Shown piece by piece: positions 1 to 64,000 of a stretch of DNA of 64,000 nt. The DNA is taken from positions 94,317-158,316 of the forward strand of contig JAGXRP010000066.1 in the NCBI GenBank assembly GCA_018335795.1, written 5' to 3'. Source of the stretch: Desulfobulbaceae bacterium. GTDB lineage: Bacteria > Bacteroidota > Ignavibacteria > Kapaibacteriales > UBA2268. Numbering within the stretch: position 1 is the first letter of the stretch; each line of letters opens with the position of its first letter. A program made the position numbers and the translations under genes. Below the pieces are notes generated by a model. It did not search any database and was not told the DNA's origin. It saw only the letters and a list, made by a program, of their open reading frames with translations.

Positions 1-14
1 ACAAGAAAAAAAAA

Positions 15-875
15 TTAAGGTTGGTTTTTCACCAAGAAAAATGTATCTCTTATTGCATGAGCAGAGCCGAAATACCCTATTCCACCCTCAATACTTGTCA
101 GAATCGGTTCTGCTTGTCCACGTCCTTGTGCTTGCAAAAACCATCTTAAAAAATTCCAATCCGGCGAATAAACAGTTACGCTATGTTTGCCGTACCATTT
201 GAATATGCTCCAAATTATTGGAGTCTTCGTTGCTGGTATAGGACCTATTCCTGTAACTTCGCGATAAAATCTGTCCTCACGCCAAGGACGCTCAATTCTG
301 CGGTTCATTTCTGAGGTCTGCGGGTCTAAATATTTTCCGTATTCAAGTGTATCGAGATTAGTAAAAGCAAATAGAAAGAAGTCGAATCCTGCCACTTTTT
401 GCCATGAAAGTGTATCTGTGGGTGGCAAATCAATCGAATCTTTTGGGAAATATACCATTTCATTAGGTCGTTTTTCCCATGCTGTTTTTGAGGGTGTCAG
501 TGTTGTTCCTGTGATTTTATTACCATTCGGAAGTGTAATTTCAATCGAGTAATTTGTTTCTGCCTTGACCAAATAGTTTGTGTCAGCATAAAAATAACCT
601 CTTGTGCCTTCTTCTCGTGGTCTGAATTTCAATTCAAACTCATTGTCGCCTTCTCTGATAATAATTACCGCATCGCGAACCATTGACGAATCATAATTAT
701 AAAGCTCAAACAAGGGTTGAGTTTTTGTCAGAATAATACCCTGAATTGGCTCATCAACTAAAATCAAAGCCTCGAGTACATATTCTTCTACATAGCTCGT
801 TGGTGGCAAATCTTCGCAAGATTGGGAGAATGTTGCCAATAAAATTAATGCGATGATAAAAATCTGATTTTTCAT
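15..875 (-). CDS. Lipoprotein, DUF4249-like; accessory gene next to a TonB-dependent receptor
   Basis: 286-aa ORF with an N-terminal signal and lipobox-like segment (LLATFSQSC). It sits immediately downstream of, and in the same direction as, a TonB-dependent receptor, which is the usual placement of DUF4249 genes in FCB genomes. The family call rests on memory of the sequence pattern and on context. Confidence 0.45.
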   Translation of the reverse strand: MKNQIFIIALILLATFSQSCEDLPPTSYVEEYVLEALILVDEPIQGIILTKTQPLFELYNYDSSMVRDAVIIIREGDNEFELKFRPREEGTRGYFYADTNYLVKAETNYSIEITLPNGNKITGTTLTPSKTAWEKRPNEMVYFPKDSIDLPPTDTLSWQKVAGFDFFLFAFTNLDTLEYGKYLDPQTSEMNRRIERPWREDRFYREVTGIGPIPATKTPIIWSIFKWYGKHSVTVYSPDWNFLRWFLQAQGRGQAEPILTSIEGGIGYFGSAHAIRDTFFLVKNQP

Positions 876-882
876 TTTGCCC

Positions 883-3174
883 TCAAAACTTTACTTCTAA
901 TGAAATGGATGGTAATATCGGTATTAGCTTTACATCTTCTATGACTGTTTCGTCTTCACGAGTGTTATAGAATCTGACCAATATGTCGCGTCTGCTGTAA
1001 ACATTGTAAATATCTATAATCATTTTCGAATCTAATCCAAACATTTCGAAACTATATATAGCCGTTAGATTGAGTTGGTGAGACGGCGGTAATCGTAACC
1101 CGTATCGCTGGGTCGGCACCGTTTTTCCTCTACCTCTGATTTGTCCGGGCAATTGTGTATGGAATCGTGAAGATGCGCCTGTGTATGATTGCCCGGTCTG
1201 GAAGTAGAATGTCGCTCCGAATTCCCATCTATCGTTAAGTTCATATTGCCCCACAACTTTGAAATCATGCGTTCTGTCATACTTCGGGCGGAAAGGTTCG
1301 CCTTTGTTGATACTATCAAATTTTGATTCGATAAATCCAATAGCATATCCCATCCAACCATTAAATTTCCCAAATCGTTTTTGAAGGAATACCTCAGCAC
1401 CCCAAGCATTTGCTTCCCCTATGAAAAATACATCCGAAACTGTTGCCCCTTGCAATGCAATAGTGTTTAGTTCGCTGACATTATCGAATTTTTTGTAGTA
1501 AGCATCGAAAGTCAAATCATACCCATCATAAGGTATAGTCTCCAAACTCAAGATGTAATGAGTTGACTTGCTTGCAGGTACTGTTGAATCCGTTGGTAGC
1601 CAAGTGTCAAAAAAGGAGAAATCAGGTTGAGTAGCAAGTCTCAAATTTTGATGAAAAATCCCGCCTGCTGCTTTTAGAGCGATTCTATCCGTGAATCTAT
1701 ATCTCGCCGATATTCTCGGCTCGAAATTTACTAAACTGCTTAATTCCCAATAATTAGCGCGAATACCGGTTTGCACGGAGAATAATTCTGTAAATGCCCA
1801 TTTAGCCTGAGCAAAGACGCTTGTGTGCCAATCATCAATAGTCAGATTTGTACTTCCACCTGATGAGCCAACTTGTGTTGAATCTGTGTCGCCTGTGAAA
1901 TTCTGCAAATATTGGAATCTAAAACTTGATGTTTCAACCCCACCTTTGAATGTAATGTCATCACTCACAAACCATTCCAAATTCGCTTTGAGAGTGTAAT
2001 CTGTGATTGAATTATCTACAAGGAACTGATATCCTGATTGGTCGCCACGAAAGTTGTTGTAGTAATTACTGTAGCTCAAATTAACAGTCGAAAACAATTG
2101 GTCGTTGAAAATATGAGTCCAACGGCTTGCTAACATTCTGTTCCCAATATCAAGAGTTAGTCCCAGCCCGAAACTCGAAAATTCCAATTGGTCAGCACTA
2201 TTAAATCCGCTAATCGAAATCTTGTTGTTATCGCCGAAATCTTGTGTTATCTTAGCATTCAAATCATAGAATCCAAAGTCGGGGATAGGCTCTTCAGGGT
2301 CTTCTTTAATGAAACTCTTTACTAAATCGAAGTAAGTTCGTCGTGCCGAAAGTGAAAAGCTACCATTAAACAAAGGACCCTCTACAAATCCTCTGGAAGA
2401 AATAGCTCCAATCGAAGCCAATCCGGAGAATTTATTACGATTGCCATCCTTTTGTGTCAGGTTCAACACCGCCGACATTCTACCACCATACTCTGCATCA
2501 AATCCTCCCTTGACAAGTTCGACATCTTTAATAGCATCAGTATTGAATGTGGAGATAAATCCAAATAAATGAGTAGGGTTATATACGATTGAGCCGTCCA
2601 GTAATACAAGGTTTTGGTCAGGTGAACCGCCACGTACAAAAAGCCCGCTTGATATTTGCGATGAAGTTAGCACACCAGGCAAATATTGCAAGGTTCTGAA
2701 TACGTCGGATTCCCCACCTACTCTTATGTTTTTAATCGTCTGAACGGGTACATTCACCTTACTAATCGAGATTTGGCGACGTTCGACTTCTCGTTGGGCT
2801 TCCACAAATATTTCATTCATGACAACTTCGCTTTGATTCATATTGAAATCTTTTCGTATTGGCACTCCTGCAACAAATTCGAGTTCGATTTCGATTTTTT
2901 CGTAACCCAAATATGTGACTACTACTGTATATTTACCCGGTTGAACCTTAGGAATAGTAAAAAAGCCTGTTCTATTTGTGCGGGCTCCAAGTTTCGTTTC
3001 CTTTAGTATTACAGTAGCACCAATCAACGTCTCACCGGTACTTTTGTCTCTGATGACACCACTCAAAGAAGATGTTTTGTCATCATAAAGCTCAGCTTCT
3101 ACGGCTTCTATGCCAACTATATTTGCTAATATTATGAAAAGCAGCACAATGCTGAATTTATTACAGATTTTCAT
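883..3174 (-). CDS. TonB-dependent outer-membrane receptor with N-terminal carboxypeptidase-regulatory-like domain
   Basis: 763-aa ORF. Signal peptide, then a CarboxypepD_reg-like segment (GATVILKETKLGARTNRTGFFTIPKVQPGKYTVVVTYLGYEKIE). This is followed by a plug-like region and a long Gly/Tyr/Asn/Ser/Thr-rich stretch of beta-barrel character, ending in an aromatic C-terminal residue (KF). Confidence 0.8.
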   Translation of the reverse strand: MKICNKFSIVLLFIILANIVGIEAVEAELYDDKTSSLSGVIRDKSTGETLIGATVILKETKLGARTNRTGFFTIPKVQPGKYTVVVTYLGYEKIEIELEFVAGVPIRKDFNMNQSEVVMNEIFVEAQREVERRQISISKVNVPVQTIKNIRVGGESDVFRTLQYLPGVLTSSQISSGLFVRGGSPDQNLVLLDGSIVYNPTHLFGFISTFNTDAIKDVELVKGGFDAEYGGRMSAVLNLTQKDGNRNKFSGLASIGAISSRGFVEGPLFNGSFSLSARRTYFDLVKSFIKEDPEEPIPDFGFYDLNAKITQDFGDNNKISISGFNSADQLEFSSFGLGLTLDIGNRMLASRWTHIFNDQLFSTVNLSYSNYYNNFRGDQSGYQFLVDNSITDYTLKANLEWFVSDDITFKGGVETSSFRFQYLQNFTGDTDSTQVGSSGGSTNLTIDDWHTSVFAQAKWAFTELFSVQTGIRANYWELSSLVNFEPRISARYRFTDRIALKAAGGIFHQNLRLATQPDFSFFDTWLPTDSTVPASKSTHYILSLETIPYDGYDLTFDAYYKKFDNVSELNTIALQGATVSDVFFIGEANAWGAEVFLQKRFGKFNGWMGYAIGFIESKFDSINKGEPFRPKYDRTHDFKVVGQYELNDRWEFGATFYFQTGQSYTGASSRFHTQLPGQIRGRGKTVPTQRYGLRLPPSHQLNLTAIYSFEMFGLDSKMIIDIYNVYSRRDILVRFYNTREDETVIEDVKLIPILPSISLEVKF

Positions 3175-3264
3175 TTATTTAAAAAAAATTGAAGAAGTTA
3201 TTAATTAAATTATATGACGAAAAGAAAAATTAAATGATGTAACATATAAATTTTTCGGGAAAGT

Positions 3265-4596
3265 TCAAGATCGGATAGCTTTTTCCAAACTTTTAGCGAT
3301 ATACTGCAAGTCTTTACCTTTTAATTCTATCACTGTAGATTGATTTCTCCGCTTGTCTAACCACTTGCTTATAATTTCCCATTCAACAGCGTCGGTGTCA
3401 CCATTTTGAGTCTTTTGCATCAAATCAATTTGTTGATGTATTTCACTCAATTCAGCCTTTTTGCCGATAGTTTTATGGAAGTGCAAATTTCCGTCACTTA
3501 TTAAGAACACATCACATAGGTATTTGTGTTCATCGTCGTTAATAACAACTGCAATATCTTTACAAACTTCTTGCTTGGGCGAGATACTTTCGGTTATTTT
3601 TTTGATAAAATCTTTGCCAAGCAAATTTTCAAGATTTTGAATACTTTTTAAAGCTTCGAGTTTGGGTTCGTCGATGCTTTTGGCAATATCACCGGTTCCG
3701 TTAATGGGCGGTATTATATTGAATGAAGGTGAACTTTCGTTTAAGATTCTGAAATAATCAAGTTCGAGATGTAAGTCAGAAGCACATTCGAGATAATCTA
3801 CACTATCAGTTGCAGAAATCATATTCGAAATCTTATTTGATTGATTTTCTGCTTTGACTAACATACGTACAACAGAAGCTCTTAGATTATTGCTTTTACT
3901 TACAAAAAGTACGTCATCGTTAGCATTCCTGAATATTAATAATCCTTGTCCATAAGGGAAATCATCCGCCGATACCGCAAGTTTTGATAATGCTTCCTCC
4001 TTTGGTTTAAATGTTCGTTGGGTACGGTTCTGGAAATCCAGCAGCTCTGCAGTTGTAGAAATATCATACTCGTTTTCTGCAATGTTTAATAGCTCGAGGA
4101 GTATATAAGCAGTTGCTTCGGCATCGTCTAAGGCTCTATGACGAGAAATAATCGGAATGCCGAAAAAGTTTGCCAGCGAGCCTACATTTTTTTTTATATC
4201 CGTTGGTAGTAGTTTGCGGGCAAGTTTTAAAGAGCAAAGTTTATCACATTCAAACATATAACCCGCTCGTTCAAATGATGCTTTCACAAATCTGTAATCA
4301 AATTCGGAATTATGCGCTACAAATATTGTATCGGGTTTGCGGAACATCGCTTTGATACCCGGAATAGCATCTACGAATTCAGGTGCTCGACGAACCATTG
4401 CATCTGTTATACCGGTCATCTTCTGGATAAACTCCGGAATGGCTTGATGCGGATTCGCAAGAGTAGTGTATTTTTCAGCAATTAAGCCACTACGCACAGT
4501 TACACAGCCGATTTCAGTTATTCGGTGCAGCTTAGGGTCGGACCCTGTTGTTTCGACGTCAGTCACTACAAAATTTGTTTCCCAAATTGAAGCCAT
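3265..4596 (-). CDS. DnaQ-like (DEDDh) 3'-5' exonuclease fused to a GIY-YIG nuclease-like domain
   Basis: N-terminal motifs typical of the DNA polymerase III epsilon / exonuclease family (VVTDVETTG ... FVAHNSEFDYRF ... HRALDDAEATAYILLEL). A mid-protein segment (GQGLLIFRNANDDVLFVSKSNNLRASVVRML) resembles a GIY-YIG motif. Confidence 0.65.
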   Translation of the reverse strand: MASIWETNFVVTDVETTGSDPKLHRITEIGCVTVRSGLIAEKYTTLANPHQAIPEFIQKMTGITDAMVRRAPEFVDAIPGIKAMFRKPDTIFVAHNSEFDYRFVKASFERAGYMFECDKLCSLKLARKLLPTDIKKNVGSLANFFGIPIISRHRALDDAEATAYILLELLNIAENEYDISTTAELLDFQNRTQRTFKPKEEALSKLAVSADDFPYGQGLLIFRNANDDVLFVSKSNNLRASVVRMLVKAENQSNKISNMISATDSVDYLECASDLHLELDYFRILNESSPSFNIIPPINGTGDIAKSIDEPKLEALKSIQNLENLLGKDFIKKITESISPKQEVCKDIAVVINDDEHKYLCDVFLISDGNLHFHKTIGKKAELSEIHQQIDLMQKTQNGDTDAVEWEIISKWLDKRRNQSTVIELKGKDLQYIAKSLEKAIRS

Positions 4597-4614
4597 TTAC
4601 AAGCGATTTGTTTT

Positions 4615-5241
4615 TTATAAAATGTTGTGTGTAATATTTCTTATACTGTGTAATAATCCTGACAAATTCATTTTGTTATCAAAGTGTATAAATCTGATTC
4701 CCATCTTTAAAGCTCCCGATGAATTCTTAATATTGTCATCAATGAAAATTGTTTCTTCATGACTAAATTTCATTTTTCTGCAAACAAAATCAAAAATTCC
4801 CATATCCGGTTTTCTCATTCCGATTTCGTGAGAAAAGAAAACATCTTGAAATTTCGGAAAGAAATCAATACATTCATCCTTGAATTTTTCGAAGTGAATT
4901 TCATTGGTATTGCTCAAAATTACTATATTATAGAGTTTGGCAAATTCTTCAGCCATACTGATTGCATCCGGCTTCATTCCAATAAGCATAGCATTCCAAG
5001 CATCGATAATGAAATGTTCGGGCGAGTGAATACTATACTGTTTGCGTAAGTCGTTTATGAATGTATCAGAATCAATCAAACCTTTTTCATACATTTCAGG
5101 CATATCAAGTATGTCATTAAGTTCCATTGCTCGAAGATTTTCAGCCTCCGGCGACAGTATCGCCAGAGCCTCTATAGTTCTGCGATAATCAACGTCATAA
5201 AATACACCGCCAAAATCAAAAATTATATTCTTAACATTCAT
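4615..5241 (-). CDS. HAD-superfamily hydrolase (subfamily IA-like)
   Basis: Starts with HAD motif I (IIFDFGGVF). Internal motifs VILSNTNE and FIDDN are consistent with HAD motifs II-IV. 208 aa. Confidence 0.7.
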   Translation of the reverse strand: MNVKNIIFDFGGVFYDVDYRRTIEALAILSPEAENLRAMELNDILDMPEMYEKGLIDSDTFINDLRKQYSIHSPEHFIIDAWNAMLIGMKPDAISMAEEFAKLYNIVILSNTNEIHFEKFKDECIDFFPKFQDVFFSHEIGMRKPDMGIFDFVCRKMKFSHEETIFIDDNIKNSSGALKMGIRFIHFDNKMNLSGLLHSIRNITHNIL

Positions 5242-5469
5242 GATTGTACAAAAATACTAAAAAAGAATCAATATACTATGGGACTGCTAATAATGCATCC
5301 CTATTTCAATGACTACTCACTCAAGCAAAATTTATTTTCAAATTACAAACTGAATCCACTTTTAGCAAAAAGCAAAAGCGAACTTACAAGCAGGTGGATT
5401 TTTCATAAAAAAACGAAATCTCACCAAGGCTCGCCCTAAAATATGGATGCTATACTTTTGAGACTACCC

Positions 5470-6879
5470 CTAATATACTTTCCGTAAACGAGCCATATAA
5501 AACCCGTCACAGTTATGGACGTATGTCTTGGTAGTATAGCTGAAATCGAGGTCGCCCAAATCTTGCAGTTCGACTCCGTGTGATTGGAAATGAGGCTTGA
5601 GTGGGTCAGGGGCGAAATTCTCGTTATTTTGCAAAAAATAATCTACTACATCTTGATTTTCTTGAGGCATAACAGAGCAAGTTGCATAAACTAATGTACC
5701 CCCGGGTTTGACAAAATTCGAGTAATCGCTAAGTATCTTTTTTTGCTTTTCTGATAATCTCGTCAACAATTTATCAGTAAGTCTAAGCTTTTTCATAGGG
5801 TCACGTCTGATTGTACCCATACCCGAACATGGTGCATCAATAAGAACCAAATCAAATTGGGTACCGTTGAAAGTGCTCTTGAGCGATGCCAAATCAGGCG
5901 TTATGATGTGAATCGAAGAAATATTGTTTAGCCCACTTCGCGAAGAGCGAATTTTTAGTTCTCGGAGCCGATTGTATTCGACATCTGCTGCTACAATATC
6001 AGCTTTGCCCTGAGTCAAGTCTGACAAATGGAGCGACTTACCACCGGCACCGGCACATGCATCAAGTATTTTGTCTGTTATTTTTGGATTGCAAGCAAAC
6101 CCTATTAATTGACTTCCTTCATCTTGAATTTCAAATTTGCCACTTTTATATTCAATTGTGTTATCAATTTTCGCTCTTTCGTTCAAAATTATCGAACTTG
6201 GTGACAATTTACCGGATTCATATGATATGTTCATGCTACTTAACATCCTTTCAATCTCATTTTTCGAGGAGATCGTTGTACTAACGCGGAGGTTTGCCGA
6301 TGCAGGATAAATTGATTTTGTAGCATATTTGATTGTCTCAACAGAAGTTTTGTCTATCTCCGTTAATAAGTTTTGAGGGAAAGAGAACCTTAATTCGACA
6401 CTTTTCAAATCGTTTAAATTAAATTTTATGTGATTTTCGAGTTCCTTAACAAAAGTTTCAGTATTACTTAACCAATCTTTTATCGAACTAATCGTTACAT
6501 TTGTTTCAATATAAATGTCATTTACTAACAAGTTTATAAAATCAGATTCAGAAGTGCTATTTAACCGATTGAAAATATCAAACGAACCAAATTCAGCAAA
6601 ATACTTGTTTGTAGATAGGAAGCAATTACAAGCAGACATTAAGAAGAATTCATTACCTGTAATGTTGTTGTCTCTCGAGAACTTGTCTGCAAAATGCTTA
6701 AGCAAAATGAAATTCCGCAGAGTTGAGAATATGTTTTCGGATAAGAATCTACGTTCTTTACTCCCGAAGTTCTTGCGTTTACGTAAAAATTCCGAAACGA
6801 TGCCGTCAGTAGGCTTGGGTGACTTAATCGCAACTTCAGTCACTTGGGCTGCAATTTTCAATAGTGAAGATAGTTTCAT
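5470..6879 (-). CDS. NOL1/NOP2/Sun-family RNA cytosine-C5 methyltransferase (RsmB-like)
   Basis: SAM-binding and catalytic motifs of RsmB/RsmF-type m5C methyltransferases (ILDACAGAGGKSLHL ... LIDAPCSGMGTIRRDP ... TLVYATCS). 469 aa. Confidence 0.75.
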   Translation of the reverse strand: MKLSSLLKIAAQVTEVAIKSPKPTDGIVSEFLRKRKNFGSKERRFLSENIFSTLRNFILLKHFADKFSRDNNITGNEFFLMSACNCFLSTNKYFAEFGSFDIFNRLNSTSESDFINLLVNDIYIETNVTISSIKDWLSNTETFVKELENHIKFNLNDLKSVELRFSFPQNLLTEIDKTSVETIKYATKSIYPASANLRVSTTISSKNEIERMLSSMNISYESGKLSPSSIILNERAKIDNTIEYKSGKFEIQDEGSQLIGFACNPKITDKILDACAGAGGKSLHLSDLTQGKADIVAADVEYNRLRELKIRSSRSGLNNISSIHIITPDLASLKSTFNGTQFDLVLIDAPCSGMGTIRRDPMKKLRLTDKLLTRLSEKQKKILSDYSNFVKPGGTLVYATCSVMPQENQDVVDYFLQNNENFAPDPLKPHFQSHGVELQDLGDLDFSYTTKTYVHNCDGFYMARLRKVY

Positions 6880-7390
6880 TTACTTTTGTGTTAGTTTGAT
6901 ATAAAGAAAGTGCTAATTTACTAAAGATTTGATAGAATGTTTTATAAAAGATTGGGAAATTTTAAAAAAAATGAAAAAAAATTTGGTTCATAGCACATTT
7001 TGAGTTATTTTTAAAGTGCAGTAAAAGGGAAGTGTATATTTTAAATAGTAGAATTATAATGACATCTAGCAAACGAGGCGTTTTCAACGCCTTTTCGGGT
7101 ATTAAAATCACAATAGATGGGACAAAAGCAGTATAAAAATTTATACCATATATATATATGTACTTTTTTTTTGAACAATTTTAGGAATGTTTAAAAACTT
7201 TTTTGATTATTACGATGAAATATTGTAAATTCGATTGATATTTTAAGGAGAAAAAGCAAAAGTTTTTTCTGTTTTGTGCATGAAGCATATTGGCATGGTA
7301 TTTGCAAATAAGTTATTTGAATTTTTTCGAGATTTTTAACAATAGAATGGAACAAAGTTTTAACATATTTTTAATAGGAGTAATGACTGT

Positions 7391-7984
7391 ATGAAAAGAT
7401 TTCTTGCGTATTTCGCAGTCTTAGGGTTGCTCGCAGTGTTGTTTACAACAAGCGCGTCCGCTCAAGGCTTAAAGCTGGAGAGATCTGTAATCGGGAGTGG
7501 TGGCATGGTTGCTGCCCAAAATAATACCGAATACAGCTTAAACGGCGTTACAGGTCAATTTGCCATTGGTACATTGACCGACCAGAGTCCCGGCTCTCAA
7601 AATTGGGATTTGAATCAAGGCTTCTGGGTTCCCGGTCCACAAATAGTTAATAGTGTGGAAGACAATAACCCTTTAGCTAAAAACGACCTGTTCAACTACC
7701 CTAACCCGGTAAACAGGAATACTACAATTGAGTACTATCTGCCATCTGCTGCATACGTGACATTAACTGTTTACGATATGACAGGTAATCGCGTAAAAGT
7801 ACTCTTTGACGGATACCAATCAGGTGGAACCCAGACAATGGATTGGGATACCAAAGCAGACAATGGCGTCGAACTAAGTTCTGGTTCATATTTGTACGAA
7901 ATACAAGTTCGTTCATCTAATATGGCAGGAGCAGACACATTTAAGAGTTTCAGTAATAGAAACATTATGGTTATCGTAAGATAA
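7391..7984 (+). CDS. Small secreted protein with T9SS (Por) C-terminal sorting domain
   Basis: Signal peptide (MKRFLAYFAVLGLLAVLFTTSASA). The C-terminal ~80 aa match the T9SS type-A CTD pattern (NYPNPVNRNTTIEYYLPSAAYVTLTVYDMTGNRVKVLFDGYQSGG...YLYEIQV). AGGAG sits 8 nt upstream of the ATG. Confidence 0.6.
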   Translation: MKRFLAYFAVLGLLAVLFTTSASAQGLKLERSVIGSGGMVAAQNNTEYSLNGVTGQFAIGTLTDQSPGSQNWDLNQGFWVPGPQIVNSVEDNNPLAKNDLFNYPNPVNRNTTIEYYLPSAAYVTLTVYDMTGNRVKVLFDGYQSGGTQTMDWDTKADNGVELSSGSYLYEIQVRSSNMAGADTFKSFSNRNIMVIVR

Positions 7985-8047
7985 TTTCATGAAAAAGAAA
8001 ATTAAACATATTATATTTTGTGTAACAACATTTAGGAGTATCAAATA

Positions 8048-11000
8048 ATGAAGAAACTACTTCTTCTCAGTTTTGTACTATTATCATTGATTATAGCCTC
8101 AGTTGGCTCGGTAATGTCTCAATCGAGACTTATCAACTATCAAGGTAATATTTTAGACCAACAAAGCAAACCTTACGAAGGTTCTGCTCAAATGACATTC
8201 GAACTCTACGATAAAGAGTTCGGAGGCTCGCAATTATGGAGTGAAATCCAAAACGTAACAATGAATAAAGGTTATTTCAATGTTTACTTGGGTTCAAATA
8301 CTCCTTTCCCTGCTAACTTTAGCTTCAACCGCGAATTGTGGGTGCAAGTTACAGTTGGTACAAGCGCTCCATACCCGAGATCACCTCTCACTATGGTGCC
8401 TGCTGCTTTCGTTTCGGAAGTTGCTTCTTTAGCAAGATTTGCTGAAGACATTCCTGACGGTTTAGTGAATTTGAACAAATTGTCTAATGAAGTTAAGATT
8501 ATGGGCGGCGACCTTACAGGTACACTTCCAAATCCAAGACTCAGACCAGGTGCTATTTTAGAAGGCATCGAGGACGGTTCGATTACTCAAAGCAAATTGG
8601 CTCCAAATGTAACTACAAGACCTTCAGGTCCTGCAAGTGGTGACCTTACTGGTTTCTATCCAGACCCATTAATTGCTCCAGGAGCTGTTAATACTTTCAA
8701 AATTGCAGATGGTGCAGTTACTACAGAAAAAATTGCTGATTACGCAGTTACTTACAACAAATTCCAAAATGCTTTAGGTCCTGTTGGTACAATTCTCGGA
8801 TGGGATGGTACACAATGGATTGAAACTTCAGTTCCTGAATGGGAACTTGGTAAAATTGTTGAAGTATATGCCGGTGACGGTCTTTATGTTAATGAAATGA
8901 GTTCATATTATGGAAACGGTTTCTTTGATGTTCAAGTTGGTATCGCCGAATCAGGTGTAATTACTTCGAAAATTGCTGACGAAGCTGTAACTTATGGTAA
9001 ATTACAAAATGCTTACGGACCTGTTGGAACTATCCTTGGATGGAATGGTACAGAATGGATTGAAACTAACGTCCCTACTTGGGAAACTGACGCCGTAATC
9101 GGTAACGAAGTTTTAGACGCAACTCCTAACAGAGGTTTATTAAGAGCAGGTTTAGGTACTTTAGCTTCACCTTTTACATTAGGTATTGCTGATAATGGTG
9201 TTGTTAATTCGATGATTGCTAACCAAGCTGTATCATTAAATAAATTGGCCAATGGCTCAACAGGTGGTCAAGTTATGTATTGGAACTCAGTATTGGGTCA
9301 ATGGATGCTTTCTGCCGGTTCGGCTCCTATGGATAATAATGTAATCAGATGGGTTGACAATGGAACAACAAGACAACCACAATGGACAAGCGATGATGCA
9401 ATCGTTGGTAACGAAGTTGTTAATGCAACTCCGATGGGTGGTTTAGTACGTGCAGGTGCAGGTACAGAAGCATCTCCTTATACATTAGGTGTAATGCCTG
9501 GTGGAATTACTGAACCAATGTTAGCACAAGGTGCAGTTTCATTAAGCAAATTAGCTCCCGGTAATCAAATCGGTCAAATTATTTGGTGGGATGCTCTTAC
9601 CAGCCAATGGAGATATTCAACCGGTGCTGCTCCAACTCAAGACTATGTAGTTAAATGGGTTGATGCTGGTGGTTCTTTGACTCCACAATGGGCTCCAGAC
9701 GATATGACTATTCCTTATGAAAAATCAATTACTGAACATGTTCAAACATTATTTGCTCTTACTAATAATGGTAATAGCGATGTAATGTCTCTTACAACTA
9801 CAGGTACTGGCGACGGTTTGATGATTAATATGCCGCAAGATTTACCAGGTGGAGGACATGCTTTACATTTAAATGGTGCAGGTTTCCTACAACCAGCTTT
9901 AAATGTTAATGTAGAATCTGAATACGGACTTCCTAATGGTGCCGGTACTGTAAATGCAACTATTAATACTTTGGATGCTACTTCTGCAGGTTTCAAAATT
10001 AATACTGTTGTTAATGATGACGGTAACAATGCTTATGATGTAGATGGTTTGCAATCATTCTTGACTGTAAACAATGCTGTAAATAATGGATACTATACTG
10101 GTACTTGGAGTTTTGCAGAAACAGATAACGGTATTGCTACCGGTGTTTGGGGCGAAGCCGAAGGTATGAACGCTCAAAGTAACTTTGGTGTAATTGGTAG
10201 TGCTGATGATGCTGCTGTTTCTAACATCGGTGTTTTAGGTGTTGCAAATGCTCCTGTTTACCAAGATTATACTACTATGTTCCCTGCCGGATTCGGTGCA
10301 GGTGTTACTGCATTGAACGAAGGTGGCTCATTCATGGATTATGGCGTATTCGCTTTAGTTAATGGTGAAGCTACAGGTGCTTATGTTGAAGCTGAAGATG
10401 CTGTAGCCGGTGTATTCACTAATAATAGTGATATGTCAGAAACAGTATTAGCTTTCAACCAAGGAAACGGCGATGTTGTTGTCGGTATTGCTAACGAAGG
10501 TTCAGCTTTTGTTGGTTTTAACGAAAGTGCTATGGGAACTGCAGTTATTGAAAACATTGGAACAGGTTCAGCTATTGAAACAGCTTCTATGGGTACTGAT
10601 TTCCCAACTGTATTGGCAGAAAATCTTAATGATGGTCCTGCTGCATGGTTCGTTGGTATGAATCCACAAGCAGATGGCTTCGCGAATAATAATTCAGTAG
10701 CTGCTGTAGTAAATATGAATAATGGTCGTGCTTTGTATGTAGAAGGTGGAGCAGCTAACGATGAAAATGGTGGCAATCCTTACTTCCAAGATCCAGCTAA
10801 CAATGACGACGCTTCTTTAATCGTTGTTAACACAGCTTATCAAGGTGGCGCTCCTTGGGGTACTGCAATCAAAACTTACGGTGACATTTGGGCTAACTCA
10901 ACTATCGGTGCAAGCCAATTAGTAGCTCTTGACGCCCTTGTTATCGGCGACCCATTAGGTTTGAACACTACTTTGTATCCTCCAATGTATCCAGGCGATC

Positions 11001-13717
11001 CTTTGGTTATTAACTCAGATGTTGAAATTCAAGGTGACTTGTATGTAGATGACATTTGGGCTGACGAAGTAAATGCAAACGTTCTTAACGCTGCTTTAGG
11101 CGTATTTGACAATTTGCAAGTTAATATGAATGCTAACGTTGATGGTAACACTACTCTGAACACTTTAGCTACTTCAGGTAACGCTACTGTTGGCGGTACT
11201 TTCGGTGTTACAGGCGTTACAACATTAAGTAACAATTTAATTGTTAACGGTACTTCGACATTGAATGGTGCAGCTCAAGTTAATAATACATTGAATGTAA
11301 CAGGTAATGCTGTACTCAATTCCGCTCCCGGCATGCAAAACACTACAGTTGACAACTTGAACGCTTTGGGCGCTCTAGATGCTGTTGGTGCTATCACAGG
11401 TCAAAGCACTTTGGGTATTGCAGGTAATGTTACTCTTAATACTGCTCCTGGTATGCAAACTACTACTGTTGACAACTTGATTGGTAATGGTACTGCTACA
11501 ATTGCCGGAGCAACTATAATTAACAATACTTTAAATGTAACCGGTCTTTCAACATTATCGAACACTCAAGTTAATGGAACATTAGGTGTAACCGGAGCTA
11601 CTACTTTAGGTAGTACTTTAACTGTTGCAGGTTTGACTCAAATTAATAACAATTTGAACGTAACCGGTAATGCAAATGTTAATGGTAATGGTATTTTCGG
11701 TGGTAACATTAGTGCAGTAAATGGCATCTTCAGTGGTAATATTTCTGCTGTTAATGCTACTTTAAGCGGTACTTTGACTGTAAACGGTGCATACACTCGT
11801 TTGTCAAACACTACTGCTTTACAAGTACAAGGTGGCGACGCCGGAACTCTTGGTGAGCTTTTAGTTAGCCGCGGTGCCGGTTTATCACCTGAATGGACTA
11901 CTTCTATTCCTTATCTTGAAGTTGTTAACCTTGATGTATTAAACAATTTAAGTGTTGGTAATGATACTGATATGATGGGCGACCTTACAGTTGCCGGTGA
12001 TGTATTCTTAAACACTAATGGTCCTGGCTTCTCTACATTCGTACAAGAACTCGTAGTTGCTCAAGATGCGGTTGTCGGTAACGATCTAGCTGTTGGTAAC
12101 GATGGTGTATTCGGTAATGACCTTTTGGTTGTTGGTGATGGAACTGTTGTTGGTGATGCTGATGTATTTGGCGATTTAGAAGTTATGACTAACACTTCAT
12201 TACTTGGTACTTTAGATGTAACCGGTGTTTCTACTTTTGCAAGCGAAGTTGAATTCAACGGAGCTAATGTTGCATTCTCACCGGGTACTGAAGTACTTGC
12301 TTGGGATCCTACATTAATGACAGCAAACTTCGAAGGCGATGCCGGCGATTTATTCGTTAGTCGTGGTGCAGGTTTATCACCTGAATGGACTGACGAACTT
12401 CCTGACCTTACAGTTTCAGGTCTTTTGACTACTATGAACTTGCACGTTACTAATGATGCTCAAATTGATAATGACTTAACTGTAGGTAATGACATCGTTG
12501 TTACAGCCGGTGATGTTGATATCCAAAATGGTAGCTTAAACGTTGGTTTAGATGTAACTGTTGGTAATGACTTAGCAGTTATCAATGATGGTATCTTCGG
12601 AAACGATGTTATCATTCTTGGTGGTGACCTTGACGTAATTGCAGGCGATGCAAATGTTGCTGGTGATGTAAACGCTACAAACGTTAACACAACTAACAAT
12701 GTTAATGCCGGTAATGATGTAAACGCCACTAATAATGTAAACGGTACTAATTTGAATGCATCTAACAATGTTAATGCAACAAACAATGTAAACGCTACAA
12801 ATGTTAATGCAACTAACAATGTTACTGCTCAAAACAACTTAGTATCAGTTAATAATACAGTTGTTGGAAATAACTTGCTTGTTACTAACAATGCTACTAT
12901 CAGCGGAAACTCACATGTATTGGGTAATTCATTAGTAAACGGTACATTAACTGTTGACCAAAATTCATTGTTCAAACAAAGCGTTACTATTAATCAAAAT
13001 TTAACGATTGACCAAAATCTTACAGTTACAGGTTCTTCAACATTCGGTAATACAGTCAGTATTAATAATGCTGATTTGAATATCACTAATGGTGGTATAA
13101 ATGTAATCGGAGATGATGTATTCTTTGGTAACCCTGTAGGATTTAACAATCCTTCAGCATTCGAAGACCTCTACGTACGTGGAAATATCGAAGCTGACGG
13201 TATGATTTTCGGTGCTATCAACCCAGGTTTGACTCCGGGTTCGGTAACATTCGGGGGAGCAGTAGGTCAAATCGCTGAAGATAATGCTAACTTGTTCTTC
13301 AATGACGCAACAAACAGATTGGGTATTGGAACTAATACACCTGCTCAAACTCTTGATGTAAACGGTACAATGAACGTAAGTGGTGCTTCAACTCTTGCTG
13401 CTGCTACTTTGAGCGGTAACTTGACTGCAAATCGCAGAATGATTCACGGTTATACAACTGCAGCTAATTTAGCAGCACTTGTTGCCGCGATAAATAACGG
13501 TACAACTGTTATTCAATACCAAACTGCTAACGCTCTCGAAGCTAACCTCGTAGGTGCTTTGCCTGCAGGAACAACCGGACAAATTATCTATATAATTAAC
13601 AATACTTCAATTGGTTCGATTAGTGTTGGCACTCCTGTCAACCCAAGAACAATTGTTCAAAGCCAAATGGTTGCCTTAATTTACAATGGTACAAATTGGA
13701 TTCCAATGGCTAACTAA
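8048..13717 (+). CDS. Giant secreted fibrous adhesin-like protein (1889 aa) with tail-fibre-like repeats and a C-terminal domain shared with the next gene
   Basis: Signal peptide. Repeated modules with the motif I(T/A)xxKIADxAVTxxKL follow, each trailed by a Trp-rich block (GPVGTILGW(D/N)GT(Q/E)WIET(S/N)VP(E/T)WE). Next comes a long run of 'NxTGxxxLNxxxTxxNL' fibre repeats and an Asn-rich hexapeptide repeat (NVNATN). There is an internal duplication (VSRGAGLSPEWT occurs twice). The C-terminal ~70 aa are conserved with the 13873-17580 protein. Confidence 0.7.
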   Translation: MKKLLLLSFVLLSLIIASVGSVMSQSRLINYQGNILDQQSKPYEGSAQMTFELYDKEFGGSQLWSEIQNVTMNKGYFNVYLGSNTPFPANFSFNRELWVQVTVGTSAPYPRSPLTMVPAAFVSEVASLARFAEDIPDGLVNLNKLSNEVKIMGGDLTGTLPNPRLRPGAILEGIEDGSITQSKLAPNVTTRPSGPASGDLTGFYPDPLIAPGAVNTFKIADGAVTTEKIADYAVTYNKFQNALGPVGTILGWDGTQWIETSVPEWELGKIVEVYAGDGLYVNEMSSYYGNGFFDVQVGIAESGVITSKIADEAVTYGKLQNAYGPVGTILGWNGTEWIETNVPTWETDAVIGNEVLDATPNRGLLRAGLGTLASPFTLGIADNGVVNSMIANQAVSLNKLANGSTGGQVMYWNSVLGQWMLSAGSAPMDNNVIRWVDNGTTRQPQWTSDDAIVGNEVVNATPMGGLVRAGAGTEASPYTLGVMPGGITEPMLAQGAVSLSKLAPGNQIGQIIWWDALTSQWRYSTGAAPTQDYVVKWVDAGGSLTPQWAPDDMTIPYEKSITEHVQTLFALTNNGNSDVMSLTTTGTGDGLMINMPQDLPGGGHALHLNGAGFLQPALNVNVESEYGLPNGAGTVNATINTLDATSAGFKINTVVNDDGNNAYDVDGLQSFLTVNNAVNNGYYTGTWSFAETDNGIATGVWGEAEGMNAQSNFGVIGSADDAAVSNIGVLGVANAPVYQDYTTMFPAGFGAGVTALNEGGSFMDYGVFALVNGEATGAYVEAEDAVAGVFTNNSDMSETVLAFNQGNGDVVVGIANEGSAFVGFNESAMGTAVIENIGTGSAIETASMGTDFPTVLAENLNDGPAAWFVGMNPQADGFANNNSVAAVVNMNNGRALYVEGGAANDENGGNPYFQDPANNDDASLIVVNTAYQGGAPWGTAIKTYGDIWANSTIGASQLVALDALVIGDPLGLNTTLYPPMYPGDPLVINSDVEIQGDLYVDDIWADEVNANVLNAALGVFDNLQVNMNANVDGNTTLNTLATSGNATVGGTFGVTGVTTLSNNLIVNGTSTLNGAAQVNNTLNVTGNAVLNSAPGMQNTTVDNLNALGALDAVGAITGQSTLGIAGNVTLNTAPGMQTTTVDNLIGNGTATIAGATIINNTLNVTGLSTLSNTQVNGTLGVTGATTLGSTLTVAGLTQINNNLNVTGNANVNGNGIFGGNISAVNGIFSGNISAVNATLSGTLTVNGAYTRLSNTTALQVQGGDAGTLGELLVSRGAGLSPEWTTSIPYLEVVNLDVLNNLSVGNDTDMMGDLTVAGDVFLNTNGPGFSTFVQELVVAQDAVVGNDLAVGNDGVFGNDLLVVGDGTVVGDADVFGDLEVMTNTSLLGTLDVTGVSTFASEVEFNGANVAFSPGTEVLAWDPTLMTANFEGDAGDLFVSRGAGLSPEWTDELPDLTVSGLLTTMNLHVTNDAQIDNDLTVGNDIVVTAGDVDIQNGSLNVGLDVTVGNDLAVINDGIFGNDVIILGGDLDVIAGDANVAGDVNATNVNTTNNVNAGNDVNATNNVNGTNLNASNNVNATNNVNATNVNATNNVTAQNNLVSVNNTVVGNNLLVTNNATISGNSHVLGNSLVNGTLTVDQNSLFKQSVTINQNLTIDQNLTVTGSSTFGNTVSINNADLNITNGGINVIGDDVFFGNPVGFNNPSAFEDLYVRGNIEADGMIFGAINPGLTPGSVTFGGAVGQIAEDNANLFFNDATNRLGIGTNTPAQTLDVNGTMNVSGASTLAAATLSGNLTANRRMIHGYTTAANLAALVAAINNGTTVIQYQTANALEANLVGALPAGTTGQIIYIINNTSIGSISVGTPVNPRTIVQSQMVALIYNGTNWIPMAN
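12664..12840 (+). repeat. In-frame Asn-rich 18-nt (hexapeptide NVNATN-like) tandem repeat within the 8048-13717 CDS
   Basis: Translation reads NATNVNTTNNVNAGNDVNATNNVNGTNLNASNNVNATNNVNATNVNATNNVTAQNN. The nucleotide sequence repeats aatgt(t/a)aa(t/c)gc(a/c)ac(t/a)aac units. Confidence 0.6.
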
Positions 13718-13731
13718 TAGTTAACAATAAT

Positions 13732-13760
13732 AGCATAGTCTGATATTATCAGACTATGCT
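13732..13760 (+). terminator. Hairpin terminator downstream of the 1889-aa gene
   Basis: Perfect inverted repeat agcatagtctgata-tt-atcagactatgct, 15 nt after the stop codon. Confidence 0.55.
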
Positions 13761-13872
13761 ATGATTTTATAGAAATTTAGCTTTTAAAGAAAGTATTTTT
13801 ATGGTATAGTATTTGAGATAAGTTAGCTTAAATTGAAAAATAATTGTTTAATATAATAGAGGTGCAAACCTT

Positions 13873-16800
13873 ATGAAAAAATTTCATATTCTTATTTTTG
13901 GTGTAATCTTCTTCATGGCAACAAGCTTGACACAAGCTTTGCCTGAGATATTTTACACCAATTTTGCGAGAACGACCGGTGGCGGATTAGTCCTAAACTC
14001 GAACGTTGACGTAAGAATAACCATTTTCGACGGCGCTACCGAGGTTTATAAAGAAACCCATGCAGGTATTACTACAGATGAATTTGGTTTATTTACAGTT
14101 CCCGTTGGTGGCGGGGCTCCGGTTATTCCTTTTAATAACGCTATGTACGATGCTTTGATTGCTTCAAACAATCTAAATATCTACGCAGAAAGTGATGCCG
14201 GTGACGGTTACAGATTTATTGAATTACGTTCACTTTTGAATACAGCATTAAGAAATGCTGAAGTTCAAGGAATAGTGACTTTACAAAGTGCTTACGATGC
14301 TGGTAACGAAATCGAAGTAGTTGTTGGATTCCCTGTTGACCTTACCGGTACAGGCTTAATCCAATCGGCAGCTTCAGTTGCTGACATCAATACAAATGGT
14401 CCTTCAACATTGACTACAAAACAATATGTTGACGACGCTATTGCTGCAATTTTCCCATTGCCACATATTACTGAAGGCGATGCTATTGAAATTTTACCCG
14501 ATGGTTATTATGATGGTCAAACTACTCAATCTATTGGTGTAGCTGACAACACTATTTCTAACGTAAAAATCCACGATAATACGGAATTCCAAGAAGTCGA
14601 AGCTTTAGGCGACGGTTTTGCAGATGGAACTGATGTTGGTTCTTGGTCAGTTACAAACTCTAACAGAGTATTAAATTTTGCCGGTGTTGGTTTGACTAAT
14701 GTAACTCGCGACGGTAATACAATTTTAATTGACGGTTCTGATAACTGGGGTTTGCAAGTTGTCGAATCAGATGCAACTCTGATTGGTGATGGTACTATTG
14801 GTAATGAACTTGGCGTTAATCAAGATTTCCCTTTCGTGTGGACTTCTTACCACCAATTTATTCCTGATACTGACGAACCTGCAATTGCTCTTGACGGAAG
14901 TAGTTCATTAACTAATCCTACTTTGATTGCCGTCGGTAATGCAGACCCAGCCGTTGTTGACTTCATGTTCGACGGTGAAATGGTCCTTTTGGGCACTGAT
15001 GATACTGATGCTAATGCTGAATTGACTGTTTACGGTTCAACTCAAATGTTAGGTCAAAAAAATGACGCTCAACCTGAACTTTATGTAGAAGGTGACGTTG
15101 CTGTTACCGGTTCTGTTGATGCTGAACGCGGATTCTTTACTTTTGATAATACAGGTAACGCAGGTGCATTTACTATTATGGCTAATGCCACCGGTGATAC
15201 ACCTTCGAGCCCTACTTTCCCAACTGTAGCTCAAGCTGTTACCGCTATAGCAACTTATTCAGGAGTTGCTCCAAATATGACTGATATGCTTGTTGCAAAT
15301 AATGGCTTAACAAACGCCGGAGCAGGGATATTAGCTGTCGGTACTTACGGTGGTTCACGTTCTGCTAACTTGGTTGCAAATGTCGGTACGGTTGGTCATG
15401 CTTATAATTCATTGAGTCCTTATAATTCTCATGGTATTGTAGGTATGGTTACTACTACTTTATCCGGTGCAACTGAAATTGGAACTGCATTAGGTTTAGG
15501 TATTAACTCCGGTATTACAGGTATCAATTTAGGTGTTGCTGCAAATGATTATGCAGGTTACTTTATTGGTAATGTTAACGTTGATGGCGATTTTAATGGT
15601 ACTGGTAATGCAGTATTTGAAATGGATGTAAATGTTCAAGGTAATGCAGATGTTGATGGTGATTTGAATGCTGATGGTGCAACTACTTTAGGTGGCACTT
15701 TAGATGTAGCTGACAACGCAGTATTTGCAATGGACGTAAATGTTCAAGGTAATGCAGATGTTGATGGTGATTTAAATGCTGATGGTGCAACTACTTTAGG
15801 TGGCACTTTAGATGTAGCTGACAACGCTGTATTTGCAATGGACGTAAATGTTCAAGGTAATGCTGATGTTGATGGCGATTTAAATGCTGATGGTGCAACT
15901 ACTTTAGGTGGCACTTTAGATGTAGCTGACAACGCAGTATTTGCTATGGACGTAAATGTTCAAGGTAATGCTGATGTTGACGGTGATTTGAATGCTGATG
16001 GTGCAACTACTTTAGGTGGCACTTTAGATGTAGCTGATAACGCAGATTTTGCTATGGATGTACAAATTGATGGCATTTTGAATGTTGACGGTACTTCTAA
16101 TCTTAATGGCGATGTAAACCTTGGTGATGTAAGTACAGACAATGTTGTATTCAATGCAATGGTTAATAGTGCTGTAGTTCCATCTATGGATAATACATAT
16201 TCATTAGGTACTGATGCTAACCGTTGGGCTGATGTTTATGTTGGTCCTGCCAGCTTGAATATTGGTACTTCGGGTAACAATGCCGTAATTAGCTATGATT
16301 TAGGCAACAATTGGGTTGATATTAATACTGACCTCAATGTACAAGGTACAGTTTATGGTACAACTTTGAATGGTGCATATACTGAAGGTTCTGTTCTTTT
16401 CGGAGCTGCCGATGGTAGCATTACTGAAAATAATGGAGAACTTTTCTGGGATGATGCAAGTTCATACTTAGGTATTGGTACAGACGCTCCAGCTTCTAAA
16501 TTGCACTTAGTCGCACCTTTAGATGTAGCTTTAATTATCGAAGGTACTCAAGGCGACAGCAATCCTGACGTTTTGATTGACGGTGAAGTATTGATTTTGG
16601 GAAGTGTTAATGGTGATGCTGAATTTTGGATGAATGGTGGCGACGGTATGCTACTTGATGGTGGCGCAAGTTTGCACATTACTAACGGCGACGGTATCCT
16701 TTTAGACGCTGGTGCCAGTATGATTATTGATGATTTGGGAACTTTAAACGTTGATGGCGATGGTACATTTAACAATGACCTTTATGTTTCGAATAATTTG

Positions 16801-17580
16801 TTCGTTACTAATGACGGTGATTTTGGTAATGATGTTATCGTTGGAAATGATTTGAGTGTTACAGGTCTTGCTACTTTTGAAAATGTAATGGTAAATGAAT
16901 TTGCTGAATCAGCAAAAACAGGCGCTGAAATTGCAGCTGAAGCAAGTGATGATTTGTTTGTAACTAAAGATTACGTTCAAGGTGGTCACTTCGGTAGTTT
17001 CAATACTTTAATTGCATTCAATCCTGCTTCAGGACCTGCGATTACTGCTACTTCATCCGATGCGACTGCTCCTACTGTTACAATCGAAAATACTCACCCT
17101 GATGGTACTGCTTTGCAAGTTCAATCGAACAACGCTTCGACTACTGCATTCGAAATTCCAACAGGTAACATGAGTATTGGTAATGGTCAGTTAATCGTTT
17201 CGGCAAATGCCGGTATCACTTCTACTCCTCCCGAAGGTCAAGGTCCTGCTCTTATTGTAGGTAACTTTGGTACTTCAGGCGAAAATGGTGGTGCTATATT
17301 TGTCACTGAAGGTCATACTGCTTTATCATTTAATTCTTTTGATGAAACAACCACTGACTATTCTGAAGTAACTTCAACTGTTATTGATATTAATGCAGGT
17401 GCTGCTATGGTAATCACTGATTTACCGGGAACAAATGTTTCTGCTGATATGCCAGGTACATTACTTTATATCATTAACTCAGGTACATTTACAATTACTT
17501 TACCTGATGCAAGTACAATTCCTGCAGGTACTGTTGCTACTTTTGTCAACAACGGGTCTGCTTGGTTCAGAATTAACTAA
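13873..17580 (+). CDS. Giant secreted fibrous adhesin-like protein (1235 aa) with perfect 36-aa tandem repeats and the shared C-terminal domain
   Basis: Signal peptide. The N-terminal domain resembles that of the preceding protein. A block of near-identical 36-aa repeats (NAVFAMDVNVQGNADVDGDLNADGATTLGGTLDVAD) follows, then Gly/Asp/Asn-rich fibre repeats. The C-terminus (LLYIINSGTFTITLP...TVATFVNNGSAWFRIN) aligns with the C-terminus of the 8048-13717 protein (IIYIINNTSIGSISVG...MVALIYNGTNWIPMAN). Confidence 0.7.
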   Translation: MKKFHILIFGVIFFMATSLTQALPEIFYTNFARTTGGGLVLNSNVDVRITIFDGATEVYKETHAGITTDEFGLFTVPVGGGAPVIPFNNAMYDALIASNNLNIYAESDAGDGYRFIELRSLLNTALRNAEVQGIVTLQSAYDAGNEIEVVVGFPVDLTGTGLIQSAASVADINTNGPSTLTTKQYVDDAIAAIFPLPHITEGDAIEILPDGYYDGQTTQSIGVADNTISNVKIHDNTEFQEVEALGDGFADGTDVGSWSVTNSNRVLNFAGVGLTNVTRDGNTILIDGSDNWGLQVVESDATLIGDGTIGNELGVNQDFPFVWTSYHQFIPDTDEPAIALDGSSSLTNPTLIAVGNADPAVVDFMFDGEMVLLGTDDTDANAELTVYGSTQMLGQKNDAQPELYVEGDVAVTGSVDAERGFFTFDNTGNAGAFTIMANATGDTPSSPTFPTVAQAVTAIATYSGVAPNMTDMLVANNGLTNAGAGILAVGTYGGSRSANLVANVGTVGHAYNSLSPYNSHGIVGMVTTTLSGATEIGTALGLGINSGITGINLGVAANDYAGYFIGNVNVDGDFNGTGNAVFEMDVNVQGNADVDGDLNADGATTLGGTLDVADNAVFAMDVNVQGNADVDGDLNADGATTLGGTLDVADNAVFAMDVNVQGNADVDGDLNADGATTLGGTLDVADNAVFAMDVNVQGNADVDGDLNADGATTLGGTLDVADNADFAMDVQIDGILNVDGTSNLNGDVNLGDVSTDNVVFNAMVNSAVVPSMDNTYSLGTDANRWADVYVGPASLNIGTSGNNAVISYDLGNNWVDINTDLNVQGTVYGTTLNGAYTEGSVLFGAADGSITENNGELFWDDASSYLGIGTDAPASKLHLVAPLDVALIIEGTQGDSNPDVLIDGEVLILGSVNGDAEFWMNGGDGMLLDGGASLHITNGDGILLDAGASMIIDDLGTLNVDGDGTFNNDLYVSNNLFVTNDGDFGNDVIVGNDLSVTGLATFENVMVNEFAESAKTGAEIAAEASDDLFVTKDYVQGGHFGSFNTLIAFNPASGPAITATSSDATAPTVTIENTHPDGTALQVQSNNASTTAFEIPTGNMSIGNGQLIVSANAGITSTPPEGQGPALIVGNFGTSGENGGAIFVTEGHTALSFNSFDETTTDYSEVTSTVIDINAGAAMVITDLPGTNVSADMPGTLLYIINSGTFTITLPDASTIPAGTVATFVNNGSAWFRIN
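15610..16075 (+). repeat. Tandem 108-nt (36-codon) repeat, about 4.3 copies, nearly identical at nucleotide level, inside the 13873-17580 CDS
   Basis: Units start at about 15610, 15718, 15826 and 15934, with a partial unit at 16042. Copies differ only at a few synonymous or near-synonymous positions. Confidence 0.8.
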
Positions 17581-17590
17581 TAATATTATT

Positions 17591-17626
17591 CAGAGCTGTC
17601 CGGCTTCTTAAAGTCGGATAGCTCTG
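17591..17626 (+). terminator. Hairpin downstream of the 1235-aa gene
   Basis: cagagctgtccggc-ttcttaaa-gtcggatagctctg, a 14-bp stem with two G-U pairs, 10 nt after the stop. The T-tract is weak. Confidence 0.4.
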
Positions 17627-17880
17627 AAATAATAAATCTCTCATATTGAGGCGAGTTAACGGCTCGTTTGAATATGGGAGATAAAGAAAATAAACTAAAA
17701 CATGGATGAAGATTAGTGTATTTAAAGAATTTTCTTTGATATTGTAGTGAAAATCGTTATTTTTAAAAATTGATTTATGGGAAAGCTTATGAAGACTGAA
17801 TTTACTTGCTTCAATGCGTACATGCAGGACATATCTAAAACAATTAAGGATATTTTGTTAATATTTGTGGGAGATTTTTT

Positions 17881-20800
17881 ATGAAAAAATTATCAACACT
17901 TCTGACCCTTTTGGTGTGCTTTATCTTGTTTAGCACATCCGCTTGGTCAGCTACTTGGATAGTGGATAACGCCGGTGGTGGCGATTTCACTACTATTCAA
18001 GCCGCCGTCAATGCCGCCTCCGGTAATGACATTATCTATGTAAATGGTTCTGGAACCAATTACACTGAAAATGTTAATATACCCGGTGGCAAAAACCAAT
18101 TATCAATTATTGGTGTCAACGACGGGTCAGGTTTTCCGGTGCTGGATGGCTCCGGGGTTACAAACCCTAAAGTTGCATTCAGAGTTAGCTCTGATAATGT
18201 AACTATTCAAAACATGGTGATTCAAAACTACAATTACGGAGGTGCAACTAACGTTGACTTCGGTAGTGCCCAACGCGGTGTAGGTATCGAATCTCTAATC
18301 GCTTCTTCCGGACACAATTTCTCAGATAATACAATTACTAATTGTAACTGGGGTATCTATGTTCGCGAAGGTAATAGTATTAGTGTTAAAAATAACACTA
18401 TTAATAATACTGTTGCTACCGCTCACGGTAGTGGCTATCCAAATACCGGTGGTACCGGTATAGCTTTTGTTAGTGCAGGTGTTTCTTTGGATGAAAATGA
18501 AATCCAAAATAACTCTGTTTCGACATCTGCTTTTTATGGCGTATTTTTTGGTCGCAGACTTGATGGCGGTACTCCTGTTAATGGTGACAACGTCATTATT
18601 AGCAATAACACAATTTCAAATGCCGGTATTGGAAACAATGGTTTCGCTATCTATCTTAACAATATCAAGCCTGATGACGCATTAAGAATCGAAGACAACA
18701 CTTTGAATAATAATAATGCAGGTTTAAGATTAGCCCAAAATACTACGGCAAATACTGACATTAATGTTTTCAACAACGAATTCAACAATACTGTTTCTTC
18801 AATTGAAGTTCAAACAGCTGCTTTATTTAGCGGTGGAACTTTATATGACATCATGTTCAATAATGGCAACATTTTTGACGAAGGTACTCCGGCTTCTACT
18901 CCGGGTGCAGTTGCTGCCTTGGACGTTTTGGATACTGAAGTTGTAAGTAATGGTACTAACCGTTTTATACGTAATAGATTTGCTAATGCAATTGTTGACG
19001 GCGAAGGCTATTTGTCGGCTGCTGCTGCAAGTACTAACGTTAAAGTTTATGCAATGGCAGGCTTCTATCCTTCTGAAGTAGCTCTTGTATCAAGCAACCC
19101 TGCAAACGGGCAAAACATGTTGATTACAGGTGAAGTTGATGGTAGTGGCAATAATCTTGCTAAAGCGCAAGGTGATGCTATCGGCTCAACAATATTTACT
19201 ATTAACCCACTTAGCAATTTGACCGTAACATTCGAAAATATTGATGTTGAATTGAATTTGAATGTCACTCAATATGGTATTTATACTGGGTCTTCAAATA
19301 CTACTGTTAATTTATGTAATTTTACTACTGCAAATGTTATATCAGCTACCGGTATAGCAGCTATTGCAACTGGTACTGCAACGTCAAATTTCAGTTTCGA
19401 CCAAAACACTGTTAATGGTTTCTTTGCAACCGGTTTAATTATTGACCAAAATAATGTTACTATTAGTTGTAATGATTTTAATTTCGTTACAACGACTAAT
19501 GTCATTATAGATGTTACTGACTGGAATGCTGATGTTGCTAATATTACAGGTGGCGAAATTATCAATAACACTTTCACATCAGTTTTTGGTTCAACTGCTA
19601 CTAATATCAGAGTTATCTACCCAACTGTTGGTTCAGGTGGATTAGAAATTGGTACTAATGGTAATGGTAACTTCTTTATGAATGGTGACTTTGCTATAGA
19701 TTTAACTCTTATGGCTAATGGTCAAGTTACAATTGGATATAATAATTTCCAAGAAGCTGATTATACTGATTGGATTGATAATTCGGCTGCTTTCGATGTT
19801 AATGCAGGTTGGAATTACTGGGAAATTCTTGGTATCAATCCAAATGCAGAAATCAGTGCTATGATTACCGGCGCCGGTGCAGCTAATGTATTCTTCTTAC
19901 CTATCTATTCAAGTGGTGTAGATACAGACTTAGCTGGATGCGGTTTCCAAGCTGATTTGACTTCAATATGGACTCCAGTCTATACTGCTGTTAATGTTGG
20001 TGACCCATTGACTGATCCTGATGCATTGTTCTTCTGGACTATCGAAGACGCTTTGGCTGACCCTAATACAGGTATCGGTTCCGGCGGTGCTCCTGAAAGA
20101 TATGCCGTTTATTTGTATAATAATGGCACTTTAACAGAAAACAATCCATTGAGTGTTGCTTATCCTATGTGGATTGGTGGTGCTCCGGCTCAGGCTTCAA
20201 ATCTTAATGTAGATCCACTTCCAGGTTTCTGGACTGTTGAAACTGCAAATGATATGGCTCCATTGTTTTCAGTTATCGAACCGGGAACAGCTTTAAATCC
20301 TGTTGCTTTCGATAGCTTTACTTTGTTCCCATCAGACGTAACTCTAAACTCAGCTAATAATGCAATTTTAGTTGATATCGTTGGTGCTCCAAATATAATG
20401 TCATATTTAAATGTGACGAATTGTATATTTGATGTTGCTGATGCAAATCAATCAAATGCTATATTTGTTGATAATACTAATACAGTATCAATTGATAACT
20501 TCTTCATCTATAATAATACATTCATGAAGAATGATGCCGGGTATGCTCTAAGAGTTGAAACACCAATCACATCAACTGATGTTCAATTCCTCAATAATAA
20601 TATATTATGGAATATTGCCGGTGTTACTCCCGGATTTTCAATTTATTTTGAAGACGGTGTTGATGGTTTGACCGTTCTTGGTAATAATTTTGAAGCAGGT
20701 ATCTTATTAGAATCAGTTCTAAATGATATTGATAACGTTGAAATCGGTTCAACCGGTACTCATCTTCTTGGATTTTTGCAAGGTAATACTTTCTTCAATC

Positions 20801-23800
20801 CAAATGTTTCCGGTTTAGATTACGGTATTTTTATCGAATCACCTATTGGCGGTGGCGATGTAGCTGCTACCGATTTCAGAATTGTACAAAATTCATTTCA
20901 AGATATTACTGAAGCTATCTACTTTGATGTAGAGCCTACTGAAATTACTTTAGCTAATATCTTTATCAACGAAAACGACTTTGAAAATATTGGTGCCTCA
21001 TCAATCGTTCTTGATGGTATTCCACCTTATGCAGGACAAATTGATGCAAGATTCAACTTCTGGGGTACAGATGATGGTCCAATAGCTTTAATGACAGCTC
21101 CGACTTGGCATGACAATTCGGTTCCTCCTATCCAAATAATTGCTAACTCATACAACTATGATGTGAATAATGCTGCATCTCCGAGTGGTGTACTTTACGA
21201 AGCTGATTATATCAACTTTGTTTATTGGTGGCAAAACTTCAATGCAAACATGGGACCCGGTTCACATACAGGTGACCAATTTGCTCCATTTGTAAATTCA
21301 AACGGTGATGTATTTGCTTCTTTGATTGTTGCTCTTGATAATACAACAACCGGTAACGATATCTTTATCACTCCCGGTGAATTCGTAGAATCAAACACAA
21401 TTCAACAACCAGCGAATCCTTATACAGTAAGCATTTATGGTGATGTTAATGGTGGAACTTATTTCAGACCTGATGGTTTGAATGCAAACGGCACTTATGC
21501 TGCTGAATATATGTTCTACTTTAGCGGTGATGTTACTATTTCATTATATCACTTACATTTAGAAGATTATCGTCCAAGTCCTACTAATCAAGATGAAGAT
21601 GTCTTTGCAGGTGTTTTCGTCAATGGTGATGACCTTGTAAATCCGTCAATCGTTAGATTCTATAACGGTTCAATAAGCGGTATAAACTTCCTTACAAACG
21701 GTGTTGGTTTCTTTGCAGAAGGCAATGCAAATGTAAGAGTTGAAAATAGTGATTTGACTGAAAATGAATTTGCAGGTATCTGGATAGAAGAAGATGCTTT
21801 AAACGGACCTCCAACCGGTTCATTTATCAACAACATGATTGATGGCGATGGTGTTTCTAATTATGGTATTGGTTCAGCTGGCGAAACTTATGTAACTATC
21901 CAATACAATACTATTTTTGATAATACAGGCGCAAGTGCAGGTATTTTCTCTTCAGGTATTGGTGCAGGAAGCTTAACAATCGAATATAACCAAATCTTTG
22001 ATAACACTTACGGTATCGAACTTGGTGTCACTGGTGCAGGCGATAATTATTCAGCTGCTATTATCCGCAACAACGCTATCTATGATAACGTCACTGCTGG
22101 TTTGATTTACTTCCCGGACGTTTCTTCTGTTGTAACAGCAGAAAATAACTTCTGGGGTAATGACGCAGGTCCTGCTTCTTTAGGAGATTTGGGTCTTGGC
22201 GATTCACAACGTAACGGTTTCTTTGATTTAGGTATTACTCAAGGCAACGCAGTTGTTGATGGTAATCTTGATTCAGAAATTGATTACTTACCTTACAGAT
22301 TAACTTCAGGCTTTACACCTAACATTTCGATGATTGCAGGTGCAAGATTTGCTCCAATCGTAAGAACAAATTCTGCAAACATTCCATTAGGATTCTATGC
22401 TAACATTATGTCAGCTGATGCTGATGTAACGTCAGGTTCAGATGAAGGCATTTATGTATATGGTGGTAATTATGCAGACTTGTTCTATGCTTCAAAGGAT
22501 GAAGTAAGATTTATTGGTAAAAATAGAATGGCTCCTTATGCAGCATCGTGGTTGATTAACCCACAAGGTTCAGCTACTAATGCATGGGGTTCAGCAAAAG
22601 GTGCTGATGTAAACGGACCATTATTTATCACACATAATGTACCGGGCTCACCTTACAATGCTGAGATAGACGCACTTACAGAAATTTCAATTCAAGGTTT
22701 CACTTTTGACGCTACAGATAAAACTGCTACAGTTGATGGTCCTTATACCGGTAATTACAATGACGGTATGTACTTATCAGGTGCAGCTGACGAAGTTACT
22801 GTAAATCAAAATACATTCCTTGCAGATGATGATGACAATTCAATTAATTTCGTTGTCGGTACAGCTACAAACTGGACTATTACTAATAACTTGTTTGATG
22901 CAAGTGCTTCAACTCCGGCTAACGACCCGATTGCTGTTAATGTAACAAATGGTCTATTTGGTGGTGCTCATTCAGACATATTGATTGATAATAACGATAT
23001 AATCGAGGGCGCAGTAAATATTTACGCAGGCAACAATGATGTTTCAGGCATTATGGTAAGTTTCAATGAATTTACTGATTCCAAAGCCGGTGTTATTGCT
23101 TCTGCTGTCGGTGGATTTGGTTCACAATTATCAAATATCTACATTTCCAATAACGTATTCTACGACTATCCAACTATTGACCAATTTGCTTTCGGTATTC
23201 TTGCCGGAACTCCGGACAATGCAGTTGCAACTGATTGGACAACAGACATCATGTTTACTGAAAACTTTGTCGGCGTTGACCCACTTGATGTCGCTAATAC
23301 AATGCCTGCAGTTGGTTTCCAAAACGCTACTCCACTTCTTACTTACACTTCAGCTATTACAGCTACTTGTAACTGGTGGGGTTCAGTAAATGGACCAACA
23401 TTTGCTCTAAACCCGGGTGGCGATGGCGCTACTGTAAGTGAAAGAGCTTATATGGCTCCTTGGTTATCAGGTTCTGCTAACAATGCAACATTTGGATTCG
23501 ATCCAATGGATGCTTGCGATGCCGGTATCAGAGTTTGGGTTAACAATACAGGTGACCCATTAGACCAATTCATAATCTTCCCGGGCTTACAAATGGCTGT
23601 GGATGACCCGAACGTAGTAAATCAAACATATGAATTTATTTTTGTTCATGACGATTATACAACAGGTGGAACTCCCGGCTTCTTAAACGAATCAACTACA
23701 ATTGCTAACTGGAATATTAATGCAACTTGGTTCTTATCAGCTGAAACAGCTGCTAATGAAATCGGTTTGGCAGGTAATTTAGAATTTGCCGGAACAGGTT

Positions 23801-26800
23801 TTGCTTATAACTTATTGATGCTTTCTCCAATGAGAGTCCAAGGTGACTTGATACTTGATAATATTGGTTGCCAAGGTTGGTTACAACTGTTAAATAGTGA
23901 CTTTACAGTTGAAGGTCACATAACAGAAGGTTACTTCCTTACCGTAGCAGTTAGTTGCCAAGTAAATACAACAGGAATGGGTTATTTAGTTAAAGAAAAT
24001 GTCGTAACAGGCGGTATTAATAACTTCCCGATAATTGGTCCAGGCGCAACAACAGGCACACCAGCCGAATTCGTTGTTAACAGCGGTGGCTTTACTTTAG
24101 CTCAAAACAATATCTTAAAAGTAAGAGCTAACGCAATCGACCCTGTAACTGCAAAAGGTATGGGACAAAACGGATTTGACATCAACAACTTATGGTCAGT
24201 TGACTTTACAAACAATGCTGCAATGAATCCTAACTTCGCAATGCAATTACGTAATTATGATAATTCGATGTATGATGTAAATTTTGATAATGTAACTTCA
24301 TATGGTGCATTCTGGGATATGGCTCCTGGAGCAACTCAATGGGCTACTAAGAAATCAAATTCCTCATGGAATGGTTCAGACGGTATTCAAGTAACAAATC
24401 TTAACCTTGAATCCGGATTAACTGATTGGGCTATTTTCTCAGGTCCTACTTCATTTGCATTGTCGAATGAACCAAACCAAGCTCGTAACATCATGTGGTA
24501 CAGTACTACTGACAGAAAGATTGACTTCAAATGGACTAGAAATGACGCAAACGCGCAATACTACGCAATTCTTGCTCGCGAAGGTTCAATGATTGCTGCT
24601 CCTTCTACATTTACTCCAACTCCGATTTCAGTTTATGTACCTTATACTTGTCCAGTATTGCCAAATGGTCCTTGGACTTGTAGCCCGGGTCACTTGAACT
24701 TCGCTGACGGTAATGTAAATAGCGTTGACCCGAATTTTAATTGGGCTAATTCATTATTCCATGGCGACCAAGCTCCTACCGATGTAAGAGTTGTTAAGAT
24801 TGGAAAATACGGTCCGGGTGCTATATTTGATGCAAGTGTTGATAACTTAGCACAAGGTACATTCTACGAATTCTTCGTTGCTAACTTTAACTATGGTGAT
24901 GGTTCAACAGCTGTTGCTGATATGGAATCAGGAGCTGATGGTATGGCTAATTACAACCTTAATCCAAATACTTTGAATCCAAGAACTCGTAAAACTATGC
25001 CAGCTGTTTATATGACTATAGACTTTAATGGCGGATTCGCAACTAACGTTGCAAACCAACCAAATAGAGTTTGGGCTTACTCAGTTATCGGTTCTTACAA
25101 TCCTATGGACATTTACAACAATATCGTAAAAAATAATGGTGTACTTGGTTCATATGTAGTTGAAAACCAATATAATGGTGATGATTTGTTAGGCGGTCAT
25201 GTTGCTGAAGTTTGTGATGATGGTTCTATGAGTTGGACAGCCAACAACATCAGATTGCACTTCAAGAACTATGGTCGTTATACAGGTTCCGGTTGGATTA
25301 TCAAATATTCAGAAAACAATGACACTAAAACATTTACTACTCCTTCAATTGCTGCATTTACTGATAGAACAAGAACTGCTAACACAGACTACTATTTAGT
25401 ATCAGCTTATGATGGTGACGGTAAAGTTGCTTACAAATATGACAATATGCAAAAAATCAGATTCCAAGTTGACGAACCAACAGATGTAACTTTGACAGAA
25501 ACACCTGTTGTAATGCCGACTTGCGAAGGTAACAATGTAACTTTAGTTTCTGCTCCAAATAGCTATCCAAATGCTACTTTTGACAGATGGGAATTTGATA
25601 ATGGTGGTGGTTGGACAACTTTCACTACATCATTACCGGGTGGCTCAACTGTTACAGGTGGTAGTACAATTACTATTACATTGGATTATGGCGATAACGG
25701 AACTGACATTCGCGCGGTTTACATTAGTAATTCAATTTGCGACTTAGGTCTCGAATTTAATTCTAATGCAATCGAACTTGAAATTTACGACGCTACTTTG
25801 ACCGGTTTGCAACCTTACACAACTGCTCCTGCTGTTGTTGATAATGAAGCTCCCGGTGTATGCGAAGGCGCTAACGTAACATTCCAAGCTGATGCTGGCG
25901 GTCCCTTCACATCACCAAACAGCTTAACCTTTATTGGTTGGGAATATTTTGATGGTGTATGGAATCCATTAGCAGACGGTGCTTTAGTCGGTGCTACTAT
26001 TTCCGGTTCAGCTACTCAAACAATGACAATTACCGGCGCTACTTTGGCTATGAACGGATATGATTTCCGCGCTGTATGGCAAAATGGTGACTGTAACGTT
26101 CTTGAAACTATTGAAACTAACCTTGAAGTAATCGAACAACCTGTTATATCACAACAACCTGTTGTTACTCCTGTTACAGTATGTGCAGGAACTCCAATAG
26201 ACGTTGATGCGATTGCTACTCCTTTCACAAGTGTACAATGGCAAATTAGCAACGACAACTCAACTTGGGTCGACCTTGTTGACGGTTTGGCATTTGCTTA
26301 CATGGGTGGAAATGCTGTAATTGCAGGTGCAACTACACAAAACCTCACAATTACTCCGGCTGATAATACATGGGATGCATTCTACGTTCAAGTCGTTTAT
26401 ACAAACGAAGGCGCAGAAGGCGACGAATGTATTACAACTTCAAGCTCAGTACAACTTGACATCTTGTTGGCTCCAATCGTAACTCCATTTACTTCTCCTG
26501 TAACAGTTTGCGAAGGTTCAAATAATAGCTACACAGCTGTTGTTACTAATCCTTACAATACTCCTGTAACTTGGGAATACTTTGATGGTACTTGGAATTC
26601 ACTCGGTGCAGGTGTTGTTGATGGTACAACTGTATCATTCACAGGTGCAGGAAACGAAACACTTAATTTGAATAACATTGACTTAATGTGGGATGGCTAT
26701 CAAGTTAGAGTAACAGCTACTAATGGCACTTGCTCAGATACTGAAGGCTTCACAATTAATGTTGATGAATTACCTGTTGTAGTAACTAATCCGATCGATG

Positions 26801-29490
26801 ACGATGTTTGTCAATTCGGTGATTTACAATATGTTGTAGATTTTACTCCTGTAGCTACTACTGTTACTTGGCAATTCTGGAATGGTGTTGTATGGGCAAA
26901 TGTTGTTAGTGGCACTTCATTAACAGCTAACACATTCAACGTTCCTACTATCACAACAATAGGTGGAACAACTACTTTAGATTTAACGAATGTATCTATT
27001 GCTATCAATGGATGGGATGTAAGAGTTGCTCTTGATAACGGTGTATGCGGAACAGTTAATTCAACTTCTGCTAACATGGGAATCTTTACAGTTCCTTCTG
27101 TTCCTAATCCAATTGGTGCACAGAACATCTTGTCGCATAAATTCGATGTTACTTATCCTGCAGACCCGAATGCACTTACTTGGGATATCCAAGTTGCTGA
27201 TGATGCCGGATTTAGTAATATTGTTTTCTCGACTACAGGTGCCGGTGCTTCACCATTTACAGGTATGACTGATTGTATTCTTGACCCTGCGTCAACTTAC
27301 TACTTCAGAGTACGTGCTGTTAATGCTTGCGGTTCATCTGCATGGAGTACTCCTTCAAACATCGTTACTTTAGACCCAACTGTTACAAATATGGCATGGT
27401 TAGGTGGATTTGACGGTGACTTCGGTACTGGTGACCTTGGAACTCCAACTGCATCACAAACATTGAGAATAACTTACTATCAATTAGACGCTGACATTGC
27501 AATGACAATTCCTGCCGACTTCGAAGCATTTATCGGTGGAAATTGGGTTAATGGTGTTCAGAACTTAGGTTTGACGCTTTATCTTGGCACTTCAGGTACT
27601 CCTTTGACAAGAGATATCTTAGTTCGTTTCAACGCTACAGTTTGTGGTGTTATTGATGAAGATATTACAATTGCTTCTAACGAATTATGTGTTGGTAATA
27701 CCGGCATTACAGTTCCTTCTATAGCAGTTGAAGGATTCGGTAAAGTTCCACAACCTACTGTTCAAGCAAGCGCTGTGTACTTTACAGCTAACGATGACAC
27801 TGAATTTGACTTTACTTGGACTAATGGTAATGGTAATGGTAGATTAGTAACAATCGTCGAAGATGGCGCAACTCCTTGGTCACCAATAGACTTTACTGAC
27901 TATAGCAGTATTGCAAGCACTACATTATCTGGTAGTAATGAAATTACAACCGGTAACTGGATTGTTGCTGCAGGTAGCGGTTCAGGTCCATTGACTGTTG
28001 ATGGTTTGACTGCCGGCGTAGTTTACTATGCTTATGTATTCGAATTCAACGAATGTGCTTCTGGTACTGAAGATTACTTATTACCTGGTGCAGTTGGTCA
28101 AGTTTACCAATTGTCATTCTTGACAGACGAACCTTCTACTCCAATGAATGGTATTCCTAATCAAACTTCAGGAGTAGCATTTAAACAATCAAATAATACA
28201 ACTGGACTTGCAATCGAAGTATTGTTGCTCGACCGTGCAGGTGACCCGATTGCTAATCCTTTCGCAGGATTTAGCGTATCTATCGCCGGTGACCCAGCTC
28301 TTGGTACTGTTACAGTAAACTCCGGTTCAACAACTATGGCTAATGGTGCTGCAAGTACAGCTGGCACTCCAATGACAATCACTTGGACTTATGCTAGCGG
28401 TATTTTGAATGCAAACTTAGAAGCTTCAACTGCTCAACTTGGTGTTCTGCCTGGCGTATCGAATGACTTCGTTCTTAACGTTGCTCCTCCGACTACACAA
28501 GCTAAGATCATCCTTTGGGTTGGCGTACCTTGTATAAACAATACTGAATTCAAATGGACTAACGGTGACGGTGCTTCAAGACTTGTTGTAGGACGTGATG
28601 GTTCTTTACCTGAACTTCCAACTGACTTGACTGATTACTCAGCACTTGCTAATACTAATTTCTCATTAGCTGGTACTTTGGGAACTTCTACAAAAGTTCT
28701 TGCTGTTATCAATGGTAGTGGAAACAGTATTACAGTTACTGGATTAACTCTTAACCAAACATACTACTTCCGCGTTTACGAATTTAACGGTACTGGCGGA
28801 TTAGAAAGATACTTAACTGACAACGCATCATTCAACCCGCGTTCACGTAAGATTACTTGCTCAGATGGAAACAACTTGTTTGACCTCATCGTTGAAAACT
28901 TCAACGTTGTATCTGGCAAAGGTAAAGGAATCGTTTCTTGGAATACTGAATATGAACAAAATATCTCAGGTTTCGAAGTTTCGAGAATTGACCTTACTGA
29001 AGGTTCAAGCATGAATCCAATGCTCGTAGGTACTTATATGAATGCGCAAGAACTCGTTGCTGCCGGTAACACTACTACAGGTCAAACTTACAAATATACT
29101 GACAACACAGTGACTCTCGAAGTTGGCAGAACATACTTGTATCAATTGACTGCAGTTGCTTATGACGGCACACGCATCGATGTTGCTGAATCAGAAATTA
29201 CAATTACTGACGATATCATTGCAGGTCCGGCTGAATTCAGCGTAACTCCTGTTCAAGTTATCAACAATGAAGCTGCTTTCAAAGTTATCACTAACACTAC
29301 TCAAGATGCTACTATCGAACTCTTCGATGTAATCGGTAACAGAGTTGCTGTAATAGCAAACGGTATCATGTTAGGCGTTGGCTCGAACGAATTTAGCTGC
29401 CCGGTTGACAAACTTGTTAACGGTACATACATCATCTCCGTAAACGGTAAAGATGTATCAGCTATTCAGAAGTTCCAAATCGCAAGATAA
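17881..29490 (+). CDS. 3869-aa secreted multidomain protein: right-handed beta-helix (pectate-lyase/NosD-like) repeats, Cys-containing Ig-like repeats, Fn3 domain, T9SS C-terminal sorting domain
   Basis: Signal peptide (MKKLSTLLTLLVCFILFSTSAWSA). Many 'NNT(I/F)xN' and 'IxxNxI' beta-helix rungs (for example NNTINNTVATAHG, IISNNTISNAG, IRNNAIYDN) and repeated 'NFWG(T/N)DxGP' motifs. The region around aa 2700-3050 has ~95-aa repeats, each with paired Cys (VCAGT...C, VCEGS...C). An Fn3-like segment follows (YYFRVRAVNACGSSAWS). The C-terminus (TIELFDVIGNRVAVIANG...NGTYIISVNGKD...KFQIAR) fits the T9SS type-A CTD pattern. Confidence 0.75.
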   Translation: MKKLSTLLTLLVCFILFSTSAWSATWIVDNAGGGDFTTIQAAVNAASGNDIIYVNGSGTNYTENVNIPGGKNQLSIIGVNDGSGFPVLDGSGVTNPKVAFRVSSDNVTIQNMVIQNYNYGGATNVDFGSAQRGVGIESLIASSGHNFSDNTITNCNWGIYVREGNSISVKNNTINNTVATAHGSGYPNTGGTGIAFVSAGVSLDENEIQNNSVSTSAFYGVFFGRRLDGGTPVNGDNVIISNNTISNAGIGNNGFAIYLNNIKPDDALRIEDNTLNNNNAGLRLAQNTTANTDINVFNNEFNNTVSSIEVQTAALFSGGTLYDIMFNNGNIFDEGTPASTPGAVAALDVLDTEVVSNGTNRFIRNRFANAIVDGEGYLSAAAASTNVKVYAMAGFYPSEVALVSSNPANGQNMLITGEVDGSGNNLAKAQGDAIGSTIFTINPLSNLTVTFENIDVELNLNVTQYGIYTGSSNTTVNLCNFTTANVISATGIAAIATGTATSNFSFDQNTVNGFFATGLIIDQNNVTISCNDFNFVTTTNVIIDVTDWNADVANITGGEIINNTFTSVFGSTATNIRVIYPTVGSGGLEIGTNGNGNFFMNGDFAIDLTLMANGQVTIGYNNFQEADYTDWIDNSAAFDVNAGWNYWEILGINPNAEISAMITGAGAANVFFLPIYSSGVDTDLAGCGFQADLTSIWTPVYTAVNVGDPLTDPDALFFWTIEDALADPNTGIGSGGAPERYAVYLYNNGTLTENNPLSVAYPMWIGGAPAQASNLNVDPLPGFWTVETANDMAPLFSVIEPGTALNPVAFDSFTLFPSDVTLNSANNAILVDIVGAPNIMSYLNVTNCIFDVADANQSNAIFVDNTNTVSIDNFFIYNNTFMKNDAGYALRVETPITSTDVQFLNNNILWNIAGVTPGFSIYFEDGVDGLTVLGNNFEAGILLESVLNDIDNVEIGSTGTHLLGFLQGNTFFNPNVSGLDYGIFIESPIGGGDVAATDFRIVQNSFQDITEAIYFDVEPTEITLANIFINENDFENIGASSIVLDGIPPYAGQIDARFNFWGTDDGPIALMTAPTWHDNSVPPIQIIANSYNYDVNNAASPSGVLYEADYINFVYWWQNFNANMGPGSHTGDQFAPFVNSNGDVFASLIVALDNTTTGNDIFITPGEFVESNTIQQPANPYTVSIYGDVNGGTYFRPDGLNANGTYAAEYMFYFSGDVTISLYHLHLEDYRPSPTNQDEDVFAGVFVNGDDLVNPSIVRFYNGSISGINFLTNGVGFFAEGNANVRVENSDLTENEFAGIWIEEDALNGPPTGSFINNMIDGDGVSNYGIGSAGETYVTIQYNTIFDNTGASAGIFSSGIGAGSLTIEYNQIFDNTYGIELGVTGAGDNYSAAIIRNNAIYDNVTAGLIYFPDVSSVVTAENNFWGNDAGPASLGDLGLGDSQRNGFFDLGITQGNAVVDGNLDSEIDYLPYRLTSGFTPNISMIAGARFAPIVRTNSANIPLGFYANIMSADADVTSGSDEGIYVYGGNYADLFYASKDEVRFIGKNRMAPYAASWLINPQGSATNAWGSAKGADVNGPLFITHNVPGSPYNAEIDALTEISIQGFTFDATDKTATVDGPYTGNYNDGMYLSGAADEVTVNQNTFLADDDDNSINFVVGTATNWTITNNLFDASASTPANDPIAVNVTNGLFGGAHSDILIDNNDIIEGAVNIYAGNNDVSGIMVSFNEFTDSKAGVIASAVGGFGSQLSNIYISNNVFYDYPTIDQFAFGILAGTPDNAVATDWTTDIMFTENFVGVDPLDVANTMPAVGFQNATPLLTYTSAITATCNWWGSVNGPTFALNPGGDGATVSERAYMAPWLSGSANNATFGFDPMDACDAGIRVWVNNTGDPLDQFIIFPGLQMAVDDPNVVNQTYEFIFVHDDYTTGGTPGFLNESTTIANWNINATWFLSAETAANEIGLAGNLEFAGTGFAYNLLMLSPMRVQGDLILDNIGCQGWLQLLNSDFTVEGHITEGYFLTVAVSCQVNTTGMGYLVKENVVTGGINNFPIIGPGATTGTPAEFVVNSGGFTLAQNNILKVRANAIDPVTAKGMGQNGFDINNLWSVDFTNNAAMNPNFAMQLRNYDNSMYDVNFDNVTSYGAFWDMAPGATQWATKKSNSSWNGSDGIQVTNLNLESGLTDWAIFSGPTSFALSNEPNQARNIMWYSTTDRKIDFKWTRNDANAQYYAILAREGSMIAAPSTFTPTPISVYVPYTCPVLPNGPWTCSPGHLNFADGNVNSVDPNFNWANSLFHGDQAPTDVRVVKIGKYGPGAIFDASVDNLAQGTFYEFFVANFNYGDGSTAVADMESGADGMANYNLNPNTLNPRTRKTMPAVYMTIDFNGGFATNVANQPNRVWAYSVIGSYNPMDIYNNIVKNNGVLGSYVVENQYNGDDLLGGHVAEVCDDGSMSWTANNIRLHFKNYGRYTGSGWIIKYSENNDTKTFTTPSIAAFTDRTRTANTDYYLVSAYDGDGKVAYKYDNMQKIRFQVDEPTDVTLTETPVVMPTCEGNNVTLVSAPNSYPNATFDRWEFDNGGGWTTFTTSLPGGSTVTGGSTITITLDYGDNGTDIRAVYISNSICDLGLEFNSNAIELEIYDATLTGLQPYTTAPAVVDNEAPGVCEGANVTFQADAGGPFTSPNSLTFIGWEYFDGVWNPLADGALVGATISGSATQTMTITGATLAMNGYDFRAVWQNGDCNVLETIETNLEVIEQPVISQQPVVTPVTVCAGTPIDVDAIATPFTSVQWQISNDNSTWVDLVDGLAFAYMGGNAVIAGATTQNLTITPADNTWDAFYVQVVYTNEGAEGDECITTSSSVQLDILLAPIVTPFTSPVTVCEGSNNSYTAVVTNPYNTPVTWEYFDGTWNSLGAGVVDGTTVSFTGAGNETLNLNNIDLMWDGYQVRVTATNGTCSDTEGFTINVDELPVVVTNPIDDDVCQFGDLQYVVDFTPVATTVTWQFWNGVVWANVVSGTSLTANTFNVPTITTIGGTTTLDLTNVSIAINGWDVRVALDNGVCGTVNSTSANMGIFTVPSVPNPIGAQNILSHKFDVTYPADPNALTWDIQVADDAGFSNIVFSTTGAGASPFTGMTDCILDPASTYYFRVRAVNACGSSAWSTPSNIVTLDPTVTNMAWLGGFDGDFGTGDLGTPTASQTLRITYYQLDADIAMTIPADFEAFIGGNWVNGVQNLGLTLYLGTSGTPLTRDILVRFNATVCGVIDEDITIASNELCVGNTGITVPSIAVEGFGKVPQPTVQASAVYFTANDDTEFDFTWTNGNGNGRLVTIVEDGATPWSPIDFTDYSSIASTTLSGSNEITTGNWIVAAGSGSGPLTVDGLTAGVVYYAYVFEFNECASGTEDYLLPGAVGQVYQLSFLTDEPSTPMNGIPNQTSGVAFKQSNNTTGLAIEVLLLDRAGDPIANPFAGFSVSIAGDPALGTVTVNSGSTTMANGAASTAGTPMTITWTYASGILNANLEASTAQLGVLPGVSNDFVLNVAPPTTQAKIILWVGVPCINNTEFKWTNGDGASRLVVGRDGSLPELPTDLTDYSALANTNFSLAGTLGTSTKVLAVINGSGNSITVTGLTLNQTYYFRVYEFNGTGGLERYLTDNASFNPRSRKITCSDGNNLFDLIVENFNVVSGKGKGIVSWNTEYEQNISGFEVSRIDLTEGSSMNPMLVGTYMNAQELVAAGNTTTGQTYKYTDNTVTLEVGRTYLYQLTAVAYDGTRIDVAESEITITDDIIAGPAEFSVTPVQVINNEAAFKVITNTTQDATIELFDVIGNRVAVIANGIMLGVGSNEFSCPVDKLVNGTYIISVNGKDVSAIQKFQIAR

Positions 29491-29510
29491 TCACGAACTA
29501 AAGCATTTTA

Positions 29511-29540
29511 AAGCCCGCTCATTTGAGCGGGTTTTTTTTT
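29511..29540 (+). terminator. Rho-independent terminator after the 3869-aa gene
   Basis: aagcccgctcatttgagcggg followed by T9 (gggttttttttt), 20 nt after the stop. Confidence 0.8.
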
Positions 29541-29593
29541 GCTTTATTTTTATTTTTGCATTGTATTATTAATAAATATATTATATTGAAGTC

Positions 29594-31567
29594 ATGCACG
29601 ATACAAGTTTGATATTAGACTTATTGATTGTATTCACGCTTTCGATAGCCGTTGTTTACATCTTCAATAGAATCAAAATTCCACCTATAGTTGGTTTTTT
29701 GCTGACAGGATTATTAATTGGTCCAAACGGTTTTCATCTGATAGGAATGGAAGCTGAAGTTGAAGTATTCGCCGAAATAGGCGTTATTCTGATTTTGTTT
29801 TCGATTGGTATTGATTTTTCGGTAAGTAAGTTGCTCAATATGAAGCGTTTAATCATAGTAGGCGGTTCATTGCAAGTTCTATCAACAATTGCTGTGATTG
29901 CCTTATTAAGCTATGGAATCGGCTTCGAAGTAAATATAGCTATTTTCTTTGGTTTCCTTGTTGCACTTAGCTCCACAGCAATAATACTAAAGTTGCTGAT
30001 TACAAATGGCGCACTCGATACCCCACAAGGGAAAATTTCACTTGGCATTCTTATTTTCCAAGACATTATAATACTGCCAATGTTTTTGGTCACTCCTTTG
30101 TTGGCAGGTCAATCTGATAATATCGTTGTTTCAGTGACATTACTTATTGCGAAAATAGTAGGAATTTTAGCTTTCCTATATGTTTCAATCCAATTTGTAA
30201 TGCCAAAGCTAATATTTGCTGTCGCCAAAACTCGCATTAAAGAGCTCTTCTTTTTCATCATCATTTTAATCGCACTCGTAGTTGTTTGGCTGTCCTCCGT
30301 ACTTGGTATCTCGCTCGCACTTGGTGCATTTCTCGCTGGATTGATAATCTCCGAATCCGATTATAGCCACGAAGCACTCAGCTTTGTAGAACCAATGCGA
30401 GATGTATTCGGTTCTATTTTCTTCATATCTATAGGAATGCTGTTCGACGTTAGTCTCGTAATAGCCAATTGGCATATTATAATAATTGCCACCTTAGTTG
30501 TATTACTCGTCAAATTCATCAGCATCAGTTTTGCCGTTTTTGTACTCGGATACCCGGTAAGAATTATAATACTCGTAAGTCTTATGTTGGCTCAAATTGG
30601 GGAGTTTTCATTCGTACTATCCAAAATTGGCTTGGATAGTGGAATTATTGATTTCGATATTTATAGCAAAGTAATCGCTGTCGCTGTAATCAGTATGCTC
30701 TTTACGCCACTATATTTTGAATTAGCACCGAGATTGGTGTCAACAATTGGTTATGCTAAAATATTTCGTAATTATAATAGGCGAGCAAATAACGAAAGTG
30801 AAAAACCTAAGAAACTTAAAAACCATATGATTATTGTCGGATTTGGACTTAACGGACGAAATCTTACCAAAGCAGCCACAATTGCAGGACTCGAATATAT
30901 CGTACTCGAGATGAACCCAATAACAGTCAAAAACGAAAAACAAAAAGGAGAACCAATTTACTTCGGCGATGCCTCAAACGAAGCCATCCTTGAATTTGCC
31001 TCGGTCAAAAAAGCAAAAATATTGGTCATCGCGATTTCCGACCCAACATCAACTCGCGCCATAATTGCACAAGCTAAAAATATCAACCCCGACCTTTACA
31101 TAATTGCCCGCACCCGTTTCGTCCAAGAAGTTCAAGCCCTATACACATTAGGCGCTGATGAAGTAATTCCCGAAGAATTTGAAACATCAATCGAAATTTT
31201 TACACGCGTGCTGACCAAATATTTGATACCGCGTCAGGAAATCGAACGCCTTGTGAATGACATCCGCTCCGACGGCTACGATATGCTCCGCTCAATCAGC
31301 CGCCGAGCAAACTATACCGATATTTCACACCACATACCCCATTTCGATGTATGTTCAATCCGCATCACTGACAAACACCATTTTATCGGCAAGTCACTAA
31401 ACGAATTAAAAATCCGCAACCGCTACGAACTCACCGTTTTAGCCGTCAAACGTGGCAATGACTACATCGCAAACCCCAAAGCCGACCTCGTAATCACAAA
31501 CGAGGACATTCTAATCACATGGGGCGAACGGAAGCAAATCACCGAATTCAACATGGATATGGAGTAG
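29594..31567 (+). CDS. CPA2-family monovalent cation:proton (K+/H+) antiporter with C-terminal TrkA-N/TrkA-C (RCK) domains (KefB/KefC-like)
   Basis: About 12 predicted TM helices with Na+/H+-exchanger-like motifs. A Rossmann segment (IIVGFGLNGRNLTK) and a C-terminal RCK_C-like segment follow. 657 aa. Confidence 0.8.
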   Translation: MHDTSLILDLLIVFTLSIAVVYIFNRIKIPPIVGFLLTGLLIGPNGFHLIGMEAEVEVFAEIGVILILFSIGIDFSVSKLLNMKRLIIVGGSLQVLSTIAVIALLSYGIGFEVNIAIFFGFLVALSSTAIILKLLITNGALDTPQGKISLGILIFQDIIILPMFLVTPLLAGQSDNIVVSVTLLIAKIVGILAFLYVSIQFVMPKLIFAVAKTRIKELFFFIIILIALVVVWLSSVLGISLALGAFLAGLIISESDYSHEALSFVEPMRDVFGSIFFISIGMLFDVSLVIANWHIIIIATLVVLLVKFISISFAVFVLGYPVRIIILVSLMLAQIGEFSFVLSKIGLDSGIIDFDIYSKVIAVAVISMLFTPLYFELAPRLVSTIGYAKIFRNYNRRANNESEKPKKLKNHMIIVGFGLNGRNLTKAATIAGLEYIVLEMNPITVKNEKQKGEPIYFGDASNEAILEFASVKKAKILVIAISDPTSTRAIIAQAKNINPDLYIIARTRFVQEVQALYTLGADEVIPEEFETSIEIFTRVLTKYLIPRQEIERLVNDIRSDGYDMLRSISRRANYTDISHHIPHFDVCSIRITDKHHFIGKSLNELKIRNRYELTVLAVKRGNDYIANPKADLVITNEDILITWGERKQITEFNMDME

Positions 31568-31967
31568 GAAAATAAAATGAAGAGTTATGTCAATGAAAAT
31601 AGTAGTTAAATATGGAGATTATATGTTAGTAATTAGTGAAGTAATTCGCATTGCAAACAAGCATTTCGTGGATGCAATGAGCCTCAACGAAGGAAAAATA
31701 TCTATAAAAAGTATTTACTTGAAGAAATCTTTAACGATTCTTATCAGGATGTACCCCAATGCTGGTATTTGACATTTGGATATTCTGAGGTTGCTGATGA
31801 TAGCAATCCTATAAGTTCCATACTTAAAAATTCCAATCCTCAGAGAAAGTACAAAACTATTATACTATCTCCTGATGGGATTTTTCAAGGGATGAAAATC
31901 CGAGAATCTGAATTTGCAGTTGTTGATGGTGGAACTTTTTAGAGTAAAGTGATGTAATATTAAGATT

Positions 31968-32420
31968 ATGAATACAAATTCGCAATTTGCTGACCATATT
32001 AATACCTTACTTTTGAAATACAAGTCAAAAGGACTTTTGATTGATAGTAATTTGTTATTCGTCTATTTTATAGGTACTTATAATGAAGCACTGTTATCAA
32101 AATTCCAACGGGTTAATCCTTATGGAAAAACTGGGTATAGAATATTATTTCAACTTATAAATTATTTTGATAAAATTATTGTAACACCACATATTCTGAC
32201 TGAAACCAGCAATTTGTCAACTAAATTAGATTCGAAATTTAAAGATTCTTACTTTCATAATTTCCTTTCAAAGTTAGAATTTTTCAAAGAAGAAAATATC
32301 CTGGTTTATGAGAATAGAGAAAATATTTTTAAATCAAAGGTAGTCATATTTGGTATAACTGATTCGATGATATATGTTCTCTCGCAGTTGTGCTGCATGA
32401 AAGGAGACCGATACAATTGA
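31968..32420 (+). CDS. Hypothetical protein, possibly a PIN-domain nuclease
   Basis: 150 aa. Acidic residues are spaced as in PIN domains (LLIDSNLL near the N-terminus, HILTETSNL mid, GITDSMIYVL near the C-terminus). The similarity is weak and no partner antitoxin gene is evident. Confidence 0.3.
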   Translation: MNTNSQFADHINTLLLKYKSKGLLIDSNLLFVYFIGTYNEALLSKFQRVNPYGKTGYRILFQLINYFDKIIVTPHILTETSNLSTKLDSKFKDSYFHNFLSKLEFFKEENILVYENRENIFKSKVVIFGITDSMIYVLSQLCCMKGDRYN

Positions 32421-32439
32421 CACATTTCGGATAATATAA

Positions 32440-33009
32440 ATGGCAGATTACGATAAATATTATGAGACTGAGGATTTATTTGGAGAACCATTTTCTGAGT
32501 TGATTGGGTATTTTAAACAATTCGAGCCAAAAGGTAATTTGATTGATTTAGGTTGTGGACAAGGCAGAGATTCGATTTCCTTGGCCAGACTTGGATACAA
32601 CGTAACAGGCATTGATAATTCCCAAGTCGGCATTGACCAAATGATTTCAATTTCAGAACGTGAAGGATTAAAATTAACTGGATTAGTAGGAGATGTTTAT
32701 GCGTTTGACAATTATCAGGATTTTGATATTGTGTTGCTTGACTCGATGCTCCATTTTGAGAAACGAGACCTAAAACGAGAAACTGACCTGATTGATAAAA
32801 TTGCAAAACGGATAAATAAAAACGGACTGATTTGCATTTGTATTCAAGATACAGGAAAAAAAGTGAAGATTCTTAAAGACACGATTGATAATTCGGGAAT
32901 TGATTACGAAGTATTAAATGATACTCCCTTGGTTTACAATTACGAGGATAAAGAGTCTGGATACAAATCAGAGACAAAATATTGCATGTATATTGTGAAA
33001 AAGAAATAA
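32440..33009 (+). CDS. Class I SAM-dependent methyltransferase, TehB-like
   Basis: Motif I (LIDLGCGQGRDSISLARLGYNVTGIDNS) and the downstream acidic-loop and motif-II pattern (FDIVLLDSMLHF) resemble tellurite-resistance TehB-type methyltransferases. 189 aa. Confidence 0.65.
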   Translation: MADYDKYYETEDLFGEPFSELIGYFKQFEPKGNLIDLGCGQGRDSISLARLGYNVTGIDNSQVGIDQMISISEREGLKLTGLVGDVYAFDNYQDFDIVLLDSMLHFEKRDLKRETDLIDKIAKRINKNGLICICIQDTGKKVKILKDTIDNSGIDYEVLNDTPLVYNYEDKESGYKSETKYCMYIVKKK

Positions 33010-33326
33010 AATGCAAGACAGCACAACACTCGATTTAACAAATTGCCGAGTCACTAGGTTATTCAAGGGTTTCAGCCTGTTTGGACTTTTTGTTTAGCTT
33101 GATTTGTTATCGCATTCAATCAGCAACTTTTCATACCGCTATCCGAAGAGTGAATTTTTGGTACTTACAGATGATTTTCCCTTAGCAGGTTTTTTAAACT
33201 CAAAATCAATTGATGTTATTAATTTTAACAATCTAATTGGTAATGCTGCATTGATATAATTGAAATAACATGCACACATACCCGAAAATCATTGACGCTA
33301 AAGCAAAATCACCTTATGTGATTTAG

Positions 33327-33521
33327 GTGCTGTTTGATAACCCAATCACCAAAATCTACGACTTCGAACCATTGCTGAGTGATGCTAATTTCCGAATCTT
33401 GAATGAGTTAAATGTTTTCAAAAACTTCTCGATTTCAGCCGGTGGCTACGGTTTGGAGTGGGTCGAAGATTTAGACATCAGCGAATCCGAACTTTGGGTG
33501 AATGGTATTGATGCAAAGTAA
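33327..33521 (+). pseudogene. DUF2442-like fragment (N-terminally truncated)
   Basis: The 64-aa ORF starts with GTG directly after an in-frame TAG. The sequence FEPLLSDANFRILNELNVFKNFSISAGGYGLEWVEDLDISESELWVNG resembles the C-terminal two-thirds of DUF2442. The N-terminal strand region is absent. Confidence 0.3.
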
Positions 33522-33605
33522 TTCAGCACCCTCATTGTATTATTTATATGAAGGTGCAAAATTTTGATGTAAGTTTTTTAAAGCATTTGCTTAGAAATAC
33601 CCCTC

Positions 33606-34319
33606 CTATATCACAGCTTCTCCAAAATCATCTAATGCGGCTAGTCCGTTTCTGGCTTTTACGTCGTTGGGGTCTAATTCCAATGCTTTGCGATATGCTA
33701 TCCGAGCGTCATATTTTTTGTTCAAATTCAAATAAGCATCACCAAGTAAAGCACATGCTGATGGGCTTTCGGGGTTGTTGTCAACAACGTTTTTCAGAGC
33801 TTTTACTGCTTCTTCGTAAAATCCCATCCGTAAACATACCACTCCTAGATGAAAATATGCGATGAGAAATTTTGGCTGGACTTTGGTGACGTGCGTGAAA
33901 AATTCTCTTGCTTCGGATAAATGTCCGCAATGATAGCTTAAGATGCCCGACCAATAATGTGCAATCAGGAAATTTTTGTCTAATTCGATACATTTTGCCA
34001 ATGAGCGTAAGCCTTTTTTCAAGCTACCCATCCGATAATAGCCCAATCCTAGTTCAAAGTATATAGTTGGAAAATTCGGCAATAAATCGGCTCCTTTTTC
34101 AAGGTAATGAACGGATTGCTCGATGTCACCGAGTCTGTATAAAGCGTTACCAATGTGCTTGTAAACTATTCCCAAGTTGGGATTGCGTTCCAATGCTTTT
34201 TTGTAATGCTCGATTGCGTCGAGATATTGGCCTTGAGTTTCGTGTTGGTACGCTTCTAAAATATCGGGGTCATCCGAATCAAAGCTTATATTAAGTCTAT
34301 TCAAATCATTCATGTTCAA
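33606..34319 (-). CDS. Tetratricopeptide-repeat (TPR) protein
   Basis: Successive 34-aa TPR units with the W/LG/Y-A-F-A-P pattern (AYQHETQGQYLDAIEHYKKALERNPN; YKHIGNALYRLGDIEQSVHYLEKGADLLPN ...). Confidence 0.75.
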   Translation of the reverse strand: MNMNDLNRLNISFDSDDPDILEAYQHETQGQYLDAIEHYKKALERNPNLGIVYKHIGNALYRLGDIEQSVHYLEKGADLLPNFPTIYFELGLGYYRMGSLKKGLRSLAKCIELDKNFLIAHYWSGILSYHCGHLSEAREFFTHVTKVQPKFLIAYFHLGVVCLRMGFYEEAVKALKNVVDNNPESPSACALLGDAYLNLNKKYDARIAYRKALELDPNDVKARNGLAALDDFGEAVI

Positions 34320-34388
34320 TTTCTTTATTTTTAAAAAATCAAATTTACGATATTTTCTGACAATGACAAATTGCTACAATCATATTTC

Positions 34389-35273
34389 TTAAAATTTATT
34401 GGCAACCGGCACATCGTTTCCACCACCATAAAGGTAAAATCCGTTTCCGGTCTTGCGTCCGTAATGTCCGGCGGCTACAACTTTCTTCAGTAATGGGCAT
34501 GGGCGATATTTCGGGTCGCCGAGGTCGTTATGGAGCACTTCCAATATTGCCAAACATGTATCCAAACCGATTAAATCTGCCAACGCGAGTGGTCCCATTG
34601 GGTGTGCGAAGCCTAATTTTGCGACTTCGTCAATTGCATCTACTGTGCCGACATTTTCCATCAATGCAAAGATTGCTTCGTTTATGAATGGCAAAAGTAT
34701 TCGGTTAGAAATGAAACCAGGATAATCGTTTGCGGTAACAGGTGTTTTGCCTAACTTCTTGCAAAGTTCGACTGTTGCATTATAGACTTCGTCGCCGGTG
34801 ATCAGACCACGAATTACTTCGACGAGCTTCATCATTGGGACAGGATTCATGAAGTGCATGCCGATAACTTGAGCGGGTCGCTTTGTCCGAGCAGCAATTT
34901 CTGTTATAGAAATGGTCGAAGTATTTGAAGCAAGTATAGCTTCGGGCTTGGCAATTGAGTCGAGTTCGGTAAATATTTTGAATTTTAACTCTTTGTTTTC
35001 TGTAGCAGCTTCGATTATTATATCAGCATCTGCACAGACGGACATTTCGGTTGTTGTAAAGATATTTGCCAAAGTAGCATCCATTTGCTCTTGAGAGATT
35101 TTCTCTTTCTTTACTTGGCGGTCTAAATTTTTGCTGATAGTGCCAATTCCACGCTCGATAGCTTTGTCATTAATATCGAATAATGTAACTTTGTAGTTTG
35201 AAAGTGCAAAAACGTGAGCAATTCCGTTGCCCATTGTTCCGGCGCCGATGACGGCAATTTTGTTGAATTCCAT
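34389..35273 (-). CDS. hbd: 3-hydroxybutyryl-CoA (3-hydroxyacyl-CoA) dehydrogenase
   Basis: NAD-binding start ([21 protein letters not shown]) followed by the 3HCDH_N and 3HCDH C-domain pattern. The likely start is the internal Met, 10 codons into the tool ORF (34389..35303). Confidence 0.85.
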
Positions 35274-35304
35274 GAGTGTACTCCCTAATGATAAATGAAT
35301 CAAA

Positions 35305-37560
35305 TTACTTAATTTTTATGATACGAAATGCTTTATTTTTTGTTTGATTGCTAATCAATACTTTATAAACGCCTTGAGGCAACTCTGAAGCATCAAAATT
35401 CAATTTGCCTGAATTCCCTATTTCGCGTTTGATTTCGCGCCCATGTATGTCGAATAATGTAAAATCGAAATTGTTTGAAAATTCGAGCCCCGGTTCGAAA
35501 TTGAAATTATCTGTGAATGGATTGGGATAAATTAAATTTTCAATTCTTACATTTCTCAGTGTGTCAGTTTTAAATCTTGGAATAGCAATTACTGTTATTG
35601 AAAGTTTTGGGAATTCATAAAATCTTGAAATAGTTTTCTTGCTAATTTTCGGGACAATATTGTGTGGATTGTAAATATCATTAACGTCAAGATAATGCTC
35701 AGAACTGATTTCGTAAATAGTCCCTACTTTACCAAAAAAAATTTCATCTAAATCAAGTTCAGTATTAACGGATTCGAATGGGTGTGTGTTGACAACTGTC
35801 AGATACAATGTATCACCTTTTGATGATGCTATTGTATTGAGCCAAGGAGCACCATAAATCTGAAGTAGGCCTTTGATTTCACGCGTAATATTTTTTTCAA
35901 CATCAATATGCACCGGGTAAATTCGGCTACCGGTTGTATTACTCAATAGTTTGATTGCCTGATAACCGACATTTCCCCAAATGATACGTCGCTTTGTTAT
36001 AGGATGCTCTCCGGATTTGAAAAATGAAATTGCAAATGTTCTTTCAGCAAACTTAATCATCTCAGGGTACCTGATATGTGATATTTGAGCATTTGCATCC
36101 CATAATCCTTCTTCCATAGTTAATGAACGCCAATTTGTATCCAATATCCAAGAACCTTGTTGGTCGTATGCGAAAAACCATTCAGTTGAAGCGGGTTGAA
36201 CTTCTGGCAATAAATTTGCATCTGAAAGCCATCCGTACACAGTCCTAAAATAATGGTCAAAATAAGTCCATCCTCCGACAATGCTAAAATAAAGTTCTAA
36301 GTCAGTGTGTTCTTCGATTGTATATCCACCTTGAGCCGGATGGTAACCATAATAGTCAACATTCGTTTTTATAGTATCCATTAAACTTTTGAAATAATCA
36401 ATTCCATTCCAAACATCGGCAGCTAAAATTAATTTAATCGTGCTATCCGATTTTAGCATTTCACGTCGGAAATCGAAATATTCAAGAGCGTATTTCTTAG
36501 GACTGAACCATTGTTCATTGCCAATTTCCCAATATTTTACATTGAATGGTTCTATATATCCATGCTCCATTCTTAATTTTCCGAAATAAGTATTTGTATC
36601 ACCATTGCAATATTCGACCCACCCGGCAGCAAGTTCGGGCGTTCCGTGTTCATAATTTGCTGTTATATGTGGCTCGGTATTAATTAATTTACAGAAATTT
36701 AAAAATTCGACAGTACCAAAATCAAGTCTATGAGATAACCTATAAGGCGAAGCGTCATGGTTTGGGGATTGTCTTTTGTCTATATCTCCAACGCCATTAT
36801 GCCAAAACGATGCATACGAATCTGCAAATGCCCCTCCCGGATAGCGCAAAATACCCATGTCCCAATCTTTTAGTAAATCATAATACTCTCGTCGCACTCC
36901 TAAAACATTATTCATCGGCATACAAGAGGATTCGTCCAAATCAATTTCACCTGTTCCATTCAAGCCAAGAACTAATGCCACCTTGTTTTGTCCCTCCAAC
37001 GGAGGTATTATTACTGTGTTTTTATACCATTCGTCGCTTAGAGCTTCAAATTTGTGTGAATAAATTATTTTTTCGAGCTCATCATCATAAATTCTAATTT
37101 CCATGTTGCCTTTTTCAACTTTGCCACGACTATAAAAATACAGTTCGAGACTCACGGTGTCGTCAACATAAATTTTTTGGTAAACTCCGGCAAAGTCATT
37201 TTCACTATTTTTGATTTTGACATAATTTTTGCCATTTTCGTTATAGCCACCATTAATAATCGAAATAACATTCGTTTCATTTTCACCGTATTTTATCCAA
37301 TCTTTCAACCAAGTTGAATCGAAAATTGTATTATCAAATCCGCGGTCAACTAATTCCTGCGACCAAAACCCAAATGGTCCATTCACAAAATCTCGAATAA
37401 ATTCTATAAAACCACCAAAATGTAAATTAGAAATCGTGTCCTTGCTCGGTTCATCAAGGTTGATACGTAGGTATGCTTCTTGTTGAGAATGTGCGACTGC
37501 TCCAAAACTTATTAGATTAATGACAATAATCGCTAAAAGAATATTATATTTGTGTTTCAT
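35305..37560 (-). CDS. Secreted clan GH-A glycoside hydrolase (GH51 alpha-L-arabinofuranosidase-like) with T9SS C-terminal sorting domain
   Basis: Signal peptide. An '[13 protein letters not shown]...[11 protein letters not shown]' N-terminal segment and a WEIGNEQW catalytic-acid motif are present. The C-terminal ~80 aa fit the T9SS CTD pattern ([13 protein letters not shown]...[22 protein letters not shown]). The family assignment is tentative. Confidence 0.5.
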
Positions 37561-37639
37561 AAAATTATTATTTTTGAAAATTTTATATGTTCAAAGTTAA
37601 CGATAACAAGGTTAATTTCAAAGGGAAAAGGTCATTTTT

Positions 37640-38641
37640 ATGTCGTCGCTACAATATAAAGCATTTTATGTAGAAGAAGTTTCTCCAAATACATTTGTTA
37701 GAAGCATTATCGAATTGCCGATTAATAGTTTGCCCGATAACGAAGTTTTAATTAAAGTTCATTATTCTTCACTCAATTACAAAGATGCTCTTTCAGCAAA
37801 AGGGCACAAAGGTGTCTCTAAATTTTATCCGCATACTCCCGGTATTGATGCTGCAGGAGTAGTTGTTGAATCTAAAGTGCCCGAATTTTCAGCCGGTGAC
37901 GAAGTCATTGTAACAGGCTATGACTTGGGTATGAATACCCCGGGTGGATTCGGACAATACATCAAAGTTCCTGCTTCGTGGATTGTGAAAAAGCCCGAAA
38001 CTCTGACTTTAAAAGAATCTATGATACTTGGTACGGCAGGATTCACAGCGGGAATTTGCATCACCGAACTTCAAAATCATAATGTAATGCCCGGTATGGG
38101 CAAAGTGTTAGTAACAGGGGCAACGGGGGGCGTTGGTTCATTAGCTGTTTCGATATTAGCGAAAATCGGCTACGAAGTTGTTGCTTCAACAAGCAAATTG
38201 CATTACGAAGAATTTTTGCTCAAAATGGGTGCTACCGAAGTAGTCCGCAAAAATATGATTCTCGATTTGACGGCGCGTCCTCTACTTTCCGGGCAATGGC
38301 TCGGTGTAGTTGAAAATGTTGGTGGCGGAACATTGTCTTCGGTGATACGTTCTACTCAACAGCATGGATGTGTTTGTGTGGTTGGTAACGTCGGGGGAGA
38401 CGTACTCACAACTTCGGTTTATCCGTTCATATTACGCGGTGTTACTCTTTGTGGGATTGATTCTGCTTCACGTCCGATGAACTTAAGAACCAATATTTGG
38501 GATAAATTGGCAACTGATTGGAAAGTAGAACTGCCCCAATCATTTGTGAATGTCGTGAAATTAGATTCGCTATCTCGCGAAATTGATAAGATTCTAGACG
38601 GTAAACAAACCGGAAGAGTAGTCTTAGAGCATGACCACTAA
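37640..38641 (+). CDS. YhdH/YhfP-family MDR quinone oxidoreductase (acrylyl-CoA reductase AcuI-like)
   Basis: N-terminal sequence of the YhdH type (AFYVEE...LIKVHYSSLNYKDALSAKGHKGV ... VLVTGATGGVGSLAVSILAKIGYEVVASTSK). 333 aa. Confidence 0.8.
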   Translation: MSSLQYKAFYVEEVSPNTFVRSIIELPINSLPDNEVLIKVHYSSLNYKDALSAKGHKGVSKFYPHTPGIDAAGVVVESKVPEFSAGDEVIVTGYDLGMNTPGGFGQYIKVPASWIVKKPETLTLKESMILGTAGFTAGICITELQNHNVMPGMGKVLVTGATGGVGSLAVSILAKIGYEVVASTSKLHYEEFLLKMGATEVVRKNMILDLTARPLLSGQWLGVVENVGGGTLSSVIRSTQQHGCVCVVGNVGGDVLTTSVYPFILRGVTLCGIDSASRPMNLRTNIWDKLATDWKVELPQSFVNVVKLDSLSREIDKILDGKQTGRVVLEHDH

Positions 38642-38666
38642 TCCGGTCTATTTAATCTAAATAAAA

Positions 38667-39806
38667 TTATTTCAACAAACTTCTGGCGATAACCAATCTT
38701 TGGATTTCGCTTGTACCTTCGTATATTTCGGTGATTTTTGCATCGCGATAATAACGCTCGGCATTGAAATCTTCAGTATAGCCGAAGCCACCGTGTATTT
38801 GGATAGCTTTGTTTGCGCAAAACATAGCTGCTTCTGAAGCATCTAATTTTGCCATCGCTGCTTCACGGGAATAATCCATTCCCTCGTTTTTCATCTTGCT
38901 TGCTCGCCAAGTGAGCAACCAAGCGGCTTCGTAACGAACCCACATATCGGCTATCATCCATTGAATAGCTTGGAAGTTTGAAATTGGTTGGTCAAATTGG
39001 AAGCGTTCTTTAGAATATTTTATCGCATCTTCGATTGCTGCACGAGCTATTCCCAATGCCTGAGATGCAATACCAAGTCTGCCACCGTCCAAAGTCACCA
39101 TTGCAACTTTAAAGCCCTTGTTTAGTTCGCCCAAGAGTGCTTCTTTTGGTAATTCGACATTTTCTAAAATAATTTCGGCTGTGGACGATGATTTGATACC
39201 AAGTTTTCGCTCTAATTTGCCAACGTAGCAGCCCGGTGTTCCTTTTTCGATGATGAATGCAGAAATGCCTTTAACTTTTTGCGATGGGTCAGTAGAGGCA
39301 ATCAAGATGTAAACTTCAGCTTCGTTGCCATTTGTAGCCCATAGTTTTGCACCGTTCAAAATCCATTTGTCACCTTGCAAAACTGCAGTCGTTTTTGTCG
39401 CACCGGCATCCGAGCCAGCGCCTGATTCGCTGAGTGAAAAGGCACCGATTTTATTCCCTGAAAGCAAATCCGGCAAATACTTTTGCTTTTGTTCCTCAGT
39501 GCCAAAGCGATAAATCGGGTCGCAAACTAAGGAAGAATGGGCAGAAATAATCACGCCGGTCGAGGCACACCAACGTGATACTTCCTCTACTGCCAGCATA
39601 TACGAGATATAATCCATATCGGCGCCACCATAATCCGAAGGGTAAGCAATGCCCATCAAACCAAGTTCGCCTGCTTCCTTGATAATGTCAGCCGGAAATC
39701 TGTGATTGCGTTCATTGTCCGCCGCTACAGGTCCTATACGTTCTTTAGCAAATTTATGCACCATTTCTTTTAGCATTATTTGCTCTTCTGTCAACAAGTA
39801 ATTCAT
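38667..39806 (-). CDS. Acyl-CoA dehydrogenase (short-chain/butyryl-CoA dehydrogenase-like)
   Basis: ACAD N-terminal, middle and C-terminal signatures (GIAYPSDYGGADMDYISYMLAVEE ... FSLSESGAGSDAGATKTTA ... YYRDAKITEIYEGTSEIQRLVIAR). 379 aa. Confidence 0.85.
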   Translation of the reverse strand: MNYLLTEEQIMLKEMVHKFAKERIGPVAADNERNHRFPADIIKEAGELGLMGIAYPSDYGGADMDYISYMLAVEEVSRWCASTGVIISAHSSLVCDPIYRFGTEEQKQKYLPDLLSGNKIGAFSLSESGAGSDAGATKTTAVLQGDKWILNGAKLWATNGNEAEVYILIASTDPSQKVKGISAFIIEKGTPGCYVGKLERKLGIKSSSTAEIILENVELPKEALLGELNKGFKVAMVTLDGGRLGIASQALGIARAAIEDAIKYSKERFQFDQPISNFQAIQWMIADMWVRYEAAWLLTWRASKMKNEGMDYSREAAMAKLDASEAAMFCANKAIQIHGGFGYTEDFNAERYYRDAKITEIYEGTSEIQRLVIARSLLK

Positions 39807-39975
39807 ATAATCCTCTTTAGTAATAATTATTCTGAAATTTCATTTCCTAATTTTTTAAATATATCAAATCAAATCATCTTACCAAAACTTTAAATTCGAT
39901 TAAATGATTTTGTTCATAAATTTTAACAAAAAAGTATATCTTAAACGACATCATAAAGTATAAAAGAACTTATAT

Positions 39976-41061
39976 TTGAGAATGGAAAGAAAAATAATCC
40001 ATATAGACATGGATGCCTTTTTTGTGGCAGTAGAGCAACGCGACAACCCAAGTTTGCGTGGCAAACCCGTTGTGGTTGGCAGTCCTCACAAAAGAGGAGT
40101 TATTTCAGCTGCAAGCTACGAAGCTCGCAAATATGGAATATTTTCTGCTATGCCTTCTATCGTGGCTGCACGGAAATGCAAAGATTTGATTTTCGTTCCC
40201 GGGCGATTCCATGCTTATAAAGAAGCCTCAGAGCAAATCATGCAAGTATTTTATGAATATACAGACCAAGTTGAGCCACTTTCGCTCGACGAAGCATACC
40301 TTGATGTCACCACGAACAAAATGGACAATCCATCGGCTACTAATATTGCGAAGGAAATCAAAATCAGAATAAAAGAATCTACCGAACTTACTGCATCTGC
40401 CGGTGTGTCTTTCAATAAATTTTTGGCTAAAGTAGGGTCTGATTTCAACAAACCCGACGGATTGTGCGTAATTACTCCTGCAGCATCTACTAAATTCATA
40501 GAAGCATTGAAAATCGAAAAATTCCCGGGTGTTGGCAAAGTAAATGCCCGAAAATTACATGATTTAGGTATTTCTACCGGAAAAGATTTGAAAAAACTTA
40601 CTCAAGAATCATTAATAAATCAATTTGGCAAATTCGGCGAATATCTCTTCAACATGTCTCATGGGATTGACAATCGCGAAGTCATTGCCGAGCGAATTCG
40701 AAAATCTATCGGTGCCGAACGAACTTTCGGGGAAGACATTCTCGATGAAGCTAAATTACTCGAATCATTGAATCGCATTGCAGAAATCTTGGACAAAAGA
40801 ATAAAAAAATCGAATTCCTCCGGCAAAACTTTGACACTCAAAATCAAGTATTTCGATTTCGAGATTACGACTCGTTCCAAGACAGTTTTCTATCCAATTT
40901 CGGAAATTAACGAAGTTCTCGCACTTGCCCAAGAACTATTTTATACACCCAAAGCCCCGTTCAAAAGAGTGCGTTTGCTTGGATTATCATTATCAAATTT
41001 GGACAATAATGAAATCAATATTGGCGACCAACTTAAATTGAATTTTCATGAGCTATTATGA
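39976..41061 (+). CDS. dinB: DNA polymerase IV (Y-family translesion polymerase)
   Basis: IHIDMDAFFVAVEQRDNPSLRGKPVVVG ... LSLDEAYLDVT ... ASAGVSFNKFLAKVGSDFNKPDG, the canonical DinB motifs. 361 aa. Confidence 0.9.
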   Translation: MRMERKIIHIDMDAFFVAVEQRDNPSLRGKPVVVGSPHKRGVISAASYEARKYGIFSAMPSIVAARKCKDLIFVPGRFHAYKEASEQIMQVFYEYTDQVEPLSLDEAYLDVTTNKMDNPSATNIAKEIKIRIKESTELTASAGVSFNKFLAKVGSDFNKPDGLCVITPAASTKFIEALKIEKFPGVGKVNARKLHDLGISTGKDLKKLTQESLINQFGKFGEYLFNMSHGIDNREVIAERIRKSIGAERTFGEDILDEAKLLESLNRIAEILDKRIKKSNSSGKTLTLKIKYFDFEITTRSKTVFYPISEINEVLALAQELFYTPKAPFKRVRLLGLSLSNLDNNEINIGDQLKLNFHELL

Positions 41062-41145
41062 GTTGAAATTTGAACTCTAATGCTTTTTAAAATATACGAT
41101 ATTACAAATCGTACTTTTCAATAAGTGAATGAACAAAGGTGAAAT

Positions 41146-41358
41146 ATGCTTAGTGAATATCTAAATGAAGCAATCAAACAAGCTAAATATGAAATTTTAG
41201 TAGATGATAATTCCGTCTATGCTGAAATTCCTGCTTGTCCGGGTGTTTATGCAAATGCGAAATCATTCGAAGAATGCCGAACTTTATTAATAGAGGTTTT
41301 GGAAGAGTGGCTTTTCTTGAGGTTACGGAAGAATTTGCAAATCCCCACAATATCATAG
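41146..41358 (+). CDS. HicB-like (UPF0150) type II antitoxin-family protein, orphan
   Basis: 70 aa. YAEIPACPGVYANAKSFEECRTLLIEVLEEWL matches the HicB-like/UPF0150 core pattern (xxSFPDLPGCxxxGxTxEEAxxNxxEAIELWL). No hicA-like ORF lies in the flanking 85 nt upstream or 280 nt downstream. Confidence 0.5.
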   Translation: MLSEYLNEAIKQAKYEILVDDNSVYAEIPACPGVYANAKSFEECRTLLIEVLEEWLFLRLRKNLQIPTIS

Positions 41359-41397
41359 GGTCGTGGGTTTAGGGTTAAGGGTCGAAACATTTAACGA

Positions 41398-41484
41398 TAT
41401 TCTTTGCGTTCTCTGCGTTTAATCGTATTCCTTTGCGTCCTCTGCGGTAAATTGTATTTCTTTGCGTTTTCTGTGGTAAAATTG
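41398..41484. repeat. Three contiguous imperfect direct repeats (28-30 nt) in the intergenic region upstream of the acyl-CoA dehydrogenase gene
   Basis: tattctttgcgttctctgcgtttaatcg / tattcctttgcgtcctctgcggtaaattg / tatttctttgcgttttctgtggtaaaattg. Consensus TATTYCTTTGCGTYYTCTGYGKTAAATTG. Confidence 0.75.
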
Positions 41485-41639
41485 AATTAATTATGCTATA
41501 TTACGTCACATAATATCGTTCTTTAAACACACATTTTATAACAACATCCTCACAATCAACTAAAAACAAACAAAAATAAAATTAATTGAAATATATCTCG
41601 TTTACCGAAATTAATGACTTTACATAAATACGGTAGAAT

Positions 41640-42797
41640 ATGTCAATAAATAGGAATTTATCCGAAGAACAAGTTTTTTTAAGAGATTCTGTAAGACGAT
41701 TTGCCGAAGAGGTAATCAAGCCTCAGGCGAAAGATTTGGACGAGAAAGAGGAGTTTTCTTACGAAATAACTGCCCAAATGGCAGAAATGGGATTCTTGGG
41801 AGCCTTCTTGCCTGAAAAGTACGGCGGAAGCGGGCTTGATTACCTATCGTATATTATCATTGTCGAAGAAATTGCTCGTGTTGACAGTTCCCAAGCCGCT
41901 ACTATTGCCGCTCATAACTCCCTTGGCACCGGTCCTATTTATGATTACGGCAGCGATGAACAAAAGGAAAATTACCTCCCTCAACTTGCAGGTGGCAAAT
42001 TGTGGGGCTTTGGCTTGACTGAACCTGAAGCCGGCTCTGATGCCGGGAATACCAAGACACGCGCTTACCAAGAGCAAGGTGAATGGACTATTAACGGTGC
42101 AAAAATCTTTATTACCAATGCTTCTACAGACATTACCTTAGGTTCTACGGTTTTGGCTGTGACAGGTCAGCAACCCGACGGCAGAAAAGAATTCACATCT
42201 TTCATTGTCGAAAATTCCAATCCCGGAATGGAATGCCGCCAAATGAAAGGCAAAATGATGTGGCGTTCATCGAACACTTCCGAGCTATATTTCTCCGATT
42301 GCAAAGTACCGAATGAGTCTATCTTAGGCAAACGAGGAGATGGATTTAAGCAAATGCTTGCAACTTTGGACAAAGGGCGACTTTCGATTGCCGCTATGGG
42401 ATTGGGTTTGGCTCAAGGTGCTTTTGAAGCAGCTCTTCATTATGCAAAACAAAGAAAAACCTTCGGACGTGCGATTTCTACGTATCAATCTAATGCATTC
42501 AAACTTGCAGACATTGATATGGGCATAGAGCTTGCCCGAAATTATTTATATGAAGTGTGTCGCATGGCGGCTCGCGGAGAGAAAATCACAAAAGAATCAG
42601 CAATTGCCAAATTATATTGCTCCGAATTAGCCCACAAAGCCGCCGACCATTGTGTCCAAATACACGGCGGATACGGACTGATGAAGGAATATGATGCAGA
42701 GCGATTCTACCGTGACCAAAAATTGCTCGAAATCGGCGAAGGCACTTCCGAAATTCAAAGATTAGTTATTTCACGTATTATAGGATGTTTCGATTAA
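41640..42797 (+). CDS. Acyl-CoA dehydrogenase (isovaleryl-/branched-chain acyl-CoA dehydrogenase-like)
   Basis: ACAD signatures (FGLTEPEAGSDAGNTKTRA ... YGLMKEYDAERFYRDQKLLEIGEGTSEIQRLVISR). It is adjacent to HMG-CoA lyase and IcmF, which supports branched-chain specificity by context. Confidence 0.8.
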   Translation: MSINRNLSEEQVFLRDSVRRFAEEVIKPQAKDLDEKEEFSYEITAQMAEMGFLGAFLPEKYGGSGLDYLSYIIIVEEIARVDSSQAATIAAHNSLGTGPIYDYGSDEQKENYLPQLAGGKLWGFGLTEPEAGSDAGNTKTRAYQEQGEWTINGAKIFITNASTDITLGSTVLAVTGQQPDGRKEFTSFIVENSNPGMECRQMKGKMMWRSSNTSELYFSDCKVPNESILGKRGDGFKQMLATLDKGRLSIAAMGLGLAQGAFEAALHYAKQRKTFGRAISTYQSNAFKLADIDMGIELARNYLYEVCRMAARGEKITKESAIAKLYCSELAHKAADHCVQIHGGYGLMKEYDAERFYRDQKLLEIGEGTSEIQRLVISRIIGCFD

Positions 42798-42819
42798 TTA
42801 TGCAACATAAGGTTTTGAG

Positions 42820-43668
42820 ATGACTCGCATTATAGAATGTCCTCGCGATGCGATGCAAGGCATTGACGAATATATACCAACTGCAACAAAAGTTGATTAT
42901 ATCAATAAACTTCTGAAGGTAGGATTCGACACTATTGATTTCGGTTCATTCGTATCTCCCAAATCTGTTCCTCAAATGAGAGATACTGCCGATGTACTCA
43001 GAAAATTAAATCTGAACGGCTCAAGTTCATTTCTTCTGGCAATTGTAGCGAATTTGCGCGGCGCTGAAGATGCTGTAATGTTCGATGAAATTGATTTTCT
43101 CGGCTTCCCATTCTCGGTTTCTGAGACCTTCCAAAAGAAAAATACAAATTCGACAATTGACCAATCATTGGCAAGAGTTGAAGAAATCCACGATACCTGC
43201 GTCCGAACCAATAAAGAATTGATAATTTATCTTTCTATGGCATTCGGCAATCCTTACGGCGACCCTTGGAATTTCGACGAAATTGGTCGCCGAGTAGAGC
43301 AATTAACAGATTTAGGTGTTAATACTATCGCTTTATCGGATACTGTGGGAGTTTCTAATCCCGAAAATATCAAGCATTTATATTCCAATCTCACTGAAGA
43401 ATTCCCATTTATTGAATTCGGGGCACATTTGCATAGCAGCCCGGACTCGTGGCACGAAAAAATTCAAGCTGCTTACGATAGCGGTTGTCGTCGTTTCGAT
43501 TCTGCTCTCAAAGGCTGGGGAGGGTGCCCTATGGCTCAAGATGATTTAGTTGGTAATGTTGCCACAGAGAATTTAATTGCTTTTCTCAAGCAAAATGAGG
43601 ACGATTTCGAGATAAACGAGCGCGAATTTAATCATGCTCTCGAAGCTGCCAACAGTATTTTCAAATAG
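42820..43668 (+). CDS. Hydroxymethylglutaryl-CoA lyase
   Basis: IIECPRDAMQGIDEYIPTATKVDYINKLLKVGFDTIDFGSFVSPKSVPQM, the HMGL-like TIM-barrel N-terminus. Downstream His/Cys metal-site context (EFGAHLHSSPDS ... GWGGCP) is also present. 282 aa. Confidence 0.85.
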   Translation: MTRIIECPRDAMQGIDEYIPTATKVDYINKLLKVGFDTIDFGSFVSPKSVPQMRDTADVLRKLNLNGSSSFLLAIVANLRGAEDAVMFDEIDFLGFPFSVSETFQKKNTNSTIDQSLARVEEIHDTCVRTNKELIIYLSMAFGNPYGDPWNFDEIGRRVEQLTDLGVNTIALSDTVGVSNPENIKHLYSNLTEEFPFIEFGAHLHSSPDSWHEKIQAAYDSGCRRFDSALKGWGGCPMAQDDLVGNVATENLIAFLKQNEDDFEINEREFNHALEAANSIFK

Positions 43669-43764
43669 TTAAACCAGAATTTATAATATTGCTAAAAGGG
43701 AATTCATAAAACAAATTCCCTTTTTTTCGTCTATACAAAATTATAGTACCTTTTTTTTGGAGCA

Positions 43765-46700
43765 TTGATGCAAAAGATAAGAATAGTTACAGCCGCAGCA
43801 CTTTTTGACGGACATGATGTCTCAATCAATCTATTCCGCAGGTTACTTCAAAAACGTGGTGCTGAAATTATTCATATCGGGCATAATCGCTCAGTCAGCG
43901 AAGTTGTTACCGTTGCCCTCCAAGAAGATGCAGATGCAATTCTTGTTAGTTCGTACCAAGGCGGGCACAACGAATATTTTCGTTATATGTTGGACATGCT
44001 CAAGGAAAACGATGCAGCCGATATTTTAATTTTTGGCGGTGGCGGTGGTGTTATTCTTCCTTCCGAAGCTACTACGCTTGAATCTTACGGCGTTAAACGT
44101 ATTTACCACGCTACCGAAGGGCAAAAAATAGGTATTGACGGCATCGCTGATGATATTATTAATTCAATTATCCAACATCGCAAATCAATTGCTAAATTCA
44201 TTCCCAATAATGAGTTAATCAAACAAAATAATTCAGCTCAGAGCTACTTAATTGCCAAACAATTATCCTTTTTCGAAAATTGCACCGACGATTGCAACCG
44301 CGACACATACCGTAAAATTTATGCCGATAACGATAAAGGCAAATCCATTGTTCTCGGTGTGACAGGTACCGGTGGCAGCGGAAAAAGTTCTCTAAATGAC
44401 GAAATTATTGGAAGATTTTTATCAACTACTCAGAATTTTAAAATCGGAATATTGGCAGTTGACCCTTCCAAAAGCAACACAGGTGGTGCATTGTTGGGAG
44501 ATAGAATCCGGTATAACCAAATTTACAACAAAAATGTCTTTTTCCGTAGCTTTGCGACACGCTCCAGCAAATCTGAAATCCCCGAAAGCATCAAAGATTC
44601 GATTGCAATTCTAAAATCTTGTGGATATGATTTAATTATTGTCGAAACTTCGGGAATTGGTCAAGCCAATAGCGAAGTCGTTACGATTAGTGATAAATCT
44701 GTTTATGTGATGACCGCAGAATTTGGTGCTCCAACTCAGTTAGAAAAAATTGATATGCTCGACAAAGCCGACTTCATAGTAATCAATAAATTCGAGAAAA
44801 GAGGCTCCGAGGATGCTTATAGAGAGGTTAAAATCAATTACCTTCGAAATCGCAACGTCAAAACCGATAAGACCCTTACTCTTGATGAACTTGAATTACC
44901 TGTTTATGCTTGTAGTAGCAACCATTTCAACAATCCCGGTCTAAACCGCTTATTCAAAGATTTGACGGCATCTTATGCGGATAAAAATGTCGAATTCGAC
45001 TACGAATTCATTGCTAAAATGCCCACTAAGCATATAGTTGATTACAGTTTGATTAATAATGACAAAATCAGCTATTTATCGGAAATTGCAGAATCAATCG
45101 CACAATATAAAATTCTCGTTGCTCGCCAATCCGGAATCGCCGAAAAAGCGTACGCTTATAAGATTGCTTACGAAAGCACGACTGATAATGATTTGCGAAA
45201 CAGATTGATTGCCGAATACGAAATTTTCTATGATGAATTGACCGAAGAGAGTAAAAAGTATATTAATAATTGGTCAAAAGTCATTGAAAATTATTCACAA
45301 GATGAGATTAAGTATTCGGTTCAAGGTAAAGAACTTACGATTAATTCATTTAGCAAATCACTTTCGGGTTCTAAAATTCCCAAAGTTGCTTTGCCCAAAT
45401 TCAATGATTGGAAAAATATTCTCGAATTTTGCTATATGGAAAATTTGCCCGGCGAATTCCCATACACAGCCGGTGTTTTCCCTTTCAAAAGGACAACTGA
45501 AGACCCTAAACGACAATTCGCAGGTGAGGGAAGCCCCGAAAGAACAAATAGAAGATTCCATTATTTATCCAAAGATGATGCTGCCAAACGACTTTCGGTC
45601 GCATTCGACGGCATCACACTATATGCTGAAGACCCTGCTGAGCAACCCGATATTTACGGGAAAATCGGCGAATCAGGTGTTTCCATTTGTAGTGTCGAGG
45701 ATATGGACAGATTGCTCGCAGGATTTGACCAAACTGACCCTTTGACGTCAGTTTCCATGACAATTAATGCTCCGGCACCAATCATGGTGGCATTCTATTT
45801 CATGACTGCTTATAACAGAGCATTGAAAAAGCTTGAAAATGATGGAATGGTATTAGATGCTGCTGCAAGAGAAAATCTCAAACTTGAGACTTTCAGGAAG
45901 CTTCGCGGCACAGTCCAAGCTGATATGTTGAAAGAAGACCAAGCCCAAAACACAATAATTTTTTCGATAGATTTTGCGATGAAGCTAATTGGTGATTTGC
46001 AAGAGTATTTATCAATCAATAAAATTCGCAATTATTATTCGCTGAGTATTAGCGGTTATCATATCGCAGAAGCAGGTGCTAATCCTATTTCACAGCTTGC
46101 ATTTACTCTCGCTAACGGATTCACTTATGTAGAGTATTTCCTGAATCGCGGACTCAAAGTTGATGATTTTGCCCCAAATCTGTCTTTCTTCTTTTCCAAT
46201 GGAATGGACCCTGAATATTCAGTGATCGGACGTGTTGCACGAAGAATTTGGTCAGTAGCTATGAAAAATAAATATGGTGCCGACGAAAGAAGCCAAAGAC
46301 TGAAATATCACATCCAAACATCCGGAAGGTCACTTCACGCTCAAGAAATTGATTTCAACGATATTAGAACTACATTGCAGGGATTGCTCGCATTTTACGA
46401 TAATTGCAATTCATTGCATACTAATTCATACGACGAAGCCGTGACTACCCCTACTGAGGAATCTGTTCGTCGCTCAATGGCTATTCAATTGATTTTATCC
46501 AAAGAATTCGGTATGTTGAAAAACGAAAATCCTAATCAGGGTTCATTCATTATCGAAGAGCTGACCGACCTTGTAGAAGAGGCTGTTTTGATGGAATTCC
46601 GCCGTCTGTCTCGTCGCGGTGGAGTACTTGGAGCGATGGAAACACAATACCAGCGTTCAAAAATTCAAGAAGAATCAATGTATTACGAATATATGAAACA

Positions 46701-47004
46701 AAGCGGCGAATTCCCAATTATCGGTGTAAATACATTCATTAATTCAAGTGATGATAATCCCTACGAGAAAATGCAAATTATTCGGACATCTGATGAAGAG
46801 AAATTGCAAAGACTATCGGAAGTTAAAGGATTCCAAGAACGCAACGCCGATAAAGTAGATGCAGCTCTTAGAAATTTGAGGGAAGTTGCTATTTCCGGCG
46901 GAAACATCTTTGCCGAATTGCTCAATACAGTTCAATATGCAACTATGGGGCAAATCACTTCTGTTCTTTACAAAATTGGCGGGAAATACCGTAGAGGGAT
47001 GTAA
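43765..47004 (+). CDS. icmF: Fused isobutyryl-CoA mutase (B12-binding domain + MeaB-like G-protein domain + mutase catalytic domain)
   Basis: 1079 aa. The N-terminal B12-binding Rossmann region (IVTAAALFDGHDVSINLFRRLLQKRGAEIIHIGHNRSVSEV) and a P-loop GTPase region (LGVTGTGGSGKSSL ... VVINKFE) are followed by a large methylmalonyl-CoA-mutase-like catalytic domain. Domain order and size are as in IcmF. Confidence 0.85.
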   Translation: MMQKIRIVTAAALFDGHDVSINLFRRLLQKRGAEIIHIGHNRSVSEVVTVALQEDADAILVSSYQGGHNEYFRYMLDMLKENDAADILIFGGGGGVILPSEATTLESYGVKRIYHATEGQKIGIDGIADDIINSIIQHRKSIAKFIPNNELIKQNNSAQSYLIAKQLSFFENCTDDCNRDTYRKIYADNDKGKSIVLGVTGTGGSGKSSLNDEIIGRFLSTTQNFKIGILAVDPSKSNTGGALLGDRIRYNQIYNKNVFFRSFATRSSKSEIPESIKDSIAILKSCGYDLIIVETSGIGQANSEVVTISDKSVYVMTAEFGAPTQLEKIDMLDKADFIVINKFEKRGSEDAYREVKINYLRNRNVKTDKTLTLDELELPVYACSSNHFNNPGLNRLFKDLTASYADKNVEFDYEFIAKMPTKHIVDYSLINNDKISYLSEIAESIAQYKILVARQSGIAEKAYAYKIAYESTTDNDLRNRLIAEYEIFYDELTEESKKYINNWSKVIENYSQDEIKYSVQGKELTINSFSKSLSGSKIPKVALPKFNDWKNILEFCYMENLPGEFPYTAGVFPFKRTTEDPKRQFAGEGSPERTNRRFHYLSKDDAAKRLSVAFDGITLYAEDPAEQPDIYGKIGESGVSICSVEDMDRLLAGFDQTDPLTSVSMTINAPAPIMVAFYFMTAYNRALKKLENDGMVLDAAARENLKLETFRKLRGTVQADMLKEDQAQNTIIFSIDFAMKLIGDLQEYLSINKIRNYYSLSISGYHIAEAGANPISQLAFTLANGFTYVEYFLNRGLKVDDFAPNLSFFFSNGMDPEYSVIGRVARRIWSVAMKNKYGADERSQRLKYHIQTSGRSLHAQEIDFNDIRTTLQGLLAFYDNCNSLHTNSYDEAVTTPTEESVRRSMAIQLILSKEFGMLKNENPNQGSFIIEELTDLVEEAVLMEFRRLSRRGGVLGAMETQYQRSKIQEESMYYEYMKQSGEFPIIGVNTFINSSDDNPYEKMQIIRTSDEEKLQRLSEVKGFQERNADKVDAALRNLREVAISGGNIFAELLNTVQYATMGQITSVLYKIGGKYRRGM

Positions 47005-47014
47005 AGAATAAATC

Positions 47015-48787
47015 ATGCGTGGAGACACATTCGGTTCTGAATTTAATAAAATTGATTTCAAATTAATCAAAAGATTAATTGTCTTCCTCAAACCATATAA
47101 ATTATATGTTTATTTAGCTATTTTACTGACACTTTTAGTTTCTGCATTAGCACCTTTAAAGCCTTATTTAATAAAAATTGCAGTTGATGACTACATTTCA
47201 TTAGGCGATAAACAAGGTCTGCTCAATATTATTGTGCTTATTTTAGCAGTTCTTGTTTTACATGGTGCTATCAGATTTGGACTTACTTTTATTATGCAAT
47301 GGGTGGGGCAAAACTGTCTCAACGATATTCGAACACAGCTTTATGCACACTTGCAAAAGCTTTCGATGAAGTATTACGATAAAAATCCTGTCGGCAGATT
47401 GGTTACGCGCGTCACAAACGATGTCGAAGTCCTTAACCAACTTTTCTCATCGGGGCTTATAATGATGGTAGCGGATTTGATGCTTATTTTTTGGATTATC
47501 GGTTTTATGTTCTACACTGATGTCAAGCTGACTTTACTTACAATTACCGTTTTGCCGCTTTTGCTTCTCCTTACTACATTTTTCCGACGCAAAGTTAGAG
47601 TTTTGTTTCGTGACTTGCGAAATGAAGTATCTAAAATGAATTCTTTTTTGAATGAATTTATTTCCGGCATTTCAACAGTTAAAGTATTTGGTCAGGAGAA
47701 AAAATTGAATAGTGAGTTTGATGTTATCAACAAAAAAACTCGTGAATTGAATATTAAAACTGTTTTTTATTATGCCATGTTTTTCCCGGCAATCGAAATG
47801 ATTGGTGCTATTGCTACTGCAATTGTATTATGGTATGCAGCCGGAAACATTTTATCGGGTGTAATGACAGTCGGGATTTTGATAGCATTTATCCAATATT
47901 CTCAAATGTTTTTCCGCCCGGTCAGAGATTTAAGCGAAAAATATACAACTCTTCAAAATGCAATGGCTTCATCCGAAAGAATTTTTGGTCTTTTAGACAC
48001 CGAAGATTTCTTGCAAGATGCCCCCGATGCATTAGAAAAATTCGATTTTAAAGATAAGATTAAATTTGAAAATGTTTCGTTCAGCTATGACGATAATAAG
48101 TGGGTATTAAAAGATATTTCTTTTGAAATTAAGAAAGGCGAAACAGTTGCAATCGTTGGAGCAACAGGCTCAGGCAAAACTTCTATTATTAATTTGCTCT
48201 GCAGATATTATGATTATCAATCCGGTAAAATTTCAATTGACGGAATTGAACTAAAAAATATAAAACAAAAGCCTTTGAGGGAAAAAATCGCTCTTGTGAT
48301 GCAAGATGTATTCTTATTTTCCCGAACAATCAAGGAGAATATTAATCTTGGCTCCGAGGACATTTCGGATATCGAAGTTCGTAATGCGGCAATAGCTTTG
48401 GGAGCAGCACCTTTTATCGAAGCAAATCCAGATGGCTTTGATTATCTGCTTAACGAGCGTGGACAATCACTTTCGACAGGGCAAAGACAGCTTATTTCAT
48501 TTTGTCGTGCATATGCAGCTAATCCCGAGCTGTTAATTTTAGACGAAGCAACTTCTAGTATTGATACAGAAACTGAAAATATAATCGAAAAATCTCTCGA
48601 AAAACTATTGGAAAACCGTACTTCAATTGTTATTGCACATAGGCTTTCCACTATCAAACGTGCCAACAAGATTTTAGTATTGCACAAAGGTCAAATTCGT
48701 GAGCAAGGCACTCACGATGAATTGTTGCAATTGAATGGTCTATATGCCAAATTATATATGTTGCAATACAACGAAGTGTCGGTCTAA
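47015..48787 (+). CDS. ABC transporter permease/ATP-binding fusion (MsbA/exporter type)
   Basis: Six N-terminal TM helices, then Walker A (GATGSGKTS), the ABC signature (LSTGQRQLISFCRA), Walker B (ILILDEATSSID) and an H-loop (IVIAHRLST). 590 aa. Confidence 0.85.
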   Translation: MRGDTFGSEFNKIDFKLIKRLIVFLKPYKLYVYLAILLTLLVSALAPLKPYLIKIAVDDYISLGDKQGLLNIIVLILAVLVLHGAIRFGLTFIMQWVGQNCLNDIRTQLYAHLQKLSMKYYDKNPVGRLVTRVTNDVEVLNQLFSSGLIMMVADLMLIFWIIGFMFYTDVKLTLLTITVLPLLLLLTTFFRRKVRVLFRDLRNEVSKMNSFLNEFISGISTVKVFGQEKKLNSEFDVINKKTRELNIKTVFYYAMFFPAIEMIGAIATAIVLWYAAGNILSGVMTVGILIAFIQYSQMFFRPVRDLSEKYTTLQNAMASSERIFGLLDTEDFLQDAPDALEKFDFKDKIKFENVSFSYDDNKWVLKDISFEIKKGETVAIVGATGSGKTSIINLLCRYYDYQSGKISIDGIELKNIKQKPLREKIALVMQDVFLFSRTIKENINLGSEDISDIEVRNAAIALGAAPFIEANPDGFDYLLNERGQSLSTGQRQLISFCRAYAANPELLILDEATSSIDTETENIIEKSLEKLLENRTSIVIAHRLSTIKRANKILVLHKGQIREQGTHDELLQLNGLYAKLYMLQYNEVSV

Positions 48788-50958
48788 AGCATTCCCGAGC
48801 GTTTACGCACAAACCATTCTATTGAAAATAGCAAAATTGCAATAATCAGCAACCATGGCTGACTCCACAAGGCAAACTCGCTTCTTTCGGTTACAGGTCG
48901 AGCTTTGAAATTCTTGTGATTTTGAATTGCATCTAATAATTCATTTGCATTTTCTGGAGTGAAGAACTCGCCACCCGAGATATATGCCAAATTACGAAGC
49001 AAACTTGTATTCATCCTCAAATTAAGATATTCCGCCGGAGTTTCGCCGACTGTAAATCTGCCGTCATCTTTGCCTAATTGATTCTGCCCTAATTTTGCTG
49101 TTCCCTTGAATACGTGGTCACCGGCGGGAAGAGATTCCATTGCCCCAAAATATCGCCCATTATTAATTGGAGACATAATTATGGTTCGAGTTTCGTCAAG
49201 AGATTCAATTTGCAATTCTACTATCGCATTATCAACTGTTTGGTATGAAGCATCATAAACTTGAGCAACAAATTCAATTCGTTCACCCACATTATACAGT
49301 TGTTTTGAAGGCTTAATAATTAATTGTTTTGCCTTATCTTTCAAAGATAGCCATCGAATTGAGTTCTCGAAAAACAGAGTAAATATATCTGTAGCTTCAT
49401 TCCGACCGCGAGATACTTCCACAGCATGGCCGGCTAATTTCCATCTGAATAATCCGTAGCCCATCACTGCAATACTCTTTGTTTGTTGGAATTCGCGCGT
49501 CATGATTAATGGCTCGGCAATCGGGACATTGTTCACTTTCATCGAAGCCACAAGTTCGGATTCCGATTTGATTCTGACAAATGTCTCGGTTTTATAAATT
49601 GGTGGCAAATTATTCCATTGATTCAAATCTTCATCAGTTCCGTTGATTCTAATCAAAGGATTGGACAAGGCTCTCGGGTTGAGGTCAACGTTGACCATGA
49701 ATTCCTTTGCTCTCGTGGAAGCAACATTGAAAGGTAAAAATTCTTCAAATTTTTTGAGTTTATTGTAATCAGTTTCTCGGCCCGCAATAAATAATATTGA
49801 TTTACCTTTGGAAATGTGGTTCACCAAATTCTGTACCGTTGCATCGGACGTGTTTGCTGTCGGGAAATTTACGAAAATAAAGACTTCTGTTTCATTCAAA
49901 TCTTTTTGAGTTGGCTCATTATAAAAGCTCGTTCCCAAACTTTGTATGAACTCTCTAATCTCAATTCCTTCTTGATTTTTAATAGCATTTTTGATGAATG
50001 AAATATCTGCAACTGCCGAACCCGAAAAAAACGATATTATCCTCTTGTTTTTGAGCACTTTAACAAACTTAGCTATTTGATTATTTTTATGCGTAATTTC
50101 ACCTTCCAAATTTTCCAATTTTATGCTCAGTTTTTTGTTACCCTCAGTTTTCGGCTCGTAAGTGAAATCAACAGAGTATTCGGTTCTATTTAGTGTCAAT
50201 TCTATTGTTGTTTCGCCGATGCCGATATTTTCCTCGAAGAATTGCACCTTTACACTTTTGCCTTCAAAACCATTGGCATCAAATCTGATATTGACAGGCA
50301 CTTTGTCATTGATATAAACTGCATCATTTGTGATTATATTAACAATTGCGACATCTTTGGGGTAAGTAGAATCCCCGATTCCAACTACAAAAACCGGTTT
50401 GCCGAGTCGCTCGGCAGTGTAAATAGGATTGTCGCCACTATTAAATGCCCCATCGGTGAAAATAACAATGCTTCTCAAATTTTCATCGCTCATTGAACGG
50501 TTTATGTTGCCCAAAGCATTGGATAAATCTGTGTTGCTGCCGTCTAATTCTAATGATTCAAAATCAAATGATTCACTTTCTTGAACAGTATTCGAAAATT
50601 TCCGTACAATTAAATCATCACCAAGTTGCTCCAATGCAGATTCTTCCATTGATTTCTTATAGCCGGATTTGCGGTCACCTCCGGCATCATCTAATGACAT
50701 CGAAAGCGAATTATCCAATAATGCGACCACGACAGGCTCTTTCATGCTTCCACGAATTGCTGTGTAAACCGGCTCGAATAATGCGAAAAGCAATAACACC
50801 AAAGCCAATGCCCGCATGACAGTCAATAGAGTTTTACGGCGAGGAGTGATTTCAGGAACAGTTTTGCGATATGACCAAATCGAAAATGCTATCAAAGCCA
50901 GCGAAATTATGATTAATACTGCCCAACTGCCACTTATCCCGAAATAATATGAATTCAT
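48784..50958 (-). CDS. BatA-like membrane protein with N-terminal double-TM segment and von Willebrand factor A domain
   Basis: Two N-terminal TM helices (WAVLIIISLALIAFSIW ... LLTVMRALALVLLLFALFEP) in the arrangement typical of the 'N-terminal double-transmembrane' BatA-type domain. A MIDAS-like DxSxS motif (VALLDNSLSMS) and a C-terminal TM helix follow. 724 aa. Confidence 0.5.
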   Translation of the reverse strand: MNSYYFGISGSWAVLIIISLALIAFSIWSYRKTVPEITPRRKTLLTVMRALALVLLLFALFEPVYTAIRGSMKEPVVVALLDNSLSMSLDDAGGDRKSGYKKSMEESALEQLGDDLIVRKFSNTVQESESFDFESLELDGSNTDLSNALGNINRSMSDENLRSIVIFTDGAFNSGDNPIYTAERLGKPVFVVGIGDSTYPKDVAIVNIITNDAVYINDKVPVNIRFDANGFEGKSVKVQFFEENIGIGETTIELTLNRTEYSVDFTYEPKTEGNKKLSIKLENLEGEITHKNNQIAKFVKVLKNKRIISFFSGSAVADISFIKNAIKNQEGIEIREFIQSLGTSFYNEPTQKDLNETEVFIFVNFPTANTSDATVQNLVNHISKGKSILFIAGRETDYNKLKKFEEFLPFNVASTRAKEFMVNVDLNPRALSNPLIRINGTDEDLNQWNNLPPIYKTETFVRIKSESELVASMKVNNVPIAEPLIMTREFQQTKSIAVMGYGLFRWKLAGHAVEVSRGRNEATDIFTLFFENSIRWLSLKDKAKQLIIKPSKQLYNVGERIEFVAQVYDASYQTVDNAIVELQIESLDETRTIIMSPINNGRYFGAMESLPAGDHVFKGTAKLGQNQLGKDDGRFTVGETPAEYLNLRMNTSLLRNLAYISGGEFFTPENANELLDAIQNHKNFKARPVTERSEFALWSQPWLLIIAILLFSIEWFVRKRSGML

Positions 50959-51020
50959 TTATGTATTTTCCGATTTTAATATTTTGTTCATCAAGTACTA
51001 ATCAATAACGTTGAAGTGTG

Positions 51021-51326
51021 CTATTTCTTTTGATTCTCAGCCAATAGTTGCATTGCAATTGACTCAAATTCTGTTTCTAAATCCATTTCCGAAATTTGCT
51101 TTCCGGCTCTCGAATACCAATACTCGGCATTCCAAATATCGCCTTCTTTGCGGTGCAAGTAAGCATGTATCCATGCTGCATTCTTACTCCCGAGATTTTG
51201 AACGATGTCATGAGCCTTGTCCCAATTTCCCTTATATTCATGCCAAAGCGCCTCGAGTTCCTTACTGAAAACAGGATTCGGGGCTTCAGTCTTAAATATT
51301 TGAGCTATTTCATTTTTGGCTTTCAT
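51021..51326 (-). CDS. Hypothetical small protein (101 aa)
   Basis: Intact ORF in an otherwise gene-free gap. No recognisable motif. Confidence 0.35.
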   Translation of the reverse strand: MKAKNEIAQIFKTEAPNPVFSKELEALWHEYKGNWDKAHDIVQNLGSKNAAWIHAYLHRKEGDIWNAEYWYSRAGKQISEMDLETEFESIAMQLLAENQKK

Positions 51327-51494
51327 TTCAAATTTCTAATTTTTATTCAATAAAGACGATTAAATGATGTAAATTAAGAAAAAATGCTACTTTTTAAGAA
51401 CTTTTCTTGTTAATATGACGATTGTTTCTTAATTTCGATAAATTGAAATGTCAATTTGACAAATAAATGATTTTAAATCAATTGAGGAGAAATA

Positions 51495-53489
51495 ATGTCA
51501 GAGAAAAAATTTGTACCTTTTGTTTCACCTGATTCCAATATGCTGGAGTTTTCAGTCAAAGCATTGGTCATAGGCTTGGTGATGTGTGTCATCCTAGGCG
51601 CTGCGAATGCCTACTTGGGTCTGAAAGCCGGTATGACAATCGCCGCTACTTATCCTGCGGCTGTAATTGGAATGGCTGTTCTAAGAGCCTTCAAGGGAAC
51701 AATCTTAGAAGAAAATTTTGCTCGTACTGTCGGCTCGATTGGCGAATCTGTCGCTGCGGGTGCGATTTTTACATTGCCTGCCTTCTTTATTGCCGGAATA
51801 TGGACCGATTTCTACACACCGACTAATTATTTGATTGCTGCTGCTATCATGACTGTCGGTGGTGTACTTGGTATTATGTTTGTTGCTTTGTTACGCCGAA
51901 TTATGGTTGACGACAAAGAACTGCCTTTCCCCGAATCTGTAGCTGCAGGCGAAATCCACAAAGCAGGTCAAACCGGAACCGGTGGCAGTAAATTCTTGTT
52001 CATTGCTATGATTGGCGGTGCTTTAATCAAAACGCTTGGCGAAATGAAATTATTCTTGGCAAGTTTCAAGCATTTTTTCGTTTTCTCACCTCAAACCATC
52101 CCCGGAACAAGCTTTGTAGGCTCAGGTGGTTTGCTCTTTACTTCAATGACAATCAGCCCTGCTTATATGGGCGTGGGATATATTATCGGTCCTAAGCTCG
52201 CAGGTCTTGCTTTTGGTGGTGGATTGATTGCCTGGGGATTGTTGACACCGATTATTCAGTATTTTATACAACCTCATTATACTGGCGATGCCATACTCAC
52301 AGCCCAAACTGTTTGGAATAATATCGTACGCCCGATAGCAATCGGTGGTATGTTAGTGGGTGCTACTTACACACTATTCCGCATGCGTAACAGTTTGATG
52401 ACAGGCATTGCTCGCTCGGTGGGTGATGTGAAAAAAGCCGCAAGCGGTCAAAATGTTGACGAAATTAGAACAGAACGCGATATCAGCTTTACTTGGATTC
52501 TAATCGGTATTGCATTCGTTGCAATTTCAACATTTTTAATAACATTTTTAGTATTTAAAACTACATTCTTGATTGCTTTTGTTGCATCTACAGTTATGAT
52601 AATTTTAGCGTTCTTCTTCGCTGCAGTTTCGGGTTATCTCGTCGGGATTATGGGCTCGAGTAATAATCCTATTAGCGGACTTACGCTTACCGCACTCGTC
52701 GTTACAGCGATTATTCTCGTCGCATTAGGTGCCACAGGCAACGAAGGTGTAGCGGCAGTACTCGGTGTAGCTGCAATCGTTTGCGTTGCTGCTGCAGTAG
52801 CCGGAGAAATGCTCCAAGACCTAAAAGTCGGGCATATACTCGGCGGTACACCATGGAAAATGCAGCTCGGCGATATTGTCGGTGTAGTAATTGCAAGTGC
52901 AATACTATTCATACCACTTTTCATTTTGCACGAAGGGGATATCGCAACGGGGCTTAAAGAAGGCTATATCGGTGGATTCGGTAGTAAAGAATTGCCTGCA
53001 CCTCAAGCAAGTTTGATGGCGATGCTGTCGCAAGGTATAGTAGGTGGAAACATGACTTGGCCCCTTATCATAGTCGGTATGCTCATGGGATTTGCATTGA
53101 TTTTGATTCGTGCAGGCAGTCCAATGCTTATTAGTGTGGGTATGTATCTGCCGTTTGGAACAGTGTTTGCTATCTTTACAGGTGGTGTGATTAAAGGAGC
53201 TCTCGATTGGCTCACCACAAAATATAATATGAATGAGGCTCAAAAAGTTAGAGTAGAAAACATCGGAGTGCTGCTCGCTGCCGGATTTATTGCCGGTGAA
53301 GCTTTGATTGGCTTGATGTTTGCCGGATTTGCCTTTGCAGAAATCAACCTTTTTGCATTCTTCGAGCAACCTTCATTCCTCGTCAGTATAATTGTATTGC
53401 TTGTAATTGCTGCAATTATGATTTATCTGCCATTCAAGAATGCCGGTAGTCCTGACGAACCTGCGCCACCTTCTACCGGTGGGCATTAA
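51495..53489 (+). CDS. OPT-family oligopeptide transporter
   Basis: 664 aa, polytopic. The N-terminal region (LEFSVKALVIGLVMCVILGAANAYLGLKAGMTIAATYPAAVIGMAVLRAF) and overall Gly-rich TM architecture match OPT/YGL114w-type transporters. GAGGAG sits 7 nt upstream of the ATG. Confidence 0.8.
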   Translation: MSEKKFVPFVSPDSNMLEFSVKALVIGLVMCVILGAANAYLGLKAGMTIAATYPAAVIGMAVLRAFKGTILEENFARTVGSIGESVAAGAIFTLPAFFIAGIWTDFYTPTNYLIAAAIMTVGGVLGIMFVALLRRIMVDDKELPFPESVAAGEIHKAGQTGTGGSKFLFIAMIGGALIKTLGEMKLFLASFKHFFVFSPQTIPGTSFVGSGGLLFTSMTISPAYMGVGYIIGPKLAGLAFGGGLIAWGLLTPIIQYFIQPHYTGDAILTAQTVWNNIVRPIAIGGMLVGATYTLFRMRNSLMTGIARSVGDVKKAASGQNVDEIRTERDISFTWILIGIAFVAISTFLITFLVFKTTFLIAFVASTVMIILAFFFAAVSGYLVGIMGSSNNPISGLTLTALVVTAIILVALGATGNEGVAAVLGVAAIVCVAAAVAGEMLQDLKVGHILGGTPWKMQLGDIVGVVIASAILFIPLFILHEGDIATGLKEGYIGGFGSKELPAPQASLMAMLSQGIVGGNMTWPLIIVGMLMGFALILIRAGSPMLISVGMYLPFGTVFAIFTGGVIKGALDWLTTKYNMNEAQKVRVENIGVLLAAGFIAGEALIGLMFAGFAFAEINLFAFFEQPSFLVSIIVLLVIAAIMIYLPFKNAGSPDEPAPPSTGGH

Positions 53490-53514
53490 GTAACTTAACG
53501 AGGCATTATTTTCA

Positions 53515-53541
53515 AGGGGTTGTCTGTTTGGACAACCCTTT
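53515..53541 (+). terminator. Hairpin terminator after the OPT transporter gene
   Basis: aggggttgtc-tgtttg-gacaaccctt followed by tgttgtgtt, 25 nt after the stop. Confidence 0.6.
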
Positions 53542-53638
53542 GTTGTGTTATTAATTATGAAATAATTTATATTTTTGTTAGTTCAATATATATATATTTG
53601 ATTGAAATTTAATTTTACATACTTTTTTAGGAAGTGTT

Positions 53639-54148
53639 ATGAGGAGACTAATTTTAGGATTAATAATTTTTATAATGTCAATTATGATAATTAACGAGGC
53701 CAAAGCCTCGGGACCTATGGATAGAAATTTCGGCTTCGGAATCGTTTTTGGCGACCCATTCGGAGCCACAGTTAATTACTGGGTGACTAGAGAAAACTCA
53801 CTTGCTGCTTATATTGGTGCTTCATATTTTGGCGCATTGAGAATCGGTGGCGATTACCTTTTCCATTTCAATGCTTTCAATTCCCAAGTCGTCAAAATGT
53901 ACGCAGGACCTGGAATTGCAGTAGGCTTTGGACGTGGGCGAGGAATTATCTATAGCGAAAATAAAAATCGTTTCTATTATTGGGAAGATGACCAAGTTGG
54001 TATCGCTACTAGAGTAATTTTTGGCGTTAATATCACACCAGGAAGAGCTCCTTTCGAAATTTTTATCGAAGCCGGTCCTCTTATCGGCATATCCCCCGAT
54101 GTTGGAGTCAATGTTGATGCATCAATAGGCATTAGGTTTTATCCCTAA
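53639..54148 (+). CDS. Putative outer-membrane beta-barrel protein (169 aa)
   Basis: Signal peptide (MRRLILGLIIFIMSIMIINEAKA). Alternating hydrophobic/Gly-rich strands and a C-terminal aromatic motif (IGIRFYP). Confidence 0.4.
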   Translation: MRRLILGLIIFIMSIMIINEAKASGPMDRNFGFGIVFGDPFGATVNYWVTRENSLAAYIGASYFGALRIGGDYLFHFNAFNSQVVKMYAGPGIAVGFGRGRGIIYSENKNRFYYWEDDQVGIATRVIFGVNITPGRAPFEIFIEAGPLIGISPDVGVNVDASIGIRFYP

Positions 54149-54155
54149 GATTTTT

Positions 54156-54184
54156 TTGTAGTGCGAAATTATTCGTATATTTGC
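54156..54184 (+). promoter_or_regulatory. FCB-type sigma-A promoter (TTTG-N17-TATATTTG) upstream of tRNA-Pro
   Basis: ttTTTGtagtgcgaaattattcgTATATTTGcag. The -7 element matches TAnnTTTG and lies about 38 nt upstream of the mature tRNA 5' end. Confidence 0.5.
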
Positions 54185-54221
54185 AGTCCGATATAGGGCA
54201 ATTTTTGCAAATATCGAGGTT

Positions 54222-54298
54222 CGGGATGTAGCGCAGCCCGGTAGCGCACCACTTTGGGGTAGTGGGGGTCGGCGGTTCAAATCCGCCCATTCCGACCA
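54222..54298 (+). tRNA. tRNA-Pro (anticodon GGG), CCA encoded
   Basis: The cloverleaf folds by hand: acceptor CGGGATG/CATTCCG, D-arm GCGC-AGCCCGGTA-GCGC, anticodon arm CCACT-TTGGGGT-AGTGG with anticodon GGG and G37, T-arm GGCGG-TTCAAAT-CCGCC, discriminator A plus CCA. It is close to E. coli tRNA-Pro(GGG). Confidence 0.9.
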
Positions 54299-54316
54299 AA
54301 ACAAAAACCCTTCCAT

Positions 54317-54345
54317 ATAGGGACAGAACAGCGTTCTGTCCCTAT
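54317..54345 (+). terminator. Perfect 13-bp hairpin directly downstream of tRNA-Pro
   Basis: atagggacagaac-agc-gttctgtccctat followed by aatattttt. Confidence 0.55.
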
Positions 54346-54468
54346 AATATTTTTGATAGATCCGAGGAAACTTCGGAAGTTTCCAAAGCTTCCGAAGTTT
54401 GGATTGCATGACTTCAGGTGTTACAACTGACGGAAAGAAGAAAATTTCTCAAAAAAAGTGAAATTTTA

Positions 54469-54499
54469 TTTGCACAGTTCAAAAAATTTTATATATTTG
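54469..54499 (+). promoter_or_regulatory. Consensus FCB-type promoter inside repeat unit 1
   Basis: TTTG-N19-TATATTTG. The predicted TSS at about 54506 is 30 nt upstream of a hairpin terminator. Confidence 0.5.
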
Positions 54500-54536
54500 C
54501 ATATTCCATTTTGTATGTTTAGAGCATTTTCCTACC

Positions 54537-54571
54537 AAAGCGAGCTATCCTTGCTCGCTTTAGTTTTTTTT
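54537..54571 (+). terminator. Rho-independent terminator of unit 1
   Basis: aaagcgagc/gctcgcttt stem followed by T8. Confidence 0.7.
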
Positions 54572-54648
54572 GTGCCCCTGTCCCTTCTTTGTAACACCTG
54601 ACGAGACAAGAAAATTTCTCAAAAAAAGTGAAATTTTATTTGCACAGT

Positions 54649-54669
54649 ATAAAAAATTTTATATATTTG
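54649..54669 (+). promoter_or_regulatory. Consensus FCB-type promoter inside repeat unit 2
   Basis: TTTGcacagtataaaaaattttaTATATTTG. Confidence 0.5.
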
Positions 54670-54736
54670 CATTGCCTTTAAAATTATTTTAAAAATATTT
54701 AATTTTTAAAAACAAAAACATGTAGAAGTTCTCGCA

Positions 54737-54773
54737 CCGAAGCAAGCTCCCCGTGCTAGCTTCGGTTTTTTTT
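54737..54773 (+). terminator. Rho-independent terminator of unit 2
   Basis: ccgaagcaagc/gctagcttcgg stem followed by T8. Confidence 0.7.
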
Positions 54774-55025
54774 GCCCACTGTGCCGTCCGTCAGTTGTAA
54801 CAACTGACGAGACACAAAATCCCCATTTGCCAAAGGGAGAAAGCGAGCTTGCGAGCAGGGGGATTTATATTTGTCCACTTTCCCATCTTTGTTCTCTGTT
54901 CTTTCAGTTGTTACAACTGACAGGAAAAGATAACCACATTATTTCACGCAATGACACACTATTTCGTTAAAAATGTTAATTTTGTAATGTGATTTTGATT
55001 GTTGCAACAAATTAACATATGCTAC

Positions 55026-57788
55026 ATGGCTGAGAACATCAAAGACAAACTGAACAAATTGGTTTTCGATTTTAAATTGTCCAACTATCGCGATTTAAAC
55101 GAGAGCCAAACACGAATTTCATACATTGATAGATTTTGGGAGCTTTTGGGATGGAATGTCCGCAATCCGCTCGAAGTCCAAGTGGAACGCACCGACAAAA
55201 GCTATATGGGCAGAAGACCCGATTACCGCTTCATCAAAGGGAACAAAACCCTGTTTTTTGTGGAGGCAAAAAAACCTGCCGAAGATTTGACTAATCCCCG
55301 ACACATCTATCAGACCAAGCTCTATTGCTGGAACGGTAAAGTGCCTATTGCAATATTGACAGATTTTGAAGAGTTCCGTCCTTTCAGGGCGCTCGGCAAA
55401 CCGCTGATTACCGATGCAAAAAAAGGGCTAATCAAAGAATTGGACATGGTTTGCGATGAATATCCCGACCGAGTTGACGATTTGTTGGCTACATTTGGGC
55501 GGGAAGCCGTTTTTGCGGGCTCTTTGGACGAACTTGTCAAACCCACTCAGTTAGAGCTTCGCGATACTGTGGATAAACATTTCCTCAATTCGCTATCCAA
55601 ATGGAGAATCGAACTCGCATCCCTAATCGCAAAAAAGAATCATTTCGATAATGAGTTCGAGCTTGCCGAAGCCACTCAACGAATCTTGGACAGGCTTGTG
55701 TTTCTGCGGATTTTGCAAGATAGGGACATCGAAAACACGGATTTCATCAAGAGCATTCTCGAGCATCGAGTAGGCAATTCCTATGCAGCATTTCTGTTGA
55801 TTTGCAAGGAACTCGCACCGAAATACAACGGGTTGATATTCAATCCGCATCCGCTGTCTGAAAATCTCACAATCGAAGCATCGCTATTCAAAAATATCGT
55901 CAAAGAGCTGAATGTGGAGGATTCGCCCTACAGATTCGACGAAATCCCCGTAGAAGTGCTCGGCACAATTTACGAACGATTCTTGGGTGACGAAATCAGC
56001 TTCGACAAGGGCAGACAAGTTGTCATAGACCAAAAGCCCGAAGTGCGGAAAGCGGGCGGCGTTTACTACACTCCGCAGTATATCGTCGAGTACATCGTCG
56101 CCAACACTGTCGGGAAGCTATTGGAGCAAGCCCGAACACCGGACGATGTCAGCCGGCTCAAAATTCTCGACCCCGCATGTGGCTCCGGCTCATTCCTTTT
56201 GGGGGCTTTCGATGCACTAATCAAATGGCACGAGGATTACTACAACGCTCATATCACCGAAATTCACGAAAAGAAGGGCAGAAACACGCATTTGCTGGCA
56301 TTCATGGACGAAGAGACCGGCAAGTTGAGATTGACCGCACGAAAAAAGGGCAGAATACTCCAAAACAACATTTACGGAGTGGATATAGACAAGCAGGCGA
56401 CCGAAGTAGCACAGATGTCGCTCTATTTGAAAGTGTTGGAGGGCATAGCCAAGGAGCCGCTCGCAGTCTTGGGATTCCAAGATGCACTGCTGCCAAAGAT
56501 GGACGACAACATCAAATGCGGCAACTCGCTAATCGGGAGCGACTTCATCAGCGACGACTTTTTCGGGATGTCCGAGCGGGAGCGGCACAAAATCAACCCA
56601 TTCGATTGGGAAGTCGCATTCCCATTCTTGAAAATGACCGGTGGCTTCGACGCCGTCATCGGTAATCCGCCGTATGGGGCTGAGTTGCATTTTGATACGA
56701 TTAGATTCTTGAGTGAGAAATATCAAGTCGGCACAACTGATACAGCTGCTTTATTCATGATAACTGCAACAAGAAAAATTAAAACGAATGGATTTGTTGG
56801 ATTCATAATTCCAAAACCTTTTACATATGCCTCTAATTGGAAAAAAGTTAGACAGTCATTATTGAGTGATATAAATAAGATAGTTGACTGTTCAAAAGTA
56901 TGGAAAGAAGTTAAGTTGGAGATGACAGTTTATATTAGTCAAAAAGGTTCTAATAGTAAAATATTTTCGTCGGGAATTATTAAAAAGGACAAAGTTTTAC
57001 ATATTGCTGATATAGATAAGAATCTATGTGAAGAATTTGGTTTTATACTTAATGGTGTTAGTCAAAATGAAATTGAAATTGCCAGAAAAATTAAATCTAA
57101 TGGTGTGAGTCTGAACAATTTAGTTACGAATCAAAGGGGTGGATTATACCAAAAATTCCTTAACAATTCAGGTGATTTATTTGCAATGGGGGGAAAGCAA
57201 ATAAATAGATTTGGAATTGATAATAGACCCAAAGGTATGATTGATGCAACAATAAACATTGATAATAAATCATTCATCAAGCCTGATTCAATTTTAGTTC
57301 AGAATATTGTTGCACATATTGCAAATCCAAGACCTCATATTAAGATTATAGCAACCTCAATTGTCAATGGTGACTTAAGTAAATATATTATTTTAGATAC
57401 AGTAAATCAATTAGTATGCGCCGAGCATGTATCAAGTAAATATATTCTGGGTATTATTAATTCAAAAATAATAAACTGGTACTGTTATCGATTTATTTTT
57501 GCAAACGCGATTAGGACAATGCATTTTGATAGCCCTGTTACCGAGAGAATTCCCATCCCCCAAGACCCTAACCCCCAAACCCAAGAAAAACTCATTGAAC
57601 TCGTCGAGCGAATGTTGCGATTGCACAAGGAATTGCAAACAGCCACAGAGTTCGACCGCAAGCACATAGAGCAATACATCTCCCGCACGGACAAAGAAAT
57701 AGACGCCCTCGTTTACCAACTCTACGCCCTCACTCCCGAAGAAATAAGAATTGTGGAGGGAGAGGGTGAGAAGGAGGATTTTGATTAA
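55026..57788 (+). CDS. Single-chain Type IIG/IIL restriction-modification enzyme (PD-(D/E)xK endonuclease + gamma-class N6-adenine methyltransferase + target-recognition domain), Eco57I/MmeI-like
   Basis: N-terminal nuclease motifs (RRPDYRF ... LFFVEAKKP). Methyltransferase motif I (ILDPACGSGSFLLGAFDAL) and motif IV (VIGNPPYG). A long variable C-terminal region follows. The probable start is ATG 55026 (MAENIKDKL). The tool ORF begins at an upstream TTG (54999). Confidence 0.8.
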   Translation: MAENIKDKLNKLVFDFKLSNYRDLNESQTRISYIDRFWELLGWNVRNPLEVQVERTDKSYMGRRPDYRFIKGNKTLFFVEAKKPAEDLTNPRHIYQTKLYCWNGKVPIAILTDFEEFRPFRALGKPLITDAKKGLIKELDMVCDEYPDRVDDLLATFGREAVFAGSLDELVKPTQLELRDTVDKHFLNSLSKWRIELASLIAKKNHFDNEFELAEATQRILDRLVFLRILQDRDIENTDFIKSILEHRVGNSYAAFLLICKELAPKYNGLIFNPHPLSENLTIEASLFKNIVKELNVEDSPYRFDEIPVEVLGTIYERFLGDEISFDKGRQVVIDQKPEVRKAGGVYYTPQYIVEYIVANTVGKLLEQARTPDDVSRLKILDPACGSGSFLLGAFDALIKWHEDYYNAHITEIHEKKGRNTHLLAFMDEETGKLRLTARKKGRILQNNIYGVDIDKQATEVAQMSLYLKVLEGIAKEPLAVLGFQDALLPKMDDNIKCGNSLIGSDFISDDFFGMSERERHKINPFDWEVAFPFLKMTGGFDAVIGNPPYGAELHFDTIRFLSEKYQVGTTDTAALFMITATRKIKTNGFVGFIIPKPFTYASNWKKVRQSLLSDINKIVDCSKVWKEVKLEMTVYISQKGSNSKIFSSGIIKKDKVLHIADIDKNLCEEFGFILNGVSQNEIEIARKIKSNGVSLNNLVTNQRGGLYQKFLNNSGDLFAMGGKQINRFGIDNRPKGMIDATINIDNKSFIKPDSILVQNIVAHIANPRPHIKIIATSIVNGDLSKYIILDTVNQLVCAEHVSSKYILGIINSKIINWYCYRFIFANAIRTMHFDSPVTERIPIPQDPNPQTQEKLIELVERMLRLHKELQTATEFDRKHIEQYISRTDKEIDALVYQLYALTPEEIRIVEGEGEKEDFD

Positions 57789-57907
57789 ACGTTTCCCACA
57801 TATATACTTAAAAAATATTATGAATTCCTAAAAATGTTGAAATCTTTTTTGGTTATTTTTTACTTTTGGAGGCTTATATTTGCTTTTTTAATGTTAAAGG
57901 ATTTAAT

Positions 57908-59026
57908 ATGAGTAAGGTAGTATATGTTGATGAATCAGGCGCACATGGTTTTAATAGTTCGGATTCAAGAGGTAATTTTTATGTCATTTCGTTGGTCATT
58001 ATTGATGAAGTGAAGCGAAGTGATTTTGAATCAAAATATTTATCGGTGATTAGGAATCATCATCAGAGCGAGTTTTTAAAGTATTCAACTCTTAAAAAGA
58101 AGCGAAATTGCAATGAAATCATTGACGAAATTATGAAGTTAGAATTCTCGTTTTTCTCCTTAGTTGTTGACAAGAGTAAAATTCATAAGGATAGTGGATT
58201 GAAGTTTAAAACAGTATTTTACAAATTTCTTCATAGAATTGTGTATGAACGACTTTTTAAATCATTTCAAAAAATTAATATAATCAGTGATGATTATTGT
58301 GATGATGATTTTCATGATAGTTTTAAAAAATATATTAAATCTATTACTCAAGGAATGAGCTTATTCAAAGATGTAGAGATTACATTTGTAAATCGTGATC
58401 CCATTGTACAATTGTCAGATATCATTTCTGGTGTTTTTAGAGATAAACAGATAAATGAGCAAATTGATATTTACAATAAGTTAAAGACAAAATCACTATT
58501 TTGCTATAATTTCCCTCAGTCTTTTTACATAAACCAAGATAATGTAAATGATAGTTTGTTAGAGCAGAACGGAGTATTGAATTCAGATATTATTCAAGAA
58601 ATGTCTATTAAAGTCACTATAGAAGCAATTCATAAATTAAAGGATGAAAATTCAAAATTTTTATTACATCTACTATTGTTGAATTCCTTCTCTTTACATG
58701 ATGATTATATTCACAGTCATAAAATTGTGAATCACTTTAAAGAATTTTTTGATATTGACATTGAGGAGAATCAAGTCAAACGGAGCATGATTCCAAAATT
58801 ACGAGACAAAGGTGTTTTAATTTCAAGTTCTCCAAAAGGATATAAATTACCTACGAAATATTCTGATATATTGGATTATATTGCAATAACTGATAGGAAC
58901 GTTAATAACCAGATAAATAGGTTAGAGAATTTTCTGAAAGATTTTGCAATAAAGCTTGATAAGCCGATTCACGATTTAGTTGATGAAAGTAAGTATTTTA
59001 AATTGAATCAGATATTGGCTCGTTAA
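57908..59026 (+). CDS. DUF3800-family protein
   Basis: Begins MSKVVYVDESGAHGF, the characteristic (I/V)Y(I/V)DESG N-terminus of DUF3800. It ends at about 372 aa and is very AT-rich. The likely start is 57908 (the tool ORF starts 57866). Confidence 0.55.
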   Translation: MSKVVYVDESGAHGFNSSDSRGNFYVISLVIIDEVKRSDFESKYLSVIRNHHQSEFLKYSTLKKKRNCNEIIDEIMKLEFSFFSLVVDKSKIHKDSGLKFKTVFYKFLHRIVYERLFKSFQKINIISDDYCDDDFHDSFKKYIKSITQGMSLFKDVEITFVNRDPIVQLSDIISGVFRDKQINEQIDIYNKLKTKSLFCYNFPQSFYINQDNVNDSLLEQNGVLNSDIIQEMSIKVTIEAIHKLKDENSKFLLHLLLLNSFSLHDDYIHSHKIVNHFKEFFDIDIEENQVKRSMIPKLRDKGVLISSSPKGYKLPTKYSDILDYIAITDRNVNNQINRLENFLKDFAIKLDKPIHDLVDESKYFKLNQILAR

Positions 59027-59126
59027 GAATTTTGTCCCATCAGTTGACAACTTACGGAACAACAAGGAGTTATTATGATTTTCGATAATGAAACATTTAC
59101 AAATTCATGCGAAACAATATAAAACT

Positions 59127-59867
59127 ATGTCAAAATCAAAAATAGAATGGACAGAGAGTACATGGAACCCGATTACGGGGTGTACGAAAATTTCTTCCGG
59201 TTGCCGATTCTGCTACGCAGAAATTATGGCAAGAAGGTTGCAAGCTATGGGGCAACCCAAGTATGCCGATGGTTTCAAGCTGACTATTCACCCGGATACC
59301 CTTGACGAGCCATATACTTGGAAAAAACCCAGAGTGGTATTCGTTAATTCGATGAGCGATATTTTTCATAAGGACGTTCCGATTGACTTCATCCAAAAAA
59401 TTTTCAAGGTAATCAACGACAATCCGCAACATGTTTTTCAGGTTCTGACCAAACGGGCAGATGTACTATATAAATATGACAGCGAGGGTTTGCTGAATTG
59501 GTCGGAGAATTTGTGGATGGGTGTAACTGTGGAAAGTTCTAAAGTTACCAAAAGAATAGATTTTTTGAGACGAACCGGTGCACATGTAAAATTTCTCTCC
59601 TGCGAACCCTTGATTAGTGCTATTCCCAATATGAATCTTAGCGGAATTGATTGGGTAATTGCCGGTGGCGAAAGCGGACGCACTCCACGCCCAATAGACA
59701 AAGAATGGGTGCTCGACATAAAGCAACAATGCGACAATCTGGGCGTTGCCTTTTACTTCAAACAATGGGGCGGTACAAATAAGAAAAAAAGCGGTAGAAT
59801 GATTGATGGCGTTACTTATGATGCCATGCCCAGAAGCGTCACAATATCCAACACCAAAACGGCATAG
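59127..59867 (+). CDS. Gp37/Gp68-family protein (DUF5131) with three-Cys motif
   Basis: MSKSKIEWTESTWNPITGCTKISSGCRFCYAE (Cx6CxxC) ... VFVNSMSDIF ... VIAGGESGRTPRPIDKEWVLDIKQQCDNLGVAFYFKQWGG. This matches the DUF5131 family pattern as I recall it. The likely start is 59127 (the tool ORF starts 59088). Confidence 0.7.
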   Translation: MSKSKIEWTESTWNPITGCTKISSGCRFCYAEIMARRLQAMGQPKYADGFKLTIHPDTLDEPYTWKKPRVVFVNSMSDIFHKDVPIDFIQKIFKVINDNPQHVFQVLTKRADVLYKYDSEGLLNWSENLWMGVTVESSKVTKRIDFLRRTGAHVKFLSCEPLISAIPNMNLSGIDWVIAGGESGRTPRPIDKEWVLDIKQQCDNLGVAFYFKQWGGTNKKKSGRMIDGVTYDAMPRSVTISNTKTA

Positions 59868-60009
59868 GTTCAATCCCATCTTTGTTCCTGAACCGAAACT
59901 AATGTACCAAAATCAAAACAAGGAAATCCCCCGAAAGCCGTTCCCCCTCTTGTAAGAGGGGGTTAGGGGGTGTTCTGTATCAAAAAAAAACAAAAAAAAA
60001 CAAAAATAA

Positions 60010-60040
60010 TTTGCACAGTATAAAAAATTTTATATATTTG
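60010..60040 (+). promoter_or_regulatory. Consensus FCB-type promoter inside repeat unit 3
   Basis: Identical to the unit 2 promoter. Confidence 0.5.
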
Positions 60041-60104
60041 CATTGCCTTTAAAATTATTTTAAAAATATTTAATTTTTAAAAACAAAAACACAATTTCTC
60101 TACC

Positions 60105-60140
60105 AAAGCGAGCTCCCCGTGCTCGCTTTGGTTTTTTTTA
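60105..60140 (+). terminator. Rho-independent terminator of unit 3
   Basis: aaagcgagc/gctcgcttt stem followed by T9. Confidence 0.7.
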
Positions 60141-60268
60141 TACCCACTGTGCCGTCCGTCAGTTGAACAACTGACGAGACACAAAAACCTGCTTTGCCAA
60201 AGGGGGATTTCCCCAAAAAAAAGCTGCCCCAATCGAGACAGCCATTTTTGTACAATATTGCTATGTAA

Positions 60269-62398
60269 TTAATTCGATGGTTCGGATATCAATCCACGCT
60301 TGCGGAGTAATGGCTCAATTGATGGCTCGGCACCGCGGAATTTGACGTATAGTTTCATCGGGTCTTCAGAGCGACCGCGTTCTAAGATGTTTTTTCGTAA
60401 AGAAGTGGCTGTCTTTTGGTCGAAAATTCCGTTTTCTTTGAATGCTTCGAATGCGTCCGAATCTAACACGCCTGACCAAATATAGCTGTAATATCCCGAT
60501 GAATATCCACCTGCAAAAATGTGGTTGAAGTATGTGCTTCTGTATCTGGGGATTATTTCGTCAATTAGTCCGATTTTCTTCATCTCTTTTTCCTCGAATG
60601 AGTTAACGTCCGATGTAAATGGTTTTGTCAAGGTGTGGTAAGCCATGTCGAGGTATGATGCCGCAAGGTATTCGCCTGTAGCAAATCCTTGGTTGAAGTG
60701 CTCGCTGGCACGCATCTTATTCAATAATTCACGGGGAATGACTTCGCCTGTTTTGTAGTGCTTGGCATACATTGCCATTACTTCGTCTTCTGCCGCCCAA
60801 TGTTCCATCACTTGCGATGGCAATTCGACAAAATCACGTGGCACGCTTGTACCTGATATCGAGACGTAATCGCATTGCGAAAATAGCCCATGAAGCGCAT
60901 GTCCGAACTCATGGAATAGGGTTGAGGCTTCGTCAAAAGTTAATAGTGATGGCGTATCTCCCGTGGGTGGCGAGAAGTTGCAAACGATGCTTACTACAGG
61001 GTGCACTCGCTTTCCGTCTTTGTTGAATTGCTCGCGGAAGCTGGTCATCCATGCACCGCCGCGTTTGCTGGCTCTTGGATGGAAATCTGTGTAAAACACA
61101 GATAAATGGCTCCCGTCTTTGTCCAAAACTTCGTAACATTTTACGTCTTCGTGATATACGGGAATATTTTTGATTTCTTTGAAAGAAATTCCCCAAAGTT
61201 TGTTTGCAACAGTGAAGGCACCTTGTAATACGTTATCCAGTTTGAAATAGGGACGAAGTGCTTCTTCGTCCAAGTCGAATTTTTCTTGACGCACTTTTTC
61301 GGCATAATAGCGCCAATCCCATGGTTCGAGTTTGAAATCCCCACCTTCGCGATTAATAAGTGCTTGGAATTGCATAGCTTCGTCCTTTGCAACTTTCAGA
61401 GCCGGTTCCCATAATTGGTCTAATAATTTGTAAACTCCTTCGGGGTTTTTCGCCATATTTTCTTCTAAAATGAAATGTGCATGGCTTTCATACCCGAGTA
61501 ATTGAGCGCGTTGAATTCGCAAATTAACTAAATTTTTGATTATTTCCTTATTGTCGAATTCGTTACCGTTGTTGCCACGTAGCATATATGCACGCCAGAT
61601 TTTTTCACGCAAATCTCGTTTGGCTGAATATTGCAAAAAAGGTAATAGGCTTGGGTTTTGCAATGTGAACATCCATTTGCCCTTATGTCCGGCTTTAGTG
61701 GCAGTTTCGGCGGCTGCATCAATAAGCGATTGTGGCAATCCTACCAAATCTTCTTTTTTATCCAAGAGCATCTGGAAGGCGTTATTTTCTGCTAATACAT
61801 TTTCGCCATATTTTAATGTCAATGATGACATTTCCTCGTTGATTTTACGCAATTTAGCTTGGTCATTGTCGTTGAGTCCGGCTCCATTGCGGATGAAACC
61901 TTTGTAAGTTTCTTCAAGCAATACGGCTTTTTCGCCGGTCAATTTCAATTTATCTTTTTGTTCGTAAACGCTTTTGACTTTGTTGAATAATATTTTATTC
62001 AAACGGATATTGTCGCCGTGCTTTGTGAGTTCGGGAGAGATTTCGCGAGCAAAAGCTTGAATATCAGGGTTTGTATTTGCTGAGTTGAGGTTGAAAAATA
62101 CACGTGAAACCGAAGCAAGCAATGAGCCGGCGCGTTCCAAAGCCTCGATAGTGTTCTCAAAAGTTGGGACTGCACGATTATTAGTGATTGCGCCGATTTC
62201 GAGATTATGTTGATGGAATGCTTCGTCAAAAGCGGGTTTGAAATGCTCTATTTTAATCTTATCGAAAGGTGGCACCCCAAAAGGCGTATCGAATGGCTTC
62301 AATAGCGGGTTGTCTTCTTTTGCATTTGCAGACATAATATTCATAAATAGTATCCCAATAAACAGATTCATAATAATAAACTTCATCATTCTATCCAA
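60269..62398 (-). CDS. dcp: M3-family zinc metallopeptidase (peptidyl-dipeptidase Dcp / oligopeptidase A-like), secreted
   Basis: Signal peptide. HEFGHALHG (HExxH zinc site) with the downstream Glu context typical of M3 peptidases. 709 aa. Confidence 0.85.
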   Translation of the reverse strand: MDRMMKFIIMNLFIGILFMNIMSANAKEDNPLLKPFDTPFGVPPFDKIKIEHFKPAFDEAFHQHNLEIGAITNNRAVPTFENTIEALERAGSLLASVSRVFFNLNSANTNPDIQAFAREISPELTKHGDNIRLNKILFNKVKSVYEQKDKLKLTGEKAVLLEETYKGFIRNGAGLNDNDQAKLRKINEEMSSLTLKYGENVLAENNAFQMLLDKKEDLVGLPQSLIDAAAETATKAGHKGKWMFTLQNPSLLPFLQYSAKRDLREKIWRAYMLRGNNGNEFDNKEIIKNLVNLRIQRAQLLGYESHAHFILEENMAKNPEGVYKLLDQLWEPALKVAKDEAMQFQALINREGGDFKLEPWDWRYYAEKVRQEKFDLDEEALRPYFKLDNVLQGAFTVANKLWGISFKEIKNIPVYHEDVKCYEVLDKDGSHLSVFYTDFHPRASKRGGAWMTSFREQFNKDGKRVHPVVSIVCNFSPPTGDTPSLLTFDEASTLFHEFGHALHGLFSQCDYVSISGTSVPRDFVELPSQVMEHWAAEDEVMAMYAKHYKTGEVIPRELLNKMRASEHFNQGFATGEYLAASYLDMAYHTLTKPFTSDVNSFEEKEMKKIGLIDEIIPRYRSTYFNHIFAGGYSSGYYSYIWSGVLDSDAFEAFKENGIFDQKTATSLRKNILERGRSEDPMKLYVKFRGAEPSIEPLLRKRGLISEPSN

Positions 62399-62478
62399 TT
62401 AATTAAACTATACATATCTTACAAATTTACGAATAAATAAATCATTTGTTTCACTAAATCGGATTGCCAAAACAAAAA

Positions 62479-62502
62479 AAGCCTCAAACGAATTTGAGGC
62501 TT
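62479..62502 (-). terminator. Rho-independent terminator (minus strand) after the lipoprotein gene
   Basis: aagcctcaaa-cgaa-tttgaggctt, a 10-bp stem. On the minus strand it is followed by TTTTTTTGTTTT. Confidence 0.75.
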
Positions 62503-62529
62503 AGGTTCTGTTTTTGTATAAACTTTATT

Positions 62530-63465
62530 TTATGATATGCGGATAACTCGAATCTTGAAGTTCTGAATATCGCCGGCTTTTTCACCGGTCGTAGTGCTAA
62601 ACAACTCACAAGAACCGGTGACTTCGAACTTTGTACCTGCACTTTGGGCAAAATTTTGGATAACTGCTGTACCTATGCAATTAAAAACTGTACCATTATG
62701 CTCTAAATACATAATAGCACCGGAGCTTTCATTAAAATTTACTGTTTGATTACTCTGATTCTGAATGCCGGTAGCAACAATCGAAATCCCAATTCTATAC
62801 ATTTCTTCTTCATCCTCATCATTAGAAATAACCATAGTTAGAGTTCCACTTTGTTGGTCATAAGCGGCAGCACCTTCCAATCTGTCGTCTGAAAATGTAA
62901 TGCTGGCAACTCCATTAATGGTCATTTGAATTTCCATGTACGAATAGTTAAGGTCATCATCCGGGTCATTATCATCTTCATCGGGTAATCTAATTGCTTT
63001 GAACGAGGCAGAAGTTACAGTAAAAGTTTCTAATCCATCCGAACTTATGAATTGACCTGAGAAAGTACCTTCGATTGTTTGACCAACAGCACCGTATTTT
63101 GTAATGTTGATTTTGCCCTTACCCGGTAATGCACCAAAAAGTAGGTTATCCTTCAAAATAAGAACATCATTATTTGGGTTAAAATCAAAACTACCAGTAC
63201 TATTTCCTTGGAATGTAATAGCCATTGCAAAAGCAGTCGGGTTTTGATTTCCAATTGGTACATATGATGTAAAGCCTATTTCTGTATTTCCGAACTTAAT
63301 ATCGTAGGCACCAAATCCGAGTTTGAAGGTCAAATCGCCTTTGTCTGATTTAACAACAGCAGAGTTCCCACCAATATTGTTGTTGTCCGTAGGATTTGTC
63401 GAGTTCTTACTGCAAGATGCTAAAGCCATTGCAAGTGCTAAAAGAATAATAGAAAGGTACTTCAT
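62530..63465 (-). CDS. Hypothetical lipoprotein
   Basis: Probable start MKYLSIILLALAMALASCSKNS (signal peptide and lipobox Cys). The body is Gly/Thr/Asn-rich and predicted beta-rich. No recognisable family. Confidence 0.5.
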   Translation of the reverse strand: MKYLSIILLALAMALASCSKNSTNPTDNNNIGGNSAVVKSDKGDLTFKLGFGAYDIKFGNTEIGFTSYVPIGNQNPTAFAMAITFQGNSTGSFDFNPNNDVLILKDNLLFGALPGKGKINITKYGAVGQTIEGTFSGQFISSDGLETFTVTSASFKAIRLPDEDDNDPDDDLNYSYMEIQMTINGVASITFSDDRLEGAAAYDQQSGTLTMVISNDEDEEEMYRIGISIVATGIQNQSNQTVNFNESSGAIMYLEHNGTVFNCIGTAVIQNFAQSAGTKFEVTGSCELFSTTTGEKAGDIQNFKIRVIRIS

Positions 63466-63610
63466 CTTACAATTTCCTAAAAAGTTTATAAACAAGTTAG
63501 GCAAATATAAGAATAATTTTAATTAAGGCAAAGCAAAAAAATCTGTATTTATATTAAATTATCACAGGAGTTAGGGCTAAGGGATATCAAATTTGTGGCA
63601 AATATTATTT

Positions 63611-64000
63611 CTAAAAATCCTTTTTCGTAAAAATTCTCTTTGTGAACAAAATTGGCGATGCAGTCCAAATTAACATTAGTACGATTGAAATGATTAGTCC
63701 GAGCGAAGTGCTGAAATAATTTCGGAATACTAAGCCCGTATAGCCAAGCACAGCGGCACTTTCGAAGTTCAGAATGACAGAAACGCGAGCCAAGTCCACC
63801 GGGTTGATGATTGTCGTGATGAGTATCATGTTGTCAAGCGGATAATCTTTTAGTAGGATTATCATCGAAAGGATGAGTGCGTCGTAAAGGACCGATGCGA
63901 ATAGCCACAACACGATTCCAAGCCCGAACCCGATGATTCGATTTTCGTTTTTCAATACGATGAGCAGCGATATGCCCGTAAATATGAATGTTAGAGCGAT
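63611..64000 (-). CDS. Integral membrane protein, 5'-truncated by the window edge
   Basis: The reading frame is open through position 64000 (upstream codons read ...IALTFIFTGISLLIVLKNENR). There are multiple hydrophobic helices. The tool's Met at 63955 is internal. Confidence 0.5.
   Translation of the reverse strand: MALTFIFTGISLLIVLKNENRIIGFGLGIVLWLFASVLYDALILSMIILLKDYPLDNMILITTIINPVDLARVSVILNFESAAVLGYTGLVFRNYFSTSLGLIISIVLMLIWTASPILFTKRIFTKKDF

Follow-up and report, generated by a model that had tools for sequence, protein, structure and literature searches.

The locus raises the question of why a single open reading frame, predicted to be a Type IIG restriction-modification (RM) gene, is GC-rich at both ends and AT-rich in its centre. 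The gene lies in a window of 64 kb, by which we mean the whole stretch of DNA that was analysed. The earlier note had explained the pattern by an MmeI-family enzyme that was acquired from a higher-GC donor and whose target-recognition domain (TRD) was later replaced by recombination. Our analysis favours another account, to which we assign a probability of about 0.85: an intact, single-chain, Eco57I-like Type IIG enzyme is encoded in a mobile islet of ~5 kb, and its AT-rich cassettes are swapped by recombination in the conserved flanks. The coordinates of the features discussed below are given in Table 1.

Table 1. Features of the islet and its Type IIG gene, in window coordinates
Feature	Position	Strand	Basis
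tRNA-Pro (GGG)	54222..54298	+	ARAGORN; Rfam tRNA 61.5 bits
Window-specific insert with defence islet, 5.86 kb	54354..60214	.	synteny; identical in three assemblies
Left direct repeat flanking the islet, ~220 nt	54620..54840	+	repeat search
Conserved block A: 76 nt upstream and codons 1-550; GC 0.47, GC3 0.58	54950..56675	+	DNA comparison
Type IIG restriction-modification gene, intact, 920 aa	55026..57788	+	profile, motif, model and fold searches
NPPY codons AATCCGCCGTAT, left recombination junction	56664..56675	+	allele alignment
Variable cassette V1: aa 551-845; GC 0.308, GC3 ~0.21-0.23	56676..57562	+	allele comparison
Conserved block B: C-terminal helices, aa 846-920; GC 0.48	57563..57788	+	DNA comparison
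Variable cassette V2; GC 0.274	57789..59125	+	allele and composition comparison
DUF3800-family gene inside V2 of the window	57905-59026	.	profile search
Conserved block C: DUF5131 gene (Gp37/Gp68; PADLOC PDC-M41B/M30B)	59126..59867	+	profile and DNA comparison
Right direct repeat, ~220 nt, 88-94% identical to 54620-54840	59991..60207	+	repeat search

The mosaic in base composition is genuine and exceeds by far what chance would produce. GC content and GC at third codon positions (GC3) are 0.475 and 0.58 in the core (55026-56690), 0.293 and 0.21 in the centre (56691-57520), and 0.485 and 0.56 in the tail (57521-57785), so that all three steps lie close to where they had been placed by eye. A 3x2 chi-square test on the third positions of core, centre and tail bears them out as significant (p ~1e-21). 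The background is a window GC of 0.384 and a GC3 of 0.23-0.43 in host genes. Taken as the largest value for a 276-codon sub-window, the within-gene GC3 contrast reaches 0.37 in the Type IIG gene, whereas none of 13 other long genes in the window exceeds 0.11. Since core, centre and tail share the same GC2 (0.28-0.32), the steps fall mainly at synonymous and first codon positions. Maximum likelihood places the GC3 change points at nt 56733 and 57504, each 60-90 nt inside the homology breakpoints described below (56675/56676 and 57563-57597).

The core has a higher GC content than any equal-length window outside the insert (maximum 0.449), and its codon usage lies further from that of the host (RSCU distance 0.74) than does any size-matched host segment (maximum 0.55). 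Cassette V1 lies within the host range in codon usage (RSCU distance 0.54); it is enriched in FYMINK residues (0.41 vs 0.30 in the host) and has a GC1 of 0.34. The centre had been described as AT-rich like the host; it is AT-rich, but V1 ranks among the lowest 1% of host windows in GC content and is in that sense not host-like. As the four unrelated V1 cassettes all have a GC3 of 0.19-0.23, V1 is not host-derived DNA. Overlapping ORFs of at least 40 aa number 14 in the core, one in the centre and three in the tail. Within the cluster at 56177-56726 that had been described as antisense, four ORFs are indeed antisense, but one (56177-56665, 162 aa) is read in a different frame of the sense strand.

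The predicted protein begins with a PD-(D/E)XK nuclease, which a helical connector joins to a gamma N6-adenine methyltransferase of the Eco57I type; the TRD behind it is TaqI_C-type, and the C-terminal tail is helical. Nuclease, connector, methyltransferase and TRD follow each other in one chain in the same order as in Eco57I-like and BpuSI-like enzymes (PF07669; 3S1S). The putative nuclease residues D66, E80 and K82 do not vary among 26 homologues. The HSDR_N-like match over aa 61-119 (22.4 bits) stays just under the Pfam cutoff of 25.1, and the PADLOC model REase_MTase_IIG (PDLC03604) matches aa 5-620 at E=6e-130. At the sequence level, the predicted nuclease domain thus shares its chain with the methyltransferase, as in Type IIG enzymes. 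The latter is a gamma-class N6-adenine enzyme that matches the Eco57I (105.6 bits) and N6_Mtase (59 bits) profiles and carries the AdoMet motif I DPACGSGSF at aa 382-390 and motif IV NPPY at aa 547-550. The TRD follows in the same chain, where a TaqI_C match of 30 bits (cutoff 26.5) covers aa 722-844 and the predicted structure has a beta-rich domain at ~aa 640-845.

In the fold search, the orphan methyltransferase CamA came closest to the methyltransferase-TRD-tail part (target TM-score 0.66-0.72). BpuSI was found at E=7e-20, at an identity of only ~13%, and a sequence search of the PDB returned no BpuSI match, only matches to the methyltransferases BREX PglX and M.BseCI. Enzymes of the MmeI family (Type IIL) are likewise fused, have their specificity set by a TRD and share a broadly similar fold (5HR4); shifts of specificity in that family are known to arise mostly through a few contact residues and not by whole-cassette exchange. 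The proposed membership of our protein in this family did not hold up. MmeI_Mtase (PF20473) scores only 41 bits and is overlapped and outscored by Eco57I, and the MmeI-specific N-terminal, helical, TRD and C-terminal domains (MmeI_N, MmeI_hel, MmeI_TRD and MmeI_C; PF20464-PF20467) gave no match at E<=0.01 in the protein. MmeI itself ranks structurally below CamA, BrxX/PglX and BpuSI (13% identity; query TM-score 0.48-0.50) and is not the closest structural relative.

Comparison with the homologues L001, L003 and L004, which come from related Ignavibacteria/Kapabacteria-like genomes and together with the window represent the only four alleles of this backbone in the databases searched, revealed where the gene varies. 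Block A of the window is 96.0-96.6% identical in DNA to the other three, and 95-97% identical among all four. Identity stops at the NPPY codons; in L004, where the motif is NPPW, it is lost 3-4 nt sooner. Within V1, the window has no DNA similarity to the other alleles and an amino acid identity of 24-28%, until homology resumes with block B at 57563 (L001) or 57597 (L003 and L004) at 93-96% nucleotide identity. At the allele junction, identity drops from ~100% to ~25% within a few nucleotides, and lengths change by 14-60 residues. The same is seen at the protein level, where the identity of P0001-P0003 with the window protein is 98-100% for aa 1-550 and 24-28% in V1.

As in an allelic specificity-cassette RM gene, the four alleles thus have near-identical 5' and 3' coding flanks, an unrelated centre that breaks off sharply at NPPY and at the C-terminal helices, and a centre of lower GC than its flanks in every allele. 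A core of 96-97% identity and a tail of 93-96%, with unrelated DNA between them, strongly support that V1 has been replaced by recombination, for which block B is the right handle and, at the same time, the left handle for V2. The centre is exchangeable, as had been suspected, but what is exchanged is not the TRD alone, since V1 starts directly after NPPY and includes methyltransferase motifs V-VIII together with the TRD.

When the segments are compared separately, as the earlier note had advised, their nearest homologues differ: those of the core are P0001-P0003, and the best relatives of V1 (50-58% identical) are carried on cores that are 32-77% identical. The window V1 resembles its counterparts in proteins whose cores are 35-50% identical more closely than those in its sister alleles, and the closest relatives of the L003 V1 are methyltransferase-only proteins of 450-650 aa. 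The order of events implied by a TRD that was "later" replaced is not supported. The V1 type of the window is the commonest in the family. Metagenome contig scans by protein pattern and by an exact 29-nt tail pattern yielded no further alleles, and a genome contig scan found the L001 genome only. Protein searches for a V1 donor gave best identities of 58% for the window, not counting a fragment that belongs to this allele, and of 45% for L003; the L001, L003 and L004 cassettes had no close relatives among the 258 proteins retrieved. With no near-identical V1 donor for the window or L003, no single swap is caught in the act in this clade. Over its full length, the insert occurs with 100% identity in three assemblies, which rules out an assembly chimera.

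Directly behind the RM gene lies a second cassette. V2 has a GC content below that of every host window and shows no DNA similarity among the window, L001, L003 and L004: the DUF3800-family gene of the window corresponds in position to two different TcmP genes in L003 and L004 (PDC-M41A, PDC-M30A) and to an unrelated 198-aa ORF in L001. Block C behind it is 95.5-97.2% identical in DNA to L003 and L004 and is missing from L001; the DUF5131 protein of the window scores 404 bits to PDC-M41B. Complete TcmP-DUF5131 pairs (TIGR04474 and PF07505; PDC-M30, PDC-M41) follow the RM gene directly in L003 and L004, whereas the window has DUF5131 and, in place of TcmP, the unrelated DUF3800 protein. DUF3800 homologues on Bacteroidota plasmids did not adjoin DUF5131, and a literature search on DUF5131/TcmP returned nothing useful.

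All of these genes belong to an insert that two sister genomes lack at this slot. Synteny with these genomes (L010 and L011) stops at 54352/54353, ~55 nt downstream of tRNA-Pro, which therefore marks a variable integration slot; L011 has RhuM/Fic and a Por_Secre_tail gene there instead. The left border repeat contains a TTTG...TAnnTTTG element that resembles a promoter, a hairpin that resembles a terminator, and a palindrome; an additional, diverged tandem copy lies at 54450-54600. A motif scan found three copies of the repeat only, all at the islet borders, and an Rfam search of the borders found the tRNA only. The window islet occupies another locus than L001 and L003, which are mutually syntenic with 88-92% identical flanks, and L004 shares only the islet-internal flanks. 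Divergence at four-fold sites amounts to 0.11-0.15 for block A, while the OPT and methylmalonyl-CoA mutase genes of the same genome pairs reach 0.37-0.43, which puts the synonymous divergence of the backbone 3-4 times below that of housekeeping genes. The backbone is hence younger than the split of the host species, which indicates recent horizontal transfer and supports horizontal acquisition of the Type IIG gene.

The same pattern recurs in the wider family. Cores that are at least 90% identical with V1 less than 40% identical occur in four further backbone lineages, and the converse is seen in P0056 versus P0084/P0087/P0088, which have 99% identical V1 on ~60% identical cores. The exchange junction is NPPY in every family case that we compared. 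Only two of 13 distant members contain the 13-nt sequence AATCCGCCGTATG, and longer exact matches exist elsewhere between distant members; a simple micro-homology hotspot at NPPY is therefore unsupported. The constant junction may instead reflect selection for functional chimeras.

How the centre became so different has more than one possible answer. Had it merely evolved fast under weak constraint, with a composition that follows its K-, N- and I-rich amino acid content, the FYMINK enrichment and low GC1 of V1 would be expected. Constant GC2 rules out the amino-acid explanation, the largest step being in GC3 (0.58 to 0.21), and the sharp breakpoints, the length changes and V1 relationships that are discordant with those of the cores already refute a history without recombination, in which we place virtually no credence. 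Hardly more credible is an intragenomic, phase-variable shufflon, in which a site-specific recombinase would draw on silent TRD cassettes as in some Type I hsdS loci. Many short TRD-only ORFs do occur among the V1 homologues in databases, but blastn and tblastn found no second copy of core, V1 or tail in the 64-kb window, V1 is not bracketed by long inverted repeats, the islet has no recombinase gene, and the DNA does not differ between the three assemblies. We therefore reject a silent-cassette shufflon; the lack of a second copy, of inverted repeats and of a recombinase in the window and islet points to exchange between genomes. The one-off history of the earlier note, in which a complete GC-rich gene was acquired from a higher-GC donor before host-like AT-rich DNA overwrote its TRD alone, would account for the foreign codon usage of the core, for that of V1 within the host range and for the islet being an insert. 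We consider it improbable, because V1 is AT-richer than 99% of host windows, one backbone carries four different cassettes with the same low GC3 in three host species, and the swapped unit also takes half of the methyltransferase fold. In addition, a V1 homologue is absent elsewhere in the window and no high-GC relative was found. The donor itself is further called into question by the closest backbone relatives, whose cores have a GC3 of 0.27-0.42, and by polarised substitutions that decay only weakly towards AT.

A tentative alternative is that the mosaic reflects a process and not an origin: the conserved blocks would be kept GC-rich by selection or, as frequent substrates of homologous recombination, by GC-biased gene conversion; the cassettes, never paired with a diverged partner, would drift to an AT-rich equilibrium set by mutation; and exchange would still take place but need no higher-GC donor. 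In line with this, the four unrelated V1 cassettes and the four genes in V2 are AT-rich to the same degree (GC3 0.19-0.26), and the core/cassette/tail GC3 of distant members in other hosts repeats the pattern (L012, 0.42/0.18/0.58; L013, 0.37/0.17/0.47; L015, 0.37/0.16/0.37; L030, 0.66/0.35/0.72). The core also exceeds the cassette in 10 of 13 family members on viral contigs, and no backbone relative turned up in a GC-rich host. Polarised singletons in block A are nearly balanced at 39 S>W and 33 W>S (34 vs 21 at third positions), with fewer S>W changes than decay to the host GC3 of 0.34 predicts (p=0.048 at third positions), a borderline result polarised by majority rule among four sequences only. 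Against it, the L014 lineage (P0013/P0014) has swapped cassettes with hardly any mosaic (0.27/0.25/0.34), which means that swapping alone makes no GC-rich flanks, and GC-biased gene conversion in these organisms is putative.

On the reading that we prefer, exchange of cassettes in a mobile backbone, an islet with the RM gene, a variable gene and the DUF5131 gene would have inserted beside tRNA-Pro. Its backbone of relatively GC-rich blocks A, B and C would have spread recently and horizontally among related Ignavibacteria/Kapabacteria-like species. We infer that V1 and V2 are swapped wholesale via homologous recombination in the flanking blocks, and the mosaic would be the footprint of separate histories, with a GC3 of ~0.58 for the backbone and ~0.2 for the cassettes. 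As one polypeptide is predicted both to methylate and to cut, a V1 swap would change the two specificities together and give a self-consistent new specificity. More speculative, and in our view unlikely, is a "plug-and-play" defence platform in which biased gene conversion or selection keeps the GC-rich handles, two modules (the specificity half of the Type IIG enzyme and the gene partnered with DUF5131) are independently exchanged from a widely shared AT-rich pool, and NPPY is a family-wide module boundary even with stand-alone methyltransferases.

The phenomenon has precedents in Type IIG TRD alleles and in the low-GC recognition domains of Type III mod genes, so that our finding is confirmatory and largely expected. 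Known Type IIG alleles in closely related genomes have conserved flanks and an unalignable specificity region, and the paper on them also reports RM units next to tRNA genes, as well as long direct repeats on either side of RM insertions. In contrast to those alleles, the ones described here cross species that are ~87-89% identical in housekeeping DNA and sit at different loci; the NPPY junction means that part of the methyltransferase fold moves; the TRD is TaqI_C-type and not HsdS-like; and a second swappable cassette follows. In Type III modA of Neisseria and Haemophilus, the recognition domain is exchanged horizontally en bloc and has a GC content significantly below both flanks (Gawthorne et al. 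2012, PMC3311624), much like the low-GC central domain that is swapped between conserved flanks here. However, modA genes encode Type III methyltransferases that have a separate Res subunit and are phase-variable via repeats, whereas the present gene is a fused Type IIG gene, and the repeat scan reported no tandem repeats at its locus.

As far as the sequences allow a judgement, the locus appears to be an unusually clean natural case of a one-step specificity change in a fused restriction-methylation enzyme, since it combines four alleles with breakpoints that are sharp to the nucleotide and a backbone that postdates the host species. The V1 swap is tied to a small mobile islet in which the neighbouring candidate defence pair TcmP/DUF5131 is likewise remodelled. 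The exchangeable unit in this Eco57I-like family extends from NPPY up to the C-terminal helices, a boundary that could help to engineer Type IIG chimeras of new specificity.

Judged from its domain matches, the RM protein is a predicted Eco57I-like Type IIG enzyme. Pfam searches detected Eco57I (105.6 bits, aa 447-622), N6_Mtase and TaqI_C (aa 722-844), together with a weak MmeI_Mtase match (41 bits) and a sub-threshold HSDR_N nuclease match at aa 61-119; the PADLOC Type IIG model matched at E=6e-130. D66, E80 and K82 (PD...EXK), motif I (DPACGSGSF) and NPPY (aa 547-550) are kept in 26 homologues. In the AlphaFold model (pLDDT 86, pTM 0.83), strand 541-546 runs into NPPY, the rest of the methyltransferase helices and strands continues until about aa 640 and is followed by a beta-rich TRD that ends at about aa 845, and three helices (850-911) form the C-terminal part. 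The nearest fold is CamA (methyltransferase, TRD and tail), followed by BrxX/PglX, BpuSI, DrdV and MmeI, with identities of 13-18% throughout. With MmeI_Mtase scoring far below Eco57I and MmeI last among the listed fold relatives, the earlier note's assignment to the MmeI family did not hold.

Features of the window, with composition or identity to the other alleles
Feature	Position	Strand	Details
RM ORF	55026-57788	+	920 aa
Core	55026-56690	+	GC 0.475, GC3 0.58
Centre	56691-57520	+	GC 0.293, GC3 0.21
Tail	57521-57785	+	GC 0.485, GC3 0.56
Cassette V1	56676-57562		methyltransferase motifs V-VIII plus TRD
Block A	54950-56675		DNA identity 96.0-96.6%
Block B	57563/57597-57775		DNA identity 93-96%
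Block C	59126-59866		DNA identity 95.5-97.2%; missing in L001
DUF3800-family gene	57905-59026		between blocks B and C; GC 0.277
DUF5131 gene	59127-59867		= block C; PADLOC candidate PDC-M41B/M30B
tRNA-Pro	54222-54298
Border repeat	54450-54840, 59991-60207		unit ~170-220 nt
Border palindrome	54414-54430, 54791-54807, 54904-54920, about 60157-60180
13-mer	54882, 59875
40-nt pre-RM sequence	54948-54987
Giant ORFs	8048-13717, 13873-17580, 17881-29490	+	1889, 1235, 3869 aa

The three-part GC mosaic that had been read by eye was confirmed. The segments differ in third-position GC (chi-square, p ~1e-21), GC2 is flat (0.28-0.32), and maximum likelihood places the GC3 change points at nt 56733 and 57504. 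The window has an overall GC of 38.4% and its remaining genes a GC3 of 0.23-0.43; the top within-gene GC3 contrast is 0.37 in the RM gene, whereas 13 other long genes stay at or below 0.11. No host window of equal length is as GC-rich as the core, whose RSCU distance from the host (0.74) exceeds the maximum of size-matched host segments (0.55). The cassette is enriched in AT-coded amino acids, and its RSCU distance (0.54) lies inside the host range. Its GC falls among the lowest 1% of host windows, so the centre is not AT-rich "like the host", as had been proposed. Overlapping ORFs (40 aa or longer) are concentrated where GC is high, with 14 in the core, 3 in the tail and 1 in the centre; one ORF of the cluster noted as antisense at 56177-56726 is on the sense strand. 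Three giant ORFs, which follow one another elsewhere in the window, have low GC3 (0.23-0.27); the first two lack Pfam domains and the third has beta-helix and fn3 matches only.

A search of 5.8 billion proteins showed that the nearest relatives differ between core/tail and centre. P0001, P0002 and P0003, encoded on contigs L001 (HGW-Ignavibacteriae-1), L003 (Candidatus Kapabacteria MAG) and L004, match the window protein at 98-100% identity over aa 1-550, 24-28% over aa 556-832 and 74-93% in the tail. The top centre matches (50-55%) sit in proteins with cores 32-77% identical to that of the window, and a centre-only query returned one fragment of the same allele and then matches from many phyla, none above 58%. 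Between the conserved blocks, no DNA alignment was found between the window and L001, L003 or L004. Cassette replacement is thus borne out, as blocks A and B are near-identical in DNA and V1 between them is unalignable. The left break lies directly 3' of the NPPY codons (3-4 nt earlier in L004, which reads NPPW) and the right break at the start of the C-terminal helices; the exchanged unit therefore spans both methyltransferase motifs V-VIII and the TRD, not the TRD alone as first suggested. One junction variant is common to the window and L001, the other to L003 and L004.

Exchange at this site recurs elsewhere in the family. Among 116 full-length homologues, core and V1 identity are weakly correlated (Spearman 0.28). 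Four other backbone lineages (P0007/26/63; P0010/36/42/49/65; P0013/14; P0027/33) pair a core identity of 90% or more with a V1 identity under 40%, and P0056 shows the reverse, with a V1 99% identical to P0084/87/88 and cores about 60% identical. Identity profiles place the junction in the NPPY-holding block in every case, with identity usually regained over the final 40-60 residues. Since distant members share longer micro-homologies than the NPPY codons, the constant junction may reflect selection for working chimeras. The nearest matches to the L003 cassette (45%) are methyltransferase-only proteins of 450-650 aa. Many database ORFs of 270-400 aa (e.g., P0133, P0143, P0154, P0184), one of them in a complete Brachyspira hyodysenteriae genome, consist of the V1/TRD part alone (TaqI_C or no Pfam hit) and could be fragments of genes, split genes or free-standing reservoirs of cassettes.

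All four alleles have a similar GC3 profile (0.5-0.7, then 0.1-0.3, then about 0.6), and a cassette poorer in GC3 than core and tail is often seen in distant members (core/cassette/tail 0.42/0.18/0.58 in L012, 0.37/0.17/0.47 in L013, 0.37/0.16/0.37 in L015 and 0.66/0.35/0.72 in L030); of 13 members from viral contigs, 10 have a higher value in the core than in the cassette. L014 has swapped cassettes yet no mosaic. The core GC3 of the nearest backbone relatives is just 0.27-0.42, so no high-GC donor is visible and the higher-GC origin proposed earlier is unproven. In block A, polarised singletons are near balance (39 S>W vs 33 W>S; 34 vs 21 at third positions), and S>W changes fall marginally below the prediction for decay to host composition (p=0.048). 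As to why the cassettes are AT-rich, either a shared AT-rich cassette pool may have been joined to a backbone of other origin, or the GC-rich flanks may be kept by biased gene conversion or selection.

Horizontal acquisition of the gene stood. At nucleotide identities of 87.2% and 88.7%, window 41550-54352 is syntenic with the genomes of L001 and L003, whose proteins also share the 90% cluster of the window's OPT transporter. Synteny ends 55 nt past tRNA-Pro and picks up again at 60215 in L011, a sister Kapabacteria contig. There, the slot (12280-15623) holds a RhuM/Fic gene and a secreted-protein (Por_Secre_tail) gene, which marks it as a hotspot of variable cargo. The islet, which in the window comprises the RM, middle and DUF5131 genes, occupies a different locus in L001 and L003, between a cNMP-binding gene and oadB, with flanks 88-92% identical between these two. 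Compared within the same genome pairs, four-fold sites have diverged by 0.11-0.15 in block A but by 0.37-0.43 in two housekeeping genes; the backbone thus postdates the separation of the species and has been transferred horizontally. Three assemblies carry the insert at 100% identity. No RM gene part has a duplicate in the window, and the islet contains no recombinase gene or long inverted repeats. NCBI names the source MAG "Desulfobulbaceae bacterium" (protein MBS4001255.1), yet 41550-54352 and 60215-63565 show synteny to one Ignavibacteriae MAG and one Candidatus Kapabacteria MAG, with nucleotide identity of 87-89%, which makes a binning or taxonomy error the probable source of the name.

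The islet is bordered by repeats, two copies in tandem on the left and one on the right (88-94% identical). Each unit carries a promoter-like element of Bacteroidetes type, TTTGCACAGTATAAAAAATTTTATATATTTGCA, as well as CCAAAGCGAGCTCCCCGTGCTCGCTTTGG, a strong hairpin that resembles a terminator and precedes T8. The 64 kb hold no further copies, related copies lie upstream of the L003 islet, and Rfam gave no match. This repeat could encode a small RNA or could be a long duplication of the target, as described for RM insertions. A palindrome, TCAGTTGT(N)ACAACTGA, also recurs at the borders. Direct repeats of ~105 nt bound the L001 (7815-7920, 10814-10923) and L003 (7814-7921, 12725-12831) islets; within these repeats, the palindrome halves flank tandem CCGTCTTTGTTCTCTGT units. 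The 13-mer CCCATCTTTGTTC, found at only two sites in the window, bounds the L004 islet too. These elements could be the ends of a mobile unit, but no recombinase was seen.

A second variable cassette lies between blocks B and C. The counterpart of the window's DUF3800-family gene is a TcmP gene (PADLOC PDC-M41A) in L003, another TcmP with a GMT-wHTH domain (PDC-M30A) in L004, and an unrelated 198-aa ORF in L001, where DUF5131 is absent; GC3 is 0.20-0.26 in all four. The window's DUF5131 gene has lost its usual TcmP partner and adjoins the DUF3800 gene instead, and DUF3800 homologues on Bacteroidota plasmids show no linkage to DUF5131. The 40 nt just 5' of the RM start codon have 85-92% identical copies in L003 (10958-10997) and L004 (3136-3181), right after the RM stop codon and before the TcmP gene. 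This sequence, absent ahead of the window's DUF3800 gene, may be a common promoter/operator of RM and TcmP genes.

Of the proposed history of acquisition followed by a TRD swap, horizontal acquisition and cassette replacement stand, whereas the host-like centre, TRD-only swap, MmeI family and higher-GC donor are wrong or unproven. Furuta et al. (2010; PMC2853133) described Type IIG genes with allelically diverse TRDs, RM units adjoining tRNA genes, and RM insertions flanked by long direct repeats, and in Type III modA the recognition domain is lower in GC than both conserved flanks and is exchanged en bloc (PMC3311624). The window's RM gene is a very clean instance of the kind shown by these Type IIG TRD alleles and modA, distinguished by its NPPY junction, its cross-species spread and the adjoining second cassette.
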